A stretch of 64,000 nucleotides of DNA from a virus: UHGV virus genome UHGV-0277504. One strand, 5' to 3'. Under the pieces are notes generated by a model. That model was not told the origin of the DNA. It ran no database searches and saw nothing but the letters and a program-made list of their open reading frames with translations. The translations under genes and the position numbers were made by a program. Positions 1-64,000 of this stretch are shown piece by piece. Numbering within the stretch: position 1 is the stretch's first letter; each line of letters starts with the position of its first letter.

Positions 1-157
1 AGTTTGAGCTAGTATATGATAATGCTATACCTGTTATAGCATATATAAGTACTGCTTGAGGTCTTAAACTAAATAATATTGAAAGTACATTTGCTATAGA
101 TAGTAGTAAAATCAACAAATCTAATACTATTAAAAACTTAAATATAAAATATTTCAT
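1..157 (-). CDS. partial CDS (N-terminal part; continues beyond left edge), hydrophobic membrane protein
   Basis: ATG at 155-157 on minus strand (MKYFIFKFLIVLDLLILLLSIANV...), open to window edge. Confidence 0.3.
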   Translation of the reverse strand, partial: MKYFIFKFLIVLDLLILLLSIANVLSILFSLRPQAVLIYAITGIALSYTSSN

Positions 158-287
158 GTTATTAGTCAAAATATTTGTCACTTCCTAATGTTAAAAAATG
201 TAATACATATACTAATCTAACAAAAAGGTCTTACTATGTTATATTATTGTTGTAATAAAAAATATAACTAATAGGGGTTGCTATATA

Positions 288-551
288 ATGTCAATATTAT
301 TATTAATAGTATCACTACCCCTTGTCTTTTTTTATTTTACATCAATATCAAGATTAAACTATAGGATAGCTAAAGATATAGTATATAAAAATAATATAAA
401 TTTACTAAAAAATATTATTTTTATTTTTTTTATATACTTACTATCTATATGTAATCTATATTTTATATTTACACATAAATTATTACCTATTGTATGTATG
501 AATTTAGTTATTTTATTATCTGTTGTTATTGTCTTCTTAACCCAGGATTAA
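288..551 (+). CDS. small hydrophobic membrane protein
   Basis: ORF track; very hydrophobic 87 aa; weak RBS. Confidence 0.35.
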   Translation: MSILLLIVSLPLVFFYFTSISRLNYRIAKDIVYKNNINLLKNIIFIFFIYLLSICNLYFIFTHKLLPIVCMNLVILLSVVIVFLTQD

Positions 552-579
552 ATAAAAAATTAAGGAGGGTTGTTTTGAA

Positions 580-903
580 GTGACAAAATACAAAGATATT
601 TTAAAAGTAGAATTTGTGGATGCGTTAGCTCACTTTGATACTAATAGAGAGTACTTCCATATTTATCGAATCACTAGGTTACTATCTAATGGCTCTATTA
701 TTTCATTCGATTATTATTACCTTCCTTCCGATGACCCTAATATAGTTAATATAGAGATAGATTTAAAAGAGTTCGGTAAATTAAGATTTGCTATTGATGT
801 TAAAACTTCTTATGGTAAAATAGTATCTGAAAAGCATAATAAAGTCATCCAGAATTTTATAGAAAATTATGATGTTCACTCTGTAGCCCCGTTGAAAGTT
901 TAG
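580..903 (+). CDS. hypothetical protein (GTG start)
   Basis: ORF track; AAGGAGGG SD 9 nt upstream of GTG. Confidence 0.5.
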   Translation: MTKYKDILKVEFVDALAHFDTNREYFHIYRITRLLSNGSIISFDYYYLPSDDPNIVNIEIDLKEFGKLRFAIDVKTSYGKIVSEKHNKVIQNFIENYDVHSVAPLKV

Positions 904-913
904 GTGAAAGAAA

Positions 914-1246
914 TTGGAAAACGACATTGATACACTATTAAATCAAATAGATAAAATAAGAAATCAAATACAAGAAAAAGGCTACATTGATAAAGATACT
1001 TATTCAAACCTAGAAAAAGAAGTTTCAGAATTACGTAGTATGATTCTTAACCTAGATAAAGATTTAGCTGTTACTAGTGAGAAGCAATCAACAATCTATA
1101 TACAATTAGAAAGATTAGATGAAAAAATAAAAGAATTATCTGAAAGTACAAAGGTAAAAGACGATAAGAAACGTGATACTACAGAAAAAGTATTACTTTT
1201 GATACTAGGTGCAATATTATCGTTTATATTCAATAAATTTAGTTAG
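914..1246 (+). CDS. coiled-coil protein with C-terminal TM helix (TTG start)
   Basis: ORF track; AGGTGA SD; heptad-like charged sequence then LLLILGAILSFIF. Confidence 0.45.
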   Translation: MENDIDTLLNQIDKIRNQIQEKGYIDKDTYSNLEKEVSELRSMILNLDKDLAVTSEKQSTIYIQLERLDEKIKELSESTKVKDDKKRDTTEKVLLLILGAILSFIFNKFS

Positions 1247-1256
1247 GAGAGTTTTT

Positions 1257-1466
1257 ATGGTAAAATCAATTGAATTAACAATGAATAGTGGTAAAACATT
1301 CTTTTTAATAAGTACTGAAGATGAAAAATACACTCATTCTTCTGTGAACGCAATGTTAAGAGGAAATAGTAATCCTTCTGTAAAAGTCCATACTAGTAAT
1401 GATATTAATTCTGATGTGGTTTATATTAACCCTTTCTTTATTGAATCATTTAAGATGAATTATTAA
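1257..1466 (+). CDS. hypothetical protein
   Basis: in-frame ATG at 1257 with GGAGAG SD; ORF track start 1209 overlaps upstream gene. Confidence 0.45.
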   Translation: MVKSIELTMNSGKTFFLISTEDEKYTHSSVNAMLRGNSNPSVKVHTSNDINSDVVYINPFFIESFKMNY

Positions 1467-1492
1467 AGGCTAACTTATGTTAGTCTTTTTTT
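1467..1492 (+). terminator. rho-independent terminator
   Basis: AGGCTAAC-ttat-GTTAGTCT hairpin followed by T7. Confidence 0.5.
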
Positions 1493-1572
1493 ATATATCT
1501 ATTATACCATAAACATCTTGAATATTAAAATTAAACTATCTCAATTTCCAACACTACTAAATATTAATTATT

Positions 1573-1775
1573 TATTGTTAATATATTGATTATTAATAAT
1601 TAATATATATAAATATATATATTAGAGTAATCCTTATTTTCCAAATATACAAATTACCTAAATATTCAGAATTCTTTTTCCTTATATATAAATATTGTTA
1701 ATATATTTGTTATTAATAATTAGTATTAGTATATATAAATAATAGTTATTAGAACTGGTCTTATTTGCCAAATAG
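1573..1775. repeat. two ~80-bp imperfect direct repeats (period ~120 bp) each containing palindromic ATTATTAATAAT core
   Basis: tattgttaatatattgattattaataattaat... (1573-1650) vs tattgttaatatatttgttattaataattag... (1693-1775); both end cttatttt(g)ccaaata. Confidence 0.7.
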
Positions 1776-1846
1776 TTAAAAAAACCTCTAAAACACTTGA
1801 TATTAAAGGATTTTAATCAAAAATTTAAAAAAGTTTATAAAAAGTG

Positions 1847-1875
1847 TTGACATTTATCAAAAATAAGATTATAAT
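1847..1875 (+). promoter_or_regulatory. sigma70-consensus promoter TTGACA-17-TATAAT with upstream A-tract element
   Basis: TTGACA 1847-1852, 17-nt spacer, TATAAT 1870-1875; aaaatttaaaaaagttt UP-like element upstream. Confidence 0.75.
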
Positions 1876-1914
1876 AAACTTAACAATAAAAAATTAAGAA
1901 AAGGATTGATATAA

Positions 1915-2796
1915 ATGGAATTAATCAAAAAATTTAATTATGAAGATAATAAAGTAAGAGTTGTTGAAAAGAATGGAGAAATTTACTTTGTTGGTAAAGA
2001 TATAGCAAATATCTTAGGGTATACAAATTCAAGAAAAGCATTATTAGACCATGTCGATGAAGAAGATAAGCTGGTGTCACGAATCGTTACGGCAGGTCAA
2101 AATAGAAATATGATAATTATTAATGAATCAGGATTATATAGTTTAATATTTTCTTCAAAATTAGATAAAGCTAAAGAATTTAAACGATGGGTAACTAAAG
2201 AAGTATTACCTGATATTAGAAAATATGGAATGTATATTGATGATTCTTTTATCAAAACAATTATAGATAATCCTCAAAGTGCAAGAGAAGAAATGCTTAA
2301 GTATTTTAATGAATCTCAAAGATTACAAAAAGTAGTAAAAGACTTAGAACAAGAAAATGATATGTTAAGAGAACTAGAAAACGAAGTAGGTGTTTTAGAG
2401 AGTAAAGTAGAATTACTTTCAAATAAACCAAATAACTCAGATTGGAAAAAAGAAGCAAATAAAAGAGTTAGACAATTAACACCAAAATTAACAAGTATTA
2501 TATATCCTAATTTTGGTAAAGCATGGAATGAAGTATACAGAGAAATGTTATATTCAGAAAACATTAATATTAAATCTAAACATACAAGAAGATTAAAAAG
2601 AATGGAAAACAATAATGTATCTCAAAGTGAGATTAATAACACAACAATTTTGGATACAATTGGAACTGATGTAGAATATATTGACAAAATGTTCAATGCA
2701 ATATCTAACTTAGAACAGAGAAATATTAACTCAGAAAATAATTTTAATGAAAAACCTTTTTATGATTCAGGTAATTTTAGTGGTTTACTTATTTAA
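1915..2796 (+). CDS. Bro-N / KilA-N-C family antirepressor-like protein
   Basis: N-terminal Bro-N-like pattern (FNY..NKVRVV.KNGEIYFVGKDIANILGY...ESGLYSLIFSSKL..AKEFKRWVTKEVLPDIRKYG), coiled-coil middle. Confidence 0.7.
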   Translation: MELIKKFNYEDNKVRVVEKNGEIYFVGKDIANILGYTNSRKALLDHVDEEDKLVSRIVTAGQNRNMIIINESGLYSLIFSSKLDKAKEFKRWVTKEVLPDIRKYGMYIDDSFIKTIIDNPQSAREEMLKYFNESQRLQKVVKDLEQENDMLRELENEVGVLESKVELLSNKPNNSDWKKEANKRVRQLTPKLTSIIYPNFGKAWNEVYREMLYSENINIKSKHTRRLKRMENNNVSQSEINNTTILDTIGTDVEYIDKMFNAISNLEQRNINSENNFNEKPFYDSGNFSGLLI

Positions 2797-2809
2797 TTTA
2801 AAAAAAGTA

Positions 2810-2838
2810 TTGACATTAACAATTAAACATGTTATGAT
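2810..2838 (+). promoter_or_regulatory. sigma70-consensus promoter TTGACA-17-TATGAT
   Basis: aaaaagtattgacat class; same leader (aaaattaagaaaaggatt) as preceding gene. Confidence 0.7.
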
Positions 2839-2875
2839 AAATATATCAAAAATTAAGAAAAGGATTTGATTAAGT

Positions 2876-3097
2876 ATGAGAAAACAAGTAATGGTATATT
2901 CAAAACTAAATTGTAAAGAATGTGGGAACCACTTTATGGTTCCTAGAAAAAGAGCAAAAAGAAGAGAAGAAGGTCATATCAAAGACTTATATTGTGTAAA
3001 ATGTAAAAAAACAACAAAACATATTGAGGATAACAGAAGTGAAACAGAAAAATTCTGGGATGAATTCCATTCAAATAGAAAATATCAAAAAAATTAA
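2876..3097 (+). CDS. small zinc-ribbon protein
   Basis: CKECGN...CVKCKK four-Cys motif; AAGGATTTGA SD. Confidence 0.55.
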   Translation: MRKQVMVYSKLNCKECGNHFMVPRKRAKRREEGHIKDLYCVKCKKTTKHIEDNRSETEKFWDEFHSNRKYQKN

Positions 3098-3127
3098 TAA
3101 AAAATTTAAAAAAGTTTTAAAATAAAC

Positions 3128-3156
3128 TTGACACAGGGTTATTTTTATGTTATGAT
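3128..3156 (+). promoter_or_regulatory. sigma70-consensus promoter TTGACA-17-(TGt)TATGAT driving non-coding transcript
   Basis: TTGACA 3128-3133, 17-nt spacer, extended -10 TGTTATGAT; shares aaaatttaaaaaagtttt upstream element with promoter at 1847. Confidence 0.7.
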
Positions 3157-3163
3157 ATATGTA

Positions 3164-3981
3164 TCAAATAAAACAAATCCCTTACACAACTGTTTTTTCA
3201 TTACGTTGTTTTCCAGTTCAAACAATAACAGCGTTTGCCTATAACTAATGATTAGACTATAAACAAATCAAGAGGAAATTAGTCTATTCCTCTAATATAA
3301 TTTTAATACAACTAAACATCTGAACATAGTGACTGAATAAGTGAGTGATGTCACTAAGGTGTAAGAATGTCTTAGGAAGCCTACTAAAGTGTGAGAACCT
3401 TTAGAGGTATCCTCAGAGGGATATTTATTCCGAAAGGATTGCTTAGCACTTGGATATAAGGATTATACGGTAGAGAGACTATCAGTGATGAATCACTAGT
3501 CAAGGTCTTAGCGGAATCTTGACTAGTTACGCTACTAAAATCATTTACGTGGTTGGAGCCTAGAAATAGGTTTGATAATGATTGTCTTTCGTACAAGTAG
3601 CACAAACCCACGATAAAGCTAAAGAAAACAAAAAATATATGTTATTTTAATTCTTCACATCGTGTGAAAGTTGGTAAGTAACTGTCCTTACCCCTATACT
3701 GTGGAAACACTCATAAAAGTGGACTATGGCTAGCTACCATATAGAACTTTCTATGACTAGGTTACCTAATAATAATTCTTGTATTTCAGGTTCCCCGTGA
3801 AAAGGGATATGTTTGGATGTTTAGTTGTATTATACAACTAACTTCTCTTTCATTTTAATATTCATATCAATGGTTTTTGACTCCTTTACCATTGATAGAG
3901 AGAAACCCCTTATAAGAACATATTCATTTGTACAAACAAACACCTCCTTATAAAAAACAAAAAAACTTATAAGGGGTTTTT
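3164..3981 (+). ncRNA. candidate large (~820 nt) structured non-coding RNA, class unknown
   Basis: no ORF on the transcribed strand, GC-richer than flanks, many perfect local hairpins (ACTAGTCAAG 3495-3504 / CTTGACTAGT 3519-3528), closing helix AAACCCCTTATAAG 3901-3914 / CTTATAAGGGGTTT 3966-3980 then T-tract. Confidence 0.45.
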
Positions 3982-4085
3982 ACATACACATAACCCTAAT
4001 AACCTGAATATAATTTGCTTGATATTTATATTCAAAAAAAATAAGGTAAGTACTTTTTAAAGGTTTTTGTCTCACCTATACATAA

Positions 4086-4451
4086 ATGAAAAAAGGAATT
4101 GTTATTGTGGCAAAGAAAAAAACATTAGCTCAAAAAACATATGAAGATACAGTAAAAGCTAGAAGATGGTTTGCAGGTACTCGAAATGAATTTAATACAG
4201 CAAGAGCAAAAAAGAAAAATACTGAATCTTTTTTAAAACAATCAAAAGAAGATATTAAAACAGCTAGTGAAAAAGGTAGATTTAGTTGTATATTGTATTA
4301 TAAAGTATTTAAGTTTAAAGAACCTGTAGAAGGGTATAATAAACAAGAAATATTATCAGCACTTAAAGAGTTGGATAAAGAAGGATTTAAAACAACATAT
4401 GAGGATACTCAAGATGGTGTATTAGTGAGTGCTAGATGGGATAACGAATAA
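4086..4451 (+). CDS. hypothetical basic protein
   Basis: ORF track; lysine-rich 121 aa. Confidence 0.5.
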   Translation: MKKGIVIVAKKKTLAQKTYEDTVKARRWFAGTRNEFNTARAKKKNTESFLKQSKEDIKTASEKGRFSCILYYKVFKFKEPVEGYNKQEILSALKELDKEGFKTTYEDTQDGVLVSARWDNE

Positions 4452-4665
4452 ACAAAAAGGAGTTTTTAATATCGCTACTCAAAAACAACTTTACTTTGTA
4501 AATGGACTAATAGGTAAAGCTATTGTTAATGACAAAGTATTAAATAAAAGAGATTTATGGAATCAGTTAGACTTATTAAATGATACTAAATTAGAAGACT
4601 TAGATAATAAACAAATGTCAAATGTTATTAGTAAATTAAATGAAATTAATAATGATATAGAATAA
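4429..4665 (+). CDS. hypothetical protein (start uncertain)
   Basis: ORF track; overlaps upstream gene by 23 nt; weak SD. Confidence 0.3.
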   Translation: MLDGITNKQKGVFNIATQKQLYFVNGLIGKAIVNDKVLNKRDLWNQLDLLNDTKLEDLDNKQMSNVISKLNEINNDIE

Positions 4666-4692
4666 CCACCTATTTATGTAGGTGGTTTTCTT
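4666..4692 (+). terminator. rho-independent terminator
   Basis: CCACCTA-tttatg-TAGGTGG + TTTT. Confidence 0.6.
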
Positions 4693-4763
4693 ATATTAAA
4701 ATAATTAACGCTTTTTTTGTTATATTAGTTAGTACAAAAATATAATAGAAAGGGCGTTTTTTA

Positions 4764-5324
4764 ATGTCTAATAAAGATATGAAAAAACCTACTGTTGTAG
4801 GTGGTGTAAACTTATCCACACGTGTACGCAGTAAGACTTTTTGGGTATCACTTGTAGGTATACTAGTTGGTGTAGTTACTCAAGTAGGTACACTTTTTGG
4901 TCTTGATTTAGAAGACCAAGTAGGACAATACTCTGAATTAGCTACAGGTATTATTACAGCTTTAGGTATTTTAGGTGTTTTACAAGACCCTAATACTAAA
5001 GGAATTAAAGATAGTGGTATTGCACAAACATACACTTCTCGTAGAGATAGTAAAGACCCTGAACAAGCAATAGATTGGCAAAATAATACAGAATTTGATT
5101 TAGGTGTAAAGAAACCTCAAGAGTTTGATACTTCTGAATCTTTCTCTGATGATAGTGATGAAGAAGAAGTAGATTTAGAAGAAGAAGTAGCTAAAGATGA
5201 TTCTGTACAAGAAGACACAAATAAACCCCTTGGAGCTGGAAAAGGAGAGTCTGTAGACTCTATGAAAAACACACCTCTAAATGTAGGTAGTCAATCAGCT
5301 AAATCAAAAGGCGGTGAAAAATAA
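4764..5324 (+). CDS. holin (phage_holin_1-like), acidic C-terminal tail
   Basis: hydrophobic N-terminal core WVSLVGILVGVVTQVGTLFGLD..., ITALGILGVL; directly upstream of endolysin. Confidence 0.7.
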   Translation: MSNKDMKKPTVVGGVNLSTRVRSKTFWVSLVGILVGVVTQVGTLFGLDLEDQVGQYSELATGIITALGILGVLQDPNTKGIKDSGIAQTYTSRRDSKDPEQAIDWQNNTEFDLGVKKPQEFDTSESFSDDSDEEEVDLEEEVAKDDSVQEDTNKPLGAGKGESVDSMKNTPLNVGSQSAKSKGGEK

Positions 5325-5326
5325 TA

Positions 5327-6058
5327 ATGAAAACTAAAAAACAAGCTTTAAAATGGATTTTAAATACTATAGGTCAAGGTATAGATTGGGATAAAATGTA
5401 TGGGTTTCAATGTATGGATTTAGTTGTTGCTTATTTATATTACGTTACTGATGGGAAAATAGCAATGTGGGGAAATGCTATTGATGCTCCTAAAAATAAT
5501 TTTAAAGGTACTGCTAAAGTAATTAAAAATTACCCTGCTTTTAGACCTGAAGCAGGAGATATAGTAGTTTGGTCTTATGGTAATTTTAGTACTTACGGAC
5601 ATATTGCTGTAGTTATAGATGGAGACCCTTACGGTGACTTGCAGTATATCACAGTAGCTGAGCAAAATTGGAATGGTTTAGGACTATACAAACAAGAAGT
5701 TACTACAAAACGTATTCATAATTACGATGGTGTATCTCATTTCATAAGACCTAAGTTCAAAAAAACAGTTAAAAAAGAAGATAACACTCTTACAAAAGAA
5801 AAAAACAACAAAAAAACAAAAGGAAAAAAATTAAAAGTATCAACACAAAGAATAAACTACACTATGGATAAAAGAGGTTATAAACCTAAATTTGTTGTAA
5901 TACACAATGATGCTGGTAGTTCTTCTGCACAACAGTATGAACAAGGATTAAAAAATGCAGGATACAGTAGATATGCTCAAGGAGTAGCACATGCATACGC
6001 TTCTGATGGTTATGTGTGGGAAGCAATATCAGAAGATAGAATAGCTTGGCATACGGGT
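5327..6058 (+). CDS. endolysin exon 1: CHAP peptidase domain + start of amidase_2 domain (ends ...AWHTG)
   Basis: CHAP motifs QCMDLV...WGNA...GDIVVW...GHIAVV...EQNWNG..HFI; amidase_2 begins YKPKFVVIHNDAGS...AWHTG; the in-frame K + TAG after 6058 belong to the intron. Confidence 0.8.
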
Positions 6059-6419
6059 AAATAGTTGCCCTGTTATATAGTAATGTATAATTAAAATTCT
6101 TTTAATTGACTGGGAGGCTAAGGCTATCAAGCTATGCTAATCAGCATCCAAGAATATTGTTTAAAAAAACTACTTGACAACATAATAACTTTTGGAAACA
6201 ATATTAAGGTTCAACGACTATCCTTATAGACGAGTGCCAATAAAAAATAAATCGTCAACAGGAGTAGGGCTCAAGTTAATGGAGTAGGTGAGAATCCTTT
6301 AAATCGAAATGGAGAACCCCTAAAATAATTAGGGTGAAGATATAGTCTAGACTTATAGGAAACTATGAGAAGTTCATAAGAGAACTGGTAGAGTGTTACG
6401 AACTCTATTGAATATATCG
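6059..6419 (+). mobile_element. ORF-less group I-type self-splicing intron interrupting endolysin (boundaries approximate)
   Basis: amidase_2 domain resumes in another frame at ~6420 (DGTNPGTGNFEGYGIEVCQS); exon 1 ends in U (6058) pairing as U-G with P1-like GGGU / GCCC (intron 6068-6071); intron ends in G (6419); no ORF inside. Confidence 0.55.
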
Positions 6420-7142
6420 GATGGAACAAATCCAGGAACAGGTAACTTTGAAGGATATGGAATTGAAGTTTGTCAATCTTTAGGAGATAGAAATACTTTC
6501 TTAAAAAATGAGCAAACTGTATTCCAATTTATTGCAGAAAAATTGCAAAAATGGAACTTACCTGCAAATAGAAATACCATCAGACTTCATAATGAATTTA
6601 TACAAACAGAATGTCCCCATGCTTCAGCATATTATCATGCAGGTATGAATACTAAAGTAGATGCTTATACAAAAGAAAGACAATTAAAAATAAAAGATTA
6701 TTTCATAAAACAAATTAGAGCATACATGAAAGGAAGTACACCTAAATCTACAGTAGTAAAATCTAGTAAAAGTAGTGGTTCTTTACCTAAGAAACAAGGT
6801 AAAAAACAAAAATTTAAATCAAATATTGGTAAAACATTCGACTTTAATGGATTAAATACCAATACTTGGGGTACTAAATGGTATTATGAAAATAATACAT
6901 TTACATGTAATGCTCGACAAGGTATCATAACAAGAGTAGGTAGTCCGTTTACAAACGCACCTCAAGCAGGTGTTTTATTCTACGGACAAACTGTAACATA
7001 TAATCAAGTAGCTGTTAATCCAAAAGAGCCATTTGTATGGATTTCATGGATTACAAATAATGGTACTGAAGTATGGATGCCTATTGAAGTCTTAGACAGT
7101 AATAATAAAATTATTGAGCAGTGGGGTACTTTTGGTTGGTAA
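6420..7142 (+). CDS. endolysin exon 2: rest of amidase_2 + SH3b (SH3_5) cell-wall binding domain
   Basis: GIEVCQS...FLKNEQTVFQF.AEK...NR.TIRLH.EF..TECPH; C-terminal SH3_5-like WYYENNTFTCN...VWMPIEV. Confidence 0.7.
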   Translation, partial: DGTNPGTGNFEGYGIEVCQSLGDRNTFLKNEQTVFQFIAEKLQKWNLPANRNTIRLHNEFIQTECPHASAYYHAGMNTKVDAYTKERQLKIKDYFIKQIRAYMKGSTPKSTVVKSSKSSGSLPKKQGKKQKFKSNIGKTFDFNGLNTNTWGTKWYYENNTFTCNARQGIITRVGSPFTNAPQAGVLFYGQTVTYNQVAVNPKEPFVWISWITNNGTEVWMPIEVLDSNNKIIEQWGTFGW

Positions 7143-7160
7143 AAATAATATTTATTTTTA

Positions 7161-7189
7161 GACTAGGATTAAATTCCTAGTCTTTTTTT
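7161..7189 (+). terminator. rho-independent terminator (GACTAGGA-TTAAAT-TCCTAGTC family)
   Basis: GACTAGGATTAAATTCCTAGTC + T7. Confidence 0.75.
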
Positions 7190-7251
7190 ATTGATTTATT
7201 TAAAACATTATGATAAAGTAATTATATAGACAAGAAAAGTTAAATATTTAG

Positions 7252-7280
7252 TTGACTTTTAAGTTTATATGTGTTATAAT
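7252..7280 (+). promoter_or_regulatory. sigma70-consensus promoter TTGACT-17-TATAAT
   Basis: TTGACT 7252-7257, TATAAT 7275-7280. Confidence 0.65.
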
Positions 7281-7312
7281 GTAATTAATAAATAAAAAAG
7301 GAGTGTAAAAAT

Positions 7313-7534
7313 ATGAATAGACTTAAACACTGGTTTAATAAAAGTGTTCTTAAAAAAGAAAAAGATAAGTATAAAGTATATTTTATTCATAAGAAGTTTG
7401 ATAGTAGAGTACCTGTAGTTATAGATGTTGAAGCTACAAGTAAAGTAGACGCAAAAAAGAAGACTTTAAAATTTATTAAAAAGTATGCTTCAGATTCTGG
7501 AAATTATAAATTTTTGAAAGTAGAATATAAATAG
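7313..7534 (+). CDS. hypothetical basic protein
   Basis: ORF track; GGAG SD. Confidence 0.5.
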   Translation: MNRLKHWFNKSVLKKEKDKYKVYFIHKKFDSRVPVVIDVEATSKVDAKKKTLKFIKKYASDSGNYKFLKVEYK

Positions 7535-7765
7535 GTGATGTTTATGGAAAAAGAGAATAAACCATTAGTATTAAAAAAAGTAAGAGAAGAAAAAGGATAC
7601 ACATTAAGAGAATTAGCTTCAGAATTAGGTGTTAATTATTCTGTAATATCATACTGGGAATATGGAAAGAAAAAACCTAGAACAAATAACCAATTAAAAT
7701 TAGAAAAAACATTAGGTGTTCCTTTCGAAGAATTATCAAAGGAGTGGGAAGAGCAAGATGAGTAA
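7535..7765 (+). CDS. XRE-family helix-turn-helix transcriptional regulator
   Basis: GYTLRELASELGVNYSVISYWEYGKKKP HTH_3 pattern. Confidence 0.65.
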   Translation: MMFMEKENKPLVLKKVREEKGYTLRELASELGVNYSVISYWEYGKKKPRTNNQLKLEKTLGVPFEELSKEWEEQDE

Positions 7766-8354
7766 ATTATCGAAATCAATATTAACAAACAAAAAAATAG
7801 AAGATTTAATAGATATGGTAGATTCTTTTGAATTACAACAAGTAAGAAAAGTAATCGGTGATGATAATTTTTCTAATATTATTACAATTGTAAATTCTTT
7901 AGATAATGATTACTCAAAAGTATTACTTGTCGGTGTATTAGATAAATTATTACATTCTACACCTTTAGTAGAGTATGATGACGTGTATACTACGTTACGT
8001 AAATACGATGAAGCAGAGCTAAAAGAAGAGACAGCTAATTTAATAGTTCAAAATACATTATATGATAATTGTACTATTATACCTGAAAAAGAATTACCTA
8101 ATATAGGTGATTTAGAATCAGTGCAGAATTTAATTAAAGTTATTAATGTACTATCAATTATAGAAACTCCTAGTACAAAAGATTTATTTTCTGTAAGTGA
8201 AGAATTTTTAAGTATAAAAGAATTAATGAATAACTATGACTTAAATGTAGAAGGTATTATAGATAAATTATATAATTTAGATAAAAATATTGAAGATAAA
8301 GATAGTTTACCTAAAGATTTAGAAGAATTAATAAAGTATGTAATTGAATATTAA
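7758..8354 (+). CDS. hypothetical protein
   Basis: ATGA overlap with upstream stop; AAGGAG SD; ORF track 7716 start overlaps previous gene. Confidence 0.5.
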   Translation: MSKLSKSILTNKKIEDLIDMVDSFELQQVRKVIGDDNFSNIITIVNSLDNDYSKVLLVGVLDKLLHSTPLVEYDDVYTTLRKYDEAELKEETANLIVQNTLYDNCTIIPEKELPNIGDLESVQNLIKVINVLSIIETPSTKDLFSVSEEFLSIKELMNNYDLNVEGIIDKLYNLDKNIEDKDSLPKDLEELIKYVIEY

Positions 8355-8377
8355 AATATAGGTGGTTATGTGTATTA

Positions 8378-8565
8378 TGAAAAATTTATTTAAAGTGTTT
8401 TTAGATAATTATGAAGTATTTGTGGTTGCTAATAATGATAAAGAAGCAGAAAACCATTGTTTTAAATTTTTAGATTTTAATAAAATTAGTATAAGTAAAG
8501 TAAAGCAAGTTAAAAGTGATGATATTTATCCTTATTTTGTTAGGGGTAAAAGTTATGCAAGCTAA
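8378..8565 (+). CDS. hypothetical protein
   Basis: TAGGTGG SD upstream of ATG 8378. Confidence 0.4.
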
Positions 8566-8971
8566 ATTATACACAGACGGTAGTTCTAACTATAAATTAG
8601 GTAAAGTTGGAACAGGTGCAGTAATTGTAGATAATAGTAATAACATTTTATCAGAAATAAGTAAGGAAGTTGACAAACCAGAACTCTTAAAGTATAATAA
8701 TGTTGCAGGTGAAATACTAGCTTGTTGTTACGGTATAGAAAAGTGTATAGAACTAGGTGTCAAACAAGTAGAAATACATGTAGATTATATCGGATTAATT
8801 AAGTGGTATGATGGAACATGGCGTACAAAAAATAATTTTACTAAATTATACGTTAATATGTTAAGAGAATATGGTAAATTTATTGATTTTAATTTTATTA
8901 AAGTTAAAGCACACTCAAACGATAAGTGGAATGAGTACGCTGATAAACTTGCAAAAAAATCTATAAAATAA
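8555..8971 (+). CDS. ribonuclease H (RNase HI-like)
   Basis: YTDGSS...GAVIV...H.D...NEYADKLAKK pattern; internal ATG 8555 more likely than track start 8516. Confidence 0.65.
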   Translation: MQAKLYTDGSSNYKLGKVGTGAVIVDNSNNILSEISKEVDKPELLKYNNVAGEILACCYGIEKCIELGVKQVEIHVDYIGLIKWYDGTWRTKNNFTKLYVNMLREYGKFIDFNFIKVKAHSNDKWNEYADKLAKKSIK

Positions 8972-8985
8972 AAGGAGAAAAAGTT

Positions 8986-9498
8986 ATGAGAAAAATTAAT
9001 CCAGTTGTTAAATTTGAAAAATTAATAAGAACGAGTGATGTAGAAAAGGTTAGTAATTACATTCAAAATAATAATTTACCATTAAATGTAGAAGATAATA
9101 ATGATATTAATGCTATTAATAGATATTTAGTTAGTGATGATGGTAAGTTTATTGCTAAATACAATAAAGATAAAAACGCAGTAGGTTTTTATAAAGAAGT
9201 AGGAGATACTGTTAAACATTTAACACATGTTACAAGAGAAGAGCTAGGTAATACTACTTTCACTATTAAAGAAAAAGAATATATTAATTTAGTAACAGAA
9301 GTATTACCTCAAGGAGATATTTTATTAAAAACAAGTTATGAAATAGTAACTATTGATAACGATTCTGTATTAGGTTTTATTTCAGATGTAATGTATGATG
9401 TAGATGATGTTGAAGAGATTATTTACACAGGATTGTCTAGAGGTAGAACTGAAAATGTTATTTTAGATTTTCAATTAGATAAATATTTAAGTAACTAA
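8986..9498 (+). CDS. hypothetical protein
   Basis: ORF track; AAGGAGA SD. Confidence 0.5.
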   Translation: MRKINPVVKFEKLIRTSDVEKVSNYIQNNNLPLNVEDNNDINAINRYLVSDDGKFIAKYNKDKNAVGFYKEVGDTVKHLTHVTREELGNTTFTIKEKEYINLVTEVLPQGDILLKTSYEIVTIDNDSVLGFISDVMYDVDDVEEIIYTGLSRGRTENVILDFQLDKYLSN

Positions 9499-9525
9499 AA
9501 AAATAATTTTTAAGGTGGAACTTCG

Positions 9526-10263
9526 ATGTCAAAAGAATTAGAATATAAATTAAGAGAGTATCCTAATGTTAGATATAATATGTTAGAACATACAGTATTT
9601 AATGAATTTTTAAATAAAGCTACACAAGAACAATTACAGTTTTGTGAGGACTTCTTTAATGATGAAGTAGAGATTTTATTTAACGAAAGTCCAGCGGGAA
9701 CAGGTAAAACTATGTGTAGTGTTGCATGTGCTTATGCAGATTGGTTAAATAAAGGAAAGAAATTAGTATTTATTATTGCTCCAGTTTCAGAAGATTTAGG
9801 TAGTAGACCAGGAAATCAAACAGAAAAAGAAATGGCATATTTTATGGGATTACACGATGCTATTACAGAACTAAATATGGTACCAGAACAAGTTATAACA
9901 GAAATGTTACTCATGGATGAAAACCATAAAGAAAACGACTTAGTAGAATGTTGGGTATCTCAAATCTCTCATTTATTCTTACGTGGTGGTAATTTGAAAA
10001 ATGTAACAGTAGTTATAAATGAAGCTCAAAACTTTAAACGTTCTGAATTAAAAAAAGTATTGACAAGACTACATTCTAATTCTAAATGTATTGTTGAAGG
10101 TAACTATAGACAAATTGATTTAAGACAAAATAATAAATCTGGATTTGAACCTTATGTAGATTACTTTAAATCAGAGAATTATCAAGGTGCAGTATATCAT
10201 CACTTTACAACTAATTTTAGAAGTAAAATAGCACAGTTTGCAGACAATTTTAATTGGAAATAA
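9526..10263 (+). CDS. PhoH-like ATPase
   Basis: P-loop SPAGTGKT, PhoH-like body. Confidence 0.7.
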   Translation: MSKELEYKLREYPNVRYNMLEHTVFNEFLNKATQEQLQFCEDFFNDEVEILFNESPAGTGKTMCSVACAYADWLNKGKKLVFIIAPVSEDLGSRPGNQTEKEMAYFMGLHDAITELNMVPEQVITEMLLMDENHKENDLVECWVSQISHLFLRGGNLKNVTVVINEAQNFKRSELKKVLTRLHSNSKCIVEGNYRQIDLRQNNKSGFEPYVDYFKSENYQGAVYHHFTTNFRSKIAQFADNFNWK

Positions 10264-10283
10264 AAAATATTAAAAAAAGTATA

Positions 10284-10312
10284 TTGACATTTATATCTCC
10301 CTGTTATACAAT
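10284..10312 (+). promoter_or_regulatory. sigma70-consensus promoter TTGACA-17-TACAAT followed by CCCTGT...ACAGGG leader hairpin
   Basis: aaaaagtatattgacat class. Confidence 0.65.
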
Positions 10313-10334
10313 ATATCATACAGGGAGGCTTTTT

Positions 10335-10433
10335 ATGAATAAACTAACAAAGGAAGAAGTCAAACAAATATATACAAGCACTAAGACACAAGATGACAAA
10401 TATAAAAAGAGTAGAAAGATTAAAAGAATATAA
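10335..10433 (+). CDS. possible 32-aa leader ORF
   Basis: GGGAGG SD 7 nt upstream of ATG; below track threshold. Confidence 0.2.
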   Translation: MNKLTKEEVKQIYTSTKTQDDKYKKSRKIKRI

Positions 10434-10447
10434 AGGAGAGTAAACTT

Positions 10448-11029
10448 ATGAGTGAAAAATATTTAACAGGAACATCTTTATCAGGAACATCAACTACAAG
10501 AGATAGGGTAGAGAATGATTATTATGCTACTCCACCAGAGAGCACTTTAAAATTATTAGAAGTAGAGGAATTTAAGGGGAATGTATTAGAACCCTGTTGT
10601 GGAGAAGGACATATATCAGAAGTATTAAAGAAAAAAGGGTTTGAAGTACACTCCAATGATTTAATAAACAGAGGTTATGGGGAAGATAACAAAGACTTTT
10701 TAAAAGAAGGTTTTAGAACTTATGACAATATTATTACAAATCCACCTTATAAGTATGCTAAGGAATTTATTGAAAAGGCATTAAAAATAACAACAGGAAA
10801 AGTAGCTATGTTTTGTAAGATTCAATTATTAGAAGGTGTATCTAGATATGATATGTTTCAAAATTCTCCTTTAAAAACAGTCTATGTATTTACTAAAAGA
10901 CAGAACCCTTGGCGTAATGGTAGTCCAGTAGATGAGAATGGTAAAAAATGGGCTAGTACAATGTGCTTTGCATGGTTTGTTTTTGAACATGGTTATGATG
11001 GAAAACCAACGATAGAATGGTTATTATAA
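10448..11029 (+). CDS. DNA N6-adenine methyltransferase (NPPY motif IV, small gamma-like)
   Basis: motif I-like EPCCGEGH, motif IV NPPY. Confidence 0.7.
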   Translation: MSEKYLTGTSLSGTSTTRDRVENDYYATPPESTLKLLEVEEFKGNVLEPCCGEGHISEVLKKKGFEVHSNDLINRGYGEDNKDFLKEGFRTYDNIITNPPYKYAKEFIEKALKITTGKVAMFCKIQLLEGVSRYDMFQNSPLKTVYVFTKRQNPWRNGSPVDENGKKWASTMCFAWFVFEHGYDGKPTIEWLL

Positions 11030-11037
11030 AAAAAGTA

Positions 11038-11066
11038 TTGACATTGATATAAAAATGATGTAAAAT
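11038..11066 (+). promoter_or_regulatory. sigma70-type promoter TTGACA-17-TAAAAT
   Basis: aaaaagtattgacat class. Confidence 0.55.
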
Positions 11067-11099
11067 AAAGATATAATAAAAATAAAGGAGATTTAAACT

Positions 11100-11789
11100 A
11101 TGATTAATTTATTACAAGGAGATTGTATAAAACTTATTGAAAAATTAGAGGACAACAGTGTTAATGCTATTATTACAGACCCACCGTATAACATTGCAAA
11201 AAAGAATAATTTTACTACTATGGGTAGAGCAGGTATTGATTTTGGAGATTGGGATAAAGAATTTGATGAAATTGCATGGATTGAAAAAGCAATTCCTAAA
11301 ATAAAAAAAGGTGGTAATATTGTAGTATTCTGTGATATGAGACAATTTACACCTATTATAGAAAAAATGGAAAGTTTAGGTTGTGAATTTAAAGATGTTA
11401 TCCGTATGGTTAAGTCAAATCCTATGCCTAGAAATAGGGATAGACGTTTTATTTTTGATACAGAATTTGCATTATATTTTATTAAAAAAGGCGCTAAATG
11501 GACTTTTAATAGATTAGATGAGAAATATGAAAGACCTTTAATTGAGACAACTGTTACACCTAAATCGCAAAAGGTCGATAAAGGACACCCAACACAGAAA
11601 CCTCTATATGCTATGGAATGGTTATTAGAGAGACTTACAAATGAAGGCGATACTATTCTTGACCCGTTTATGGGTAGTGGTACTACTGGAGTAGCTTGCC
11701 AAAAATTAAATCGTGATTTTATTGGTTGTGAATTATCCGATGAATATTTTAAAATGGCACAAAAGAGATTACAATATGGACTTAAATAG
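11100..11789 (+). CDS. DNA methyltransferase, beta-class N6A/N4C (DPPY before FxGxG)
   Basis: ITDPPYN motif IV near N-term, FMGSGTTGVAC motif I near C-term. Confidence 0.85.
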   Translation: MINLLQGDCIKLIEKLEDNSVNAIITDPPYNIAKKNNFTTMGRAGIDFGDWDKEFDEIAWIEKAIPKIKKGGNIVVFCDMRQFTPIIEKMESLGCEFKDVIRMVKSNPMPRNRDRRFIFDTEFALYFIKKGAKWTFNRLDEKYERPLIETTVTPKSQKVDKGHPTQKPLYAMEWLLERLTNEGDTILDPFMGSGTTGVACQKLNRDFIGCELSDEYFKMAQKRLQYGLK

Positions 11790-11802
11790 GAGGATAATTT
11801 AA

Positions 11803-12618
11803 ATGGAATTAAATAAAATTTATAATGAAGATTGTTTAGAGGGTATGAATAAAATACCTGATAAATCAGTAGATATGATACTTTGTGATTTACCCTATGA
11901 AGTTACTGCTTTAAAATGGGATAAGATTATACCTTTAGATAAATTATGGGAACAATATGAAAGAATTATTAAAGATAATGGTGCTATTGTTTTAACAGCT
12001 ACTCAACCCTTTACAAGTAAACTTGTAATGAGTAATTCTAAATTATTTAAACATGAATGGATTTGGGAAAAACAAAAAGCAAACAACTTCATGGGTGCTA
12101 AGTATCAACCATTAAAATATCATGAGAATATATTGGTTTTTGGTAAGGGTAAAGTAAATTATTATCCTCAGAAATATAAAGTGTTAGAAGTAGAAGAAAT
12201 AATTGAAATGAATAAAAAAGAATTAACAAACTTAATGAAAACTAGAGATTATGATAGATTTGGAAAAGTAGACAGACGTAAGACAATTAATAACTCTAAA
12301 AGTAATAAAGATTATTTAGGAACAAAAGTAACTAGAAATAGAACAAAAGATACAGGTTATAGAAATCCTAAAAGTGTTTTGAAAATTAATAAAGAGATTA
12401 ATGGTTTATTACACCCTACACAAAAACCAGTAGCTTTATTTGAATACTTAATTAAAACATACTCTAACGAGGGAGATACTGTTTTAGATAACTGTATGGG
12501 AAGTGGTACTACTGCTATTGCTTGTTTAAATACTAATAGAAATTATATAGGATTTGAATTAGATGAAGAATATTATAATAAATCTTTAGATAGAATAGAA
12601 GAACACAAAGGAGAATAA
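11803..12618 (+). CDS. DNA methyltransferase, beta-class (DLPY variant), paralog of previous
   Basis: ILCDLPYEV motif IV, NCMGSGTTAIAC motif I; KPVALFEYLI. Confidence 0.8.
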   Translation: MELNKIYNEDCLEGMNKIPDKSVDMILCDLPYEVTALKWDKIIPLDKLWEQYERIIKDNGAIVLTATQPFTSKLVMSNSKLFKHEWIWEKQKANNFMGAKYQPLKYHENILVFGKGKVNYYPQKYKVLEVEEIIEMNKKELTNLMKTRDYDRFGKVDRRKTINNSKSNKDYLGTKVTRNRTKDTGYRNPKSVLKINKEINGLLHPTQKPVALFEYLIKTYSNEGDTVLDNCMGSGTTAIACLNTNRNYIGFELDEEYYNKSLDRIEEHKGE

Positions 12619-12622
12619 AATT

Positions 12623-12883
12623 ATGAAAAAACTATCATACAGTTTTCAAAAAGGTAATTTTTGGAGTAAGTTGTTATGGATTGTTGGATTAACATTATCT
12701 CTAATTGTTGGTTGGTGCGTAATTGAGAGTATAGGTTTCTTCTTACAGACAACTGTAGGTACAATAGGATTGTTGTGTATTAGTCCTATTGTAGCTTTAG
12801 GTATTATTGCTTTCAGTATTGTAAAATATCCTAGAGTACGTGACCGAGATAGCTACTCTGACTATGTTAAAAAATACTTATAA
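12623..12883 (+). CDS. small membrane protein
   Basis: two TM helices. Confidence 0.45.
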   Translation: MKKLSYSFQKGNFWSKLLWIVGLTLSLIVGWCVIESIGFFLQTTVGTIGLLCISPIVALGIIAFSIVKYPRVRDRDSYSDYVKKYL

Positions 12884-12895
12884 AGGAGGCATACG

Positions 12896-13951
12896 ATGGA
12901 ATTACAAGAAGTAACTTTATTAACTCCTTTAGATAATTTTGTAGTGTATAAAAACGGAAGAAGGAGAGTTTATGTAAATTGTTTATGTATATGTGGTAAT
13001 AAAATATGTGTCAGAGAAGATTCTTTTAAAACAAAAACAATAAAGTCTTGTGGTTGCTATAAAAAATATATTTATAATAAAGTGAAAAACCAACCTTTTC
13101 CTATAAATATAAAACGTATAAAAAATAATATTTACTATCCTATATATGGTTTTATAGGTTATTATATATCTATGAATGGTAAAATATATAGTGAATTTAC
13201 AGACAGATTTATAAAAAGAAGAAAAAACAAGAAAAATTATGTTATAGTTTCTATAATGGAAAGTGATAAAACAAAGTCTGAGCCTGTATTGTTGCATAGG
13301 TTATTAGCAAAGACGTTTATACTTAATAAAGATAATAAAGAAACAGTAAATCATAAAGATTTTAACACGTTAAACTACTCTCTATCTAACTTAGAGTGGG
13401 CAACACAACAGGAAAATAACAGTCATAGGAATAACGCAAATTATAGTGGAGAAAGAAATAATAAATCCTTTAAATTAAAACCAGAAGATGTTAAAGAAAT
13501 TTACGAATCCACCCTACCATATGAGGAGTTAGAATCATATTACGGTGTTAAAAAACAAATGTTATACAAAATAAAAAATGGCAAGTGTTGGTATGAAGTA
13601 ACAAAAGATTTAAAAAAAGGAAATTCAGATAAAAACTACTTAGACAATGAAACAATTAAAAGAATTTATAAAGAAGAAGGAAAAATAAAAGATATTGCTA
13701 AAAAATACAACGTATCAAGAGAAACTGTATCAAAAATTAAGCAACGTAAAATACATTCCAATGTTACAAAAGACTTAGTAAAAGGAGAATCTACTCACAA
13801 TCATTTCACTAAAGAATTAGTTAAGAGTATATATCTGTGTGAAGGAACGCAAAAGTATATTGCAAATAAATTTAATATCAGTCAGTCAGCTGTATCAAAT
13901 ATAAAAAGTGGAAAAACATATAGTAATATTACAAAATATATTAAGAAATGA
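12896..13951 (+). CDS. free-standing HNH homing endonuclease with NUMOD-like C-terminal repeats
   Basis: HNH_3-like HRLLAKTF..NKDNKETVNHKDFNTLNYSLSNLEW..QQEN; three VSKIK..K.HSNVTK repeats. Confidence 0.7.
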   Translation: MELQEVTLLTPLDNFVVYKNGRRRVYVNCLCICGNKICVREDSFKTKTIKSCGCYKKYIYNKVKNQPFPINIKRIKNNIYYPIYGFIGYYISMNGKIYSEFTDRFIKRRKNKKNYVIVSIMESDKTKSEPVLLHRLLAKTFILNKDNKETVNHKDFNTLNYSLSNLEWATQQENNSHRNNANYSGERNNKSFKLKPEDVKEIYESTLPYEELESYYGVKKQMLYKIKNGKCWYEVTKDLKKGNSDKNYLDNETIKRIYKEEGKIKDIAKKYNVSRETVSKIKQRKIHSNVTKDLVKGESTHNHFTKELVKSIYLCEGTQKYIANKFNISQSAVSNIKSGKTYSNITKYIKK

Positions 13952-13995
13952 GTATTCAGAGTATACAAGAAAATATTTATAAAGGAGAATAAATT

Positions 13996-14589
13996 ATGGT
14001 AAATGAAATTAAAGACAAGAAAGTATATTTAGGAGGGCATCTACTTAACCAAGCAATGGTAGAATATAGACAAAAACAACATGATGAAGTGGAAGGTATT
14101 ATAGGTATAACACCTTATTCTCCTATTAATGATAAATCAATTAATGATAAGGAAAATGCTGTACAAGAAGGTCTTGCAGAAAGGATTCTTAACAATGATT
14201 TTAGAGCTATGCAAGAATCTGATATTTTTGTATTTGATGTATTAAATGAAGGTATTGGTACCATTGCTGAATTAAGTATTGTTCTAGGTATGAAACATCA
14301 AGCAGATAGAACCTTAGCATTAATTGAATCTCAATTACACTATGACCACCCAGAATATTATAATGTACATCAAATTGCATCTGAATCTAAAAAAATATTA
14401 GAGAAACCTGTTCTAATTTACTGTTCAGATATTCGTCAAGGACATGGTAAACCATATAGTGACCCAGACAGAGCTGAATTTAGTACGAACCAATTCGTTT
14501 ATGGCATGATTTTATCATTAACCAATGGCAAAGGATTTATGTCTTGGGAAGAGGTTAAAGAAGAATTAGAATATTTAGGAGGAAATTAA
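13996..14589 (+). CDS. nucleoside 2-deoxyribosyltransferase family protein
   Basis: VYLGG....DIFVFDV.NEG.GT..EL fold pattern. Confidence 0.6.
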   Translation: MVNEIKDKKVYLGGHLLNQAMVEYRQKQHDEVEGIIGITPYSPINDKSINDKENAVQEGLAERILNNDFRAMQESDIFVFDVLNEGIGTIAELSIVLGMKHQADRTLALIESQLHYDHPEYYNVHQIASESKKILEKPVLIYCSDIRQGHGKPYSDPDRAEFSTNQFVYGMILSLTNGKGFMSWEEVKEELEYLGGN

Positions 14590-14590
14590 T

Positions 14591-14893
14591 ATGGATAATG
14601 TATCTAATAATGTAATTGAAAAAGTATCCAATGCATTAGGGTATAGTTGGAGTACTTTAGTACATCAGCAAATATGGAATGGTATTCTATTTTTACTAGT
14701 GGGCTTAGTTGTAGCTTTTGTAATTTATTTACTATGGTATAAATTTAATTTGAAATTAACAACTTCAAATGTAATTATAACATACTTACTGTTAGGGGTA
14801 TTATGTGTATCTTTATCTATATATGGTTTAGCTCATATTGTAAATCCTAGTTACTTTGCACTACAAGAAGCTAAAACCATAATTGCAAAATAA
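14591..14893 (+). CDS. membrane protein
   Basis: two TM helices. Confidence 0.45.
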   Translation: MDNVSNNVIEKVSNALGYSWSTLVHQQIWNGILFLLVGLVVAFVIYLLWYKFNLKLTTSNVIITYLLLGVLCVSLSIYGLAHIVNPSYFALQEAKTIIAK

Positions 14894-14896
14894 GTC

Positions 14897-14930
14897 AAAA
14901 GAGTAATCATTTTGATTACTCTTTTATTAT
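14897..14930 (+). terminator. rho-independent terminator
   Basis: AAGAGTAATCA-tttt-TGATTACTCTT + T-rich. Confidence 0.6.
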
Positions 14931-14962
14931 ATTAAGAAATAAAAAAGAATAGAGGAGACGTT

Positions 14963-15598
14963 ATGATAGCTCAAATAATATACAAGGATATACCTATATT
15001 ACTTGCTATGCTATATGGTATTTTAGTAATTATAGGATATATACCAGCTTTAATATCGTTAGTAAAAGATAAAAATCTAAATGGAGTTAGTAGTAGTTTT
15101 TGGTACTTAATAAGTGTAACTGTAGGTATTAGTTTTTATAATATAATATTAACTGGAGGAACACGATTTCAAGTAGTATCAATATTCTTAAACTTTCTTT
15201 TAGGTGTTGTTTGCTTACTAGTACTTAATTATCGTAAATTTAAATTTCATGGTATAGTTTATACAGTTATATTCTTATTAGCATTATATTTATTTTTAGG
15301 ATTATTAACTAGTATAGAAATTACACAAACAGTAGCTAGTGTATCTATTGTACTAGCTTATGTAGGACAAATATATAAATTTGTTAAATCTAAATCTTCT
15401 AGTGGTACTAATAAATGGTTATACTTACTTATAGGTGTAGGTTTATTAAGTTTAGTTACAAGTATGGTTTTAACTGATGTGTCTAATCATATTATTATAA
15501 CAGAATTAATTAATTTTATTTTAATATTAATTTGTTATTTTATGTCTAATTATTACTATAAAAGTGGGGTAGATATAAGTGAAAGACGAAGTAAGTAA
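14963..15598 (+). CDS. polytopic membrane protein (6-7 TM; possible small-molecule transporter)
   Basis: hydropathy by eye. Confidence 0.5.
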   Translation: MIAQIIYKDIPILLAMLYGILVIIGYIPALISLVKDKNLNGVSSSFWYLISVTVGISFYNIILTGGTRFQVVSIFLNFLLGVVCLLVLNYRKFKFHGIVYTVIFLLALYLFLGLLTSIEITQTVASVSIVLAYVGQIYKFVKSKSSSGTNKWLYLLIGVGLLSLVTSMVLTDVSNHIIITELINFILILICYFMSNYYYKSGVDISERRSK

Positions 15599-15845
15599 AA
15601 CGGAAGTAATTTCAAATAATGAAATTATATTTTTAAGTACAATTAATAATATGTACATTAAAAGTGTAGATGAAGATAACATACCTATAGAATACACTAA
15701 AGATATTAAATATGCTCTATCTATGCCTAATACAATTAATTTTAAAAATTCAACTAAATATTTAACTTTAATAACAAATAAATCAGTAATACCTATAAAT
15801 AAAGTTACAGCTAAAACAACTACTATTACTACAGAAGAACTTTAA
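15579..15845 (+). CDS. hypothetical protein
   Basis: ORF track. Confidence 0.35.
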   Translation: MKDEVSKTEVISNNEIIFLSTINNMYIKSVDEDNIPIEYTKDIKYALSMPNTINFKNSTKYLTLITNKSVIPINKVTAKTTTITTEEL

Positions 15846-15862
15846 AAAGTTCTTCTTTTTTT
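15834..15862 (+). terminator. rho-independent terminator
   Basis: GAAGAACTTTAAAAAGTTCTTC + T7. Confidence 0.65.
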
Positions 15863-15923
15863 GTTGACAACTTTATAAGTAAATGTTATAGTAGATATAA
15901 GATAAATAAAGGAGGAATTTAAA

Positions 15924-16097
15924 TTGAAACCACTTATCACATTAACACAAGAAGAAACTAAGTTATTATTAGACTACTTAGAAACATTACAAGATGATAT
16001 GAGAAATTATGAAGGTATGAGAGAGTTGTATAACCATATACAATCAAAATACAAAATTTCTAAAGGTATTATAGTTGACAAAAATGAATATCTATGA
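15924..16097 (+). CDS. hypothetical 57-aa protein (TTG start)
   Basis: AAGGAGG SD 7 nt upstream of TTG; promoter-like TTGACA upstream at 15865. Confidence 0.35.
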   Translation: MKPLITLTQEETKLLLDYLETLQDDMRNYEGMRELYNHIQSKYKISKGIIVDKNEYL

Positions 16098-16136
16098 TAT
16101 ACTTAAAAAGTAATAAATAAAAAAGGAGATATAAAT

Positions 16137-16439
16137 ATGGATAAATTAGTTAAACTAGTAGAAGAATGGTCTAAAAATAAAGGATTAGATAAGTCTGATA
16201 GTTTTAGACAGTTAGCTAAAGTGCTCGAGGAAGTAGGAGAGGTAGCTTCAGCTTTAGCTAGAGCAGATAAGGAATTACTTGAAGATGGTATCGGAGATAC
16301 TATCGTAACCTTAATTATCTTAGCTCAACAGCAAGGACTAAAAATAGAAGATTGCTTAGCAACCGCTTATGGGGAGATTAAAGGCAGAACAGGTGAAATG
16401 AAAGACGGAATATTTGTTAAAAGTGAAGACCTTAAATAA
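16137..16439 (+). CDS. MazG-like nucleotide pyrophosphohydrolase
   Basis: EEVGEV..A......EE.GD..V.L..LA pattern. Confidence 0.7.
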   Translation: MDKLVKLVEEWSKNKGLDKSDSFRQLAKVLEEVGEVASALARADKELLEDGIGDTIVTLIILAQQQGLKIEDCLATAYGEIKGRTGEMKDGIFVKSEDLK

Positions 16440-16456
16440 GGTTAGATAAGGTAAAT

Positions 16457-16501
16457 ATTGTTATATTATGGGTGTATAAATTATTTATACATTCCATAAT
16501 A
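16457..16501. repeat. 45-bp nested palindrome ATATTATGG-gTGTATAAAT-tat-TTATACA-tt-CCATAATAT
   Basis: read directly. Confidence 0.6.
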
Positions 16502-16512
16502 TCTTTCCTTTT

Positions 16513-16547
16513 CCCTTATTACTTATGTAGTAAGGGTTTTATTTTTA
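16513..16547 (+). terminator. rho-independent terminator
   Basis: CCCTTATTACT-tatg-AGTAAGGG + T-tract. Confidence 0.6.
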
Positions 16548-16562
16548 TATTGGAGGTATATT

Positions 16563-16979
16563 ATGGATATTAAAGAATTTCTAGAAGGTCAACCTAAATC
16601 AGAGTATAAGGATAAACAGAAGTTAAAAGAAAGTATTATTAATACAAGTATTGAGATTACAAAAGTAAACCTAGATGATTTCAGAGAATTAGAAAAGTTA
16701 TTTGATGACTTAAAAGAATACATCCATATTTTAGAAATTAATTATGGTAAAGAAACAAATATAGAAATTCCTAGCCACTATTCAGGAACAAAAGATGTTA
16801 TATCATTTTTAGAAGAGCAATTTACAGCTGAAGCTTTTGTTAGTTCTATGGTGTTTAATATTGTTAAGTATACTACAAGATTAGGTAGAAAAGATGAAGA
16901 GGCAAAAGAAATCAGTAAAATTAAAAACTACTACTTAAGAATGCATAACTTTTTCTTAACAGGTGACTCACTTGGATAG
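16563..16979 (+). CDS. hypothetical protein
   Basis: ORF track; GGAGG SD. Confidence 0.5.
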   Translation: MDIKEFLEGQPKSEYKDKQKLKESIINTSIEITKVNLDDFRELEKLFDDLKEYIHILEINYGKETNIEIPSHYSGTKDVISFLEEQFTAEAFVSSMVFNIVKYTTRLGRKDEEAKEISKIKNYYLRMHNFFLTGDSLG

Positions 16980-17289
16980 CCAAACATTCAATAATTTAAT
17001 CTATCTATGTAAGTCTACCTTTAACAGTTTAAGTAGTTACGATGTAGTAGACCATAATGTTACAACACACGCCACTGACGAAGGAGTTAAAAACTTCTAT
17101 ATAGCTTATATAAGATTAGAAGGTCACTTTATTTCAGTTCAAATTGACTTAGAAAAGTTATTAAATAATGATTCTATAGAAAATATGTATAAATATATAA
17201 TTAAATGTATAAAAATAGAAATACAAAAACACTATTTTAAAACATTTAATCAAAAAATAGATATTGATAGAATGTTAGATGAGGTATAG
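16963..17289 (+). CDS. hypothetical protein
   Basis: ORF track. Confidence 0.4.
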   Translation: MTHLDSQTFNNLIYLCKSTFNSLSSYDVVDHNVTTHATDEGVKNFYIAYIRLEGHFISVQIDLEKLLNNDSIENMYKYIIKCIKIEIQKHYFKTFNQKIDIDRMLDEV

Positions 17290-17292
17290 TAT

Positions 17293-17445
17293 ATGAAAAA
17301 AATTATTATTTTATTGAGTGTGATTGTTTTAGGTTCTTTAGTATATAGACATTACTATAAATCTGTATTAGAACAAGATGATATAGATACTTATTCAGAT
17401 ATTGATTTTAATAAAAACGACCATATACATTTAAATAATTTATAA
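17293..17445 (+). CDS. possible 50-aa small membrane protein
   Basis: GAGGT SD; N-terminal TM. Confidence 0.3.
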   Translation: MKKIIILLSVIVLGSLVYRHYYKSVLEQDDIDTYSDIDFNKNDHIHLNNL

Positions 17446-17568
17446 AAGGACTATTAATTTAGTCCTTTAGTATTTAATAGACGCTTAATGTTTTTGTTAC
17501 TTCTTTGTAATAGTTTTATGTTATATTGGTACAGTAGAAAATTTGAAGAACGAAAGGATTTTTATTTT

Positions 17569-18231
17569 ATGTTTAAAAAATTAGTAGCTCCAATTGTAGT
17601 AGCAGGAGCATTATTTACAGTAGGACACTCAGCAGATGCTAGTGAAGTTAATTTTGAAGATTTAGCTAATAAAGCTCAACATAATAGCCCTGAATTAGTA
17701 CAACATCCAGTACATGCAGGAGCATACGATTATAATTTTACACGAGAAGGTATTAATTATCATTTTTATAGTGATGGTACTTACTTTGGATATGAATGGC
17801 ATAATACTTTAGTAGAAAATCCAACACAAGACCATTTAACACCTAATCCTAAAGCTACTAGTTCTAATACAGTAGCTAAACAAGAACAAGCACCTACAAA
17901 AGAAGTAGTTAAACGAGACGAAGTTGTTAAATCTTATAATACACCAGCTCAATCAACTTCATCAGTTAAATTAGCAAATGGTAACACACCAGGTGCTACT
18001 GGTTCAAGAGTAGCTCAAGAAATGGCTAAACGCACAGGCGTGTCAGCTTCAACTTGGGAGCACATCATTGCTAGAGAATCTAATGGAGACCCTAACGCAC
18101 ATAACCCTTCAGGAGCACATGGCGTGCTACAGACGATGCCAGGTTGGGGAGATACTTCAACAGTACAAGGACAAATTAACTCAGCAGTTAAAGCTTTCAA
18201 TGCTCAAGGTTTATCAGCTTGGGGTATGTAA
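17569..18231 (+). CDS. secreted transglycosylase-like protein (IsaA/SceD-like domain)
   Basis: signal peptide MFKKLVAPIVVAGALFTVGHSADA; C-terminal WEHIIARESNGDPNAHNPSGAHGVLQTMPGW transglycosylase-like motif. Confidence 0.65.
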   Translation: MFKKLVAPIVVAGALFTVGHSADASEVNFEDLANKAQHNSPELVQHPVHAGAYDYNFTREGINYHFYSDGTYFGYEWHNTLVENPTQDHLTPNPKATSSNTVAKQEQAPTKEVVKRDEVVKSYNTPAQSTSSVKLANGNTPGATGSRVAQEMAKRTGVSASTWEHIIARESNGDPNAHNPSGAHGVLQTMPGWGDTSTVQGQINSAVKAFNAQGLSAWGM

Positions 18232-18242
18232 TATAAGTATTT

Positions 18243-18283
18243 AGACTTATGTAATAACTAATTACATAGGTCTTTTTTTTTGT
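18243..18283 (+). terminator. rho-independent terminator
   Basis: AGACTTATGTAAT...ATTACATAGGTCT + T10. Confidence 0.7.
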
Positions 18284-18317
18284 TATATTAACCTTAGATA
18301 AACAATAGATTGGAGAC

Positions 18318-18665
18318 ATGATAATGGCAAAAGTTTTACGATTGTATGATAGTACAGATAAACTACTTGCAACGTCTGAAGAAGTCATTTCTAATTCAGC
18401 ATCTGTTCGTATTGATGACCTTAAACCTAATACATCTTATGAAGAAGGAAGTTTTAAAATTTCTTGGGTTATTAATGGTTCAGAATCAAGTAAAATAGAT
18501 GTTCCAGAATTCAAAACATTACCTACTACAAATGATAATTCAGATGATTCAGTAAGTCATACTTTAACATTTAACATGTTAAATTTTGATGATAATAACA
18601 TAACTATTAGTGAAGAAGAACCAGAAGATAAATCTAAAATTTGGTTTAAACCAGTAGAACAATAA
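18318..18665 (+). CDS. small Ig-like/FN3-like domain protein (paralog of 19720..20010)
   Basis: shared pattern L.P.T.Y..G......I.G.E....DVPEF.T. Confidence 0.5.
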   Translation: MIMAKVLRLYDSTDKLLATSEEVISNSASVRIDDLKPNTSYEEGSFKISWVINGSESSKIDVPEFKTLPTTNDNSDDSVSHTLTFNMLNFDDNNITISEEEPEDKSKIWFKPVEQ

Positions 18666-18684
18666 GTAAAGGGGATATAATTTA

Positions 18685-19263
18685 ATGGCAAATTTATTAC
18701 CAAGTGTGTTTAATAAAGAAACAGGTAAATGGGAAACAATCATTGCTCGACCTGTAGCACAAGAAGTATTTAAAATTATGAAAGAAGATTATTTAAGAAG
18801 TAAAGGTGAAATTGGATATATTTTTGTTTCACATGATGAAGGAGATATGCCTGTAAACCTAGTATTATTCTATGATACTTCTAAAACAGGAACTGAAATA
18901 GTAGATAACCCTGAACGTGTTAAAGAAAATATTAAGTTTAATCTAGACCAATACCTATTAACTAAAAATAATAATGCTAAGCAATTCCGTATATCAGAAT
19001 TCAGACAAAGAATTGAAGATTTACATTTAGTTGATATTGATTCTGAATTCTATGTAGAAGTTATAGATACTGAAGGAGAGAAACACGTTATACCTTCAAC
19101 AAAAGCATTAACAAATAACTTTGAAATCACAAACGCTCTCTTAGAGGCAGGGAATGAAATTAAAGTTAAATATTTCTACAATGGTAATCCTATAGATGAC
19201 TTCATGTTAGATAAGAAAGTAACAGAAGAAAATAGAGATAGATACCCTAGTGAATCACAATAA
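18685..19263 (+). CDS. hypothetical protein
   Basis: ORF track; AAGGGGA SD. Confidence 0.55.
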   Translation: MANLLPSVFNKETGKWETIIARPVAQEVFKIMKEDYLRSKGEIGYIFVSHDEGDMPVNLVLFYDTSKTGTEIVDNPERVKENIKFNLDQYLLTKNNNAKQFRISEFRQRIEDLHLVDIDSEFYVEVIDTEGEKHVIPSTKALTNNFEITNALLEAGNEIKVKYFYNGNPIDDFMLDKKVTEENRDRYPSESQ

Positions 19264-19286
19264 TAAATTATTTTTTTAAAATAAAC

Positions 19287-19315
19287 TTGTAAAAATAACA
19301 AATGTATGTTATAAT
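19287..19315 (+). promoter_or_regulatory. promoter TTGTAA-17-TATAAT
   Basis: drives ORF-free structured region. Confidence 0.5.
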
Positions 19316-19321
19316 GTGATT

Positions 19322-19670
19322 ATCAGTATCCTAACACCTCTTAATAATGTGAAACACAGGGTGCAGTTTTTACTTAAAACCTTTTAAGGTTTGACTTACT
19401 AGAGAGTACAGTAAGTTGCTTGCATATTGGCTTTGTAAATATGTGTTGGTTCCGACATGAAACTTCTTCATTGTCCGTACTCTATTGACCTATCTACCAT
19501 GTTGTAGAAAAGGACTACATTAACGTTAATAGAAAATGACCTTAAACCTGCAATTACTTATCATAGGAAAACTATGATAAGTCCCTGCTATATAGGTATA
19601 CTTTAATCAATGTAACCTAGGGACATACGATTGAGTATACTATTATATAGTATACATTGCAGGTTTTTTA
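19322..19670 (+). ncRNA. candidate ~350-nt structured non-coding RNA
   Basis: no ORF, GC-richer, perfect hairpins TTATCATAG/CTATGATAA (19558-19580), GTATACTAT/ATAGTATAC, GTCCCT/AGGGAC, closing helix CCTGCAAT (19547-19554)/ATTGCAGG (19656-19663) + T6. Confidence 0.4.
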
Positions 19671-19719
19671 TATAATTAATGTTATATTATCTAGTGTAAG
19701 AAAAAATATACGATAAGGG

Positions 19720-20010
19720 ATGAATAACAACATGGCAAAAAAACTAATAGCTTACAACAAACAAGGTGAGAAATTAGCAACAGGAGAACCAGTAGAATCA
19801 GGTAAAGCAACAGTACAATTAACAGGATTAACACCAGAAACTACTTATGCTAAAGGTGATTACCAAGTAGCAATTGATGTAGATGGTCGTGAAGGTAACA
19901 AAGTAGACGTACCTGAGTTTACAACACAAGCTACACCAGTAGCGGAGCCTGAAAATGTAGAAGCTGGAGAAACAACAGATACTACAGCTGACATTTCAGC
20001 AGATGTATAA
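19720..20010 (+). CDS. small Ig-like/FN3-like domain protein (paralog of 18318..18665)
   Basis: see paralog. Confidence 0.5.
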   Translation: MNNNMAKKLIAYNKQGEKLATGEPVESGKATVQLTGLTPETTYAKGDYQVAIDVDGREGNKVDVPEFTTQATPVAEPENVEAGETTDTTADISADV

Positions 20011-20032
20011 CTTAGAAAAAGTCGTTTAATGA

Positions 20033-20068
20033 CAAGTAATTACTAGGACTGGGATTTATTCCTAGTCC
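20033..20068 (+). terminator. rho-independent terminator
   Basis: AGGACTGGG-atttatt-CCTAGTCCT + T7. Confidence 0.6.
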
Positions 20069-20109
20069 TTATTTTTTTAAAAAGTTGAATATAATGTAAG
20101 AAAAATTAA

Positions 20110-20137
20110 AGACTAGTTTGTAACTAGTCTTTTTTTA
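20110..20137 (+). terminator. rho-independent terminator
   Basis: AGACTAGTTTGTAACTAGTCT + T7. Confidence 0.65.
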
Positions 20138-20144
20138 TTTGTAG

Positions 20145-20173
20145 TTGACAGATAAAGTTATCTATGGTATACT
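20145..20173 (+). promoter_or_regulatory. sigma70-consensus promoter TTGACA-17-TATACT
   Basis: read directly. Confidence 0.6.
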
Positions 20174-20204
20174 CTATTTAGTAACTAATAAGAGAGGTGT
20201 AGTA

Positions 20205-20513
20205 ATGAGTAATTTAGGTTATAAACTTAACCAAGTAACAAAAGAGAAGATAAGCAATCAATGTTTATCAGAATACAAAGATAAAATTTTAAAATTTATA
20301 ACTAACAAATTATATGAAGAAGCAAATGAAGGGAAATATAGTACAAATATAAGCTTATATCATGTTTATTCACATTTTGATATTCATCCTTCTAGTCAAT
20401 TTACATTTGATATTTTAAATTATTTTAGACGTAATGGTGTTAATGTTATTATGAAGTGTACAGATTCTGAATACCCTTACCCTATATATTATGAATTTAG
20501 TTGGGAAAAGTAA
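20205..20513 (+). CDS. hypothetical protein
   Basis: AGAGAGGTG SD; ORF-track start 20145 lies in promoter. Confidence 0.5.
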   Translation: MSNLGYKLNQVTKEKISNQCLSEYKDKILKFITNKLYEEANEGKYSTNISLYHVYSHFDIHPSSQFTFDILNYFRRNGVNVIMKCTDSEYPYPIYYEFSWEK

Positions 20514-20552
20514 CTTTAAATTAGTAAAAAATAATAGAAAGTAGGTATAGTA

Positions 20553-21137
20553 ATGTATATTATTGTAGGACAAGATTTTGATGTATTTGATTACCAAGAG
20601 GTTTATACTGATTATAATGTATGTTTAGCAAACACAGAAAATGAAGCAAAAAAAATTGTAGATTATTTAAATAAAAATAATTATGAAGAAGGTTTATTTA
20701 AGTATATTAAAATATCTAGTTATTCTTTAGAGGAATTAAAAAATAAACATAGATATTACCATGTTTATGGTTATGTTACTTTAGAACGTCAAAACCATGT
20801 ATTTAAAGTTAAAGATAGTTCAATTAATAATTTAGACTATTACCCTTGCTTAGAGTATTTAAATGAAGATGAAATTCTAGAAAATAATGAATACTATATG
20901 TATGAGTCTGGTGATGATAGGGTGCCATATAAAATACATTGTTACAGTGTAAGTAAAAATAAAATTGATGTTAATATTGAACTACCTTTATCTCAAGATA
21001 AAGAAAAAACAAATAAACAATTTAAATTACTAGAAAATAAAATAAAATCAATTGTAGATAATATAGCTAAAGAAGATATACGTTCATCAAACAAATATAA
21101 ACAAGATATTGAAAATTTAAGTAAGGGAGAATTATAA
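20553..21137 (+). CDS. hypothetical protein
   Basis: ORF track. Confidence 0.55.
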   Translation: MYIIVGQDFDVFDYQEVYTDYNVCLANTENEAKKIVDYLNKNNYEEGLFKYIKISSYSLEELKNKHRYYHVYGYVTLERQNHVFKVKDSSINNLDYYPCLEYLNEDEILENNEYYMYESGDDRVPYKIHCYSVSKNKIDVNIELPLSQDKEKTNKQFKLLENKIKSIVDNIAKEDIRSSNKYKQDIENLSKGEL

Positions 21138-21139
21138 TT

Positions 21140-21394
21140 ATGCGTTTATATCAAGCAGAACACGATAATTGTGAGCAATATGAAGACAATTATTCTTATA
21201 GAGAAAATAAAGCTTATACAAATAAGGATAACTTAATTAAACGTATTAAAGAAGAAGGGTACGAAGAAAAAAGAAGCGGTTACCTTCAAGATGGGTACAT
21301 TTATTACCATAAAGATAATATAGAAGATGTACCTCTTTTTAAGGAAGATATGATTATAATCCATGAATTAGAAATTGTTAAAGAAAATACTTAA
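21140..21394 (+). CDS. hypothetical protein
   Basis: ORF track; GGGAGA SD. Confidence 0.5.
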   Translation: MRLYQAEHDNCEQYEDNYSYRENKAYTNKDNLIKRIKEEGYEEKRSGYLQDGYIYYHKDNIEDVPLFKEDMIIIHELEIVKENT

Positions 21395-21452
21395 CATAAA
21401 GATATTTTTTATAGTATAATAAAGGAAAAGATACTAGAAGGAGAGAATTATA

Positions 21453-21926
21453 ATGAGTAAATATGAAAAAGAAATAGAACAATTTTTAGAATCAGAAAGT
21501 GTAAAAATAGATTATGGTACTTTTGAATTAGAATTTGAAAAAGGTAAATCTCCATTTATTCATTTACTATATAAAGGATTACCAATTGATACACTAGAAA
21601 ATTATCTTATTATTACAGAAGAGTATTTACAACAACTATTTGAAAAATATGAATATTATCCTAAGGAATACTTTGAAGATAAGTTAACTAAAACAGATAA
21701 AAGAATTAAAAAAAGAAAAATAGGAAATGAAATACTAAATAAAACTAAAGACCTACATGAATTATCTTCAGAAATAGAAAAAATTATTAAGCTTTATGAA
21801 GAAGCATTTAATACAAAAGAAGAATATTTATTTAAAGAATATGAAATAGGTTTATATATTACACACTTAGATGAAGTTATCCAAAAGTTAAATAAGTATA
21901 CAGAATATAATAATAATGACTTTTAA
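21453..21926 (+). CDS. hypothetical protein
   Basis: ORF track; GGAGAG SD. Confidence 0.55.
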   Translation: MSKYEKEIEQFLESESVKIDYGTFELEFEKGKSPFIHLLYKGLPIDTLENYLIITEEYLQQLFEKYEYYPKEYFEDKLTKTDKRIKKRKIGNEILNKTKDLHELSSEIEKIIKLYEEAFNTKEEYLFKEYEIGLYITHLDEVIQKLNKYTEYNNNDF

Positions 21927-21945
21927 TACTTATATTTTATAAATA

Positions 21946-21976
21946 AAAGCAAGAGTTTTTATCTCTTGCTTTTTAA
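21946..21976. terminator. bidirectional rho-independent terminator at convergence of + and - blocks
   Basis: AAAAGCAAGAG-tttttat-CTCTTGCTTTTT, A-tract on one side and T-tract on the other. Confidence 0.7.
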
Positions 21977-23437
21977 ATTATCTATTTTATTTTTCAATAT
22001 ATCTATTTCTTTTTGATAATCTCTTATTTCAAATTCATAAGCTTCATATTCTATCTGATTTAATTTTTTTAATTTATTTACATATTCTCTTACAATTTTT
22101 TTATTTAATTTAGATTCTATAGATATTTCTTTTAAAGTTAAATTTTTTTCATATAATTTTTTAACTAATAAAATATTATCTATATCATAAAAAGAATTTT
22201 TAAAAACGTTAAACCAATTAACATTAGGATTATATAAAGAGGAATTCTTAATACTAGTTTTAATGTATTCAAAGTCAGAAAGCTCAGCATTTATTTCTAT
22301 ATAGTTAATACCATTATTAATAACCGCTTCTTTTTTCTCTTTATCTACTCTTTGTTGTTCTTCTAAAGTTAGTTTAAATCTAGCACCTTCTCTTAACTCT
22401 TTATAATGTTGAGCACCATGAACTTCTATCACACAATTTAAATTTGGTAAATAGAAATCATACCTTCTTCTTTTTAAGAAATCAAAAGTTTTTTCTTGTA
22501 TATAAAAAATACCTAATTCATCTAAGTAAGCTTTAACGACTTTTTCTGGATAACTTCTTTTTATATTAAATTTACTTTTGTTTTCTTTATTTTTACTTTT
22601 TAATTCCGCACAATAACCACAATTTTTTTGTACTCCATTTAAAAAATGGTCTACTCTAACCTTCTTAACTGTACCGCAAGTTAAACACTTAACTTTAAAC
22701 ATATTTCTTGTATTTATAGTACCATCCTTATTTATAAACTCTTCATTAAAATAATCAACTATCTCATAGTTATTATTTACTTCACCTATTAAATTTTTAT
22801 TAGCATCAGAATCTTTATTAGCTAAATAAGATATATTACAAGTAAAGAAATTATACTCATTATATAATCTATTTTTATTATCATGTTCTAATCTTATATA
22901 ACCAATTTCTTTACCTTTATTATTGTACTTAGTAAAATAGTCTAAGATAGTGACGTAACCCTTATAGTTATTAAATTCAAAGTAAACATCACAACCAATA
23001 CTATTTTTTAAATCTACTTTACCATTATTTTTTAGCGGTAAACTTTCATAATACATCTTTCTTTTAGTTGATTCTTTACTGTGTTTTAATTTATCACCTA
23101 CTATACTTTTAAGTGATACATTTAAAAAACTTTCTTTATTTATAACATAATAGTTATTATCATACTTTAATTTTAAACGAGCTTTTTTATTATCTTTAGT
23201 ACTAGGTAAATATTCTTCTATTACTATATAACCTTTAACACTTATATACTCAAAAGGAACTTCTGTATTATTACATTTTTTAAAATCATATACTTCTTTT
23301 CCTGATGGCTGTGTTTTAGTAGGTACATTAGTTAAGTCTATGTAACAAGGTTTATTATTTTTATATACTTTAATTATTTTATCCATTAAATATTTCTCCT
23401 TACTATTTTTTATCCTAGGTACACTATAATATAACAA
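21959..23437 (-). CDS. large DNA-binding protein with DUF559/Vsr-like PD-(D/E)xK-type motif and zinc-ribbon; possible homing-endonuclease-like
   Basis: N-terminal tandem GY.I....Y repeats; CLTCG...CGYC; FDFLKRRRYDFYLPNLNCVIEVHGAQHY resembles DUF559/Vsr-like core; AAGGAGA SD. Confidence 0.45.
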   Translation of the reverse strand: MLYYSVPRIKNSKEKYLMDKIIKVYKNNKPCYIDLTNVPTKTQPSGKEVYDFKKCNNTEVPFEYISVKGYIVIEEYLPSTKDNKKARLKLKYDNNYYVINKESFLNVSLKSIVGDKLKHSKESTKRKMYYESLPLKNNGKVDLKNSIGCDVYFEFNNYKGYVTILDYFTKYNNKGKEIGYIRLEHDNKNRLYNEYNFFTCNISYLANKDSDANKNLIGEVNNNYEIVDYFNEEFINKDGTINTRNMFKVKCLTCGTVKKVRVDHFLNGVQKNCGYCAELKSKNKENKSKFNIKRSYPEKVVKAYLDELGIFYIQEKTFDFLKRRRYDFYLPNLNCVIEVHGAQHYKELREGARFKLTLEEQQRVDKEKKEAVINNGINYIEINAELSDFEYIKTSIKNSSLYNPNVNWFNVFKNSFYDIDNILLVKKLYEKNLTLKEISIESKLNKKIVREYVNKLKKLNQIEYEAYEFEIRDYQKEIDILKNKIDNLKSKR

Positions 23438-23702
23438 AAATTAACGGGGCGGGGTATGAGTACATAAGAAAGTTATTTATTATTATTTTGTTGACTTTTG
23501 TAGATTATAGTTTATTTTTAAGGTGGTTTATAGGGAACCTGAGGTAGGTATACTAGGGTATTATTACACCCCCTGTTTATGGCAATTTATAACGGGGCGT
23601 ATATATAAAAAAATTATACAATATAATAATAACATTATATCATTGTTTATTTATTTCTTTTTATTTATTTTCTTAATTTTTTTATTTATTTTTTTATATT
23701 TT

Positions 23703-23742
23703 TAAAAACAAAAAAATACAAAGGGAATTATTCCACTTTGTA
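23703..23742 (-). terminator. rho-independent terminator (minus strand)
   Basis: TACAAAG...CTTTGTA hairpin followed on minus strand by T-tract. Confidence 0.55.
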
Positions 23743-24006
23743 CTCTCTTACTAATATCTCTAGTTCTTCATCTTCTATTGTTTCTAAGTCTTCTAGTTGT
23801 TCATCTATTGAAGCATTTTCAATGCTTAACGCTTCTGTTAGCTCTTCATATGTTAAGCTCTCATTGATAGCTTCTAATCGTTCTGTAGCAAGTTCTTTTA
23901 GTTCTTCTAATAGTTCTTGTTGTCTTCTTTCTTCCTCTCTGTCCTGTTCCTCCTGTTCTCTCTCAGATTGTAAATATTCGATTTCGTATTGGTTTAATGT
24001 TTTCAT
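23728..24006 (-). CDS. extremely acidic coiled-coil small protein
   Basis: EREQEEQDREEERRQQELLEELKELATERLEAINE... Confidence 0.5.
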   Translation of the reverse strand: MKTLNQYEIEYLQSEREQEEQDREEERRQQELLEELKELATERLEAINESLTYEELTEALSIENASIDEQLEDLETIEDEELEILVREYKVE

Positions 24007-24273
24007 AATTAAGCAACTCCTTTGATTTGTTAATTATATTATAGCATTATAACATAGAAACTGTCAACAGGTTTTTTAATCTTTTTTAATAACATATTTA
24101 ACAATGTTATCATCGAGTTTGTTCTCAATATCTACCATTGAACAGTTAGGAGTTACCTCTTCACGTGTGACTCTCACAGCCTCGACAAGAGCTTTTTTTG
24201 TTTCCTCGTTCATTTATATGTTTTCCTTCCTTCTTTCTTTAATATGAAGCTATAAGGTGCCTTATAACTAATA

Positions 24274-24621
24274 CTAGAATTCTTCTACCTCTTCAACCAT
24301 TTCAAAATATTGTTCTTGCTCTGCTGTTGGTTCTTGTCCTTGTTTTACTAAAATCCAACCACTCTCTGGCACATGTTGAATCATTCCTGTTCTTTCATGT
24401 GCTTGTTTCCAAAAGTCTTCTGTGTATCTGTCTATATCGTCAAACAATACCTCAATTATACGATGGTCTTCTGTACGACAACCGTCATAAAACATGCCAC
24501 TGATTAAAGTACCATCATCTAAGATGTAAATTGCTTCATCTAAATTCTCTGTAGTTTCTACGCCTTCCGCTTCAAATAGTTCAATAATTTCTTCATTTGT
24601 TAATGTTCTCATTACTAACAA
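24274..24621 (-). CDS. acidic small protein (DNA-mimic-like composition)
   Basis: ORF track; own TTGACA promoter at ~24665 on minus strand. Confidence 0.5.
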   Translation of the reverse strand: MLVMRTLTNEEIIELFEAEGVETTENLDEAIYILDDGTLISGMFYDGCRTEDHRIIEVLFDDIDRYTEDFWKQAHERTGMIQHVPESGWILVKQGQEPTAEQEQYFEMVEEVEEF

Positions 24622-24701
24622 CTCCCTTTTCTTTATATATCTATAATAACATGATATATAAATGTTGTCAACACTTTTTTATTTAAAATATGAAACGGAA
24701 A

Positions 24702-24986
24702 TTATTCCGCTTCTTCTTGCATAGCAATAAAATCATTATATTTTTCTTCATTATCTGTATAAGTAATTATCAAATCTGAAGACCATTCATTTAAATAAAC
24801 CTCTTCAATAATTGCATATTTACGAACGATACGACCAAATTTTATTTTTTCTTGGCTATTGTCTATTGTGAATTCATCCGCAAGTGAGCCGATGAATCTA
24901 TTAACCTCTAACCCCCAATCTGAACATTGTTCAACTAAATTTTCCGCAATTTCTAGTGTAATTTGTTTCTTAATATCTTTTTTCAT
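24702..24986 (-). CDS. hypothetical acidic protein
   Basis: ORF track; promoter tgtcaa ~25044. Confidence 0.5.
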   Translation of the reverse strand: MKKDIKKQITLEIAENLVEQCSDWGLEVNRFIGSLADEFTIDNSQEKIKFGRIVRKYAIIEEVYLNEWSSDLIITYTDNEEKYNDFIAMQEEAE

Positions 24987-25057
24987 TTGTAATAATTCCT
25001 TTCTTAACTTTCTATAATTATAATATCATGTTATAGTTACGTTGTCAATAGTTTTTT

Positions 25058-25321
25058 TTAAATTTCTAAATATCTTTTTTTGTCTGTATCTGGGTTGTGA
25101 ATTTCAATTTTTAAAGTTGTATCATTATTAAATACTGAGCAAATTGTTTCATTATCTAAATTCATTAATTTGTTGTTAATTACATAATCAAAAATTTCAT
25201 CCATTAGTTTATCTTCTTTTTCAGTGTTTGGCTTATCTTCATATAAATCCTTACCATCGTTAAAGTTTTCAATATCCATAAAGTTATAGTTTGATAAAAA
25301 TTTATTTTTGAAATTTGTCAT
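25058..25321 (-). CDS. hypothetical protein
   Basis: ATG at 25321 with GAGAGGAA SD; track TTG start 25387 is the -35 box itself. Confidence 0.5.
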   Translation of the reverse strand: MTNFKNKFLSNYNFMDIENFNDGKDLYEDKPNTEKEDKLMDEIFDYVINNKLMNLDNETICSVFNNDTTLKIEIHNPDTDKKRYLEI

Positions 25322-25352
25322 AGTAATCAATTCCTCTCTTGTTTTAATTTCT

Positions 25353-25387
25353 ATATTTATATTAACATGTATTATGTAAGGTGTCAA
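25353..25387 (-). promoter_or_regulatory. sigma70-consensus promoter TTGACA-17-TAATAT (minus strand)
   Basis: rc of 25353-25387. Confidence 0.65.
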
Positions 25388-25407
25388 TACCTTTTTTTAT
25401 TTTTTTC

Positions 25408-25445
25408 TGTAAGGTGTGGGAGTTTTCCGCTCCCTTAACCTTACA
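25408..25445 (-). other. conserved 5-prime leader hairpin TGTAAGGTTAAGG...CCTTACA (family member)
   Basis: copies at 25931-25955, 26846-26882, 27038-27066, 27831-27843. Confidence 0.55.
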
Positions 25446-25450
25446 TCTTT

Positions 25451-25479
25451 ATATTATCATAGTTTCAAATTATTGTCAA
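25451..25479 (-). promoter_or_regulatory. second tandem promoter TTGACA-17-TAATAT producing conserved leader hairpin
   Basis: rc; followed by hairpin 25408-25445. Confidence 0.6.
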
Positions 25480-25495
25480 TAGTTTTTTTTAAAAT

Positions 25496-25834
25496 TTATT
25501 CTACAAATTCTATAGGCTCAATTTCCCCGTCTTCTAGTAGTTCATTGTAGCGTTCTACAATTTCATTGTAATTGTCTTTCAATAGTTCTTTATAGTCTAG
25601 GTTGTCTAAGCTGTCTAAGTTACCGTAAACGTTAATCGTGAAATAATCATCATTCCAATCAAACTCTCCAAAGTGTGCCATTCTTAAAATTTCTGTAACT
25701 GATATGCCTACTAAAATCTCGTCTAGTTCATCCATTGGATTATAGTCAAATTCTTCTAAACTGTCATCCCATGCGTTAACCTCTCTTACGATTTCTTTTA
25801 ATTGTTCTACTGTGTATTTTTTCATTCTAATCAA
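25496..25834 (-). CDS. hypothetical acidic protein
   Basis: ORF track; promoter at ~25872-25900 (minus). Confidence 0.55.
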   Translation of the reverse strand: MIRMKKYTVEQLKEIVREVNAWDDSLEEFDYNPMDELDEILVGISVTEILRMAHFGEFDWNDDYFTINVYGNLDSLDNLDYKELLKDNYNEIVERYNELLEDGEIEPIEFVE

Positions 25835-25960
25835 TTCCTTTTCTTTGTTTTGTTTTTCTTTCTATAATTATAATACCATGTGCTTTAGTTTCTGTCAATA
25901 CTTTTTTTAAAGTTTTTTTTTATTTTTTTCTGTAAGGTGTTTCCTTAACCTTACAACTAT

Positions 25961-25989
25961 ATAATATCAAATAGTGAAGAGATTGTCAA
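25961..25989 (-). promoter_or_regulatory. promoter TTGACA-17-TATTAT (minus) with leader hairpin 25931-25955
   Basis: rc. Confidence 0.6.
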
Positions 25990-25991
25990 CA

Positions 25992-26138
25992 CTATTTGAT
26001 AAAAATATTTATACTATCTTGAATACTAATCAAGTAATCAAGAACAGTAATAACTGTTGTACCACCTACTAAGGTAGCCAAAGCGTCAGTTAATTCTGTG
26101 CTTTTATATGATTTGTTTTTATATTTAAATTTAATCAT
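25992..26138 (-). CDS. small 48-aa protein
   Basis: AAAAAGGAGC SD; below track threshold. Confidence 0.35.
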   Translation of the reverse strand: MIKFKYKNKSYKSTELTDALATLVGGTTVITVLDYLISIQDSINIFIK

Positions 26139-26141
26139 TTT

Positions 26142-26390
26142 TTAAGCTCCTTTTTTTATATATTTTGTTTTATTATCATTAAGAATAAGTTTAACACATT
26201 TAGGAGTAGTTGAGATTTCTTTTGCTCCTGTGCCATATAGATTTAAACATGATAAATTTATTTTATAGAACAAGTCATCACATTCTTCAATGTTAGACCA
26301 TTGAGAAACATCAGGTGTTATAGTTCCCTGCTCTTTAATTCTTTCGTATGTGTCGGCTATATAGTTTTTATATTCTTTCATTTGTAACAA
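26142..26390 (-). CDS. hypothetical protein
   Basis: ORF track. Confidence 0.5.
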   Translation of the reverse strand: MLQMKEYKNYIADTYERIKEQGTITPDVSQWSNIEECDDLFYKINLSCLNLYGTGAKEISTTPKCVKLILNDNKTKYIKKGA

Positions 26391-26460
26391 TTCCTTTCTT
26401 TATTTGTTAAGTTAATAATAACATGTGTAGGGGTTGATTGTCAACCCCTTTATTTAATTT

Positions 26461-26601
26461 TTATTTTTGTAACTCTTCTAGTTCTTTTTTAGCTTTCTTA
26501 ATCTCTCTTCTTGCTTCCGCTTCTTCTTTCTTAGTAAGGTCTTGGAATTCCAATTCCATTTCTAAGTTCTCGATAATGCTTTCTAGTTCTAATTCTCTCA
26601 T
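26461..26601 (-). CDS. small 46-aa acidic coiled-coil protein
   Basis: ATG 26601; below track threshold. Confidence 0.3.
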   Translation of the reverse strand: MRELELESIIENLEMELEFQDLTKKEEAEARREIKKAKKELEELQK

Positions 26602-26666
26602 TTGTAACAATTCCTTTCCTTATTTGTTAACTCTATAATAACATGTTGTGTTTAAGTTGTCAATAG

Positions 26667-26798
26667 TTATTTTGAATATTTTACAATTTTATTTGCTTTC
26701 AAAAATGTAACATCTTGACGGTAGCTTTTTAATTCTTCTGCAAAATTTTCATTATTTTTCATACCGATTAATTTTAAAGTTGTTGTAATTTTTTTCAT
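26667..26798 (-). CDS. small 43-aa protein
   Basis: GAAGGGAA SD. Confidence 0.3.
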   Translation of the reverse strand: MKKITTTLKLIGMKNNENFAEELKSYRQDVTFLKANKIVKYSK

Positions 26799-27411
26799 TT
26801 AAATCAATTCCCTTCAAATTCTATAATTTTTTTATTTAATTTCTTTAGGTTAGAAGCGGTTGACCGCTTCCTTAACCTTACAATTATATAATATCATAGT
26901 TTCAAGTGACTGTCAACACTTTTTAAAAAATTAATTCTTTTTCTTTTTTACTATCCATATACATTTTTATTTCACAACATAACCAAAGTGTTATCATTTG
27001 TAACAACCCCTAATTAATAATTTTTTTATATAATTCTTGTAAGGTTTGTTATTGCTTTCCCTTACAACTATTATATTACTACACATTAAAAACAATTGCA
27101 ACCCCTAAATGCAAATTTTTTTAAGAAAAAAAAATAAAAAAAATTTGTAAAACCCCTTTACAAATACCGTAGAATTTGTTATTCTATATATATAGAAAGA
27201 AAGCGGTGACCTGCATCCATGTCCGCTATATAAATGAAGTTGTAGGGGGAAAGACTAGCCCTAAACCTTTTAATATAAAAAAGTTATTTAATTTTATTTT
27301 TATATTAAAAAAAGATTCCCACTCTATTATAGCATTTTTAATATAATATTGTCAAGTACCAATTTTACACCCTTTTATTTATTATATAATTTTTTTATAT
27401 AAATATAAAAC

Positions 27412-27441
27412 AAATAAAAAACCTAGGAATTTAATCCTAGG
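27412..27441 (-). terminator. rho-independent terminator (CCTAGGAATTTAATCCTAGG family, minus)
   Basis: hairpin then T-tract on minus strand. Confidence 0.6.
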
Positions 27442-27487
27442 TAAATTATTATTTAATATAATTTTTTTATTTAATTCAGAAGCGGTT

Positions 27488-27769
27488 TTATTTAACCGCT
27501 TCTTTTTCTTTAACTGTTTCTAGTGCCCATTTGATAGTTTCTTCAATGTTGTAGCTTTGGAATACTACACCGCCACCGAACCATTTAGCAGTGTACTTTT
27601 TAAAACCATATAGCTTATTAATCTCATCATAATCCCAAAGGCTAATACCTAGGTCGCTAAAGTGTACTACATATCTAGGGTTTCCGTTATTATCATTTTC
27701 AATTCTGAAAGCTGTAATCTCGTTTCCATTTACTGTCACTGTTTCTTCATATTTAAAATTCTTTTTCAT
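27488..27769 (-). CDS. hypothetical protein
   Basis: ORF track. Confidence 0.5.
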   Translation of the reverse strand: MKKNFKYEETVTVNGNEITAFRIENDNNGNPRYVVHFSDLGISLWDYDEINKLYGFKKYTAKWFGGGVVFQSYNIEETIKWALETVKEKEAVK

Positions 27770-27979
27770 TTAAATCAAATCCTTTTCTATATATTTTTTA
27801 TTAAATTTCCTTATTTGCTTTAAGTTATTTCCTTAACCTTACATCTTTATATTAACATGTTTCTTATAAGCTGTCAACACCTTTTTAAAACTTTTTTTTT
27901 AATTTTTTTCTTGCTGTTGTTTCCTTTCCCTTACAAGTATTATTATAGCAAAAAGGGGCTATGATTACAACCCCTATTT

Positions 27980-28297
27980 TTAAATAATTTCATCTAAAAC
28001 AATTTCCCCGTTATCAATAACGATAACACCACCTTGAATAATAAAGAAAATCAATCCTTTATATTCCCGTGCTATTCCGTAATCATAAGGCGTTTTACCA
28101 AATAGTTTGTTACGTTTATAGAATGTAATATCTTCACTGTGTAAACCACCAGGTACGTGTACAGTTAGTTCAGGATGCCAACCTGTGCCCCCTAAATCAT
28201 TTCTGTATAAGTTTTTGGACTTATACCCATCATAACCAAATGTTTCCATTATATTATTTGCAATTAATTCTATATTATTTTTATACAATATTATCAA
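27980..28297 (-). CDS. hypothetical protein
   Basis: ORF track. Confidence 0.5.
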   Translation of the reverse strand: MIILYKNNIELIANNIMETFGYDGYKSKNLYRNDLGGTGWHPELTVHVPGGLHSEDITFYKRNKLFGKTPYDYGIAREYKGLIFFIIQGGVIVIDNGEIVLDEII

Positions 28298-28526
28298 TTC
28301 CCTTCTGTGAATTACTGTAATTATATATTATCATTTATCTTATGATTAATCAATAGATTTACATAAATTTATTTAACTTTTTTCGTTGGTCTATTTTCTA
28401 CTATTATATGAAGAAACTGGAAAATAGGTTAAAATAAAATTAGATTGTGTACAACAAGATCTCACCATAAAAAAATTATTATATAAAAAAATTATAGTTA
28501 TGCTAAATAATAAAATAAATAAGCAG

Positions 28527-28747
28527 GTGTAAAATTGACTATTGATTTTGAACATGGTTTATTATATAATGGAAGTGATGACTATCTTTAAGTTAATAAA
28601 TATATTATATAAAAAAATTATATAATACCCTTTTTTTATAACCCACCCACCACTCCAATTATTATGTTAAGGCATTTTTGCCAATTTGTCAAGAGGTAAA
28701 TTTTACACTTTTTTCTTTTGTAAATAGTGTAAAATTGCCCTAAAAAC
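28527..28747. promoter_or_regulatory. three copies of operator-like GTGTAAAATT (28527-28537 +, 28696-28708 inverted, 28727-28737 +) flanking promoters
   Basis: read directly; plus thrice-repeated attatataaaaaaattata. Confidence 0.4.
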
Positions 28748-28760
28748 TTTTAAAATTATA

Positions 28761-28789
28761 TTTACAAATACGGTAATATGCTGTAATAT
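28761..28789 (+). promoter_or_regulatory. promoter TTTACA-17-TAATAT for + strand island
   Basis: read directly. Confidence 0.55.
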
Positions 28790-28858
28790 ATTAAGTGTAG
28801 TAAGCAAGGGAAACAAATTCCCACTACAAATATTATATAAAAAAGGAATTGATTAAAA

Positions 28859-29080
28859 ATGAAAAACGTTAAAAATTTAAAAAATTGGTTAAAAAGAAAC
28901 AATTATGATTTTGAAGAATACAACACGCCAGACGGTTGTGGGAGCACATTGAAAGGGATTATTATTCATAACATTGAATTTGCTACTGAGAATGATGAAC
29001 TAGTTGCTCTATTCCCTGATGGTGATTATGAACACATGACAAACAGACAAGCTTATAACTTTATTAGAAAAAACATTTAA
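28859..29080 (+). CDS. hypothetical protein
   Basis: ORF track; AAGGAATTGA SD. Confidence 0.5.
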   Translation: MKNVKNLKNWLKRNNYDFEEYNTPDGCGSTLKGIIIHNIEFATENDELVALFPDGDYEHMTNRQAYNFIRKNI

Positions 29081-29112
29081 TAAAAAAATTAATTAAAAAG
29101 GAATGAATTAGA

Positions 29113-29313
29113 ATGACACATATTAAAGTAGATAAAAGAAAATCATTAAATAAAAATATAAAAGAAAATGGATTAAAAAAAGAATTAAATAAAAATAGTG
29201 GAAAAATAAAAATAAAAGAAAGTTTATTAAGAAAAGCAAAAAGAAATAATGATATAGAAAAAATTAATAAACTAGAAAATGAATTAAAAAAATTATATAA
29301 TCAATTAGACTAG
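29113..29313 (+). CDS. lysine-rich small protein
   Basis: ORF track; AAGGAATGA SD. Confidence 0.45.
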   Translation: MTHIKVDKRKSLNKNIKENGLKKELNKNSGKIKIKESLLRKAKRNNDIEKINKLENELKKLYNQLD

Positions 29314-29333
29314 GGAAAACCCTAGTCTTTTTA
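29308..29333 (+). terminator. rho-independent terminator
   Basis: GACTAGGGAAAACCCTAGTC + T5. Confidence 0.7.
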
Positions 29334-29353
29334 TGTTCTATATCTTATATCTT

Positions 29354-29540
29354 TTTTAGGGGAAATCCGTACGATACTACTTGCTATTTTTAGGGGAAAA
29401 TCGACACCAGACTACTTGAAACAACTAGCCTTTTTCATACAATACTACTTACTAATTATGTATATTTATAAGAATATTTGAATAAAATTCATACAATACT
29501 ACTTACATTATATAGGTAAAATATAGACAATACTACTTGA
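29354..29540. repeat. five iteron-like direct repeats (C)AATACTACTT(G/A) at 29373, 29409, 29441, 29494, 29528 plus duplicated ttttaggggaaa
   Basis: read directly. Confidence 0.7.
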
Positions 29541-29582
29541 ATATATAATAGTATTCAGGAAGGTAGTGGGTAGATTAACCCC

Positions 29583-29610
29583 CTAGTATTAAAAAAGATA
29601 TTAATACTAG
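29583..29610. repeat. perfect palindrome CTAGTATTAA-aaaagata-TTAATACTAG
   Basis: read directly. Confidence 0.7.
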
Positions 29611-29943
29611 AGCTAAATCATATTTCAGTTTAGGCTAGGTCTAGTTTCATTTTTGTTAATATTTTTACACGCACTCTTATCCACGCAACCTAAATTAATA
29701 GGTTAATACTACCCCGTTCATATTGAACCTAAGAGTCCTCCCTGTCCTTTATTGCTTGGTAGACATCACCAACTATGGTAGAAGGTATAGTGTATCTATA
29801 CCTACAAAGTATAAGCATTGCATATCTTATACCCGCCCTGTGAGTTTTATGCAGGTGCTCGTGGCTCACTACCACCACATCGTTGTCGCTATTCCTATAG
29901 GTTCCTATGCATGACCTATACTCATCAGCTCTTTATCTTATTG
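29583..29943 (-). ncRNA. candidate minus-strand structured transcript from GC-richer ORF-free core
   Basis: minus-strand promoter TTGACC-17-TATAGT (rc of 29951-29979); no credible ORF; GC-richer than flanks. Confidence 0.3.
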
Positions 29944-29950
29944 TACTTAT

Positions 29951-29979
29951 ACTATACCATACTTTTAATATCAGGTCAA
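29951..29979 (-). promoter_or_regulatory. promoter TTGACC-17-TATAGT (minus)
   Basis: rc. Confidence 0.45.
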
Positions 29980-30045
29980 GTAAAAAATGATAACTTTTAC
30001 TTATTATTTGATATAAGTTTATCTTATTATAAATAAAACTTTTTT

Positions 30046-30121
30046 GAAATTTTTAAGCAACCTATCGTAAAAATTTTTAAGGGGGTATCATCCTAAATTT
30101 TTTAAGGTCTTCATCCTAAAA
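30046..30121. repeat. ~27-bp tandem direct repeat x2.5 (TTTTTAAGG-n6-ATCCTAAA)
   Basis: read directly. Confidence 0.65.
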
Positions 30122-30123
30122 TA

Positions 30124-30160
30124 ACAAACCGCTTCGAGAATTTAATCTGAAGCGGTTTGT
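30124..30160 (-). terminator. terminator hairpin ACAAACCGCTTC...GAAGCGGTTTGT (minus)
   Basis: GAAGCGG-family stem. Confidence 0.5.
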
Positions 30161-30162
30161 TA

Positions 30163-30363
30163 TTATAAAGTATTGTTAACTTCTTTAAGTAATTTTAATA
30201 ATTCATCATATTTTTCATCTGTCAATCTACTATTTTCTTTTAAAGTTTTATCTAAGAAGTTAGGTAATTCTTCATCAGAATAAGATGTTCCTTTACCTAA
30301 TTCTTCTAAATAACGTTTTACTATATACTCTACTGTTTCTAATTCTTTTAGTGATTCTCTCAT
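30163..30363 (-). CDS. hypothetical protein
   Basis: ORF track. Confidence 0.5.
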   Translation of the reverse strand: MRESLKELETVEYIVKRYLEELGKGTSYSDEELPNFLDKTLKENSRLTDEKYDELLKLLKEVNNTL

Positions 30364-30387
30364 ATAAACACTCCTTAATTATAAACA

Positions 30388-30723
30388 TTACTTCATACCT
30401 TTAAAAAATTTATTTAATTTAATCTTTTCTTTTTCTTCTTTTTCAAGTCTTTCTTTATTTTTTTCATCATAGAAATCAATTAATTCGTAAATAGTATCAA
30501 ACTTAGTTAATTTCTTTTTAAAATTTCTACCTTTAAGTGTGTTTAATTCAAACATTTCAACATAGTTACCCTTTGATATAGTAACAATACCTCCTTCTTT
30601 ATCAAAAACACACTCTACACCATACTCATCATTAGTTATAGTATAATAAGTATTATACCCTACATAACTTTTTCTTCCATGTTCTTTAATATAATTTTTA
30701 AATCCAAGAATATCAATATCCAT
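30388..30723 (-). CDS. member of 4-gene paralog family (~113 aa, KNYI..G...L.D.Y..)
   Basis: paralogs 30864..31205, 31207..31554, 31847..32185. Confidence 0.55.
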   Translation of the reverse strand: MDIDILGFKNYIKEHGRKSYVGYNTYYTITNDEYGVECVFDKEGGIVTISKGNYVEMFELNTLKGRNFKKKLTKFDTIYELIDFYDEKNKERLEKEEKEKIKLNKFFKGMK

Positions 30724-30863
30724 TTGTATAATCTCCTTTATATTTAATACCCTTAGCTTAAGGACTTTAAAAGTCTATATGAAGCGGTAATATTTTTCTA
30801 GTACTATTTATCCTAGAAACAATACCGCTTCTATATAAGGCTCTAAATAGCTTTAGAATTAAT

Positions 30864-31205
30864 CTAGCTTAAAAAGTCTTTAACACTTGATTCAATTCTT
30901 CTTTGTTTTCTCTTTTTTTCATTTTCTTTTCTAGTAAGGTCTTCATGTAATTCATCAATTAAATCAAATACACTAGAGTGTAATTCAATATCTTTGTTAA
31001 GTTGTTCTAATTTATTTAAATCACTAAGTTCTACCTCTAATACAGTTTTTCCATTTTTACAAAATAGTAAATAATTAGAAAAAACATTTGGTTTTTTATA
31101 TTGTATCTCATAACCTTTACCTAAGTCAATATTTTTAATTCCTTTATCATTCATTCTACCATACTTATCAATGTAATTTTTTAAGTCTATACTATCAAAT
31201 CTCAT
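30864..31205 (-). CDS. paralog family member
   Basis: ~60% identical to 31207..31554. Confidence 0.55.
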   Translation of the reverse strand: MRFDSIDLKNYIDKYGRMNDKGIKNIDLGKGYEIQYKKPNVFSNYLLFCKNGKTVLEVELSDLNKLEQLNKDIELHSSVFDLIDELHEDLTRKENEKKRKQRRIESSVKDFLS

Positions 31206-31206
31206 C

Positions 31207-31554
31207 TTATAAACCTCCTAAAAAGTCTTTAACTTTTGATTCAACTTTTCTTTGTCTTCTCTCTTCTTCACTTTCTTTTTTAGTACATTCTTCATATAAA
31301 TCATCAATTAAATTAAATACATTAGGGTATATTAAAATATTTTTATCAAGACATGTTACTTCAACCATATTATCAAGGTCTACCTTTAATACTTCTTTTC
31401 CATTTTTACAGAATAATAAATGGTTGGAAAAAATAATTGGTTCAAGATATTGTATTTCATACCCTTTTCCTAAATCAATAGTTTTAATTCCTTCATCATT
31501 TACTCTACCATACTTATCAATATAATTCTTTAAGTCTATACTATCAAATTCCAT
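31207..31554 (-). CDS. paralog family member
   Basis: tandem duplicate. Confidence 0.55.
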   Translation of the reverse strand: MEFDSIDLKNYIDKYGRVNDEGIKTIDLGKGYEIQYLEPIIFSNHLLFCKNGKEVLKVDLDNMVEVTCLDKNILIYPNVFNLIDDLYEECTKKESEEERRQRKVESKVKDFLGGL

Positions 31555-31787
31555 AATATAATCTCTCCTTTAAACTTTATACTTAAATTGTACTATAATA
31601 CTTATATTTTGTCAACACTTTTATTTAAACCGCTTCTATAAAAACACTAATTTAAGTAATTTTTACACAATGTTCGTGTTTAATGCAAAATTAAGTACTT
31701 TTTCTCTAGAGAAAAGTTACATTAATTACCTATAAAAGTGAACGATACATACTACAATTATGTATAAATATTCGTATAAAAATATAC

Positions 31788-31816
31788 TTGACAACTAATA
31801 TTACTTATGCTATAAT
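31788..31816 (+). promoter_or_regulatory. sigma70-consensus promoter TTGACA-17-TATAAT
   Basis: read directly. Confidence 0.7.
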
Positions 31817-31846
31817 AGTAGTATAATCAATAAGGAGGAATAATAA

Positions 31847-32185
31847 ATGGAATTTACATTAGATGATTTTGTACAATACATTCAACTTAAAGGAAATGAA
31901 GGAACTAAAGAAAAAAATGGAGTTACGTCAATAACATACCTAGTAAGTGAACACTATAGTGTAACTTATAATAGTTTTAATAAAGGTATATTGCTATTAT
32001 ACAGAGATAATATTCAAGTAGAAGTAGTAGATTTAAGTAAAAAGGAAGAAAGAAATGAATTTGAAAAAGTTTTATTCTCTCAAGATAATATCTATGATTT
32101 AATTGATGTATACTATTTTAAGTACATTGAAGCGGAAGAAGAAAGAGAAAACACACTTGAAAAAATAGAAAAATATTTTGAATAA
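31847..32185 (+). CDS. paralog family member (inverted copy)
   Basis: AAGGAGGAATAATA SD. Confidence 0.55.
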   Translation: MEFTLDDFVQYIQLKGNEGTKEKNGVTSITYLVSEHYSVTYNSFNKGILLLYRDNIQVEVVDLSKKEERNEFEKVLFSQDNIYDLIDVYYFKYIEAEEERENTLEKIEKYFE

Positions 32186-32260
32186 TAATTACTAGACCTC
32201 TTGACAGGAGGTCTTTTCTATGATATACTAATAGTATAATAAATAAGGAGGAGTTACATA

Positions 32261-32521
32261 ATGATTGAACTTAATAAAGTTACAGGAGAAGAAAGTGTTA
32301 ATGTAGGGGATTTAGTGCAAGACGATTATACAGGTGATATAGGTATTGTAATTAAACAAGACTTTAATAGTACTTCAAGTATTTATAATGTACTAATACT
32401 AGATACAATAAATGAAGAACACAGTTTACTATACCTAGAACCTAAAACATTATATGATATATCAAAAGACTTTACTGTAATACAAAAGAAAAATAACTAT
32501 AAACTTAATATAGAGTATTAA
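32261..32521 (+). CDS. hypothetical protein (paralog of next)
   Basis: AAGGAGGAG SD. Confidence 0.5.
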   Translation: MIELNKVTGEESVNVGDLVQDDYTGDIGIVIKQDFNSTSSIYNVLILDTINEEHSLLYLEPKTLYDISKDFTVIQKKNNYKLNIEY

Positions 32522-32538
32522 TATAAGGAGGATAAATA

Positions 32539-32805
32539 ATGATTGAAGTAGTAAAAAAGAAAAGTACTATACCATTACAAGATGGAGACTTATTATATGA
32601 AAGTGATTTAGATATGTATGGCTTTATAATTAAAGAAGATACCAGTAATTATGAAAGCATATATAATGTACTGTTACTTGATACTAACTCAAAAAAGCCT
32701 GAATTATATTTCTCTGAGCCTATAACACTAGAAGAAATAGAAGAGTTTGGATTTAATCTAGTAAGTAAAAAAGGTAACTATAATATTAAGATAGAATACA
32801 GTTAA
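32539..32805 (+). CDS. hypothetical protein (paralog of previous)
   Basis: AAGGAGGA SD; shared SIYNVL.LDT motif. Confidence 0.5.
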   Translation: MIEVVKKKSTIPLQDGDLLYESDLDMYGFIIKEDTSNYESIYNVLLLDTNSKKPELYFSEPITLEEIEEFGFNLVSKKGNYNIKIEYS

Positions 32806-32877
32806 TACTACATGGACTATACATTAGAATAGTTTAACTATATATTAGAACAATTGAATAGTATATCAGAATAGTTG

Positions 32878-32914
32878 AGTACCGCTTCAGTAATATAGAA
32901 GCGGTACTTTTTTG
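32878..32914 (+). terminator. rho-independent terminator AGTACCGCTTC...GAAGCGGTACT + T6
   Basis: read directly. Confidence 0.7.
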
Positions 32915-33644
32915 TTTATTATTAAGTTGTATACAATAGTAATTTAATGTTTAAGTATATTGTAGTAGTAATATAAATAAATTATAGTAAACAGGTAACG
33001 TCAAAACAGGTCAAGACAACGAATAGGACAGACAAAAAAATCCTAGGGTATTTCTGTTGGGTTGTTTCTTCTGTTATCCATTTTTACTGTATTTTCTTAC
33101 TCTTAGTATTCTATATCATATAAAAAACTTAGTGATGTTCTATTGTCAATTATAAAATTCTTAAGGTATTTATTTTATTTCTCTTTCCTTACTATTACTA
33201 ATTATATGTAATTGTAAGGTAGTTCTTATGTTACTTCTATTTTTTCTTATTCTTTATTAATATATATATATATAATAGACAAATCTTTTCTTATTTCCTT
33301 TTATTCTTACTCTTACATATTACTTTATTACTACCTCTATTACCTACTACCTATTATTTTTTTATTATTATATTACTTATTAATAAATCCTCTATATTGT
33401 TTATACACATATATAGAGGGCTTTACTTATGTTATTTTTTATTGTTATTATTAATTTTACTTATTATTTGATTTACGTACAATGACTTCTAATATATTAT
33501 ATTCTTCGTTATAGTTAACTCTCTGATAACTATTATCTTCTACACCTTCATTTGCAGTATCAAACCATTTTTCTTCTCCTGTATTATATATTAACCCAAT
33601 ACTAGTTAGGGAATATTCTTGGCGTTATCTTAACAGCTCCTTTT

Positions 33645-34037
33645 TTAACTATCTATAAAGTTATTCAATTTTATTTCTCTATCTATAGCTTCTATTCTTT
33701 CTTTTCTATCTCTTTCTTTCTCACGTTTTTCAATTCTTTTTTGAGTATCTAAATGTTCTTTTAGGCAATAATGTAAAAAATCCATTAACGTTTCACAATG
33801 TTTATATTTTTCATAATCAGTATTCATTTTATGACTAAGAACACCTGCATAATGACCATGTGTGATAAATGCAATAACCTCACCTTTATAGAGGACATTA
33901 ATCCCAGAGGGGAGTATGTCACCTAGCTGGCAATCTCGATATTTAATTTTAAATCCTTGTTCACGCATTGTTTCAGTTTGTATATTACCTAACTCTTTAA
34001 CCTTATCTACTAAAGCGTCAAACACTTTAAATTCCAT
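33645..34037 (-). CDS. hypothetical protein
   Basis: ORF track. Confidence 0.5.
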   Translation of the reverse strand: MEFKVFDALVDKVKELGNIQTETMREQGFKIKYRDCQLGDILPSGINVLYKGEVIAFITHGHYAGVLSHKMNTDYEKYKHCETLMDFLHYCLKEHLDTQKRIEKREKERDRKERIEAIDREIKLNNFIDS

Positions 34038-34050
34038 TACTACCTCTCCT

Positions 34051-34494
34051 TTAGCTTAAATACATACCAATCTTAGGTTCTGATAGTTTATTTCTATATT
34101 CTAGGAAACTAATACTTATATGTTCTATATTATATTCATGATGTTTTACTTTAAAGAAAAGGTAAAAGGCATCTGCAATATCGTTATCGTAATTTGAAAA
34201 GAAATCTTCAATTTCAAAAGTTGCACCATCTATGTTTATAGACATAATAGTACTTATATCAGACTTGTTAAACAAATGTAATCTCTCTACTAATGCTTTA
34301 TACTTCTGAATTAAATGCTTATCATTAATAGTTGCACGAAGTCTATTAGTAAAACTATAGCTGTAATCATTATTTTTCAACGCTTCACGTATACTAAAAT
34401 CTAAATCTGACACAAATAGAGATAATAGTTCTCTTGTATGCTCTAATTCTTCCTTTTTGTTTTTATTTATTAATTCTTTAATATCAATAGTCAT
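34051..34494 (-). CDS. hypothetical protein
   Basis: ORF track. Confidence 0.5.
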   Translation of the reverse strand: MTIDIKELINKNKKEELEHTRELLSLFVSDLDFSIREALKNNDYSYSFTNRLRATINDKHLIQKYKALVERLHLFNKSDISTIMSINIDGATFEIEDFFSNYDNDIADAFYLFFKVKHHEYNIEHISISFLEYRNKLSEPKIGMYLS

Positions 34495-34514
34495 TATCCA
34501 TTCTCCTTTACTTT

Positions 34515-34853
34515 TTATCTATTTGCCACTTTAATCAGTTCATCTATTAAATTGCTTACTTTTTTAATTTCTTCTAAACCAGAAAATTCAAGACAAATTC
34601 TTTCAAATTCTCTATGGTTTACGATAGGTTCTGCATTATTATAAACTACATCTCTACTATTCTCATATCCATTTTCAATGATAAGTGCTAAATAACCATC
34701 TTCAGTTTTTGCTGTTTTAAGTATATTCTTATTTTTTTCTATGATGATAGAAGAAGTCATTACATCATCATATTTAATTATTTTTTTATTATCTTCCTTT
34801 GTTTCATCTTCAGTTAAAGTATCGTAAATAACTTCTTTCCAAACATTAGTCAT
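34515..34853 (-). CDS. hypothetical protein
   Basis: ORF track. Confidence 0.5.
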   Translation of the reverse strand: MTNVWKEVIYDTLTEDETKEDNKKIIKYDDVMTSSIIIEKNKNILKTAKTEDGYLALIIENGYENSRDVVYNNAEPIVNHREFERICLEFSGLEEIKKVSNLIDELIKVANR

Positions 34854-34871
34854 TATTCATTCTCCTTTATG

Positions 34872-35327
34872 TTACTTCCTTTTATTTTTTACATAATCCA
34901 TTTGTTTTTGGTATAACCCATCGTCTTTTTCTTTTTCCATTAATAAAGGTAATACAGTATTATAAGCATAATCATTTATTTTTCTTCTATTTTTAGATAA
35001 TTTAATTCTATTGCCTACACTATTACCATATTTTACTCTTAAATCATCGCACTTATCAGCTAGAAAAACGAATGGTAGAGCTATAATGTTGAAAATAGTA
35101 TAAATGCCTTCTAATATATACTCAGGAATTTTTAAAAAGAAAGCTTTAATACTATGAATACATCTTTCTCTCTTCCATTTTTTAATTAGCTTTTTTAAAT
35201 AAGGACTATGTTCTTTAGCAATTTCTAATTGTTCTTCGTTTAAGAAATCAGGATTACCATTAACGATATACTCTCCAAAAGCACTATAAACTTCATTTTT
35301 AATTCTTTTTACCATAATACTATTCAC
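34872..35327 (-). CDS. hypothetical protein with TM segment
   Basis: ORF track. Confidence 0.5.
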   Translation of the reverse strand: MNSIMVKRIKNEVYSAFGEYIVNGNPDFLNEEQLEIAKEHSPYLKKLIKKWKRERCIHSIKAFFLKIPEYILEGIYTIFNIIALPFVFLADKCDDLRVKYGNSVGNRIKLSKNRRKINDYAYNTVLPLLMEKEKDDGLYQKQMDYVKNKRK

Positions 35328-35330
35328 TCC

Positions 35331-35567
35331 TTAGTTTTTATCATCTCCAACAGTAGCAAACGCAATTCTTAAAGCTAATCTTTCCATAATATGTGATAGT
35401 GATTTATCTAGAAATTTGTCAAATTCATCTCTATATTCTTCTATTACATCTAAAACTTCTTCATCTTCTTTACTATCAAACTCAGTCATAATATCCCAAA
35501 TATTTATATCATACTTACTATTTTTTAATACTTGCATAACTTTATCATAATCAATTCTATTACTCAT
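35331..35567 (-). CDS. hypothetical protein
   Basis: ORF track. Confidence 0.5.
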   Translation of the reverse strand: MSNRIDYDKVMQVLKNSKYDINIWDIMTEFDSKEDEEVLDVIEEYRDEFDKFLDKSLSHIMERLALRIAFATVGDDKN

Positions 35568-35569
35568 AA

Positions 35570-35989
35570 CTACTTCTCCTCCTCTTCTTTTATATTAATA
35601 ATTAATTCGTCAAAACCATGTATATAGGTATATGATTGATAATTATTATTATCACCGTATCCCTCTTCATAAGGAACAGCTATTGTTTGTCTTGATTCGT
35701 CAGAATATACTAATGTAACATGAGTAATATCATCAAATTCAGTAAGTCTATTGAATATTACTTCCTCATTTTCAAAATTAAAAGGGTTATATCGTAATTT
35801 TGTCGATTTTTTTACAATAAAGTAAATATCTTGTGCACTTTTATACGTTTCTACTTCCTCGTCTTCATAATTTAAATGCTCAATACTATCAGAAATACCT
35901 TTAATATGAAGACCTCTAATATATTTTGATTGTATTTCCATACTATCGCAATTTTCAAATGTTAAAATAATACTTTTTAATTTACTCAT
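35570..35989 (-). CDS. hypothetical protein
   Basis: ORF track. Confidence 0.5.
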   Translation of the reverse strand: MSKLKSIILTFENCDSMEIQSKYIRGLHIKGISDSIEHLNYEDEEVETYKSAQDIYFIVKKSTKLRYNPFNFENEEVIFNRLTEFDDITHVTLVYSDESRQTIAVPYEEGYGDNNNYQSYTYIHGFDELIINIKEEEEK

Positions 35990-36020
35990 ACTATATTCTC
36001 CTTAATTTTTTAAATATCAA

Positions 36021-36221
36021 CTAAATTATTTTATTAGCTTTCTCTAATGCTAACATTAGTTCAGTCATTACATCCCTTTTTTCAGAATTAGAAACGGGTA
36101 AATCAAGATACTCTTTAATAATTTTATGTGCCTGAACATAACTTAAGTCATCAATATTTTCTGATTTACTTACTACTTTATTTGCTTTATCATGTAAATT
36201 TTTAATTTGTTTATTATTCAT
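36021..36221 (-). CDS. hypothetical protein
   Basis: ORF track. Confidence 0.45.
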   Translation of the reverse strand: MNNKQIKNLHDKANKVVSKSENIDDLSYVQAHKIIKEYLDLPVSNSEKRDVMTELMLALEKANKII

Positions 36222-36233
36222 AATTACCTCTCC

Positions 36234-36635
36234 TTAATTTATATTAACATATCTACGAACGAATTTCTTAATATTTACTTTTGTAGAATGTTTATACCAT
36301 TTCTTTAAATGAATGTCATAACCTTGAAGTATAAAGTACTTAATACCATTTCCTAAATGTATTTCTGTTTCAATAGCCTGGTCTTTAAACCTTGACTTTG
36401 CATAACCATTTTTAATACTAAATATTCTAGTCGTGTCTTGCCAACGTTTAGGAGTTTCTTCAAACATGTATTCTAAGATAGGATAACGGTTTTTATTATC
36501 AAAACTTAAAGTGTTTTTATATAAATATGCTTTCCTATTCTCAATTTCTATTGGAATAGTGTTTTGAGAAAACCAAGCACACTTATCATTATTCTCTTTT
36601 TTAATAACAAGAACACCATAATCTAAACTAGCCAT
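36234..36635 (-). CDS. hypothetical protein
   Basis: ATG 36635 with AAGGTGA SD; track start 36680 sits in promoter. Confidence 0.5.
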   Translation of the reverse strand: MASLDYGVLVIKKENNDKCAWFSQNTIPIEIENRKAYLYKNTLSFDNKNRYPILEYMFEETPKRWQDTTRIFSIKNGYAKSRFKDQAIETEIHLGNGIKYFILQGYDIHLKKWYKHSTKVNIKKFVRRYVNIN

Positions 36636-36866
36636 TCTAATCACCTTTTCCTTTATATTAAGTATATTTATAATATACACTATATTTATACAGTTGTCAA
36701 TAGTTATTTTTAAGTGTTTTTAGAGCTTTATAGCGTTGTTTTATTATTTAGGTACATTTATACCTAAAATTTATTAGATATTCTGTATGCTTCTTATATA
36801 AGCTTTGTGTAGGTATAAAAATAACCTTTACATATTAGTAAAGGTTATTTGTTATTTAAACATTAT

Positions 36867-37271
36867 TTATTTTACCAATTCTCCATCTTTCCAAATGAGT
36901 GTCATTGTGTCATCTTCATTAACTAAATATATACATTTAGTAACAATACGGTTAGAAGTGTACCCTAGAATATCATTAATACTTACAGATTTATGAATAT
37001 CCGGAAATTTTGATTTTGTGTAATCTAAATTTGTATATATTTCTAAGACAGAATCTAGTTTTGTGTTTTCTGTAATTTCTTCTTCAACTTCAACTGTGAA
37101 AGTTTCATCTTTATTAATTGGGTCATCTATAAATACTGTTTGAAAACGATTAAACCCCACACAACTATTATCAAGGTTGCTATAAAATGTTTTTTCTTTA
37201 ATATTGTTCTTCCAAACATATTCAATCAATTCTGGTAATGCCATTTCTATTTTTCTTTTAATTTTAACCAT
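36867..37271 (-). CDS. hypothetical protein (paralog of 37542..37958)
   Basis: shared MVKIK...L.ELI...NI start. Confidence 0.5.
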   Translation of the reverse strand: MVKIKRKIEMALPELIEYVWKNNIKEKTFYSNLDNSCVGFNRFQTVFIDDPINKDETFTVEVEEEITENTKLDSVLEIYTNLDYTKSKFPDIHKSVSINDILGYTSNRIVTKCIYLVNEDDTMTLIWKDGELVK

Positions 37272-37282
37272 AATATCTCTCC

Positions 37283-37549
37283 TTAGTCTATAAAATCATA
37301 CATTTGTTTAAAAATATCTGGTTTAACCGCATAAAACTCACCTTGTACACCTTTCACAACATAGTCTCCTTCAGATACTCCTAGAGTTCCTTCTAATGTA
37401 TCAATACCGAAAAGAATATCAAAATTAACCTCATCATAAAAAGGATGAGCTTTACCATTAGTCCAGTCACAAATTTCTTGTTTGTTTTCATCTCCATTAT
37501 ACTGAATATATTCAACTTCTACTGGTTTCTTTTTTGCTTTTTTAATCAT
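37283..37549 (-). CDS. hypothetical protein
   Basis: ORF track. Confidence 0.5.
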   Translation of the reverse strand: MIKKAKKKPVEVEYIQYNGDENKQEICDWTNGKAHPFYDEVNFDILFGIDTLEGTLGVSEGDYVVKGVQGEFYAVKPDIFKQMYDFID

Positions 37550-37958
37550 TGTTTATATCTCCTTTACTATCACATACATTCATGTAAATCAATGACATTG
37601 ACATATCTTCTTGTACTAAATACAAACATTTAGTCTTAAATTCATCTTGGTTATTTGTAAGAATTTCATTAATACTTCTATTACGGTGTATAGTAGAACA
37701 AACTTCTCCTGAATAAGTATTATAATATAATTCTAATATAACTTCTAACTTTGTTCCTTCAGTAATTTCTTCTTCAATCTCTACAGATATGTTACTATCT
37801 ATATTAAAGCAACCACTAACTGATATGTCTCCAAACATATCAAAACTAACTATATCTCCAAAATTATTTTTATAATCTTTTGAAGTTATATTATTTTCTT
37901 TTGCCCATTTAATTAGTTCATCTAAACTCATTGTAATTTCTTTTTTAATTTTAACCAC
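37542..37958 (-). CDS. hypothetical protein (paralog)
   Basis: ORF track. Confidence 0.5.
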   Translation of the reverse strand: MVKIKKEITMSLDELIKWAKENNITSKDYKNNFGDIVSFDMFGDISVSGCFNIDSNISVEIEEEITEGTKLEVILELYYNTYSGEVCSTIHRNRSINEILTNNQDEFKTKCLYLVQEDMSMSLIYMNVCDSKGDINND

Positions 37959-37982
37959 GGGTTATACCTCCTATATTTTTTA

Positions 37983-38159
37983 TTACCAACTTACTCTTTC
38001 TAATCGTTTTTGATAATATGGTAACTCATCATAGAATTCTCTAGCTTCTGTCTTCCAATAAAATCTTTTACCGTGTGACTTACCTTCATCATCAATCCAA
38101 ATTACATTCCATTCACTCATACTAAATGTATCTGTTAATTCTTTAATAATACCAAACAT
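37983..38159 (-). CDS. small 58-aa protein
   Basis: AAAGAGGTG SD; promoter just upstream. Confidence 0.35.
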   Translation of the reverse strand: MFGIIKELTDTFSMSEWNVIWIDDEGKSHGKRFYWKTEAREFYDELPYYQKRLERVSW

Positions 38160-38199
38160 TTTATTAACACCTCTTTATTAAGTTTTTGTTGTTAAGTTT

Positions 38200-38228
38200 A
38201 TTATAATATTAATATTGATAGATGTCAA
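38200..38228 (-). promoter_or_regulatory. sigma70-consensus promoter TTGACA-17-TATAAT (minus)
   Basis: rc. Confidence 0.65.
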
Positions 38229-38274
38229 CACTTTCTATAAATTTCTTTAAATTTTTGAAAAAATAAGAGTTATT

Positions 38275-38478
38275 TTAATCCTTCTTTTTAAACTTTAAAG
38301 TCACTACATCTCTAAAATGATTATTTCTTGTATGCGTTTCTGAAAGTTTATAATTAGTTATCATTTCAATAACTTCATAATCTACTAGGTTCAGACGAGA
38401 TATATGAATATTAGTTTCATCTTTTCCGTCAAATAATCTTTTTAATATTTTTATTGTTGGTTGCTCAAAGTTTTTCAC
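38275..38478 (-). CDS. hypothetical protein
   Basis: ORF track. Confidence 0.45.
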   Translation of the reverse strand: MKNFEQPTIKILKRLFDGKDETNIHISRLNLVDYEVIEMITNYKLSETHTRNNHFRDVVTLKFKKKD

Positions 38479-38531
38479 CTTTTAAAACCTCTTTCTTTTG
38501 ATAATTGATTTAAAATTCTATTTATAGTTTA

Positions 38532-38930
38532 TTAATGTTTCACCACTGGATAATGAATATCTTTTATTTTTAACGAGCATATACTGTAATAAAAATCACC
38601 ATTACCTGCATCTGCATAACATTCACCTTGTGCTATAGGGTTTTGGTTATGATATAAAACAACAGTAGCCAGACTTTCTGATTCAACACTCCATGTATCA
38701 AACTTTTGTTGTTCTCTCTCATTCTCTATTTTCACATTTGTAATAACTGCATCTAGTTTTACATTAGTCCATTCTCCACCAGCACTTGCACAACAATCTT
38801 GTTCACTTTCCACTATTTCTACAAGAGTGCCATCATCTAAAGTCAATGTTTTATCAGTCCATTCCTTGACTTTTTTATATAACAATTGTTTTTTTATTTC
38901 CTTAAATTCTTTATAATTAATTTTATACAT
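38532..38930 (-). CDS. hypothetical protein
   Basis: ORF track. Confidence 0.5.
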   Translation of the reverse strand: MYKINYKEFKEIKKQLLYKKVKEWTDKTLTLDDGTLVEIVESEQDCCASAGGEWTNVKLDAVITNVKIENEREQQKFDTWSVESESLATVVLYHNQNPIAQGECYADAGNGDFYYSICSLKIKDIHYPVVKH

Positions 38931-38958
38931 CTATATTCACTCCATACTTAGTATTTAT

Positions 38959-39312
38959 TTAGTGTTCTTCTATTTTTTCACTCATTGATTGAATAATGTG
39001 TAATACCGTAGTTGCTAAATCGTTTTTTACATCATCACCAGTATAAACATTAGCTAGTGTGTCGCAAAGCGGACATGTACCATAAAAATCCGATGTCGTT
39101 ATATCCGGAACACCATCTACTTTAGATTTGAAAGTACAAAATATTTGTCCTTGATAATCTCCTAAATATCTAACAATAGGTGTAGTATTATGTGTATCTT
39201 TTAAAACCAGTTCTCCTGCTAATTGATGTAAATCTTCATAATAATAATGATTATTAGTATCTATGTGCTTTTTAATTTCTTTTGTAGTGATTCCTTTAGC
39301 ATTTTCAATCAT
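38959..39312 (-). CDS. hypothetical protein
   Basis: ORF track. Confidence 0.5.
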   Translation of the reverse strand: MIENAKGITTKEIKKHIDTNNHYYYEDLHQLAGELVLKDTHNTTPIVRYLGDYQGQIFCTFKSKVDGVPDITTSDFYGTCPLCDTLANVYTGDDVKNDLATTVLHIIQSMSEKIEEH

Positions 39313-39315
39313 TTA

Positions 39316-39534
39316 TTATTCCTCCATGTTTTTTATAATATTAATTATATCTAAGTACATATTAATATATTTATCCATTAATTTTAATTGTTTTTGGTAT
39401 AAATCTGTATCTATAGTTGAATCTATACTACAACATTGAGCTATAAAATCTTCTTTATAATTAACAATATTGGAAAGTTCCTTAAGTAATACTTCTATCG
39501 GTTCTCTTACATACGTTAATTTACTTTCGACCAT
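39316..39534 (-). CDS. hypothetical protein
   Basis: ORF track. Confidence 0.45.
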   Translation of the reverse strand: MVESKLTYVREPIEVLLKELSNIVNYKEDFIAQCCSIDSTIDTDLYQKQLKLMDKYINMYLDIINIIKNMEE

Positions 39535-39554
39535 AATTGTGTTACTAACACTCC

Positions 39555-39848
39555 TTATTCAACTTCAAATCCATTTTTAACTAGTTCTTTTCTGAAATAC
39601 TTAACTGCTTCTACTGCTTCATTATAAGTATTTATATGTTCTTCCATTTCTTCTAATGCAAGAACACAAGGACTACTTGTTCCAATTTTGAAATATGTTT
39701 CTACATCCATATCACTTTTACCATAACCGTGAATATCTGTATGAGGTTTTGTTCTATCAATAGGTGTTACTTTAAGGATTCTAATATACTCACTCCCTAA
39801 TACTGTTAATTTATAGTTACCAAATTCCGTTTCAAATTGTTTTTCCAT
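39555..39848 (-). CDS. hypothetical protein
   Basis: ORF track. Confidence 0.5.
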   Translation of the reverse strand: MEKQFETEFGNYKLTVLGSEYIRILKVTPIDRTKPHTDIHGYGKSDMDVETYFKIGTSSPCVLALEEMEEHINTYNEAVEAVKYFRKELVKNGFEVE

Positions 39849-39936
39849 AATATCAATCTCCTTTTTACTTGTTAAATCAATCTTAACATATAAAAATTAT
39901 AATGTCAACAGCTAAATAAAAAAAGGAGTAGTTTTT

Positions 39937-40437
39937 CTACTTCTTTATTATACTAATATCTAAAAAATCATTATCTCTTATTTTATGGTTTTTAATATTA
40001 ATATTTTTATTATTTTCAAGACTAATTTTATCTCCTGATTCTATGTTTTTACTGTGTCTAGAATTAATAACATACAATTCATTTTTTGCATCTTTAAAGT
40101 ATATTTTTTGCTCTATTGCATCTCTATCATCTACTTTTGGTTCAAAGTTTTCTACTTCTGTTACTTTAGTATAACCTTTTGTTTCATAAATTTTATCTTT
40201 TACAAGTAAATAATTCATTGTTAAACCAAAGATAATAACACCAAATACTAATGGAGGTACAACTATAGAATGAAGTATAAAAGATGAAGATAATTTTATT
40301 TTTTCTACACTTAAAAAGAATATTGAAAAAACAATAATAGCAAATATAGATATAGTAATACCTTCTATAATAAGGTCAGTATTAAAGTTTTCTTTTAAAA
40401 ACTCAAAATAACCTATATCTACTTTATTTATATCCAT
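39937..40437 (-). CDS. membrane protein (2 TM)
   Basis: ORF track. Confidence 0.5.
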   Translation of the reverse strand: MDINKVDIGYFEFLKENFNTDLIIEGITISIFAIIVFSIFFLSVEKIKLSSSFILHSIVVPPLVFGVIIFGLTMNYLLVKDKIYETKGYTKVTEVENFEPKVDDRDAIEQKIYFKDAKNELYVINSRHSKNIESGDKISLENNKNINIKNHKIRDNDFLDISIIKK

Positions 40438-40438
40438 A

Positions 40439-40696
40439 TTAAATCCTCCTTATACTTTTTAGTAACTCATTATACTCATAAGCATTCCCTTTAACTTTTG
40501 AATGTTCTAATAACGATACAATAGAATTTGAACTAGACTCACTTTCAAAGTCTTCTGTTGAAACATCTGTATGCTTAATTCTAAAATCAGATAAGTAGAT
40601 ACGCTCTTTTCCACCTACTAAATCAACATTAACTACAGCACAATAATCAATGAATTCTTTGTTTATTGTATTCCAAACTATATATTTAAAAGTCAT
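40439..40696 (-). CDS. hypothetical protein
   Basis: ORF track. Confidence 0.45.
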   Translation of the reverse strand: MTFKYIVWNTINKEFIDYCAVVNVDLVGGKERIYLSDFRIKHTDVSTEDFESESSSNSIVSLLEHSKVKGNAYEYNELLKSIRRI

Positions 40697-40721
40697 TTAT
40701 ATTTAACTCCTTTTTTAATTA

Positions 40722-40922
40722 CTACTGATTAGGTAAACCAGCTTCTAGACATTCATTGTATGCTCTTTCGTTATCAATTTCTGTTCTATAATAATCAATA
40801 ATTTGTCCTATTTCAAGATGTGTCATTCTATTAATTTCACTCGCTTTATATATTTCCTCATTTCTTAAACCATATTCTTTTTGTAATCCTTGTACATACT
40901 TAATTTGTTTCTTTGTAGCCAT
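40722..40922 (-). CDS. hypothetical protein
   Basis: ORF track. Confidence 0.45.
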   Translation of the reverse strand: MATKKQIKYVQGLQKEYGLRNEEIYKASEINRMTHLEIGQIIDYYRTEIDNERAYNECLEAGLPNQ

Positions 40923-40937
40923 TATAAACTAACTCCT

Positions 40938-41483
40938 TTACAAATTTAATTTTTTCATAAGTTTTTCAAAATCATTTAAACCATCTAATTCATCCATATT
41001 CTTAATATCTTGTTTTAAAATACTTAATGTTCGTTCTATTGGTTGAGCTACATAACTAAAATCTTCAACTTCTTTTAACTTCTCATAACCATATTTATAA
41101 GCACTTATTTTTTCTTCTTTGTATTTAAACCATATATCTTTATACCTATTATTTTCTTCCTTATCGATATCCTTTTTATATACTAGTTCTTTAATGATTT
41201 GTGTATAATCTAAAACTGAATCATCACTTGAAAAACTAGTTAAAGAATCATTGTTAATTTCATCAACATCTATGTTTTTTGTTATTTTTGACCAATCTTC
41301 CTTACTCAATGTTGTTGTATATTCTCTGCTTTTATCTCCCATAGAATTAGGTGGTTCTACAATATGAGCAAATCGACAATCTTTATTCATACATACCAAA
41401 TACGTTACACTTGTTGTTACACTTTCTACTTTATTACGCCCGCAATTAGGACAGTAATTATAATATCTTACCATTTTCATCAT
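40938..41483 (-). CDS. zinc-ribbon protein
   Basis: CPNCG...C..C. Confidence 0.5.
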   Translation of the reverse strand: MMKMVRYYNYCPNCGRNKVESVTTSVTYLVCMNKDCRFAHIVEPPNSMGDKSREYTTTLSKEDWSKITKNIDVDEINNDSLTSFSSDDSVLDYTQIIKELVYKKDIDKEENNRYKDIWFKYKEEKISAYKYGYEKLKEVEDFSYVAQPIERTLSILKQDIKNMDELDGLNDFEKLMKKLNL

Positions 41484-41890
41484 TCCTTTATTGTTTTAAT
41501 TATTATTACTATAACAGCTATTACAATAATTGTCAAGATAATGTATAGAAATAATATTGGATGAATAATACATAAAGATAATATTGAAAATGCACAACCA
41601 CATAATACATCATACAACAATAATTTATACCATTTAACTTTTTCTTCCTCATTAAAATAACCAAGAAAAACAATAGGTATACCAAAGACAGAAAAAAACC
41701 AAACCATAGCTGGTATGGTTAAAAAATATGATTGAATATTGAAATGATTTAATAGTAAACTAGGGAGTATTGCAATAAAGGATATTACACCAATTGTAAT
41801 GGCAAGTATAATCAAAACTAATAATACTAATATTAAAGGTAATAGTAAGTATTCCCACAAATTTTTAAATAATCTTTTAATAAAATTCAT
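41480..41890 (-). CDS. polytopic membrane protein
   Basis: ORF track. Confidence 0.5.
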   Translation of the reverse strand: MNFIKRLFKNLWEYLLLPLILVLLVLIILAITIGVISFIAILPSLLLNHFNIQSYFLTIPAMVWFFSVFGIPIVFLGYFNEEEKVKWYKLLLYDVLCGCAFSILSLCIIHPILFLYIILTIIVIAVIVIIIKTIKE

Positions 41891-41913
41891 ATTTTCCTCC
41901 TATAATGTGTATC

Positions 41914-42150
41914 TTACCCTGCATCATAATGATTATCATTTAAATCATAATCGGCATCTTTAGGTCTAACCCTATCCCAATTTACACTTGCTTTAAACTT
42001 AGGTCGAAAATCCCCATTCCCATCAGCATATATAGAAACTGTTCTTGATGCGCCTAAGTCACCTAAATACTCCATCTTATCTAGCATTGACATAAATTCA
42101 TTAACCCATCTTTCTTCCATTTCAACTTCAATTGTAAATTTCTTTTTCAT
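41914..42150 (-). CDS. hypothetical protein
   Basis: ORF track. Confidence 0.45.
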   Translation of the reverse strand: MKKKFTIEVEMEERWVNEFMSMLDKMEYLGDLGASRTVSIYADGNGDFRPKFKASVNWDRVRPKDADYDLNDNHYDAG

Positions 42151-42176
42151 AATTATTTCCTCCTATAAAATGTATG

Positions 42177-42683
42177 TTATTCCCAGAAACCCCACTCATT
42201 ACTTTCTTTTTCTTTTATGGTATAGTCATAACTAACCTCAAAATTCTCACTATCAAGAAATTCTTTTAGCCTTTTCTTCCGATTTATTAAAACATGTAGA
42301 TTTCCATTCTTAGCAATTTGCGTGTCTTGATAACTATTTAAGTACTCGTTATCCCAATTCCAATCTACAAAATACTCCTCTTTTGAATTATCATCATATG
42401 CAACTTCTACACTTGCTATATCTGCATGTTGAATTAGTCTTTTAGAACAACTAAGGCTTTCTTCATCTTCTTCATCAAATAGACCTAAAGTTTTAATCGT
42501 TTCTGGATTAATAATATCAAAATAGATACTATTAGCAGTTTGGAGCTTAGCAATGCTATTGATTGCATTTCGTCTTACACTTATATCTATATCCGCAATA
42601 ATTATATTTGCTAAATGCTTGGTTGGAATCTTGATGTACTCACAATTTTCTAAAACTAATACTATTTCTTTTACTTTTGTCAT
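42177..42683 (-). CDS. hypothetical protein
   Basis: ORF track. Confidence 0.5.
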   Translation of the reverse strand: MTKVKEIVLVLENCEYIKIPTKHLANIIIADIDISVRRNAINSIAKLQTANSIYFDIINPETIKTLGLFDEEDEESLSCSKRLIQHADIASVEVAYDDNSKEEYFVDWNWDNEYLNSYQDTQIAKNGNLHVLINRKKRLKEFLDSENFEVSYDYTIKEKESNEWGFWE

Positions 42684-42698
42684 ATTTTATTCTACTCC

Positions 42699-42860
42699 TT
42701 ATAAAATGTGTGTTTTAACGCCACTCTTTTCTTCAAAAAGTATCAATATATCTAAGTCTCCTATCGCACTAAACATTAAATTTCTAAAATGTTTCTTTTC
42801 ATCTGTTGACATATTTTCAACATCTCTCATCAGTTCTTTAAATATTTTTTCATAATCCAT
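42699..42860 (-). CDS. small ~53-aa protein
   Basis: GGAGGAG SD. Confidence 0.3.
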   Translation of the reverse strand: MDYEKIFKELMRDVENMSTDEKKHFRNLMFSAIGDLDILILFEEKSGVKTHIL

Positions 42861-42886
42861 AATTACTCCTCCTAAAAGTTTTCTAG

Positions 42887-43195
42887 TTAAGTTAAATCAA
42901 TTTTATATAACTTCTTATTAATTTTATGTTCTTCAAATTTAAAACCTACACCCTTCTCGTAAAATCCCTCTAACTTAACTTCTACTGTCTTAGGGCTTAA
43001 AACATATCTAGTGCCTAAAGAATCTTCATAACTACCTTTAGTTTCAAGTAGTATTGTTCCTTTTTTTAGTAGGGTATGACAACCATGATTAGAGTATATA
43101 TCTTCTTTAACTACTTTATATTCTTCTATTTTGTTATCTAATAACCAACTATACATACTTTCTAGCACAATAGAATCTACATTTTTAACTATCAT
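42887..43195 (-). CDS. hypothetical protein
   Basis: ORF track. Confidence 0.5.
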   Translation of the reverse strand: MIVKNVDSIVLESMYSWLLDNKIEEYKVVKEDIYSNHGCHTLLKKGTILLETKGSYEDSLGTRYVLSPKTVEVKLEGFYEKGVGFKFEEHKINKKLYKIDLT

Positions 43196-43329
43196 AACTA
43201 GCTCCTCCTATAAAATAATTCTTTTAATTAATTTTTTAATTTTATTAGTGTATCTAAATACTGTTTTAATCTATTAAAATAAATATCTTCTACATAATGT
43301 GCAGGAAGTGTCAAAGTTACTTTACTTCA

Positions 43330-43497
43330 TTACGTTATCACATATGTGCTACCTGAATGATTTAAACCTATTACCTTATCTTCAAATTTCTCAATGATTA
43401 ACAAAGGTAATTCTCCACCGATTTCATTACCTTTAAAAAATACTGATACAAAATCTCTTATTTCTAAATTATTAATATCTTTAATTTTCTCATTCAT
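43330..43497 (-). CDS. small 55-aa protein
   Basis: AAGGATG SD. Confidence 0.25.
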   Translation of the reverse strand: MNEKIKDINNLEIRDFVSVFFKGNEIGGELPLLIIEKFEDKVIGLNHSGSTYVIT

Positions 43498-43526
43498 AAC
43501 ATTTTCATCCTTATAAAATGTATGTT

Positions 43527-44036
43527 TTAAATTCTTTCAATTGTATCAGTGTTTAAATTCAAACAATATTTTACCTTTTTATCTAGTCCTCCTTTAGTGA
43601 AACCCTCGGATGTTCCTTGCCCTTGCATATAAAAATACTTAAACAGTTCATTATTGTATCGTAAGTATATATCCATACCGAAATATGTTTCAATATAAAA
43701 TGGAGGATATTCCATCACATTATCATTGTAAAAGTTATTGATATACTTACAAATAGATTCTAACTCTTGATGCATAAACTCTTCACTTGAATATAGATGT
43801 TTATACTTATCTTTATAGAGATACAGAATATCTTCTGTTGAGATACTTCCGAGTATCTCAATTGTCTCAGTAAACATTTTATTTAAATCAAAATCTTTGT
43901 TTTTAGCTTTCTTTAAAATTAAATTTCTTCTATTTTCTTTTTCTTTTAATCCATTATTAATGCTTTCTATTTGTTCATCAGTCATATTTGATATATTTTT
44001 CAATATTTTATCAAATTTGTCATCTATATTACTCAT
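43527..44036 (-). CDS. hypothetical protein
   Basis: ORF track. Confidence 0.5.
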   Translation of the reverse strand: MSNIDDKFDKILKNISNMTDEQIESINNGLKEKENRRNLILKKAKNKDFDLNKMFTETIEILGSISTEDILYLYKDKYKHLYSSEEFMHQELESICKYINNFYNDNVMEYPPFYIETYFGMDIYLRYNNELFKYFYMQGQGTSEGFTKGGLDKKVKYCLNLNTDTIERI

Positions 44037-44068
44037 ATAGTATCGCTCCTTATAAAATGATTCTTTTA

Positions 44069-44263
44069 TTACCTCATATATTTATTCCTATTTACTGTAC
44101 TTGGTTTTGGTAGCTTATCAATGTCATATTGCTTTACATCTTCATGCATATATGTTTTTAATAATTTATCATTCTTTATAATGTATTTGCTATAATCTTT
44201 ACTACTATTAAATTCTAAATGGCTTTTATCTTTTAAATTTTCTTTTTTCTTACCTTTTTCCAT
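44069..44263 (-). CDS. hypothetical basic protein
   Basis: ORF track. Confidence 0.45.
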   Translation of the reverse strand: MEKGKKKENLKDKSHLEFNSSKDYSKYIIKNDKLLKTYMHEDVKQYDIDKLPKPSTVNRNKYMR

Positions 44264-44338
44264 ATTTAAAACTCCTTTACTTTATTGTAGTCTAAGTATA
44301 TAACAAAAAACACCCAGTGTCAAGGGTGTTTTTATAAT

Positions 44339-45448
44339 TTATTCAATATATTCAATATTATCTTTAGTTTCTAATATACCTTTTGCTGTATTATATACTA
44401 ACTCAGGTTTATCTTCGACATCAAATGGAACAATGTTTTTACTTTTATCAAGTTCAAACTTTATTTTACTCATTAAGTCTTTAAAACCTACAAAATAACC
44501 TTTTCTTTCATCTAGATTATTCTTTTGATACGTGTATGTTCTATCAAAAGGTTTAACAAAGAATCTATAAGTATTTCTGCCTTTAACATAGTTAAATGAT
44601 ATTGCGTGACTTTCATAATATCTAATACTTGTTTCTTGTAAGATATAACCATTAATAGGTATTTTTGTAATACTATCAAAAGCATCTTGGAAATCAGATA
44701 AATCATATAATAAGTCATTTGTATAAGATTTAATAGTTTCTAATACATTATTTTCAGTAACAAATACGTATTTTAAATCACGAGTAGTAAAACTAGGAAT
44801 ACATATAGCTTCTTTAACATCTCTAAAATTCCCTTTAGAAGATAATATTATTTCATTTATTTTTTGTTCTCTATCAGGAACTAATCCTATAATTAAAGGT
44901 ATATTATTATATTTCAATTCTACATTAATACTCTGACTTTCTATAATATATGGTTTAACTATTTCTTTAATTTTTTGAAAACTTTTGATTTTATTCTCTA
45001 CAGAAGTTATATTATAGTTTATTTCTTTAAAAATAGAACTTAATGCTTTATGTGCTTTATAACCATCTAAAGTATAATCCAAATCATAAATACTCATTAA
45101 AAAATAAGATAAAACTTTTTTGTTTAAGCTATTATAAATTTCTAGATTTAAACTAGGATTTTTATACGAACAATCTAGTTTTAGTAAAAATTTAAAATTT
45201 TCATGTCCGTATTTACGTGTACGTTCAAGACTATACTTAGAGTAGTCACTAACTTCTACTAAATCAAAGTCCAAATCTTCTTTGATTTTATTTACTAAAC
45301 TTTTAGCAATATCATACTTGGAAAATAGGAACATATCATCTTTTTTCTTTATTGTTGGTTCTGGTTTAGACTCGAGAAATGCAAAAATTACACTAAAAAT
45401 AACTAAAAAAACTACGAAAACTATCATCATACCTAATACAATTTTCAT
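44339..45448 (-). CDS. membrane-anchored protein (N-terminal TM)
   Basis: ORF track. Confidence 0.55.
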   Translation of the reverse strand: MKIVLGMMIVFVVFLVIFSVIFAFLESKPEPTIKKKDDMFLFSKYDIAKSLVNKIKEDLDFDLVEVSDYSKYSLERTRKYGHENFKFLLKLDCSYKNPSLNLEIYNSLNKKVLSYFLMSIYDLDYTLDGYKAHKALSSIFKEINYNITSVENKIKSFQKIKEIVKPYIIESQSINVELKYNNIPLIIGLVPDREQKINEIILSSKGNFRDVKEAICIPSFTTRDLKYVFVTENNVLETIKSYTNDLLYDLSDFQDAFDSITKIPINGYILQETSIRYYESHAISFNYVKGRNTYRFFVKPFDRTYTYQKNNLDERKGYFVGFKDLMSKIKFELDKSKNIVPFDVEDKPELVYNTAKGILETKDNIEYIE

Positions 45449-45501
45449 TATTTATACACTCCTTTGTAATTATTTTCATTAGTATCTTCTCCTTTTATTT
45501 T

Positions 45502-46011
45502 TTATGAAAATACATCTTTCATTTTGTTATAAGCATCTAATAGTTTATTATATTTTTGTTTAGAAATAGTTACTTTTTCTTGTATACTTGATTTTTTAAA
45601 ATGTTCTTCATAATCTCGTTTACAAGGTCTAACAATATAATCAATTTGTTTCTTTGGAAAGAGGTGTTTTTCTACGGGTTTATTTCCTTTACCATCTCTA
45701 TTTTGAGTAATAACAGCTACGTTATCAAAATTATGGTTGTAAACAATGATACCATTGAATCCAAATATAGATATTTTTTCTGATACAAATATATCCCCTT
45801 CTCTATAATCGTCAGTTTTTAATAATTCTTTGGACTTAATGATTTTCCAAGAATTAGGTAATTTCTCGTATTTCATTCTACTAGCATTTAACTTAGTTGT
45901 ATATTTATTTAAAGTTAATCGTTTTACATAATTAGATACTAGATTTGTGGATTGGTACCCATTAATATTGTTACTTTTTATAAATTTTCCTACGTAATCA
46001 TTTAAATACAT
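45502..46011 (-). CDS. hypothetical protein
   Basis: ORF track. Confidence 0.5.
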   Translation of the reverse strand: MYLNDYVGKFIKSNNINGYQSTNLVSNYVKRLTLNKYTTKLNASRMKYEKLPNSWKIIKSKELLKTDDYREGDIFVSEKISIFGFNGIIVYNHNFDNVAVITQNRDGKGNKPVEKHLFPKKQIDYIVRPCKRDYEEHFKKSSIQEKVTISKQKYNKLLDAYNKMKDVFS

Positions 46012-46217
46012 GTTTTATTTTCTCCTTTATAAATTTTCTAAATGGTATTTGTAAGAACGTTTTACTTTGTTTAGCTCTTCTAATGCTTTATTTAAACATA
46101 CAGTATTGATAAGACCATTAGTGTCTAATTTTAAGTACTCTACATCAGTAATAATTCTTTCTAAAGAATTCACATACTCCTTTAATTGCTCTTCACTTTC
46201 CATTATATAACTCCTTT

Positions 46218-46406
46218 CTATATACCTAATGCTATTAAGATAAGGCTTACTAAGATAAGCACTACCATAATTAACATTATTAATAGAGGTATGGCTTCTT
46301 CTTTATTTCCATCTTTAAATAGTTTAATTACTTCTACTAAAACACTAAAACAAATAGCTAAGTAAAATAAAGCTAATACACTTGCTAAAATAATAAAACC
46401 TATCAC
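46218..46406 (-). CDS. small membrane protein (GTG start)
   Basis: AAGGAGG SD. Confidence 0.45.
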   Translation of the reverse strand: MIGFIILASVLALFYLAICFSVLVEVIKLFKDGNKEEAIPLLIMLIMVVLILVSLILIALGI

Positions 46407-46435
46407 TTTTACTCCTCCTTATTTATTATATATAA

Positions 46436-46464
46436 ACTATAACATAAAAAAAGACCCCTGTCAA
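46436..46464 (-). promoter_or_regulatory. promoter TTGACA-17-TATAGT whose -35 lies inside upstream terminator hairpin; heads the 46406->33645 gene train
   Basis: rc. Confidence 0.5.
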
Positions 46465-46472
46465 TAGGGGTC
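46444..46472 (-). terminator. rho-independent terminator GACCCCTATTGACAGGGGTC + T7 (minus)
   Basis: read directly. Confidence 0.65.
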
Positions 46473-46523
46473 AGTAAAAAATTTTAATACTATTTTAGAT
46501 TAACAATCGGTTCTTTATCTATA

Positions 46524-47336
46524 TTATTTATGTCTCATATCTAATATAGCATTTCCTGAATCTGGTAATGTGATAGGTGTATCACCTTTCCATTTTTCAA
46601 TAAGTTGTTTTTGTAGTAACTCATCTGTTAATGATTCTTCTACAATTTCATTTGCTTTCTTAGTACCTTTTGCTTCAATTTCTTTACGTTCAGCTTCTTC
46701 TTTAGCAATTTGTTTGTCAACTTTCTTTCTCTCTAATTCTTGATTTGCTTTAACACGACTGTCAATTGCTTTTTGAGTATTTTTATCTGCTTTTGGAGAA
46801 CTTAAAGCAATATCTTCAACAATAAAACCTTGACCTTTAAGATTTTCTTCAAGTTTATCTAAAGTAGATTTTTTAATTTCACTTGTTTTAACACCGAAAG
46901 CATCAATTACTGAGTATTTAGAAACAGATTGACGTACGTTATCTTGTACTCTTGAACGTAAATAACCTTTTTCTAGCTGTTCAATATCTGCACTACCAAA
47001 ACGATTAAATAATTCAACTGCTTTTGAGCTATCAACTTTATAGTTTACATCAATATCTAAATTAAGGTTTTTACCATCTGACGTTGATACATTCATATCT
47101 TTGTAGCTGATAGTTTGTGTTCTTGTAGGATATTCATTTACTCTGTTCATAGGTGCTACTAAGTGCCAGCCAGGACTTAGAGTATTATCCTTAACACCTT
47201 TAGGTGAGTATACAACACCTACTGTTCCTTGCGGTACTCTTTCAATACTTAGAAACGCAATTATAATTGCTACAACAATAATAATACCGCCTATAGTTAA
47301 TCCTAAACCTGCTTTTACTTTACTTTCCATAATCAT
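46524..47336 (-). CDS. SPFH/band-7 (prohibitin/stomatin-like) domain membrane protein
   Basis: N-terminal TM then ERVPQGTVGVVYSP...GWHLVAP...V.EYPTRTQT SPFH pattern; coiled-coil tail. Confidence 0.65.
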   Translation of the reverse strand: MIMESKVKAGLGLTIGGIIIVVAIIIAFLSIERVPQGTVGVVYSPKGVKDNTLSPGWHLVAPMNRVNEYPTRTQTISYKDMNVSTSDGKNLNLDIDVNYKVDSSKAVELFNRFGSADIEQLEKGYLRSRVQDNVRQSVSKYSVIDAFGVKTSEIKKSTLDKLEENLKGQGFIVEDIALSSPKADKNTQKAIDSRVKANQELERKKVDKQIAKEEAERKEIEAKGTKKANEIVEESLTDELLQKQLIEKWKGDTPITLPDSGNAILDMRHK

Positions 47337-47605
47337 TCTCCTTTTTTAATATCTTTATGAAGTTTTTTTAACTCCGATATTTCTTCTTCAAGTTCTTTAA
47401 TTTGAGATACACTCGATGTTGATGATTCTAATGCTTCTTTTTCATGGTTTTTTAATTCAATCTCATAGTCAACCATTTTTAATCTCTTATTAATTTCTCT
47501 TTTCTCTATTTCTTTCCTTACATACTCAAATAGCTTAGTTGCTCCAATAATTATACCTAGTATGATTACTACAAAAATTAAAGCAACTAATAGTAACCAA
47601 GCCAT
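47333..47605 (-). CDS. small membrane-anchored coiled-coil protein (possible SPFH partner)
   Basis: overlapping start/stop with SPFH gene. Confidence 0.45.
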   Translation of the reverse strand: MAWLLLVALIFVVIILGIIIGATKLFEYVRKEIEKREINKRLKMVDYEIELKNHEKEALESSTSSVSQIKELEEEISELKKLHKDIKKGE

Positions 47606-47673
47606 ATACCTAACCTACTTTCTTCTCTTTAACTATTCTTGTTTAAGTTTATCTTTTTGTTCAGGTGTTAACA

Positions 47674-50010
47674 TTAACTATCTCTCCAAACTTGATTTAT
47701 TTCATTATGAGTTCTTCCTGTTTCATTTTTTGCAAATTCTTCTTGCATTTTTCTTAAAGTGATAATATCTGTATTCTTAAGTTCTTTTCTAGTTAAATTA
47801 GAATAATCACGAACCCAGTAATAAAAAGCTCTTAAACTTTCGTTTTCTTGTAAAATTCTTTGAATAGGTCGTCTATCATTACCTTTAGCTAAGCTTTCTA
47901 CGATACCTCTCATGTATTTCCAGTCATTATAGTACTTAGATTTATACTTAAACATAAAACCATTTGAATCTTCAAATACATATCCTTCATGTTTAATATC
48001 TAAAGAGTTATGATTATTCTTATACCAATCATAAAACTCTACCCAAGTATCGAACATAAGAGACCATGATTTAAAAGGTACTCCGATAGATAAAGCAAAT
48101 GTATAAGTATTGGAATAACTTTCTTTTTTGAATTCTAAAGTATTATGAATAATATCTAATAAAACGATATGACTTTTATCATATTCAATGATATGTGGGT
48201 CGTTTTCAATATCAATAACTTCAAACACTAAAGTTCTATCATGTTCTTTAAGATACTTAACGATTGTTTCTACTTGAATATCATCAAACTGCTTATCAAA
48301 TAAATCTTTAAACCATAGAGCATAATCATTATTATGCTTACTTAAATGTGTTTTTGATTTACTACAAAAGACTAAATCATCAATGTTAGAATCAAAGTAA
48401 ACTAAACCTAAATAACCATTCTCTTTTTTATAACCATATAACGGAAATTTAATAATATCAGGTAATGCATCTAATTTTGTCTCAGGTCTTTCATTAATAT
48501 TGAAAAATTTATTATAACCTCTACCTAAAATTTTATTTACTAGAGTATCAATAAATAATCCTCTAGCACTTACTGTTAATTGGTTCCATCTTTTTTTATC
48601 AAATGCTTTTTTAGTAAAGTTAACAGATACTACATAATTGTACTGTTCAATGACTTTGATAGATTTTTTCTCTTCTTTAGCTAAATTTAAATATTTATCT
48701 ACTGTTAAATCTTTATCAATTGATTTTAAATAGTCTTCATTAACTAAGAACTTATGATTAAATTTTTCATTTTTAATTAATACAGGGTCGATACTATTAT
48801 TACTGTTAATCGTTACTGCTCTTAAGTAACCACCTTTTTCGACTCTACCTTCTAGATTAATAGAATTTTTTGTTAAATCTAAACGTTCACGATATAAATT
48901 TCTATGACCGTGAATCTGAATAACTGAACTATCTTTCCATTTACTGTCTACATCAAATTCATAACTACCTACACCATTAATAAGTTGATGTGTTGATACT
49001 TTATTTAAATTATCTAACATATTAGGTAAGATACCACCATGATTAATAACATAGTATTGTCCTCTATAATTAAAGTATAGAACTTGTTGTAAGTTTCTTA
49101 AAATAGCACGTACTCGTTTAGGTGTAATACCATTATCAAGGAAAGATTTTAACGTGTAAACAAAACCTCTAGCTTTAAATACATCTAAGACTAATTTAAA
49201 TAACTTACTAAAGTCATCACTCACTTTATGAAGCTCTTCATACGTATCTGTATCTAAGTGAGCATACCTACGTAAATGTCTTTCATGATTACCTTCTAAT
49301 AATTCTACATTGTCTAAGTTATGGATAAGTTCTAAATAATCAAAAGTTTCTTTAGGTTCTAAACCTCTATCAAAATAATCTCCTACAAAAATAAATAATT
49401 CATTAGGGTGGTCTACAATGTAGTTGTAACTAGCAAATTCATTTAAAGCTGTGAAACAAGAATGTACATCACCGATAACATGAATTTTATCATAATGATT
49501 TACTTCCATAAAATCTTTATCCCACTCAAGAGAACTTAATACTTCTTCAGGTTTTAATTCTTTTGCAACACTAGGAATATGTTCATGTTGTAGTCTTTCA
49601 TAAATATTCTCAATAACTTCTACAGGAACTTGTTTTAATTTTTCCCTTTGGTTATTACGTTCAATTAATGTATCTAAGTCTTCTTCTAAGGTTACTACAT
49701 AAACACGATAACCGTATACTTTAGCTAACTTCTCATATCGTTTAATTAACTTACCTGTAGAGTGTGTAGCATCAATTACAGTAAATTCACCATTACTCAT
49801 ACGATTTTCTAAAATTTCAAATAATGTTTTCCAAACTAGATTATCTTTATCTTGAGTAATCGCTATTCTACCTTCTTCATTATAGATAGGTGAACCGAAT
49901 TGTAATCTTAAAGTGTCTGGACTTAATGTGTAATTTTCTAGTCCTTTCTCTTTAATAAAAGTAGATTTACCTACACCTGGTACACCTCTCATTAATAATA
50001 ATTGTTTCAT
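47674..50010 (-). CDS. polynucleotide kinase - metallophosphoesterase - ligase fusion (bacterial Pnkp-like RNA repair enzyme)
   Basis: P-loop GVPGVGKST; calcineurin-like GDVHSC / GDYFDRG / GNHE; C-terminal nucleotidyltransferase motifs KENGYLG (I), LVFEVID (III), HEGYVFED (IV), FKYKSK (V). Confidence 0.7.
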   Translation of the reverse strand: MKQLLLMRGVPGVGKSTFIKEKGLENYTLSPDTLRLQFGSPIYNEEGRIAITQDKDNLVWKTLFEILENRMSNGEFTVIDATHSTGKLIKRYEKLAKVYGYRVYVVTLEEDLDTLIERNNQREKLKQVPVEVIENIYERLQHEHIPSVAKELKPEEVLSSLEWDKDFMEVNHYDKIHVIGDVHSCFTALNEFASYNYIVDHPNELFIFVGDYFDRGLEPKETFDYLELIHNLDNVELLEGNHERHLRRYAHLDTDTYEELHKVSDDFSKLFKLVLDVFKARGFVYTLKSFLDNGITPKRVRAILRNLQQVLYFNYRGQYYVINHGGILPNMLDNLNKVSTHQLINGVGSYEFDVDSKWKDSSVIQIHGHRNLYRERLDLTKNSINLEGRVEKGGYLRAVTINSNNSIDPVLIKNEKFNHKFLVNEDYLKSIDKDLTVDKYLNLAKEEKKSIKVIEQYNYVVSVNFTKKAFDKKRWNQLTVSARGLFIDTLVNKILGRGYNKFFNINERPETKLDALPDIIKFPLYGYKKENGYLGLVYFDSNIDDLVFCSKSKTHLSKHNNDYALWFKDLFDKQFDDIQVETIVKYLKEHDRTLVFEVIDIENDPHIIEYDKSHIVLLDIIHNTLEFKKESYSNTYTFALSIGVPFKSWSLMFDTWVEFYDWYKNNHNSLDIKHEGYVFEDSNGFMFKYKSKYYNDWKYMRGIVESLAKGNDRRPIQRILQENESLRAFYYWVRDYSNLTRKELKNTDIITLRKMQEEFAKNETGRTHNEINQVWRDS

Positions 50011-50027
50011 AATTACCTCTCCTTTTA

Positions 50028-50291
50028 TTATTTAATACTAATAAATTCTATACTGTTTAAAGGTACCCAAACATCGTCTTCTGTTGAATTACTTGCAAAA
50101 AATAGTGAAAATGTATCAGCGTCACAGTTTTTTAACAACTTAATAAGACTATCTCTCTCTTCAATTGAAACATTAATATCCATATATTTCCCACTTTTTA
50201 GAGCTACTGTGACTTTATATTGTTTTTCTTCTTTAAAATTTTCCATATTATTCATTGAAATATCTCCTTTATTTTTTGATATATACATCAT
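50028..50291 (-). CDS. hypothetical protein
   Basis: ORF track. Confidence 0.45.
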   Translation of the reverse strand: MMYISKNKGDISMNNMENFKEEKQYKVTVALKSGKYMDINVSIEERDSLIKLLKNCDADTFSLFFASNSTEDDVWVPLNSIEFISIK

Positions 50292-50616
50292 ATTTAGTGT
50301 CTAATTCTCTATGACCTGTTATGAAATAAATTTTACTTTTCTTTGATACTGTATATGTTGTTTTCTTTATATAACTTTTATTACTCTCATGTGCTTTTAC
50401 GTCAACAGAAGATACTGATGCTATTTCATTGAATTGTTCTGCTGAAATTACTGATACATTTTTATCTTTTAAAGCTACTTCTTTAGGTAAAATAATAGTT
50501 ACTCCTATTAGTAAAATACCTATAAATCCTAAAAATTCAAAACTTTTTTTTCTCTTTTTTATCCCTACGTACCATGATACTACTGTTAGAACTAAAATAA
50601 TAAAATAAAAAATCAT
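50269..50616 (-). CDS. membrane protein
   Basis: ORF track. Confidence 0.45.
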   Translation of the reverse strand: MIFYFIILVLTVVSWYVGIKKRKKSFEFLGFIGILLIGVTIILPKEVALKDKNVSVISAEQFNEIASVSSVDVKAHESNKSYIKKTTYTVSKKSKIYFITGHRELDTKYDVYIKK

Positions 50617-50669
50617 AATTTACCTCCTTTAACTTAACTATAAACTATAATAACTTTTTTGTCAAGTAA

Positions 50670-51239
50670 TTATTTAAATTCTGATAAATCTTTATGTACT
50701 TCGGTAGGTTCTAGGTAGTATTTTTTAGCTGTTTTAGTTATGCCTATTAGTTTATCATTTGTGTTATCTTTATCTACAATCAAACTATTAATTTGCTCTT
50801 GTATAATATTTTTCGTATTAGGGTTCTTTGTTTTAATTTTACTTATTTCTTTTTCATAAATTTTAATTTGAATATCATTACGTTTTTTGATTAAAGGTCT
50901 AACTTCTTTATTTAACTTACGTTTAATAAAATCACTAATATCATCTCTAGTATCCTTTATAGATTCCCAATCAGCTTCATTATCACTCATAATAGTAATA
51001 ATATTTAAGTGTTTATCAATAACAAGTTTATGCTCTTTAAATACATAAACTTCTCGACCCTTTTCTTGTTGTGTGACATAAGTAGCTTTATTTAAAGCTT
51101 TGGCTACCCACTCTTTTGCTTTTTCACGTGATGAATTTTCTACCCTCATTAAAAATCTTTCATAAGCATGGTTAGTTATATTCACATGCTTACTAAGTAT
51201 AGGTTTTTTTCTTTCCACTATATTTAGCATGTTTAACAT
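50670..51239 (-). CDS. hypothetical protein
   Basis: ORF track. Confidence 0.5.
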   Translation of the reverse strand: MLNMLNIVERKKPILSKHVNITNHAYERFLMRVENSSREKAKEWVAKALNKATYVTQQEKGREVYVFKEHKLVIDKHLNIITIMSDNEADWESIKDTRDDISDFIKRKLNKEVRPLIKKRNDIQIKIYEKEISKIKTKNPNTKNIIQEQINSLIVDKDNTNDKLIGITKTAKKYYLEPTEVHKDLSEFK

Positions 51240-51322
51240 CTCCTTATTTGTTATGTCTTAATGATACTATAATTTATATTAGATGTCAATACTTTTTATA
51301 AAAAAAGAAGTGTAGTTTTATA

Positions 51323-51646
51323 CTACACTTCATCTACTACGTTTTGTGCTTCTTTAAACATTGTATCTTCTAAGTTATAAATCTCACTTAAAGTAAATTG
51401 CAATGTGTCACTAATTCTAGATAGTGCAATTCTTTCAGTAACTTTAATATTTAATTTAGTAAAATGTTGTTTTACTAGTCCGTTATCTGTTTCTAATACC
51501 GTATCTCCATTAACTTTAATTACAAATTCGTTATTATCTTTGAGTAGTCGTAATGAACCTACATCAAAAGATTCTAACAATTTAACAATACTATTTAAAA
51601 TACTTAATTCTGATTCTTTTAATACTGATAATTTTTCATTATTCAT
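51323..51646 (-). CDS. hypothetical protein
   Basis: ORF track. Confidence 0.5.
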   Translation of the reverse strand: MNNEKLSVLKESELSILNSIVKLLESFDVGSLRLLKDNNEFVIKVNGDTVLETDNGLVKQHFTKLNIKVTERIALSRISDTLQFTLSEIYNLEDTMFKEAQNVVDEV

Positions 51647-51649
51647 ATA

Positions 51650-52150
51650 TTAATTCACTCCTTCTTTGTAATGAATTGAATAGCCTTCTACTTGAGATAA
51701 TAAGAATTCTAAATCTACAGTTGAGTCATGTTCTTTAAACTCGATTAAAAATGTATTATTTCTATCACTTTTAAATGCATGTTTGAATTTATTAATCTCA
51801 TTTTCTAAACTATAAACATCATTTTTATTTACTTTAATAACTTTACCACTCTTCAAGTTGATAACGAGTTCGGTTGGTCTTTTAATGATGTCAGCATATG
51901 TTTCTATTTCTCTCTTTTGTTTTTCGTGATACTGAATTACTAACGTTAAATCAGAACCTTTTAGACCTTCCTTATTAAAGTTAGCATTTAAGTCATTACC
52001 ATTAGATAATGTGACATGATTGTCTAGTTTTCTACTTTCTCTAATAATTAAGTCCTCATCTTGTAAATGAATAATGATACTTCCTTTACGTACTTCATAA
52101 TTATATCCATACTGGCTTAACTTATCTTCAATTAAATCTTGATACAACAT
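51650..52150 (-). CDS. hypothetical protein
   Basis: ORF track. Confidence 0.5.
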   Translation of the reverse strand: MLYQDLIEDKLSQYGYNYEVRKGSIIIHLQDEDLIIRESRKLDNHVTLSNGNDLNANFNKEGLKGSDLTLVIQYHEKQKREIETYADIIKRPTELVINLKSGKVIKVNKNDVYSLENEINKFKHAFKSDRNNTFLIEFKEHDSTVDLEFLLSQVEGYSIHYKEGVN

Positions 52151-52210
52151 TATTTTTTCAGTTCCTTTCTTATAAGAAAAACAAGAAAGGTTTATATTAA
52201 GGTTGATAAA

Positions 52211-53443
52211 CTATATGTTTACCCTTATTAATAATGGTTTACTACAAACCTCTACAAGGTTTGAGAATAACTTCTCATTCCATGCTTCTTGTTTTTCTAA
52301 ATATTTTCTTAATATATTTAAACTACCATTTAAGTCTGCATTAATTAACTTTCCTTCTTTACTCTTATACAATCCTCTTTTAACTCTTTTACCAGAGAAT
52401 GTAACTATATTCTTTTTAGAATCCCATATAGGTATTTCATCTAAATCAAGAAAACTAGATTTACTAGTATAAGATTCTTCCTGTAGAATGATATTGATTC
52501 CTTTTTCTTTACATTTATAAGTAAGTATTTGTATAAGTGTATAAAATGGAATTTGAATAAAAGTCTGTTTACTAGATTTTCTCATTGTTGTGTCTTGTTT
52601 CCACCCTTTGTTATAGCCTATGACTAAGGTATTAACTTGGTTTGAAACTAGTTGATTCACAACATAATGAGTAGACTTATGAAAGTAATCTTTTACTTTA
52701 TTCATTCTTTTCCTGTGAATACTACATAGTCTATGACTAGACTTTTGTCTATTCAATTTCCAAAGCAACTTTTTGTTTCTTGCTAATAACTTATTATAAT
52801 AAACATTCATGCTTTTAATTGGTTTACCATTAATAATAAATGGAGTAAATACGTTAGATGATACAGTCATTAAGTTATTAATTCCTAAATCTATACTAGC
52901 ATATCTACCATTATCTTTTTTCTTTTCTTTTATAAGTTTATTATACCCTATCTCAAAAACAATATGATTACCTTTAGGAATAATCCTAACAAATTGAACT
53001 TCTTCTTTAGTTAAGTTTGTTTTAATAAAAATATTTGTTTTTGATAAGTGGATATAGCCTTTACGTTTAACAAAAGAAATAGCTTTCTTTTCGTAATGTA
53101 CAATTTGTTTTCCATTCTCAGTATCTAAATATTTAGGTATTCTTGCAAAATACCCTTTCCTTCTTAAATTGAAAAAAGATTTAAAATTTTTATCTACTAA
53201 CCTTTGTGTACATTTAGATACTTTAGCAGGCAAAGCTCTATAGTCTGTATTATTAGAATGAGTAAACTGTTTATTAACATCATAATACCTTAGATACTTT
53301 TTATTTTTAAAGTAATACTGTCTTACTGCATAAAGTGTAGCATTATAAAGGTTTTTACTTAAAAAACATAAGTTATCTGCTTCTTTATATCTATTATCTT
53401 GTGTTGTTATTTGATGTTGTTCTACTCTAGTTTCATACTTCAT
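52211..53443 (-). CDS. TnpB-like (IS605 OrfB / RuvC-fold) protein without zinc-finger cysteines; no flanking IS ends or TnpA
   Basis: RuvC-I IDLGINN; EESYTSK box (normally precedes CxxC, here followed by SSF, no Cys); RuvC-III-like NADLNGSLNILRK; typical N-terminal region; ATGA-coupled 16-codon upstream ORF. Confidence 0.65.
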   Translation of the reverse strand: MKYETRVEQHQITTQDNRYKEADNLCFLSKNLYNATLYAVRQYYFKNKKYLRYYDVNKQFTHSNNTDYRALPAKVSKCTQRLVDKNFKSFFNLRRKGYFARIPKYLDTENGKQIVHYEKKAISFVKRKGYIHLSKTNIFIKTNLTKEEVQFVRIIPKGNHIVFEIGYNKLIKEKKKDNGRYASIDLGINNLMTVSSNVFTPFIINGKPIKSMNVYYNKLLARNKKLLWKLNRQKSSHRLCSIHRKRMNKVKDYFHKSTHYVVNQLVSNQVNTLVIGYNKGWKQDTTMRKSSKQTFIQIPFYTLIQILTYKCKEKGINIILQEESYTSKSSFLDLDEIPIWDSKKNIVTFSGKRVKRGLYKSKEGKLINADLNGSLNILRKYLEKQEAWNEKLFSNLVEVCSKPLLIRVNI

Positions 53444-53568
53444 TTTTCTAAATTTTTACTTTCCTTATTTAATTCAGACTTTTTTAACATAATACTTATC
53501 TCCTTTCTTATTTATAGTATAGCATAAACTAAGAAAAAAGACAAGTATTTATTTGTTTTTTTTACAGT

Positions 53569-53931
53569 TTATTTAAACTGATTTTCCACCTTTTTCTTTA
53601 TTAAATTATCTATATCAGGTTCATTAAATGATTTAATAATGTATCTACCTTTTTTGTTAAAAATAACATCAAAGAAACCATCATCTTGTAACCTAATAAC
53701 TGCTTCAATATTAAACTGCTTTAACTTCTTAAATATTTCTGTTGTCATAGGAGCCTCAAAAACAAAAACTACATCTTTATTTTTTTGTTTATTAACATGT
53801 TTTTTATTGAAGTTTGTAATACTACCATAACATAATTTATTTTTCTTGTCAATACCTTTAAAGTATTTTTTCATAGAATCATTTAAGTATGGTTCTTCTT
53901 GTTTTTTATACGGAAATGCTACTATAATCAT
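53569..53931 (-). CDS. hypothetical protein
   Basis: ORF track. Confidence 0.5.
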   Translation of the reverse strand: MIIVAFPYKKQEEPYLNDSMKKYFKGIDKKNKLCYGSITNFNKKHVNKQKNKDVVFVFEAPMTTEIFKKLKQFNIEAVIRLQDDGFFDVIFNKKGRYIIKSFNEPDIDNLIKKKVENQFK

Positions 53932-54209
53932 CTTCTATATCCTTTCAAATATAATATCTTATGAAAATACTCTATTGCTCTGTGTGCTTTAGCTATTGTT
54001 GTAGCGTACTCTAATAATTCATTTTCTGATAGAGGTTTTTCTGTATCTCTTTTTATATCTGCTACTAAGTTTACTTTATCTAAACCATCATCATAAATAA
54101 CAGGAGCATATTCTAAATCACAATCTACTGTAGCTATTATTTGCTCTCCTGCTTTTTCTACTTTCAATCTAAACTCTCTATAGTAATCTTCAAACACAAC
54201 TTCACTCAT
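53928..54209 (-). CDS. hypothetical protein
   Basis: ORF track. Confidence 0.45.
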   Translation of the reverse strand: MSEVVFEDYYREFRLKVEKAGEQIIATVDCDLEYAPVIYDDGLDKVNLVADIKRDTEKPLSENELLEYATTIAKAHRAIEYFHKILYLKGYRR

Positions 54210-54384
54210 CTGTATACCTTCTCCTTAAATCAATATATCCTGACTTTTCTCTAATATGTTTTAATCGTTGTAGTTTCTGTTCTCTTGTCAGGTTAGACCT
54301 ATACGGTTCTGATTTTTTGTTTTTAAATCTTTTTTTAGTATTCGTATCTTTACTTTCTTGTTGCATCTTCTCTAAGAAATTCAT
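54202..54384 (-). CDS. small basic protein
   Basis: ORF track. Confidence 0.4.
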   Translation of the reverse strand: MNFLEKMQQESKDTNTKKRFKNKKSEPYRSNLTREQKLQRLKHIREKSGYIDLRRRYTDE

Positions 54385-54412
54385 AACAAACCTCCTCTTT
54401 TGTTATAGTAAC

Positions 54413-54452
54413 ATAAAAGCAAAAAACAGTCAATACTTTTTAGTATCGACTG
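54413..54452 (-). terminator. rho-independent terminator (minus)
   Basis: CAGTCGATACT...AGTATTGACTG + T-tract on minus. Confidence 0.5.
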
Positions 54453-54520
54453 CTTAAAAAAAGGATAATTCCTATAGCTATGAATATAACTACTACCAAA
54501 AAACTCACGGTATCCCTCCT

Positions 54521-54904
54521 CTATTTTACTTTTTCTCCTTTAGGTACGAATCTATATATGTGTACTCGGTTACCGTCATCATCTTTTGAGTATACTCTAA
54601 TGAGTGTAAATTCTTTAGCTTCTTTAAATCTACTAGTTTTAAACACGGTTGTATCTACACTATTATCTGTTGTTCTCCCAGGAATATACGTAGGTAAGTC
54701 TTCTGTGAAATAGACTTTATTGTCTTTAATATGGTCTTTTGTGAAATCACCTATTTCTTCTACTTTCTCTCCTTTAACTTCTGAAGACTGTTTTGTAAAG
54801 TGTTCCGTATCTTTACCTTGAATGTTAATTGTTGTAATGTAAATACTCATAGAAAGAATTAAAATAATAATAGCTACAATATAACCTTTATTTAATCTAT
54901 CCAT
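54521..54904 (-). CDS. membrane-anchored protein
   Basis: ORF track. Confidence 0.5.
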   Translation of the reverse strand: MDRLNKGYIVAIIILILSMSIYITTINIQGKDTEHFTKQSSEVKGEKVEEIGDFTKDHIKDNKVYFTEDLPTYIPGRTTDNSVDTTVFKTSRFKEAKEFTLIRVYSKDDDGNRVHIYRFVPKGEKVK

Positions 54905-54968
54905 TTCTACTTATTCCCTTCTATAATAAAATAGCTTTCTCTTATGTAATATAAGAGAAAGCACAAAC

Positions 54969-55670
54969 TTAAATACTATTCATAATAAATACACATTTAT
55001 CTACAAGAGGACAATAAACCATACTCTCAGAATCATCTAACATATCTTTTAATTTAAGATAATGCTTAAGATAACTATCAGGATTAGCTAAATCTTTATA
55101 CCTAACTAAGCAATCATCAATTTTAAGTTCTATATCTTTTTTACTTACGATTTCTAATTGAGTTACTTCTTCACTAGAAGTTAATATATAACCTTTCTCT
55201 ATAACTTCATCTGATACATCTTCAACTTTTACATTATTTTTAATATCTTCCACTAGTTGATACTGGTCGTAATTGTAATCATCAGATTTAATTCTAAATA
55301 AAGGTTCTATTACCCTAGCTCTTTCAAGAATACTAATTGGTGCACTGTTTTTATGTTTATTATATAGGTACTCATTTTCTGTTATTCTTTCTTTTGATAA
55401 CCCAATATAATGACCTGTTGGTGTTCCAAATTTCTCTTCTAAATCTGGAGTTACAGTAGCAATCATAAGCGTATCATAATTAACTTCAGTACCTATTACT
55501 TTGTAATTACTTACTACATTTTCTAAACCTTCTAAATCTAATAAGGAATGTTTAAGCTCTTCTAATGTATAACCTGATTCTATATTCTTTATTTGTGTAT
55601 TTTCTTCATTATTAGGAGAACCATAATGTTCTTTATTCCTCATCTCATTTAATTTATCTGAAAAACTCAT
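54969..55670 (-). CDS. hypothetical protein
   Basis: ORF track. Confidence 0.5.
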   Translation of the reverse strand: MSFSDKLNEMRNKEHYGSPNNEENTQIKNIESGYTLEELKHSLLDLEGLENVVSNYKVIGTEVNYDTLMIATVTPDLEEKFGTPTGHYIGLSKERITENEYLYNKHKNSAPISILERARVIEPLFRIKSDDYNYDQYQLVEDIKNNVKVEDVSDEVIEKGYILTSSEEVTQLEIVSKKDIELKIDDCLVRYKDLANPDSYLKHYLKLKDMLDDSESMVYCPLVDKCVFIMNSI

Positions 55671-55702
55671 ATGTTACACACCTACAATTCTACTACAATT
55701 TC

Positions 55703-56143
55703 TTATTCCTCTTGTTCATCATTAAGTGCTTCTTCTTTAGAACCTGTTTTTCTCTCTACATTATATAAGTCTAAAATATAGTACAAACCATTTTTATGAA
55801 TATTATACTTCTTATAAATATCTTCTACATTCATAAAATGATAATCTTTGATAAGTTGTTTTGTTTTTTCTACATCATTTAATACGTGAGCTACTCTCTC
55901 AGAAACTCTAGATTTCTTGTTTCTTTTCTCTACTTTATAACTGTTAATTACTGAGTAAATCATACCTGTACTTACTTTAACTGCTTTTGAGATTTCTTTA
56001 AACGGTGCTCCTTCTTCATATAAAGTAACGATTTGTTGCTCTTTAATTGTGTTGAATCTTTTATCTTTCTTTAAAGGTGTAAATTCTTTTTTATTTTCTG
56101 TACCTAAAATCTTCTCTTCTTCTTTATTTAATGAAATAAACAT
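55703..56143 (-). CDS. HTH-containing protein (possible regulator or terminase small-subunit-like)
   Basis: EQQIVTLYEEGAPFKEISKAVKVSTGMIYSVIN HTH-like. Confidence 0.45.
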   Translation of the reverse strand: MFISLNKEEEKILGTENKKEFTPLKKDKRFNTIKEQQIVTLYEEGAPFKEISKAVKVSTGMIYSVINSYKVEKRNKKSRVSERVAHVLNDVEKTKQLIKDYHFMNVEDIYKKYNIHKNGLYYILDLYNVERKTGSKEEALNDEQEE

Positions 56144-56185
56144 ATAAAAAACTCCTTTTGTTTTGATACTTATATTATACTACAC

Positions 56186-56674
56186 TTAATCATTATTGTC
56201 AATATCTTTTACTAAAGTTAACTCACTTTCTTTAAATACCTTATCGTATTCACCTGTTAGCTTATAAAAGTAACTGTTGTTATCAGTTAGTACTTCTGTA
56301 ATCCTAGCAACATCTTTACTTGAATTTTCATTTAATAGATTAAATCGTTCATACTCTACAATATCATTAACTTTAAATTTATTGTCTGTTACATTAAATT
56401 CTTCATCTAAGTAAACATTAAATGTAATAAGAGCATTAATAGAAATATTATAAGGCACCCAATACCTATTATAAAAAGTTGTTTCTTTTCTAATATCTCT
56501 TGATATTTCTGTCATCTGGTGTCTACCAGGATTAAGTCTTACAAGGATTGTTCCTTGGTCTCCTTGTTCTAGTCTTAATACTTTACCATCTACTAGGTAA
56601 TGAATAATATCTGTTAAATTTTCAATTGGTAGTGCTTCTTTTACTGGTTGTATATTAATCGGATTGACTTCCAT
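56186..56674 (-). CDS. hypothetical protein
   Basis: ORF track. Confidence 0.5.
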   Translation of the reverse strand: MEVNPINIQPVKEALPIENLTDIIHYLVDGKVLRLEQGDQGTILVRLNPGRHQMTEISRDIRKETTFYNRYWVPYNISINALITFNVYLDEEFNVTDNKFKVNDIVEYERFNLLNENSSKDVARITEVLTDNNSYFYKLTGEYDKVFKESELTLVKDIDNND

Positions 56675-56698
56675 AATTTACCTCACTCACTTTACACA

Positions 56699-57424
56699 TT
56701 AAATAGATATTCCAGCTTGTTCCATAGCTTCTTTAAATTTTTTGTCTTCTTCATTTAAATCTAGACTTTGATAGAATTCTTTTTCCTTTTCTTCTAATCT
56801 TTGTAGTACTTGTTCGTGTTGCTCCTCAGGAATAAATTCTAATAATACTTCTGTCATAGCTGATTCTCTAGCTGTTTGTTTAAGCATAAGCTCTTTTAAC
56901 CCAATATAACTTAAGCCTTTTAATTCCCCATTAGTTATCTTATTCTTTGTTTCTATTGCTCTTATCATTAAAGCTGGGTCTAATGTATCTACCCATTTTA
57001 AACCTTCTCTACCTTTATAAATAATTTCATCTAATATCTGAGCGTCATTATATATTTTCTCAGTATAACTTTTAGCTTCTTCAAAACTAGGTGCAATTTC
57101 TTGACCTTTATAACTCACCTCTTTATCAGATATATCATCTACAGAGGTTTTCTTTCTCTTATCTATAAGCTCTCCTAAATCCCAACCATTTTGAATAGCT
57201 TCTCTTCTTTTGTTTTTATATCTTGATAAAGATGGTTTAGATATGTCTAAGTCATACTCTTTACATATATCTATAATATCATCGAAACTCATATCTTCAT
57301 CTAAAGCATTATCTACTTTAGTTCTTAATAATTTATTGTGATATAGCTTAGAGAGTATACTCTCTTTTTTTTCAACAACTTTAATAGTGTCTTTTTTATT
57401 TTTTAAATTTTTCTTTCTAGCCAT
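56699..57424 (-). CDS. hypothetical basic/HTH-like protein
   Basis: ORF track. Confidence 0.5.
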   Translation of the reverse strand: MARKKNLKNKKDTIKVVEKKESILSKLYHNKLLRTKVDNALDEDMSFDDIIDICKEYDLDISKPSLSRYKNKRREAIQNGWDLGELIDKRKKTSVDDISDKEVSYKGQEIAPSFEEAKSYTEKIYNDAQILDEIIYKGREGLKWVDTLDPALMIRAIETKNKITNGELKGLSYIGLKELMLKQTARESAMTEVLLEFIPEEQHEQVLQRLEEKEKEFYQSLDLNEEDKKFKEAMEQAGISI

Positions 57425-57761
57425 AATATAATATTTCCTTTCTAATGTAAAAGTATGTAATTAGTTACATATATGAAACGTAGTTACAATTAATAAAACA
57501 ATCCCTTTACATCAACTTATTTCAGTCCACATTATATAATATATCACAATTTCTGTTATTATTTTATATCATTATAAGTATTTATAAAAAATATATACAA
57601 TTTTGTAGTAAATTTTATTTGTAAAACACTTTAATTTAGCTATATTTAATTGAAATACAGAGTTGTTTTTCATAAAAATTCATTTTATGAATATTATTTA
57701 CCTGCATTTTTTACTACTACTTACTTTACTTTTTAATAAAAGAAACTATTTAAATATACAC

Positions 57762-58262
57762 TTATTCTGCATAAATTCTCTCTGCTTCTGCTTTCATTTC
57801 CTCTACAAATGAATCATCTTCATAAGCTTCTTTAGTAAAGAAAACGATTGGCTCTTCAGCTACACCATTTTGATATTCATAAACATCATCCATAGCTACT
57901 TTAGAATACTTTTGATAGTAGTTAACCATGAATGTAGGTAAGTTAGCTAAAACATTATCTCCAAATAGACCAAATAAAACTACAATAAGACTATTCCCTA
58001 ATAAAGGAAAAGCAAAAATTAAATTATAAAGTGCATAAATAAATACAAAAAACCCAATAACTCTAAGGAATGGAATACTAAATACAATTCCTGAAATCAT
58101 AAACCAGTTAATAAATCTTACTCCTGCATCTACTGAAGCTGTTCTCAATGCTTCAGTTCCTTCAAACGCTTCTTTACCATTCAACATTAATGAATCTAAT
58201 ACTCTTAATCCTTTAATGCCTAAAAACCAAATTACTCCTAAAATAATAATTCCTAATAACAT
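57762..58262 (-). CDS. polytopic membrane protein
   Basis: ORF track. Confidence 0.5.
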   Translation of the reverse strand: MLLGIIILGVIWFLGIKGLRVLDSLMLNGKEAFEGTEALRTASVDAGVRFINWFMISGIVFSIPFLRVIGFFVFIYALYNLIFAFPLLGNSLIVVLFGLFGDNVLANLPTFMVNYYQKYSKVAMDDVYEYQNGVAEEPIVFFTKEAYEDDSFVEEMKAEAERIYAE

Positions 58263-58345
58263 AATAACAAAATCCCTTCTCTTTTTTTATTTATTGTTTC
58301 TATAGTTATACTATAATACAAAGAGAGGGGATTGTCAACAGTTTT

Positions 58346-59191
58346 TTAGAAAAAAATTGATAATTTTTTATTATTTTTTAAGGTAATTTCAAAAGTGTAC
58401 CTGTTATCTTCTTTAATAACTTTAGAATAAGATATATCATTAGTTTTAAATGATAAAAATGATTGACCGCAAGCTATAGAATATCTACTAGTATTATCTG
58501 ATACAATAAATATTCCTGTTTCATTGGTATTATATAAATTATAAGTAATAGAGCCATCATCAAAGAATACACAAGGTATTTCTTTATTGATAATTCTTCT
58601 CTCTAATAGGAAATCAAGTAGTTTTTCCGTATCTACTTTTGTTAATTTATCTTTCTTTGATAGCATACCTAATAATGTTTGTCCTTCATACTCTTTAAGT
58701 GTTGTCAATAAGTAAACCTCGTGTTTAAAGTCTATAATTTCTTCTTCAATTTTATATAATTTTAATTTAATATCTTTAGCAAGTGTAATTGTAGCTTCTG
58801 AAATTTCAGGCTCAATAAATAAGTTTTCTACATCAATAGCTTTAACTTGACTTACTTGAGTTCCTTTTAAAATCATATCTGTAAGAAGTCCAGGGTCTTT
58901 TACACCTTGGTCTATTTGGTCTACTTTAACACTTCCTAATCCTGAAGATTCTAATGATTTATTGTATCTAATAATATTAGGTTTATCGTTATCATGAACA
59001 ATTAATCTATTGATAAATTCAAATCTATTACCTTTTTCAAATGTTACGTCTTCAATGTAAGGCTCAGGTATAACACCAATAGGATAATCTTTATCATGAT
59101 AAGTAATACCTAGTAGTTCAATTTCTCCGTTTTTCATTTTATTATATAATGTCTCAGGTTTAATCTTTTTAAATGTGTTGGTTGTTAACAT
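58346..59191 (-). CDS. hypothetical protein
   Basis: ORF track. Confidence 0.5.
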   Translation of the reverse strand: MLTTNTFKKIKPETLYNKMKNGEIELLGITYHDKDYPIGVIPEPYIEDVTFEKGNRFEFINRLIVHDNDKPNIIRYNKSLESSGLGSVKVDQIDQGVKDPGLLTDMILKGTQVSQVKAIDVENLFIEPEISEATITLAKDIKLKLYKIEEEIIDFKHEVYLLTTLKEYEGQTLLGMLSKKDKLTKVDTEKLLDFLLERRIINKEIPCVFFDDGSITYNLYNTNETGIFIVSDNTSRYSIACGQSFLSFKTNDISYSKVIKEDNRYTFEITLKNNKKLSIFF

Positions 59192-59622
59192 TAAGAATCC
59201 TTCCTTTTATTTGTTTGTTTTCTAATTTTAAATATAAAAATTAGATGTGTACTTTTAAATGTTCTTTGCTCTCTAATACTTAGTTTTCCTATTAGTAAAC
59301 CACCTTTATGAACATAATAAAGTCTATCAGTATGTGTTATTTCTTGGTTTTTATATTTCTGTTTTAAGCTTAACATATTTTCATTTATACCTGTGGCTTT
59401 ACTAATTAAATCAATACCATATTTTTTTTGTAATTTAACATCAGTTGAAGATATATTATTAAACTGTTTAGTAAATAGTAATTTATACATAGTTGTTGAT
59501 TTATCTTTGTTAGGGTCTCTATGATTGTAAAACTTTGTATTCCCTGGTGATGGTGTAGGTGCAAAGTTAACTGGCATAAGTTTTGCTTTTCTTCTTTTAT
59601 TCATTGATAGACTCAACTCCAT
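59191..59622 (-). CDS. hypothetical basic protein
   Basis: ORF track. Confidence 0.45.
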   Translation of the reverse strand: MELSLSMNKRRKAKLMPVNFAPTPSPGNTKFYNHRDPNKDKSTTMYKLLFTKQFNNISSTDVKLQKKYGIDLISKATGINENMLSLKQKYKNQEITHTDRLYYVHKGGLLIGKLSIREQRTFKSTHLIFIFKIRKQTNKRKDS

Positions 59623-60346
59623 TTTTTACTACATTAAAGAAGTCTTCTTCAATAACTTTCCATCTATCATTATAACCATAAATAACTACCCTTGTAAATA
59701 ATTTATAGGTATTTTCTTCTCCTAAGTATTTTATTATTTGATTAATAACTGAGAATTTTTTCATTCTTTTAGATTGTGTTGTTTGAGAGAAGTTACCTGC
59801 TCCGCCTGTGTATCTACCATTCTTATTATAGTTATATCCTGAACGGAAAGTAAAAGGGTCTCTTATTTGTTTTAACATTATTAATAAGTTATGTTTCCAT
59901 AGAATATTAAGTGTATGGTATGGGCTTCTCTGAGGTGATATAGTTGCCTTTTTGTATTTACCTACAATAGGTTTACCTTTAACATTTATATAGCTTATAA
60001 TACCTACATGGTGGTGTTTATATCGTTTTAGTATTTGTTCTACTTTAGGTACATGCTTATCATGACACATAATATATACGTATTTACATACTTGACTATA
60101 ATAATGTAGTTGTTTATTAAGTCGTTGTGTAGAATCTCTCTCTGTTTTTATCTCGATACCCATTACAGTACCATTTCTATCTAATACTAGACAATCAGTT
60201 CTACATTTACCTTGACAGATTACTTTCTCATTAAATATAGCAATGTCCTTAACATCACTTGTAATATCATCATCATAAAAAAGGTGTTGTTTAGTTTTTA
60301 TTAGGTCTTTTATATCTTTCTCATAAAATTTAACTTCAGAAGACAT
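59597..60346 (-). CDS. possible PD-(D/E)xK nuclease-fold protein
   Basis: TDCLVLDRNGTVMGIEIK D...EIK core; weak. Confidence 0.4.
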   Translation of the reverse strand: MSSEVKFYEKDIKDLIKTKQHLFYDDDITSDVKDIAIFNEKVICQGKCRTDCLVLDRNGTVMGIEIKTERDSTQRLNKQLHYYSQVCKYVYIMCHDKHVPKVEQILKRYKHHHVGIISYINVKGKPIVGKYKKATISPQRSPYHTLNILWKHNLLIMLKQIRDPFTFRSGYNYNKNGRYTGGAGNFSQTTQSKRMKKFSVINQIIKYLGEENTYKLFTRVVIYGYNDRWKVIEEDFFNVVKNGVESINE

Positions 60347-60875
60347 TTAATCTATCCTCTTTCGTTTTTTTATAATATTCTACTACACTCTCTAAAGGTG
60401 TATAGGAATTAAACCATTTAATGTTAGATAAGCCAATAAAAACACCTGTATATTTACCATGCTCAACAACTATACCATCTTTTTGTGTCATTTTTTTATT
60501 ATCTGGTTGTCTTTCAAAGAACCCTTTTCCAGTCTCACCTGTTACTGTGTCTCTACCTAACGGAATCACAGTAGCTATGAATATAGGTTCTTCTTCTACT
60601 TTCTTAGGTGTAACTTTCTTAGGTAATCTGCTTTTAATAATATTACTAATTGTTGTTCCTCCAGGTATTGTTTTTCTATATTCTTCAATTCTATATTTTT
60701 TAACTGGATTATCTATATTATTAACATCATGTACATTATATACAATAACATATTCTGATAAATCTTCTTCTATGTGTTCTACTATATAAACAGGTTTACC
60801 ATCAAAATAATAAGCTCCTATACTTACCCTCATTTTTATTGATGGACTATCAAATGCACTAAAATTAAAATCCAT
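60336..60875 (-). CDS. hypothetical protein
   Basis: ORF track. Confidence 0.5.
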   Translation of the reverse strand: MDFNFSAFDSPSIKMRVSIGAYYFDGKPVYIVEHIEEDLSEYVIVYNVHDVNNIDNPVKKYRIEEYRKTIPGGTTISNIIKSRLPKKVTPKKVEEEPIFIATVIPLGRDTVTGETGKGFFERQPDNKKMTQKDGIVVEHGKYTGVFIGLSNIKWFNSYTPLESVVEYYKKTKEDRLNVF

Positions 60876-60939
60876 TCTTCATCAGTTCCTTCTTTTCTTT
60901 TTATTATACCATATAATTAAAGTAGAAGCAAATATGCCT

Positions 60940-61278
60940 CTACTTTTTCTTAATTAACTTAGCTTGAATAAAAGACATAATCAAGGTAGTAATTAATCCT
61001 ACAATAAGGTATCCTACTATAAATATAACACAATATAGTATTAAGAACCAAATATTAGTAGGTTGAATAAAATTATCAGAAAAAAAGCTAATTACTAATA
61101 AAAATATAAAACCAAGTAACCAATTAAGTAACGGGTAGTAATAATCAAAGTTATTAAAAGCTGGATAGCCAGCTTTTACTCTTTCTTTTTCAACCGACCA
61201 TTGTTGAAATAAAGTAGCGACTGTATTTATTGTAACTAATATCATAGTAGATATTAGTATAGATAAAACATAATTCAA
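60940..61278 (-). CDS. polytopic membrane protein
   Basis: ORF track. Confidence 0.5.
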   Translation of the reverse strand: MNYVLSILISTMILVTINTVATLFQQWSVEKERVKAGYPAFNNFDYYYPLLNWLLGFIFLLVISFFSDNFIQPTNIWFLILYCVIFIVGYLIVGLITTLIMSFIQAKLIKKK

Positions 61279-61290
61279 AATTAATCACTC

Positions 61291-62556
61291 CTAATCTAAG
61301 AACACTGTTTTAATGTCTATATTCTTAGTCCCCTCTTCTAACACTAATATTTGTTGAGAAGGTTTTGTCTTACTTAAGTGTAATTCTTTAGCATAGTTAT
61401 TATAGCCCATTGGAGAGCTGGCAACAATATGAAATCTGTTATAATCTTCTTGTGTTATTCTATGATGATGTACATGTCCTGTAATAAGCAAATCAATATG
61501 TGAATCTGTAATAAATTTAGGAATATGATTACCTTTTCCTTTAAGTCCATCACCATGATTAACTACAATTTTTTTACCTAAAATTGTATCTCTAATATTA
61601 TAAATATCTTCCCTATTATCAATAAGCTCAATATCTTTTAATACGCCTTGTTGTTTTAACATAAGTAGCATATCTAGTACTACAAACGCTACATTATCAT
61701 TATAAACTTTTTGATTTTTATTACCTTGCATACGGTCATGATTACCACCAATAATACCGAATGTTAATTTACCTGGTACATATTGTCTAATATTATTTAA
61801 AATATCTATAATTAATCTAGTTCCTTTAGAAATTTGTTCAGCTAAAGTAAATTCTGTCTCAAATGCTTGGTTAACATCTCTCATAGATATATGTTCTACT
61901 AAATCACCTACAAAGTATACTGTAACATCTGTAATATCTTTACTTTCAATATCTTCAATAACTGTCTCTAAAAATTGGTTAAGTCTACGTTTTAGTATAT
62001 TAAAGTCGTAACCACCATTAGTATAATCAGATGTCAAAGCACCAATATGAAAATCTGACAGTAAAACTACCATTGATTTTTCTTTTTCTGTATTTACATA
62101 ATTATAAAACTGACTTTCTAATAATGTATTCATAGGTTGTAAATCTCTAATTATAGATTTCTTTAAATCTTCCATTAAGATATTAATATGTGCACCTTGT
62201 TTAGCATACTTACGAAATTCTCTTTGTTGTGATAGTGTACGCTCATTCTCAGTAACATATGTTGAAACAGTTTTAAAATAATCGTTACCTGTAAATACTT
62301 TTCTATCATCTACACTTCTTAAGTCACCTAAACCAAGTTCTCCAGATAAAGCTGAGTTTTTAAGACTGTTTAAATACTCATTCTCTCTAACTGTGTCTAC
62401 AATATCAACAAATTCTGAAGAATTTACTTTATCTAATCCTAATTCTTTAATAATTTTATTAAATTTAGTTAAAACTATTTTACCTTCTTCTTTTCCTAGA
62501 ACTCCGATAACAATAGCATATAACTCTTCTACTGTATTAAATCTACTTTCTGTCAT
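61291..62556 (-). CDS. calcineurin-like metallophosphoesterase (SbcD/Mre11-like motif set)
   Basis: LLSDFHIG, GDLVEH, GGNHD, GHVHH. Confidence 0.6.
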   Translation of the reverse strand: MTESRFNTVEELYAIVIGVLGKEEGKIVLTKFNKIIKELGLDKVNSSEFVDIVDTVRENEYLNSLKNSALSGELGLGDLRSVDDRKVFTGNDYFKTVSTYVTENERTLSQQREFRKYAKQGAHINILMEDLKKSIIRDLQPMNTLLESQFYNYVNTEKEKSMVVLLSDFHIGALTSDYTNGGYDFNILKRRLNQFLETVIEDIESKDITDVTVYFVGDLVEHISMRDVNQAFETEFTLAEQISKGTRLIIDILNNIRQYVPGKLTFGIIGGNHDRMQGNKNQKVYNDNVAFVVLDMLLMLKQQGVLKDIELIDNREDIYNIRDTILGKKIVVNHGDGLKGKGNHIPKFITDSHIDLLITGHVHHHRITQEDYNRFHIVASSPMGYNNYAKELHLSKTKPSQQILVLEEGTKNIDIKTVFLD

Positions 62557-62558
62557 AA

Positions 62559-63308
62559 TTAATTCCCTTCTTTAATAAATTTCATTGTATTTTTTGCTAG
62601 TCGATTGACTGAACTAGGTATAAATGTACTAAACACATTTGTCTTATCATTATAACGTATATCAAACACTTCTGTCAAGTAATTTTTATCAACATTTTTA
62701 CAATGAAATGTTATTAAGTCATTAGTTGACCGTGTTTGAGATGTTATAACAACCACACCAGTATTTCTTTTCCTTAAAATTCTATGAGCTAATACATATT
62801 TATAGATAACATCATTCTCGTTTAAGAAAAAGAAATTATTACCACCATCAACAACCCTATCTAACATCATTGAAATATAAACTTCATCTATATTAAGTTC
62901 TTTTTCTACTTGTGTGTAATTTATTTCTTCTAAGTTAATAAAGTTAAAATAGTTAGTAAAATCTCTAGCTATACTTAACCACTTATCATCTTTTATATCT
63001 AATAAAATCATAAGTTGTTTTAATAGACTTAAGTGCTGTTCTTCTTTAGTTACAGTAATAAAATTATCTGGGAATAATCCTATGTTACTTACATAATAGA
63101 TACTACCTTTTAAGTATTGAGTATCTATATTTTTATAAATATAACCTACAAAAATAACATCTTCATCTTCTACACTTTCAAAAGAAACACGATTTATGTC
63201 TGTTTCATACTTTATCTTACTAATACCTTGAATATTTTCTTTGAAAAACTTATCTACTATATCCTTCTCAAGTATTAAAGGGTTAATAAAAATATACACT
63301 CTTACCAC
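62559..63308 (-). CDS. hypothetical protein
   Basis: ORF track. Confidence 0.5.
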   Translation of the reverse strand: MVRVYIFINPLILEKDIVDKFFKENIQGISKIKYETDINRVSFESVEDEDVIFVGYIYKNIDTQYLKGSIYYVSNIGLFPDNFITVTKEEQHLSLLKQLMILLDIKDDKWLSIARDFTNYFNFINLEEINYTQVEKELNIDEVYISMMLDRVVDGGNNFFFLNENDVIYKYVLAHRILRKRNTGVVVITSQTRSTNDLITFHCKNVDKNYLTEVFDIRYNDKTNVFSTFIPSSVNRLAKNTMKFIKEGN

Positions 63309-63565
63309 TCCATTCTAGCATATAAATATCCTTTTGATTCTTTATCTAGTCCTAAATTATCTTTACCATATTCTAGTACTCTATAACCATAAATATTTAG
63401 ATAGTTTTGTATTGCGTTCATTTGACTTTGCACATTAACAGTAGCTACTGAAACTGTATCAAACTTAACAGCTACAAACTCTTCTTTATTTTCCATAAGT
63501 CTTTTTACTTTAACATGGTCGTCTGGGTTTCTAAGTAGAATAATATTCTCTTCTTTTATCATCAT
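63302..63565 (-). CDS. hypothetical protein
   Basis: ORF track. Confidence 0.45.
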   Translation of the reverse strand: MMIKEENIILLRNPDDHVKVKRLMENKEEFVAVKFDTVSVATVNVQSQMNAIQNYLNIYGYRVLEYGKDNLGLDKESKGYLYARMEW

Positions 63566-63623
63566 TTACACCTCTCTATATTTATTACAATTAATACTAT
63601 AACATATATGTATATATTTGTCA

Positions 63624-63654
63624 ATAAAAAAAGACTAGGAATTTAATCCTAGTC
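63624..63654 (-). terminator. rho-independent terminator GACTAGGATTAAATTCCTAGTC + T-tract (minus)
   Basis: same hairpin family as 7161 and 27422. Confidence 0.65.
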
Positions 63655-63667
63655 TAAAAAGCGGTAT

Positions 63668-64000
63668 ATTATTGAGGTTTTTCTTCTGCATTAACATCTG
63701 CTGTTGTATCTTTAGGGTCTACAGATACGTCTACATCTACGTCTGAACGTGACTCAGAAGGTTCTGAAGTATCTCCTTGCCCTTCACTTTGGTCGTTATG
63801 ACGTACGTCTTCACGAGCATTTCCTGTTGGATAACTTGAAATTAAATCTTCGTTTGCACGACCTTTTTTATCTTCTGTTTTATCAGCATCTGATTGTTCT
63901 ACGTCTTTAACTTCAAGTACGTCTTCTTTCTCATTAGTAATAAAGACGTTATATACTCCTAAACAGAATCTATCTTCAATAAATGCTAAGAACGCTTGTA
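63668..64000 (-). CDS. partial CDS (C-terminal part; gene continues beyond right edge), acidic tail ...DVDVDVSVDPKDTTADVNAEEKPQ
   Basis: open minus-strand frame from window edge to TAA at 63668-63670; higher GC and non-AT-biased codons. Confidence 0.45.

Follow-up and report, generated by a model that had tools for sequence, protein, structure and literature searches.

A single-chain kinase-phosphatase-ligase of a Staphylococcus epidermidis Sepunavirus as a probable Hen1-independent RNA repair enzyme with a Trl1-like ligase module

The analysed window, i.e. the whole stretch of DNA of 64 kb, derives from a Staphylococcus epidermidis Sepunavirus and carries a gene for a 778-aa protein (Table 1). 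The protein shares 98–99.7% amino acid identity with Sepunavirus gene products labelled 'RNA ligase' or 'polynucleotide kinase'; in these phages the label 'hypothetical protein' is also in use. It matched PHROG 8238 over its full length (1168 bits), and its AF2 model reached a pLDDT of 93.4 and a pTM of 0.85. Upstream lie two small overlapping ORFs, the second of which is separated from the repair gene by a gap of 17 nt; both gave no Pfam matches and both have equivalents in the annotation of phage Terranova. Downstream, the genes for a 90-aa membrane protein and a 270-aa SPFH/Band_7 protein, the Terranova counterpart of which is labelled 'HflC membrane protease regulator', overlap by 4 nt of coding sequence. 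The upstream ORFs as well as the downstream pair (46524..47605) are probably co-transcribed with the repair gene. The promoter placed 5' of this putative operon is suggestive only, because the total of promoter-like sites was not above the shuffled expectation. At the place equivalent to the terminator-like hairpin an annotated terminator is present in Terranova. No tRNA genes were found within the window.

Table 1 Features of the repair gene and its surroundings (positions refer to the window)
Feature	Position	Strand	Remarks
Sigma-70-like promoter, near-consensus TTGACA-17-TATAGT	50637..50665	(-)	11/12 consensus match; intergenic, 5' of putative operon
Two small overlapping ORFs, upstream	50028..50616	(-)	ORF list; 115 aa (membrane-like sequence) and 87 aa
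778-aa kinase-phosphatase-ligase gene	47674..50010	(-)	ATG start, stop codon 47674-47676 (ORF listing)
P-loop polynucleotide 5'-kinase domain, N-terminal	49516..50010	(-)	~aa 1-165; K15, D32, R35, R122 conserved
Binuclear metallophosphoesterase domain, central	48766..49503	(-)	~aa 170-415
RNA ligase adenylyltransferase domain	47941..48702	(-)	~aa 437-690
All-helical C-terminal domain	47677..47940	(-)	aa 691-778
90-aa membrane protein gene, downstream	47333-47605	(-)	ORF list
270-aa SPFH/Band_7 gene, downstream	46524-47336	(-)	Band_7 PF01145, 2.4e-33
Intrinsic-terminator-like hairpin + T-run	46453..46472	(-)	Terminator scan; closes putative operon

The original prediction had described the ORF as a succession of kinase, phosphatase and ligase, and all motifs quoted for it were located in the translation: the kinase P-loop GVPGVGKST at residues 9–17, the phosphoesterase motifs GDVHSC (180–185), GDYFDRG (210–216) and GNHE (240–243), and the ligase motifs KENGYLG (529–535), LVFEVID (594–600), HEGYVFED (674–681) and FKYKSK (687–692). 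The kinase and phosphoesterase domains are supported by the Pfam profiles AAA_33 at residues 4–138 (5e-21) and Metallophos at residues 175–377 (6e-13), both well over the gathering threshold. Profile support for the ligase domain and conservation of the KENGYLG lysine, on which the prediction had been made to depend, were both found: RNA_lig_T4_1 (PF09511) matched residues 482–693 (1.3e-37; 130.3 bits vs. a cutoff of 28.3), and K529 is invariant, together with E597, E675, K688 and K690, in 223/223 full-length homologues. The adjacent Glu530 is variable, as expected in a KxNG motif. The same three Pfam domains were present in 22 of 22 diverse homologues scanned, and each of the three modules keeps its catalytic residues without, or almost without, exception in the 223 full-length homologues (~38–72% identity). 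Key residues of the metallophosphoesterase are D181, H183, D211, D214, R215, N241, H242, H324 and H369; its phosphomonoesterase active site is complete in the phage protein, including H183, R215 and H242, and the position of His183 is occupied by Gln in 33/223 family members. The ligase comprises motifs I (K529-x-N531-G), III (E597), IV (E675-G) and V (K688-x-K690) along with H606, and is followed by a C-terminal domain in which W697-K698-x-x-R701 comes right behind motif V and R753 lies within an 'IITLR' motif.

The protein had further been predicted to be bacterial Pnkp-like, which held for its healing half and failed for its ligase. The order kinase-then-binuclear-metallophosphoesterase is common to the phage protein and the Pnkp of Clostridium thermocellum (CthPnkp), and the closest structures among the fold-search matches listed were CthPnk 4gp6 (kinase) and the CthPnkp phosphatase 4j6o. 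The ligase of bacterial Pnkp, however, is of the PF16542 (Rnl4) type, whereas that of the phage protein belongs to PF09511. PF16542 PNKP_ligase did not match the 778-aa protein even at E ≤ 1 (Pnkp controls: 1e-181), no CthPnkp ligase (Rnl4) or Hen1 chain was returned at E ≤ 10 by a PDB profile search with the ligase region, and neither a Pnkp-type ligase chain nor Hen1 was among the fold-search matches listed. Assignment of the whole protein to bacterial Pnkp was rejected, as TIGR04075 gave 58.7 bits at residues 4–250 only, compared to an equivalog cutoff of 750 and to 1440 and 1445 bits for control Pnkp proteins (loci L059 and L084). That no Hen1-like methyltransferase is adjacent, as had also been noted, was confirmed for the flanks in the window and extended to all 54 homologous loci examined; an adjacent Hen1 (TIGR04074, 698 bits) is present in control locus L084. 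A member of the Pnkp/Hen1 family that had merely lost its Hen1 neighbour would share the identical domain order, the CthPnkp-like kinase and phosphatase, and the weak partial TIGR04075 match, but in view of the TIGR04075 scores, the lacking PF16542 and the count of 0/54 loci with Hen1 this explanation is extremely improbable, and for the ligase domain it is refuted by the profile comparisons. The Pnkp/Hen1 system includes Hen1, whereas the phage protein has none and should not require one. It likewise differs from the Pnkp1-Rnl-Hen1 complex of Capnocytophaga gingivalis (PDB 4XRP), in which three proteins form a heterohexamer that requires Hen1 (PMC4411300), while the phage enzyme is a single chain with no partner genes.

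Judged by profile comparison, the nearest relatives of the phage ligase module are the fungal Trl1 ligase domains. The best sequence match of the ligase-region profile was to Trl1 (2e-30, profile positions 26–327 of 331), whereas T4 Rnl1 was matched at 4e-10 over the core only. Common to fungal Trl1-LIG ('Rnl6' clade; PDB 6N67, 6N0T, 9QW7, 8RBJ) and the phage ligase are the Rnl1-like N-subdomain with motifs I, III, IV and V, the motif I Asn (N531), a His 9 residues past the motif III Glu (E597 + 9 = H606), a basic-x-x-Arg directly past motif V (K698-x-x-R701, aligned with CthTrl1 R334-x-x-R337) and a terminal 'II-x-LR-N/x-F' motif. In Trl1 the triad His follows the motif III Glu at a distance of 9 residues (PMC11404444), and these pocket residues enforce 2'-PO4 specificity (PMC11404444; PMC12440814). 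Their conservation in the phage protein family amounts to 221/223 for N531, 223/223 for H606, 223/223 for K698 (K or R) and 221/223 for R701. The first basic residue of the pocket is mostly Lys in this family (220/223; Arg in 3/223), while it is Arg in fungal Trl1; in yeast Trl1 this first Arg is dispensable in vivo and an R-to-K exchange at the second is lethal (PMC11404444). The pocket residues are not fully predictive, since plant Trl1 lacks both arginines yet requires 2'-PO4, and CtTrl1 prefers 2'-PO4 but does not strictly require it (PMC12440814). A distinctive all-helical C-domain defines the Rnl6 clade (PMC6379707); homology of the phage C-domain to that of Trl1 was not significant when tested alone.

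The architecture as a whole fits neither Trl1 nor the T4 pair. In Trl1 the ligase is N-terminal, in the phage protein C-terminal, and the Trl1 order LIG-KIN-CPD with its Tpt1-dependent pathway does not apply. Healing by Trl1 relies on a GTP-dependent KIN and a 2H cyclic phosphodiesterase, whereas the phage protein combines a kinase of the Pnkp type with a binuclear metallophosphoesterase. It belongs, moreover, to a bacterial virus, in which both tRNA splicing and Tpt1 are absent. T4 Pnkp and Rnl1 are two polypeptides instead of one, the T4 phosphatase is a DxDxT acylphosphatase and not a binuclear metalloenzyme, and the phage C-domain is not of the type of the C-terminal tRNA-binding domain of T4 Rnl1. 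Direct hhalign placed Asp, Ile and His of T4 Rnl1 at the positions of N531, H606 and K698, with the alignment stopping just past motif V, before the position of R701.

At 50% identity the family falls into ~900 clusters, and its members occur in Bacillota phages, prophages and bacteria. Phage and prophage carriers include Herelleviridae, other Bacillota phages and SPbeta-like prophages. Many copies sit on bacterial chromosomes, and numerous gut and soil bacteria carry the gene, so that the role of the protein is not restricted to phage counter-defence. All-against-all BLAST clustering of neighbours at 54 loci from many lineages yielded no recurrent neighbour gene, but lineage-restricted synteny and antisense shadow ORFs only. 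A Band_7/SPFH gene adjoins the repair gene in the window, as does one in Thermoactinomyces (29% identity, 1e-31), and is absent beside it in Silviavirus Remus and in an SPbeta-like prophage; the adjacency is possibly coincidental. A tblastn search with E. coli KptA matched 98 phage records, of which not one was from Staphylococcus; nor did a Tpt1/KptA recur near the repair gene at the 54 loci. The kptA of phiCD211 does not adjoin an RNA ligase, and the record of Bacillus phage C30-3 carries no annotation. A phage-encoded Tpt1 partner gained no support from the KptA search or the neighbourhoods. The literature on Rnl6, Twort RNA ligase and staphylococcal tRNA repair yielded no biochemical study or characterisation of the family; an earlier comparative-genomic description of the kinase-phosphatase-ligase architecture, possibly in Burroughs & Aravind 2016 (NAR 44:8525), is conceivable.

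We consider it likely that the protein heals and seals broken RNA autonomously and without Hen1, combining Pnkp-type healing and Trl1-LIG/'Rnl6'-type sealing in one chain. Its substrate would be a break made by a metal-independent ribonuclease, with 2',3'-cyclic-PO4 and 5'-OH RNA ends. The P-loop kinase (K15, D32, R35, R122) would add a phosphate to the 5'-OH, and the metallophosphoesterase (D181/H183/D211/N241/H242/H324/H369) would open the cyclic phosphate to 3'-OH,2'-PO4 and probably then strip the 2'-phosphate. CthPnkp is known to open the 2',3'-cyclic phosphate via a 2'-PO4 intermediate (PMC1920235). The ligase, adenylylated at K529, would transfer AMP onto the 5'-PO4 and seal the break, with the 3' end presumably held by a Trl1-like basic pocket (N531, H606, K698, R701); a Hen1 activator would be unneeded, since ligases of this type work unaided. 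Its most plausible task in the phage would be to mend tRNA or another essential RNA after cleavage by a nuclease of the host's defences. T4 Pnkp and Rnl1 repair tRNA cut by PrrC in this manner, and by analogy a counter-defence role is plausible; we know of no host nuclease target in Staphylococcus.

The timing of 2'-phosphate removal relative to sealing would depend on the end chemistry. The ligase could need or strongly prefer a 3'-OH,2'-PO4 end, as in yeast: the 2'-phosphomonoester made by the phosphoesterase in cis would be captured in a 2'-PO4,3'-5' junction, from which the enzyme's own phosphomonoesterase or the host would later remove the phosphate. We hold this possible, with reserve. 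Conservation of the Trl1-specific 2'-PO4 site, the first three residues of which T4 Rnl1 lacks, argues for it, as do the 2'-PO4 intermediate of the Pnkp-type phosphoesterase, the diversion of CthPnkp to the yeast pathway by a single H189D exchange (PMC1920235) and the natural Gln at the position of H183. On the other hand, the phage protein retains His183 and with it every residue of the phosphomonoesterase site, wild-type CthPnkp feeds T4 Rnl1 and not Trl1 (PMC1920235), Tpt1/KptA is neither encoded by the Staphylococcus phages searched nor recurrent near the gene, and the Lys in place of the first pocket Arg, together with the behaviour of plant Trl1 and CtTrl1, weakens the argument from the pocket. 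Removal of the phosphate may instead be completed before ordinary 3'-OH,2'-OH and 5'-PO4 ends are sealed as by T4 Rnl1, with the conserved basic pocket binding some other RNA phosphate. This order of events, which we regard as quite conceivable if short of probable, accords with the complete phosphomonoesterase site, with the lack of Tpt1 in the phages searched and with the ends of wild-type CthPnkp being sealable by T4 Rnl1 (PMC1920235); it leaves unexplained the invariance, across 223 divergent sequences, of residues that are otherwise confined to 2'-PO4-dependent ligases, while T4 Rnl1 differs at the aligned pocket positions.

A function outside RNA repair, i.e. degradation of cyclic-nucleotide immune signals by the phosphoesterase, a structural role of the ligase in tail-fibre attachment or processing of DNA ends, is very unlikely. 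T4 Rnl1 (gp63) acts structurally in tail-fibre attachment, and the protein did match PHROG 562, 'RNA ligase and tail fiber protein attachment catalyst' (2.5e-23). Calcineurin-like phosphodiesterases have been proposed as phage counter-signal enzymes (PMC7824862), and CthPnkp works on DNA ends too (PMC1920235). However, the obligate three-module fusion with all catalytic residues kept in 223 sequences, many of them from non-phage bacterial chromosomes, is the pattern to be expected of coupled healing and sealing, and many bacterial carriers have no tail fibres to attach.

Textbook designs of RNA repair are T4 Pnkp with Rnl1, bacterial Pnkp/Hen1 and fungal/plant Trl1. The phage protein mixes them, with Pnkp-type healing and Trl1-type sealing in one Hen1-independent chain. 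To our knowledge, Trl1-type (Rnl6) ligases have so far been described in eukaryotes only. We tentatively suggest that the family could be their prokaryotic branch, whose His-Lys-Arg pocket would seal the 3'-OH,2'-PO4 ends left by its own Pnkp-type phosphoesterase. Yeast-style RNA repair chemistry would then be at work in bacteria and their viruses; this would suggest that the eukaryotic tRNA-splicing ligase arose in phages or bacteria, and would offer prokaryotic relatives with which its origin could be studied. Natural 2'-phosphorylated RNA junctions would be the missing substrate of the widespread, unexplained bacterial Tpt1/KptA, and if the pocket is functional, the question of this substrate becomes testable. 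In that case 2'-PO4-dependent ligation would also no longer be a fungal and plant speciality, and it is partly on this view that Trl1 has been argued to be a target for antifungals. The one-protein heal-and-seal enzyme could moreover serve as an RNA-ligation reagent. For the Sepunaviruses, which are candidate therapeutic phages against S. epidermidis, the gene would imply staphylococcal RNA-cleaving defences that these phages must undo.

The repair gene was identified as a single long ORF (Table), in whose product all eight motifs quoted in the original prediction were located, and the order of kinase, phosphoesterase and ligase was confirmed by Pfam, with each domain well over its gathering score. 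The full-length PHROGs family phrog_8238 'RNA ligase' matched the protein with 1168 bits. The window belongs to a Sepunavirus (Herelleviridae), a myophage of Staphylococcus epidermidis, and the protein is 98–99.7% identical to its counterparts in phiIPLA-C1C, phiIBB-SEP1, Terranova and others, labelled 'RNA ligase', 'polynucleotide kinase' or 'hypothetical protein'. The gene is already known to databases, with a partial annotation.

Table. Coordinates of the repair gene, its protein features and neighboring or homologous elements (window nucleotides, unless residues or another locus are named)
Feature	Position	Strand	Detail
Repair gene	47674..50010	-	ATG start, 778 aa
AAA_33	residues 4-138		Pfam 5e-21
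Metallophos	residues 175-377		Pfam 6e-13
RNA_lig_T4_1	residues 482-693		Pfam 1.3e-37
H183, phosphoesterase motif I His	49462-49464		Gln in 33/223 full-length homologues
N531, aligned with Trl1 pocket	motif I (KxNG)		N in 221/223 homologues
H606, aligned with Trl1 pocket His	E597 + 9		H in 223/223
K698, aligned with Trl1 pocket	K698-x-x-R701, immediately past motif V		K 220, R 3 of 223
R701, aligned with Trl1 pocket	K698-x-x-R701, immediately past motif V		R in 221/223
Near-consensus sigma-70-like promoter	50665-50637	-	sequence scan
Terminator hairpin	46472-46453	-	sequence scan
SPFH/Band_7 protein	46524-47605 (together with the 90-aa membrane protein)	-	
TnpB / IS605 OrfB-like ORF	52211-53443	-	410 aa; PF01385 1.9e-22, Cas12f1-like TNB domain 3.8e-10
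GC and AT skew, sign flip	~21000-23000		positive to negative near 22 kb
Band_7 homologue, Thermoactinomyces	L003 10323-11225		29% identity, 1e-31
Longer homologue, Helicobacter sp. CLO-3	L056 6001-9339		1112-aa ORF
Silviavirus Remus homologue (NC_022090)	L089 3033-4475		annotated 480-aa 'RNA ligase'

The protein had been described as a bacterial Pnkp-like enzyme, which held for its healing half (kinase and phosphoesterase) but neither for the ligase nor for the protein as a whole. The Pnkp equivalog model TIGR04075, whose cutoff is 750 bits, gave 58.7 bits and matched residues 4-250 only, no match to PF16542 (PNKP_ligase, Rnl4 clade) was returned by Pfam, and at the phage locus no Hen1 was found; a bacterial Pnkp was thereby ruled out. 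As positive controls, two weak genome-scan matches from Terracidiphilus (L059) and Flammeovirga (L084) reached 1440 and 1445 bits, respectively, both carrying PF16542 at ~1e-181, with Hen1 directly upstream in L084 (TIGR04074, 698 bits). No neighbor gene was recurrent among the 54 homologous loci compared, which came from many lineages. The original prediction is partly supported: the three inferred activities come in the expected order, but the ligase belongs to a different family.

Of the 765 relatives found in a homologue search, almost all share the three-domain Pfam composition. Conservation was read from two alignments, of 22 and of 106 full-length homologues, and from a 223-sequence tabulation, in which the kinase residues K15, D32, R35 and R122 were kept in at least 219 sequences, and D181, D211, N241, H242, H324 and H369 of the phosphoesterase as well as E597, E675, K688 and K690 of the ligase were invariant. 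The same was true of K529, the lysine of KENGYLG on which the predicted ligase assignment depended (223/223).

For the ligase region, a profile (A2) was built from residues 426-778 of 18 homologues and searched against all PDB sequences. The best comparison was to the ligase domain of the fungal tRNA ligase Trl1 (Trl1-LIG) from Candida glabrata (2.2e-30, profile positions 26-327 of 331), with Chaetomium Trl1-LIG at ~1e-21 and T4 Rnl1 at ~4e-10, the latter over the adenylyltransferase core only (positions 55-268); no Rnl4 chain (CthPnkp-C/Hen1-N) appeared at E ≤ 10. The same ranking emerged from Foldseek with an AF2 model predicted at high confidence (pLDDT 93.4, pTM 0.85), Trl1-LIG (E = 7e-15, TMt 0.68, 377/383 target residues) coming above T4 Rnl1 (TMt 0.56). 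Since the published alignment of Trl1 with T4 Rnl1 covers ~252 residues, their common adenylyltransferase domain, the additional ~65 residues aligning with Trl1 match in size its C-domain, the feature defining the 'Rnl6' clade (PMC6379707). Homology of the two C-domains is graded likely rather than proven because tests of the C-terminal region alone were weaker: the profile search of PDB sequences gave E ~3 with a colinear, correctly placed alignment, hhalign against two Trl1 C-terminal segments gave P = 3.9e-4, and Foldseek with a model of the isolated domain gave no match.

In Chaetomium Trl1, a sulfate regarded as a mimic of the RNA 2'-PO4 is bound by N150, H227, R334 and R337, residues called unique to the Trl1 clade (PMC6379707). 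The rate of RNA adenylylation drops 60- to 420-fold when H227, R334 or R337 is mutated, the pocket His lying nine residues past the motif III Glu (PMC11404444), and an RNA-bound Trl1 structure supports the pocket (PMC12440814). Residues of the phage protein align with all four pocket positions, Lys standing in for the first Arg in nearly all homologues (Table). Where these residues are N531, H606 and K698, the phage cousin T4 Rnl1 carried Asp, Ile and His in a direct hhalign comparison, the alignment ending immediately past motif V, short of R701; the family therefore appears to share a Trl1-specific feature that T4 Rnl1 lacks.

By homology, the kinase would convert 5'-OH to 5'-PO4, the phosphoesterase would act on 2',3'-cyclic phosphate, and the ligase would seal by the classical route via Lys-AMP and AppRNA. 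Wild-type CthPnkp first turns the cyclic phosphate into a 2'-phosphomonoester intermediate, whose phosphate it then removes, feeding T4 Rnl1, while H189D alone abolishes the monoesterase activity and halts the reaction at the 2'-PO4, an end that feeds yeast Trl1 (PMC1920235). The phage equivalent of H189, His183, is retained along with the remaining phosphomonoesterase site, and complete phosphate removal before sealing, as in T4, is accordingly a quite plausible outcome, if short of probable. The Trl1-like pocket retained in the ligase argues for capture of the 2'-PO4 intermediate and 2'-PO4-dependent chemistry, rated only slightly less plausible; the natural Gln variants at motif I, which could form a subgroup with cyclic-phosphodiesterase activity only, may be relevant here. 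The remainder of our estimates falls to mixed or other 3'-end behavior. Tpt1/KptA was not detectable among Staphylococcus phages, nor was it recurrent beside the repair gene over the 54 loci, so any junction 2'-PO4 would need a different removal route.

Neither the three activities nor the heal-and-seal logic is new, and the three-domain architecture may be listed in Burroughs & Aravind 2016, which reportedly surveys RNA ligase fusions with kinases and phosphoesterases. In the searchable literature, neither a study of a phage or bacterial family protein nor a discussion of 'Rnl6'/Trl1-type ligases outside fungi, kinetoplastids and plants was found. As far as found, the joining of Pnkp-type healing to Trl1-type, Hen1-independent sealing is new, as would be the putative Trl1 2'-phosphate pocket residues in prokaryotic proteins.

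The repair gene sits within a block of small minus-strand genes; between promoter and terminator lie five ORFs: two small ones, then the repair gene and the genes for a 90-aa membrane protein and the SPFH/Band_7 protein. A terminator is annotated at the equivalent place in Terranova. We infer a putative operon only, because promoter-like sites in total were no more numerous than in shuffled sequence. The membrane and Band_7 genes come directly after the repair gene, with a terminator common to all three. In Thermoactinomyces, a Band_7 homologue adjoins the repair-gene homologue convergently, and in Silviavirus Remus and the SPbeta-like prophage none was adjacent; the association may be functional or coincidental. 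In BE04, Terranova and Quidividi, the TnpB-like ORF bears the label 'transposase'. phiIPLA-C1C covers just 93% of window 40000-60000, as two pieces, and may lack this ORF, which would then be a mobile insertion varying between near-identical phages. The skew flip fits two divergent gene blocks that differ in their main coding strand. The window holds no tRNA genes.

Phage homologues occur in staphylococcal Twortvirinae and large siphoviruses, SPbeta-like Bacillus phages and prophages, Brochothrix A9, Lactobacillus myophages and Fusobacterium phage FNU2, and chromosomal or MAG homologues in Bacillus, Kurthia, Thermoactinomyces, Lachnospiraceae, Veillonella, Phascolarctobacterium, Succinimonas, Helicobacter and others. 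At E ≤ 1e-30, the ligase-region profile retrieved 903 clusters (50% identity), the best-scoring being mostly ~710-790 aa with a C-terminal ligase. Some homologues are 250-330 residues longer, including P0040 and P0127 (1001 aa) and the Helicobacter ORF; NUMOD1/NUMOD4 and related homing-endonuclease-type Pfam domains in P0040 suggest that a mobile element has inserted into the repair gene or that genes have fused there. The match in Remus is confined to the ligase region, its annotated CDS being too short for a kinase and followed by two HNH endonuclease genes, and in Stau2 and qdsa001 the match is limited to the last ~100 residues, which suggests that the gene is truncated, split or decaying in some staphylococcal myophages. 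The copy in Bacillus halotolerans (L002, GCA_016767295.1) lies within an SPbeta-like prophage with an arbitrium AimR/AimP module, near DndB-like and Gad1 genes, an ATP-dependent DNA ligase and an SRAP gene, in what looks like a conflict-related accessory region. By analogy with T4, a counter-defence role is the natural reading of the phage enzyme, which would repair tRNA or other RNAs after cleavage by nucleases of the host.
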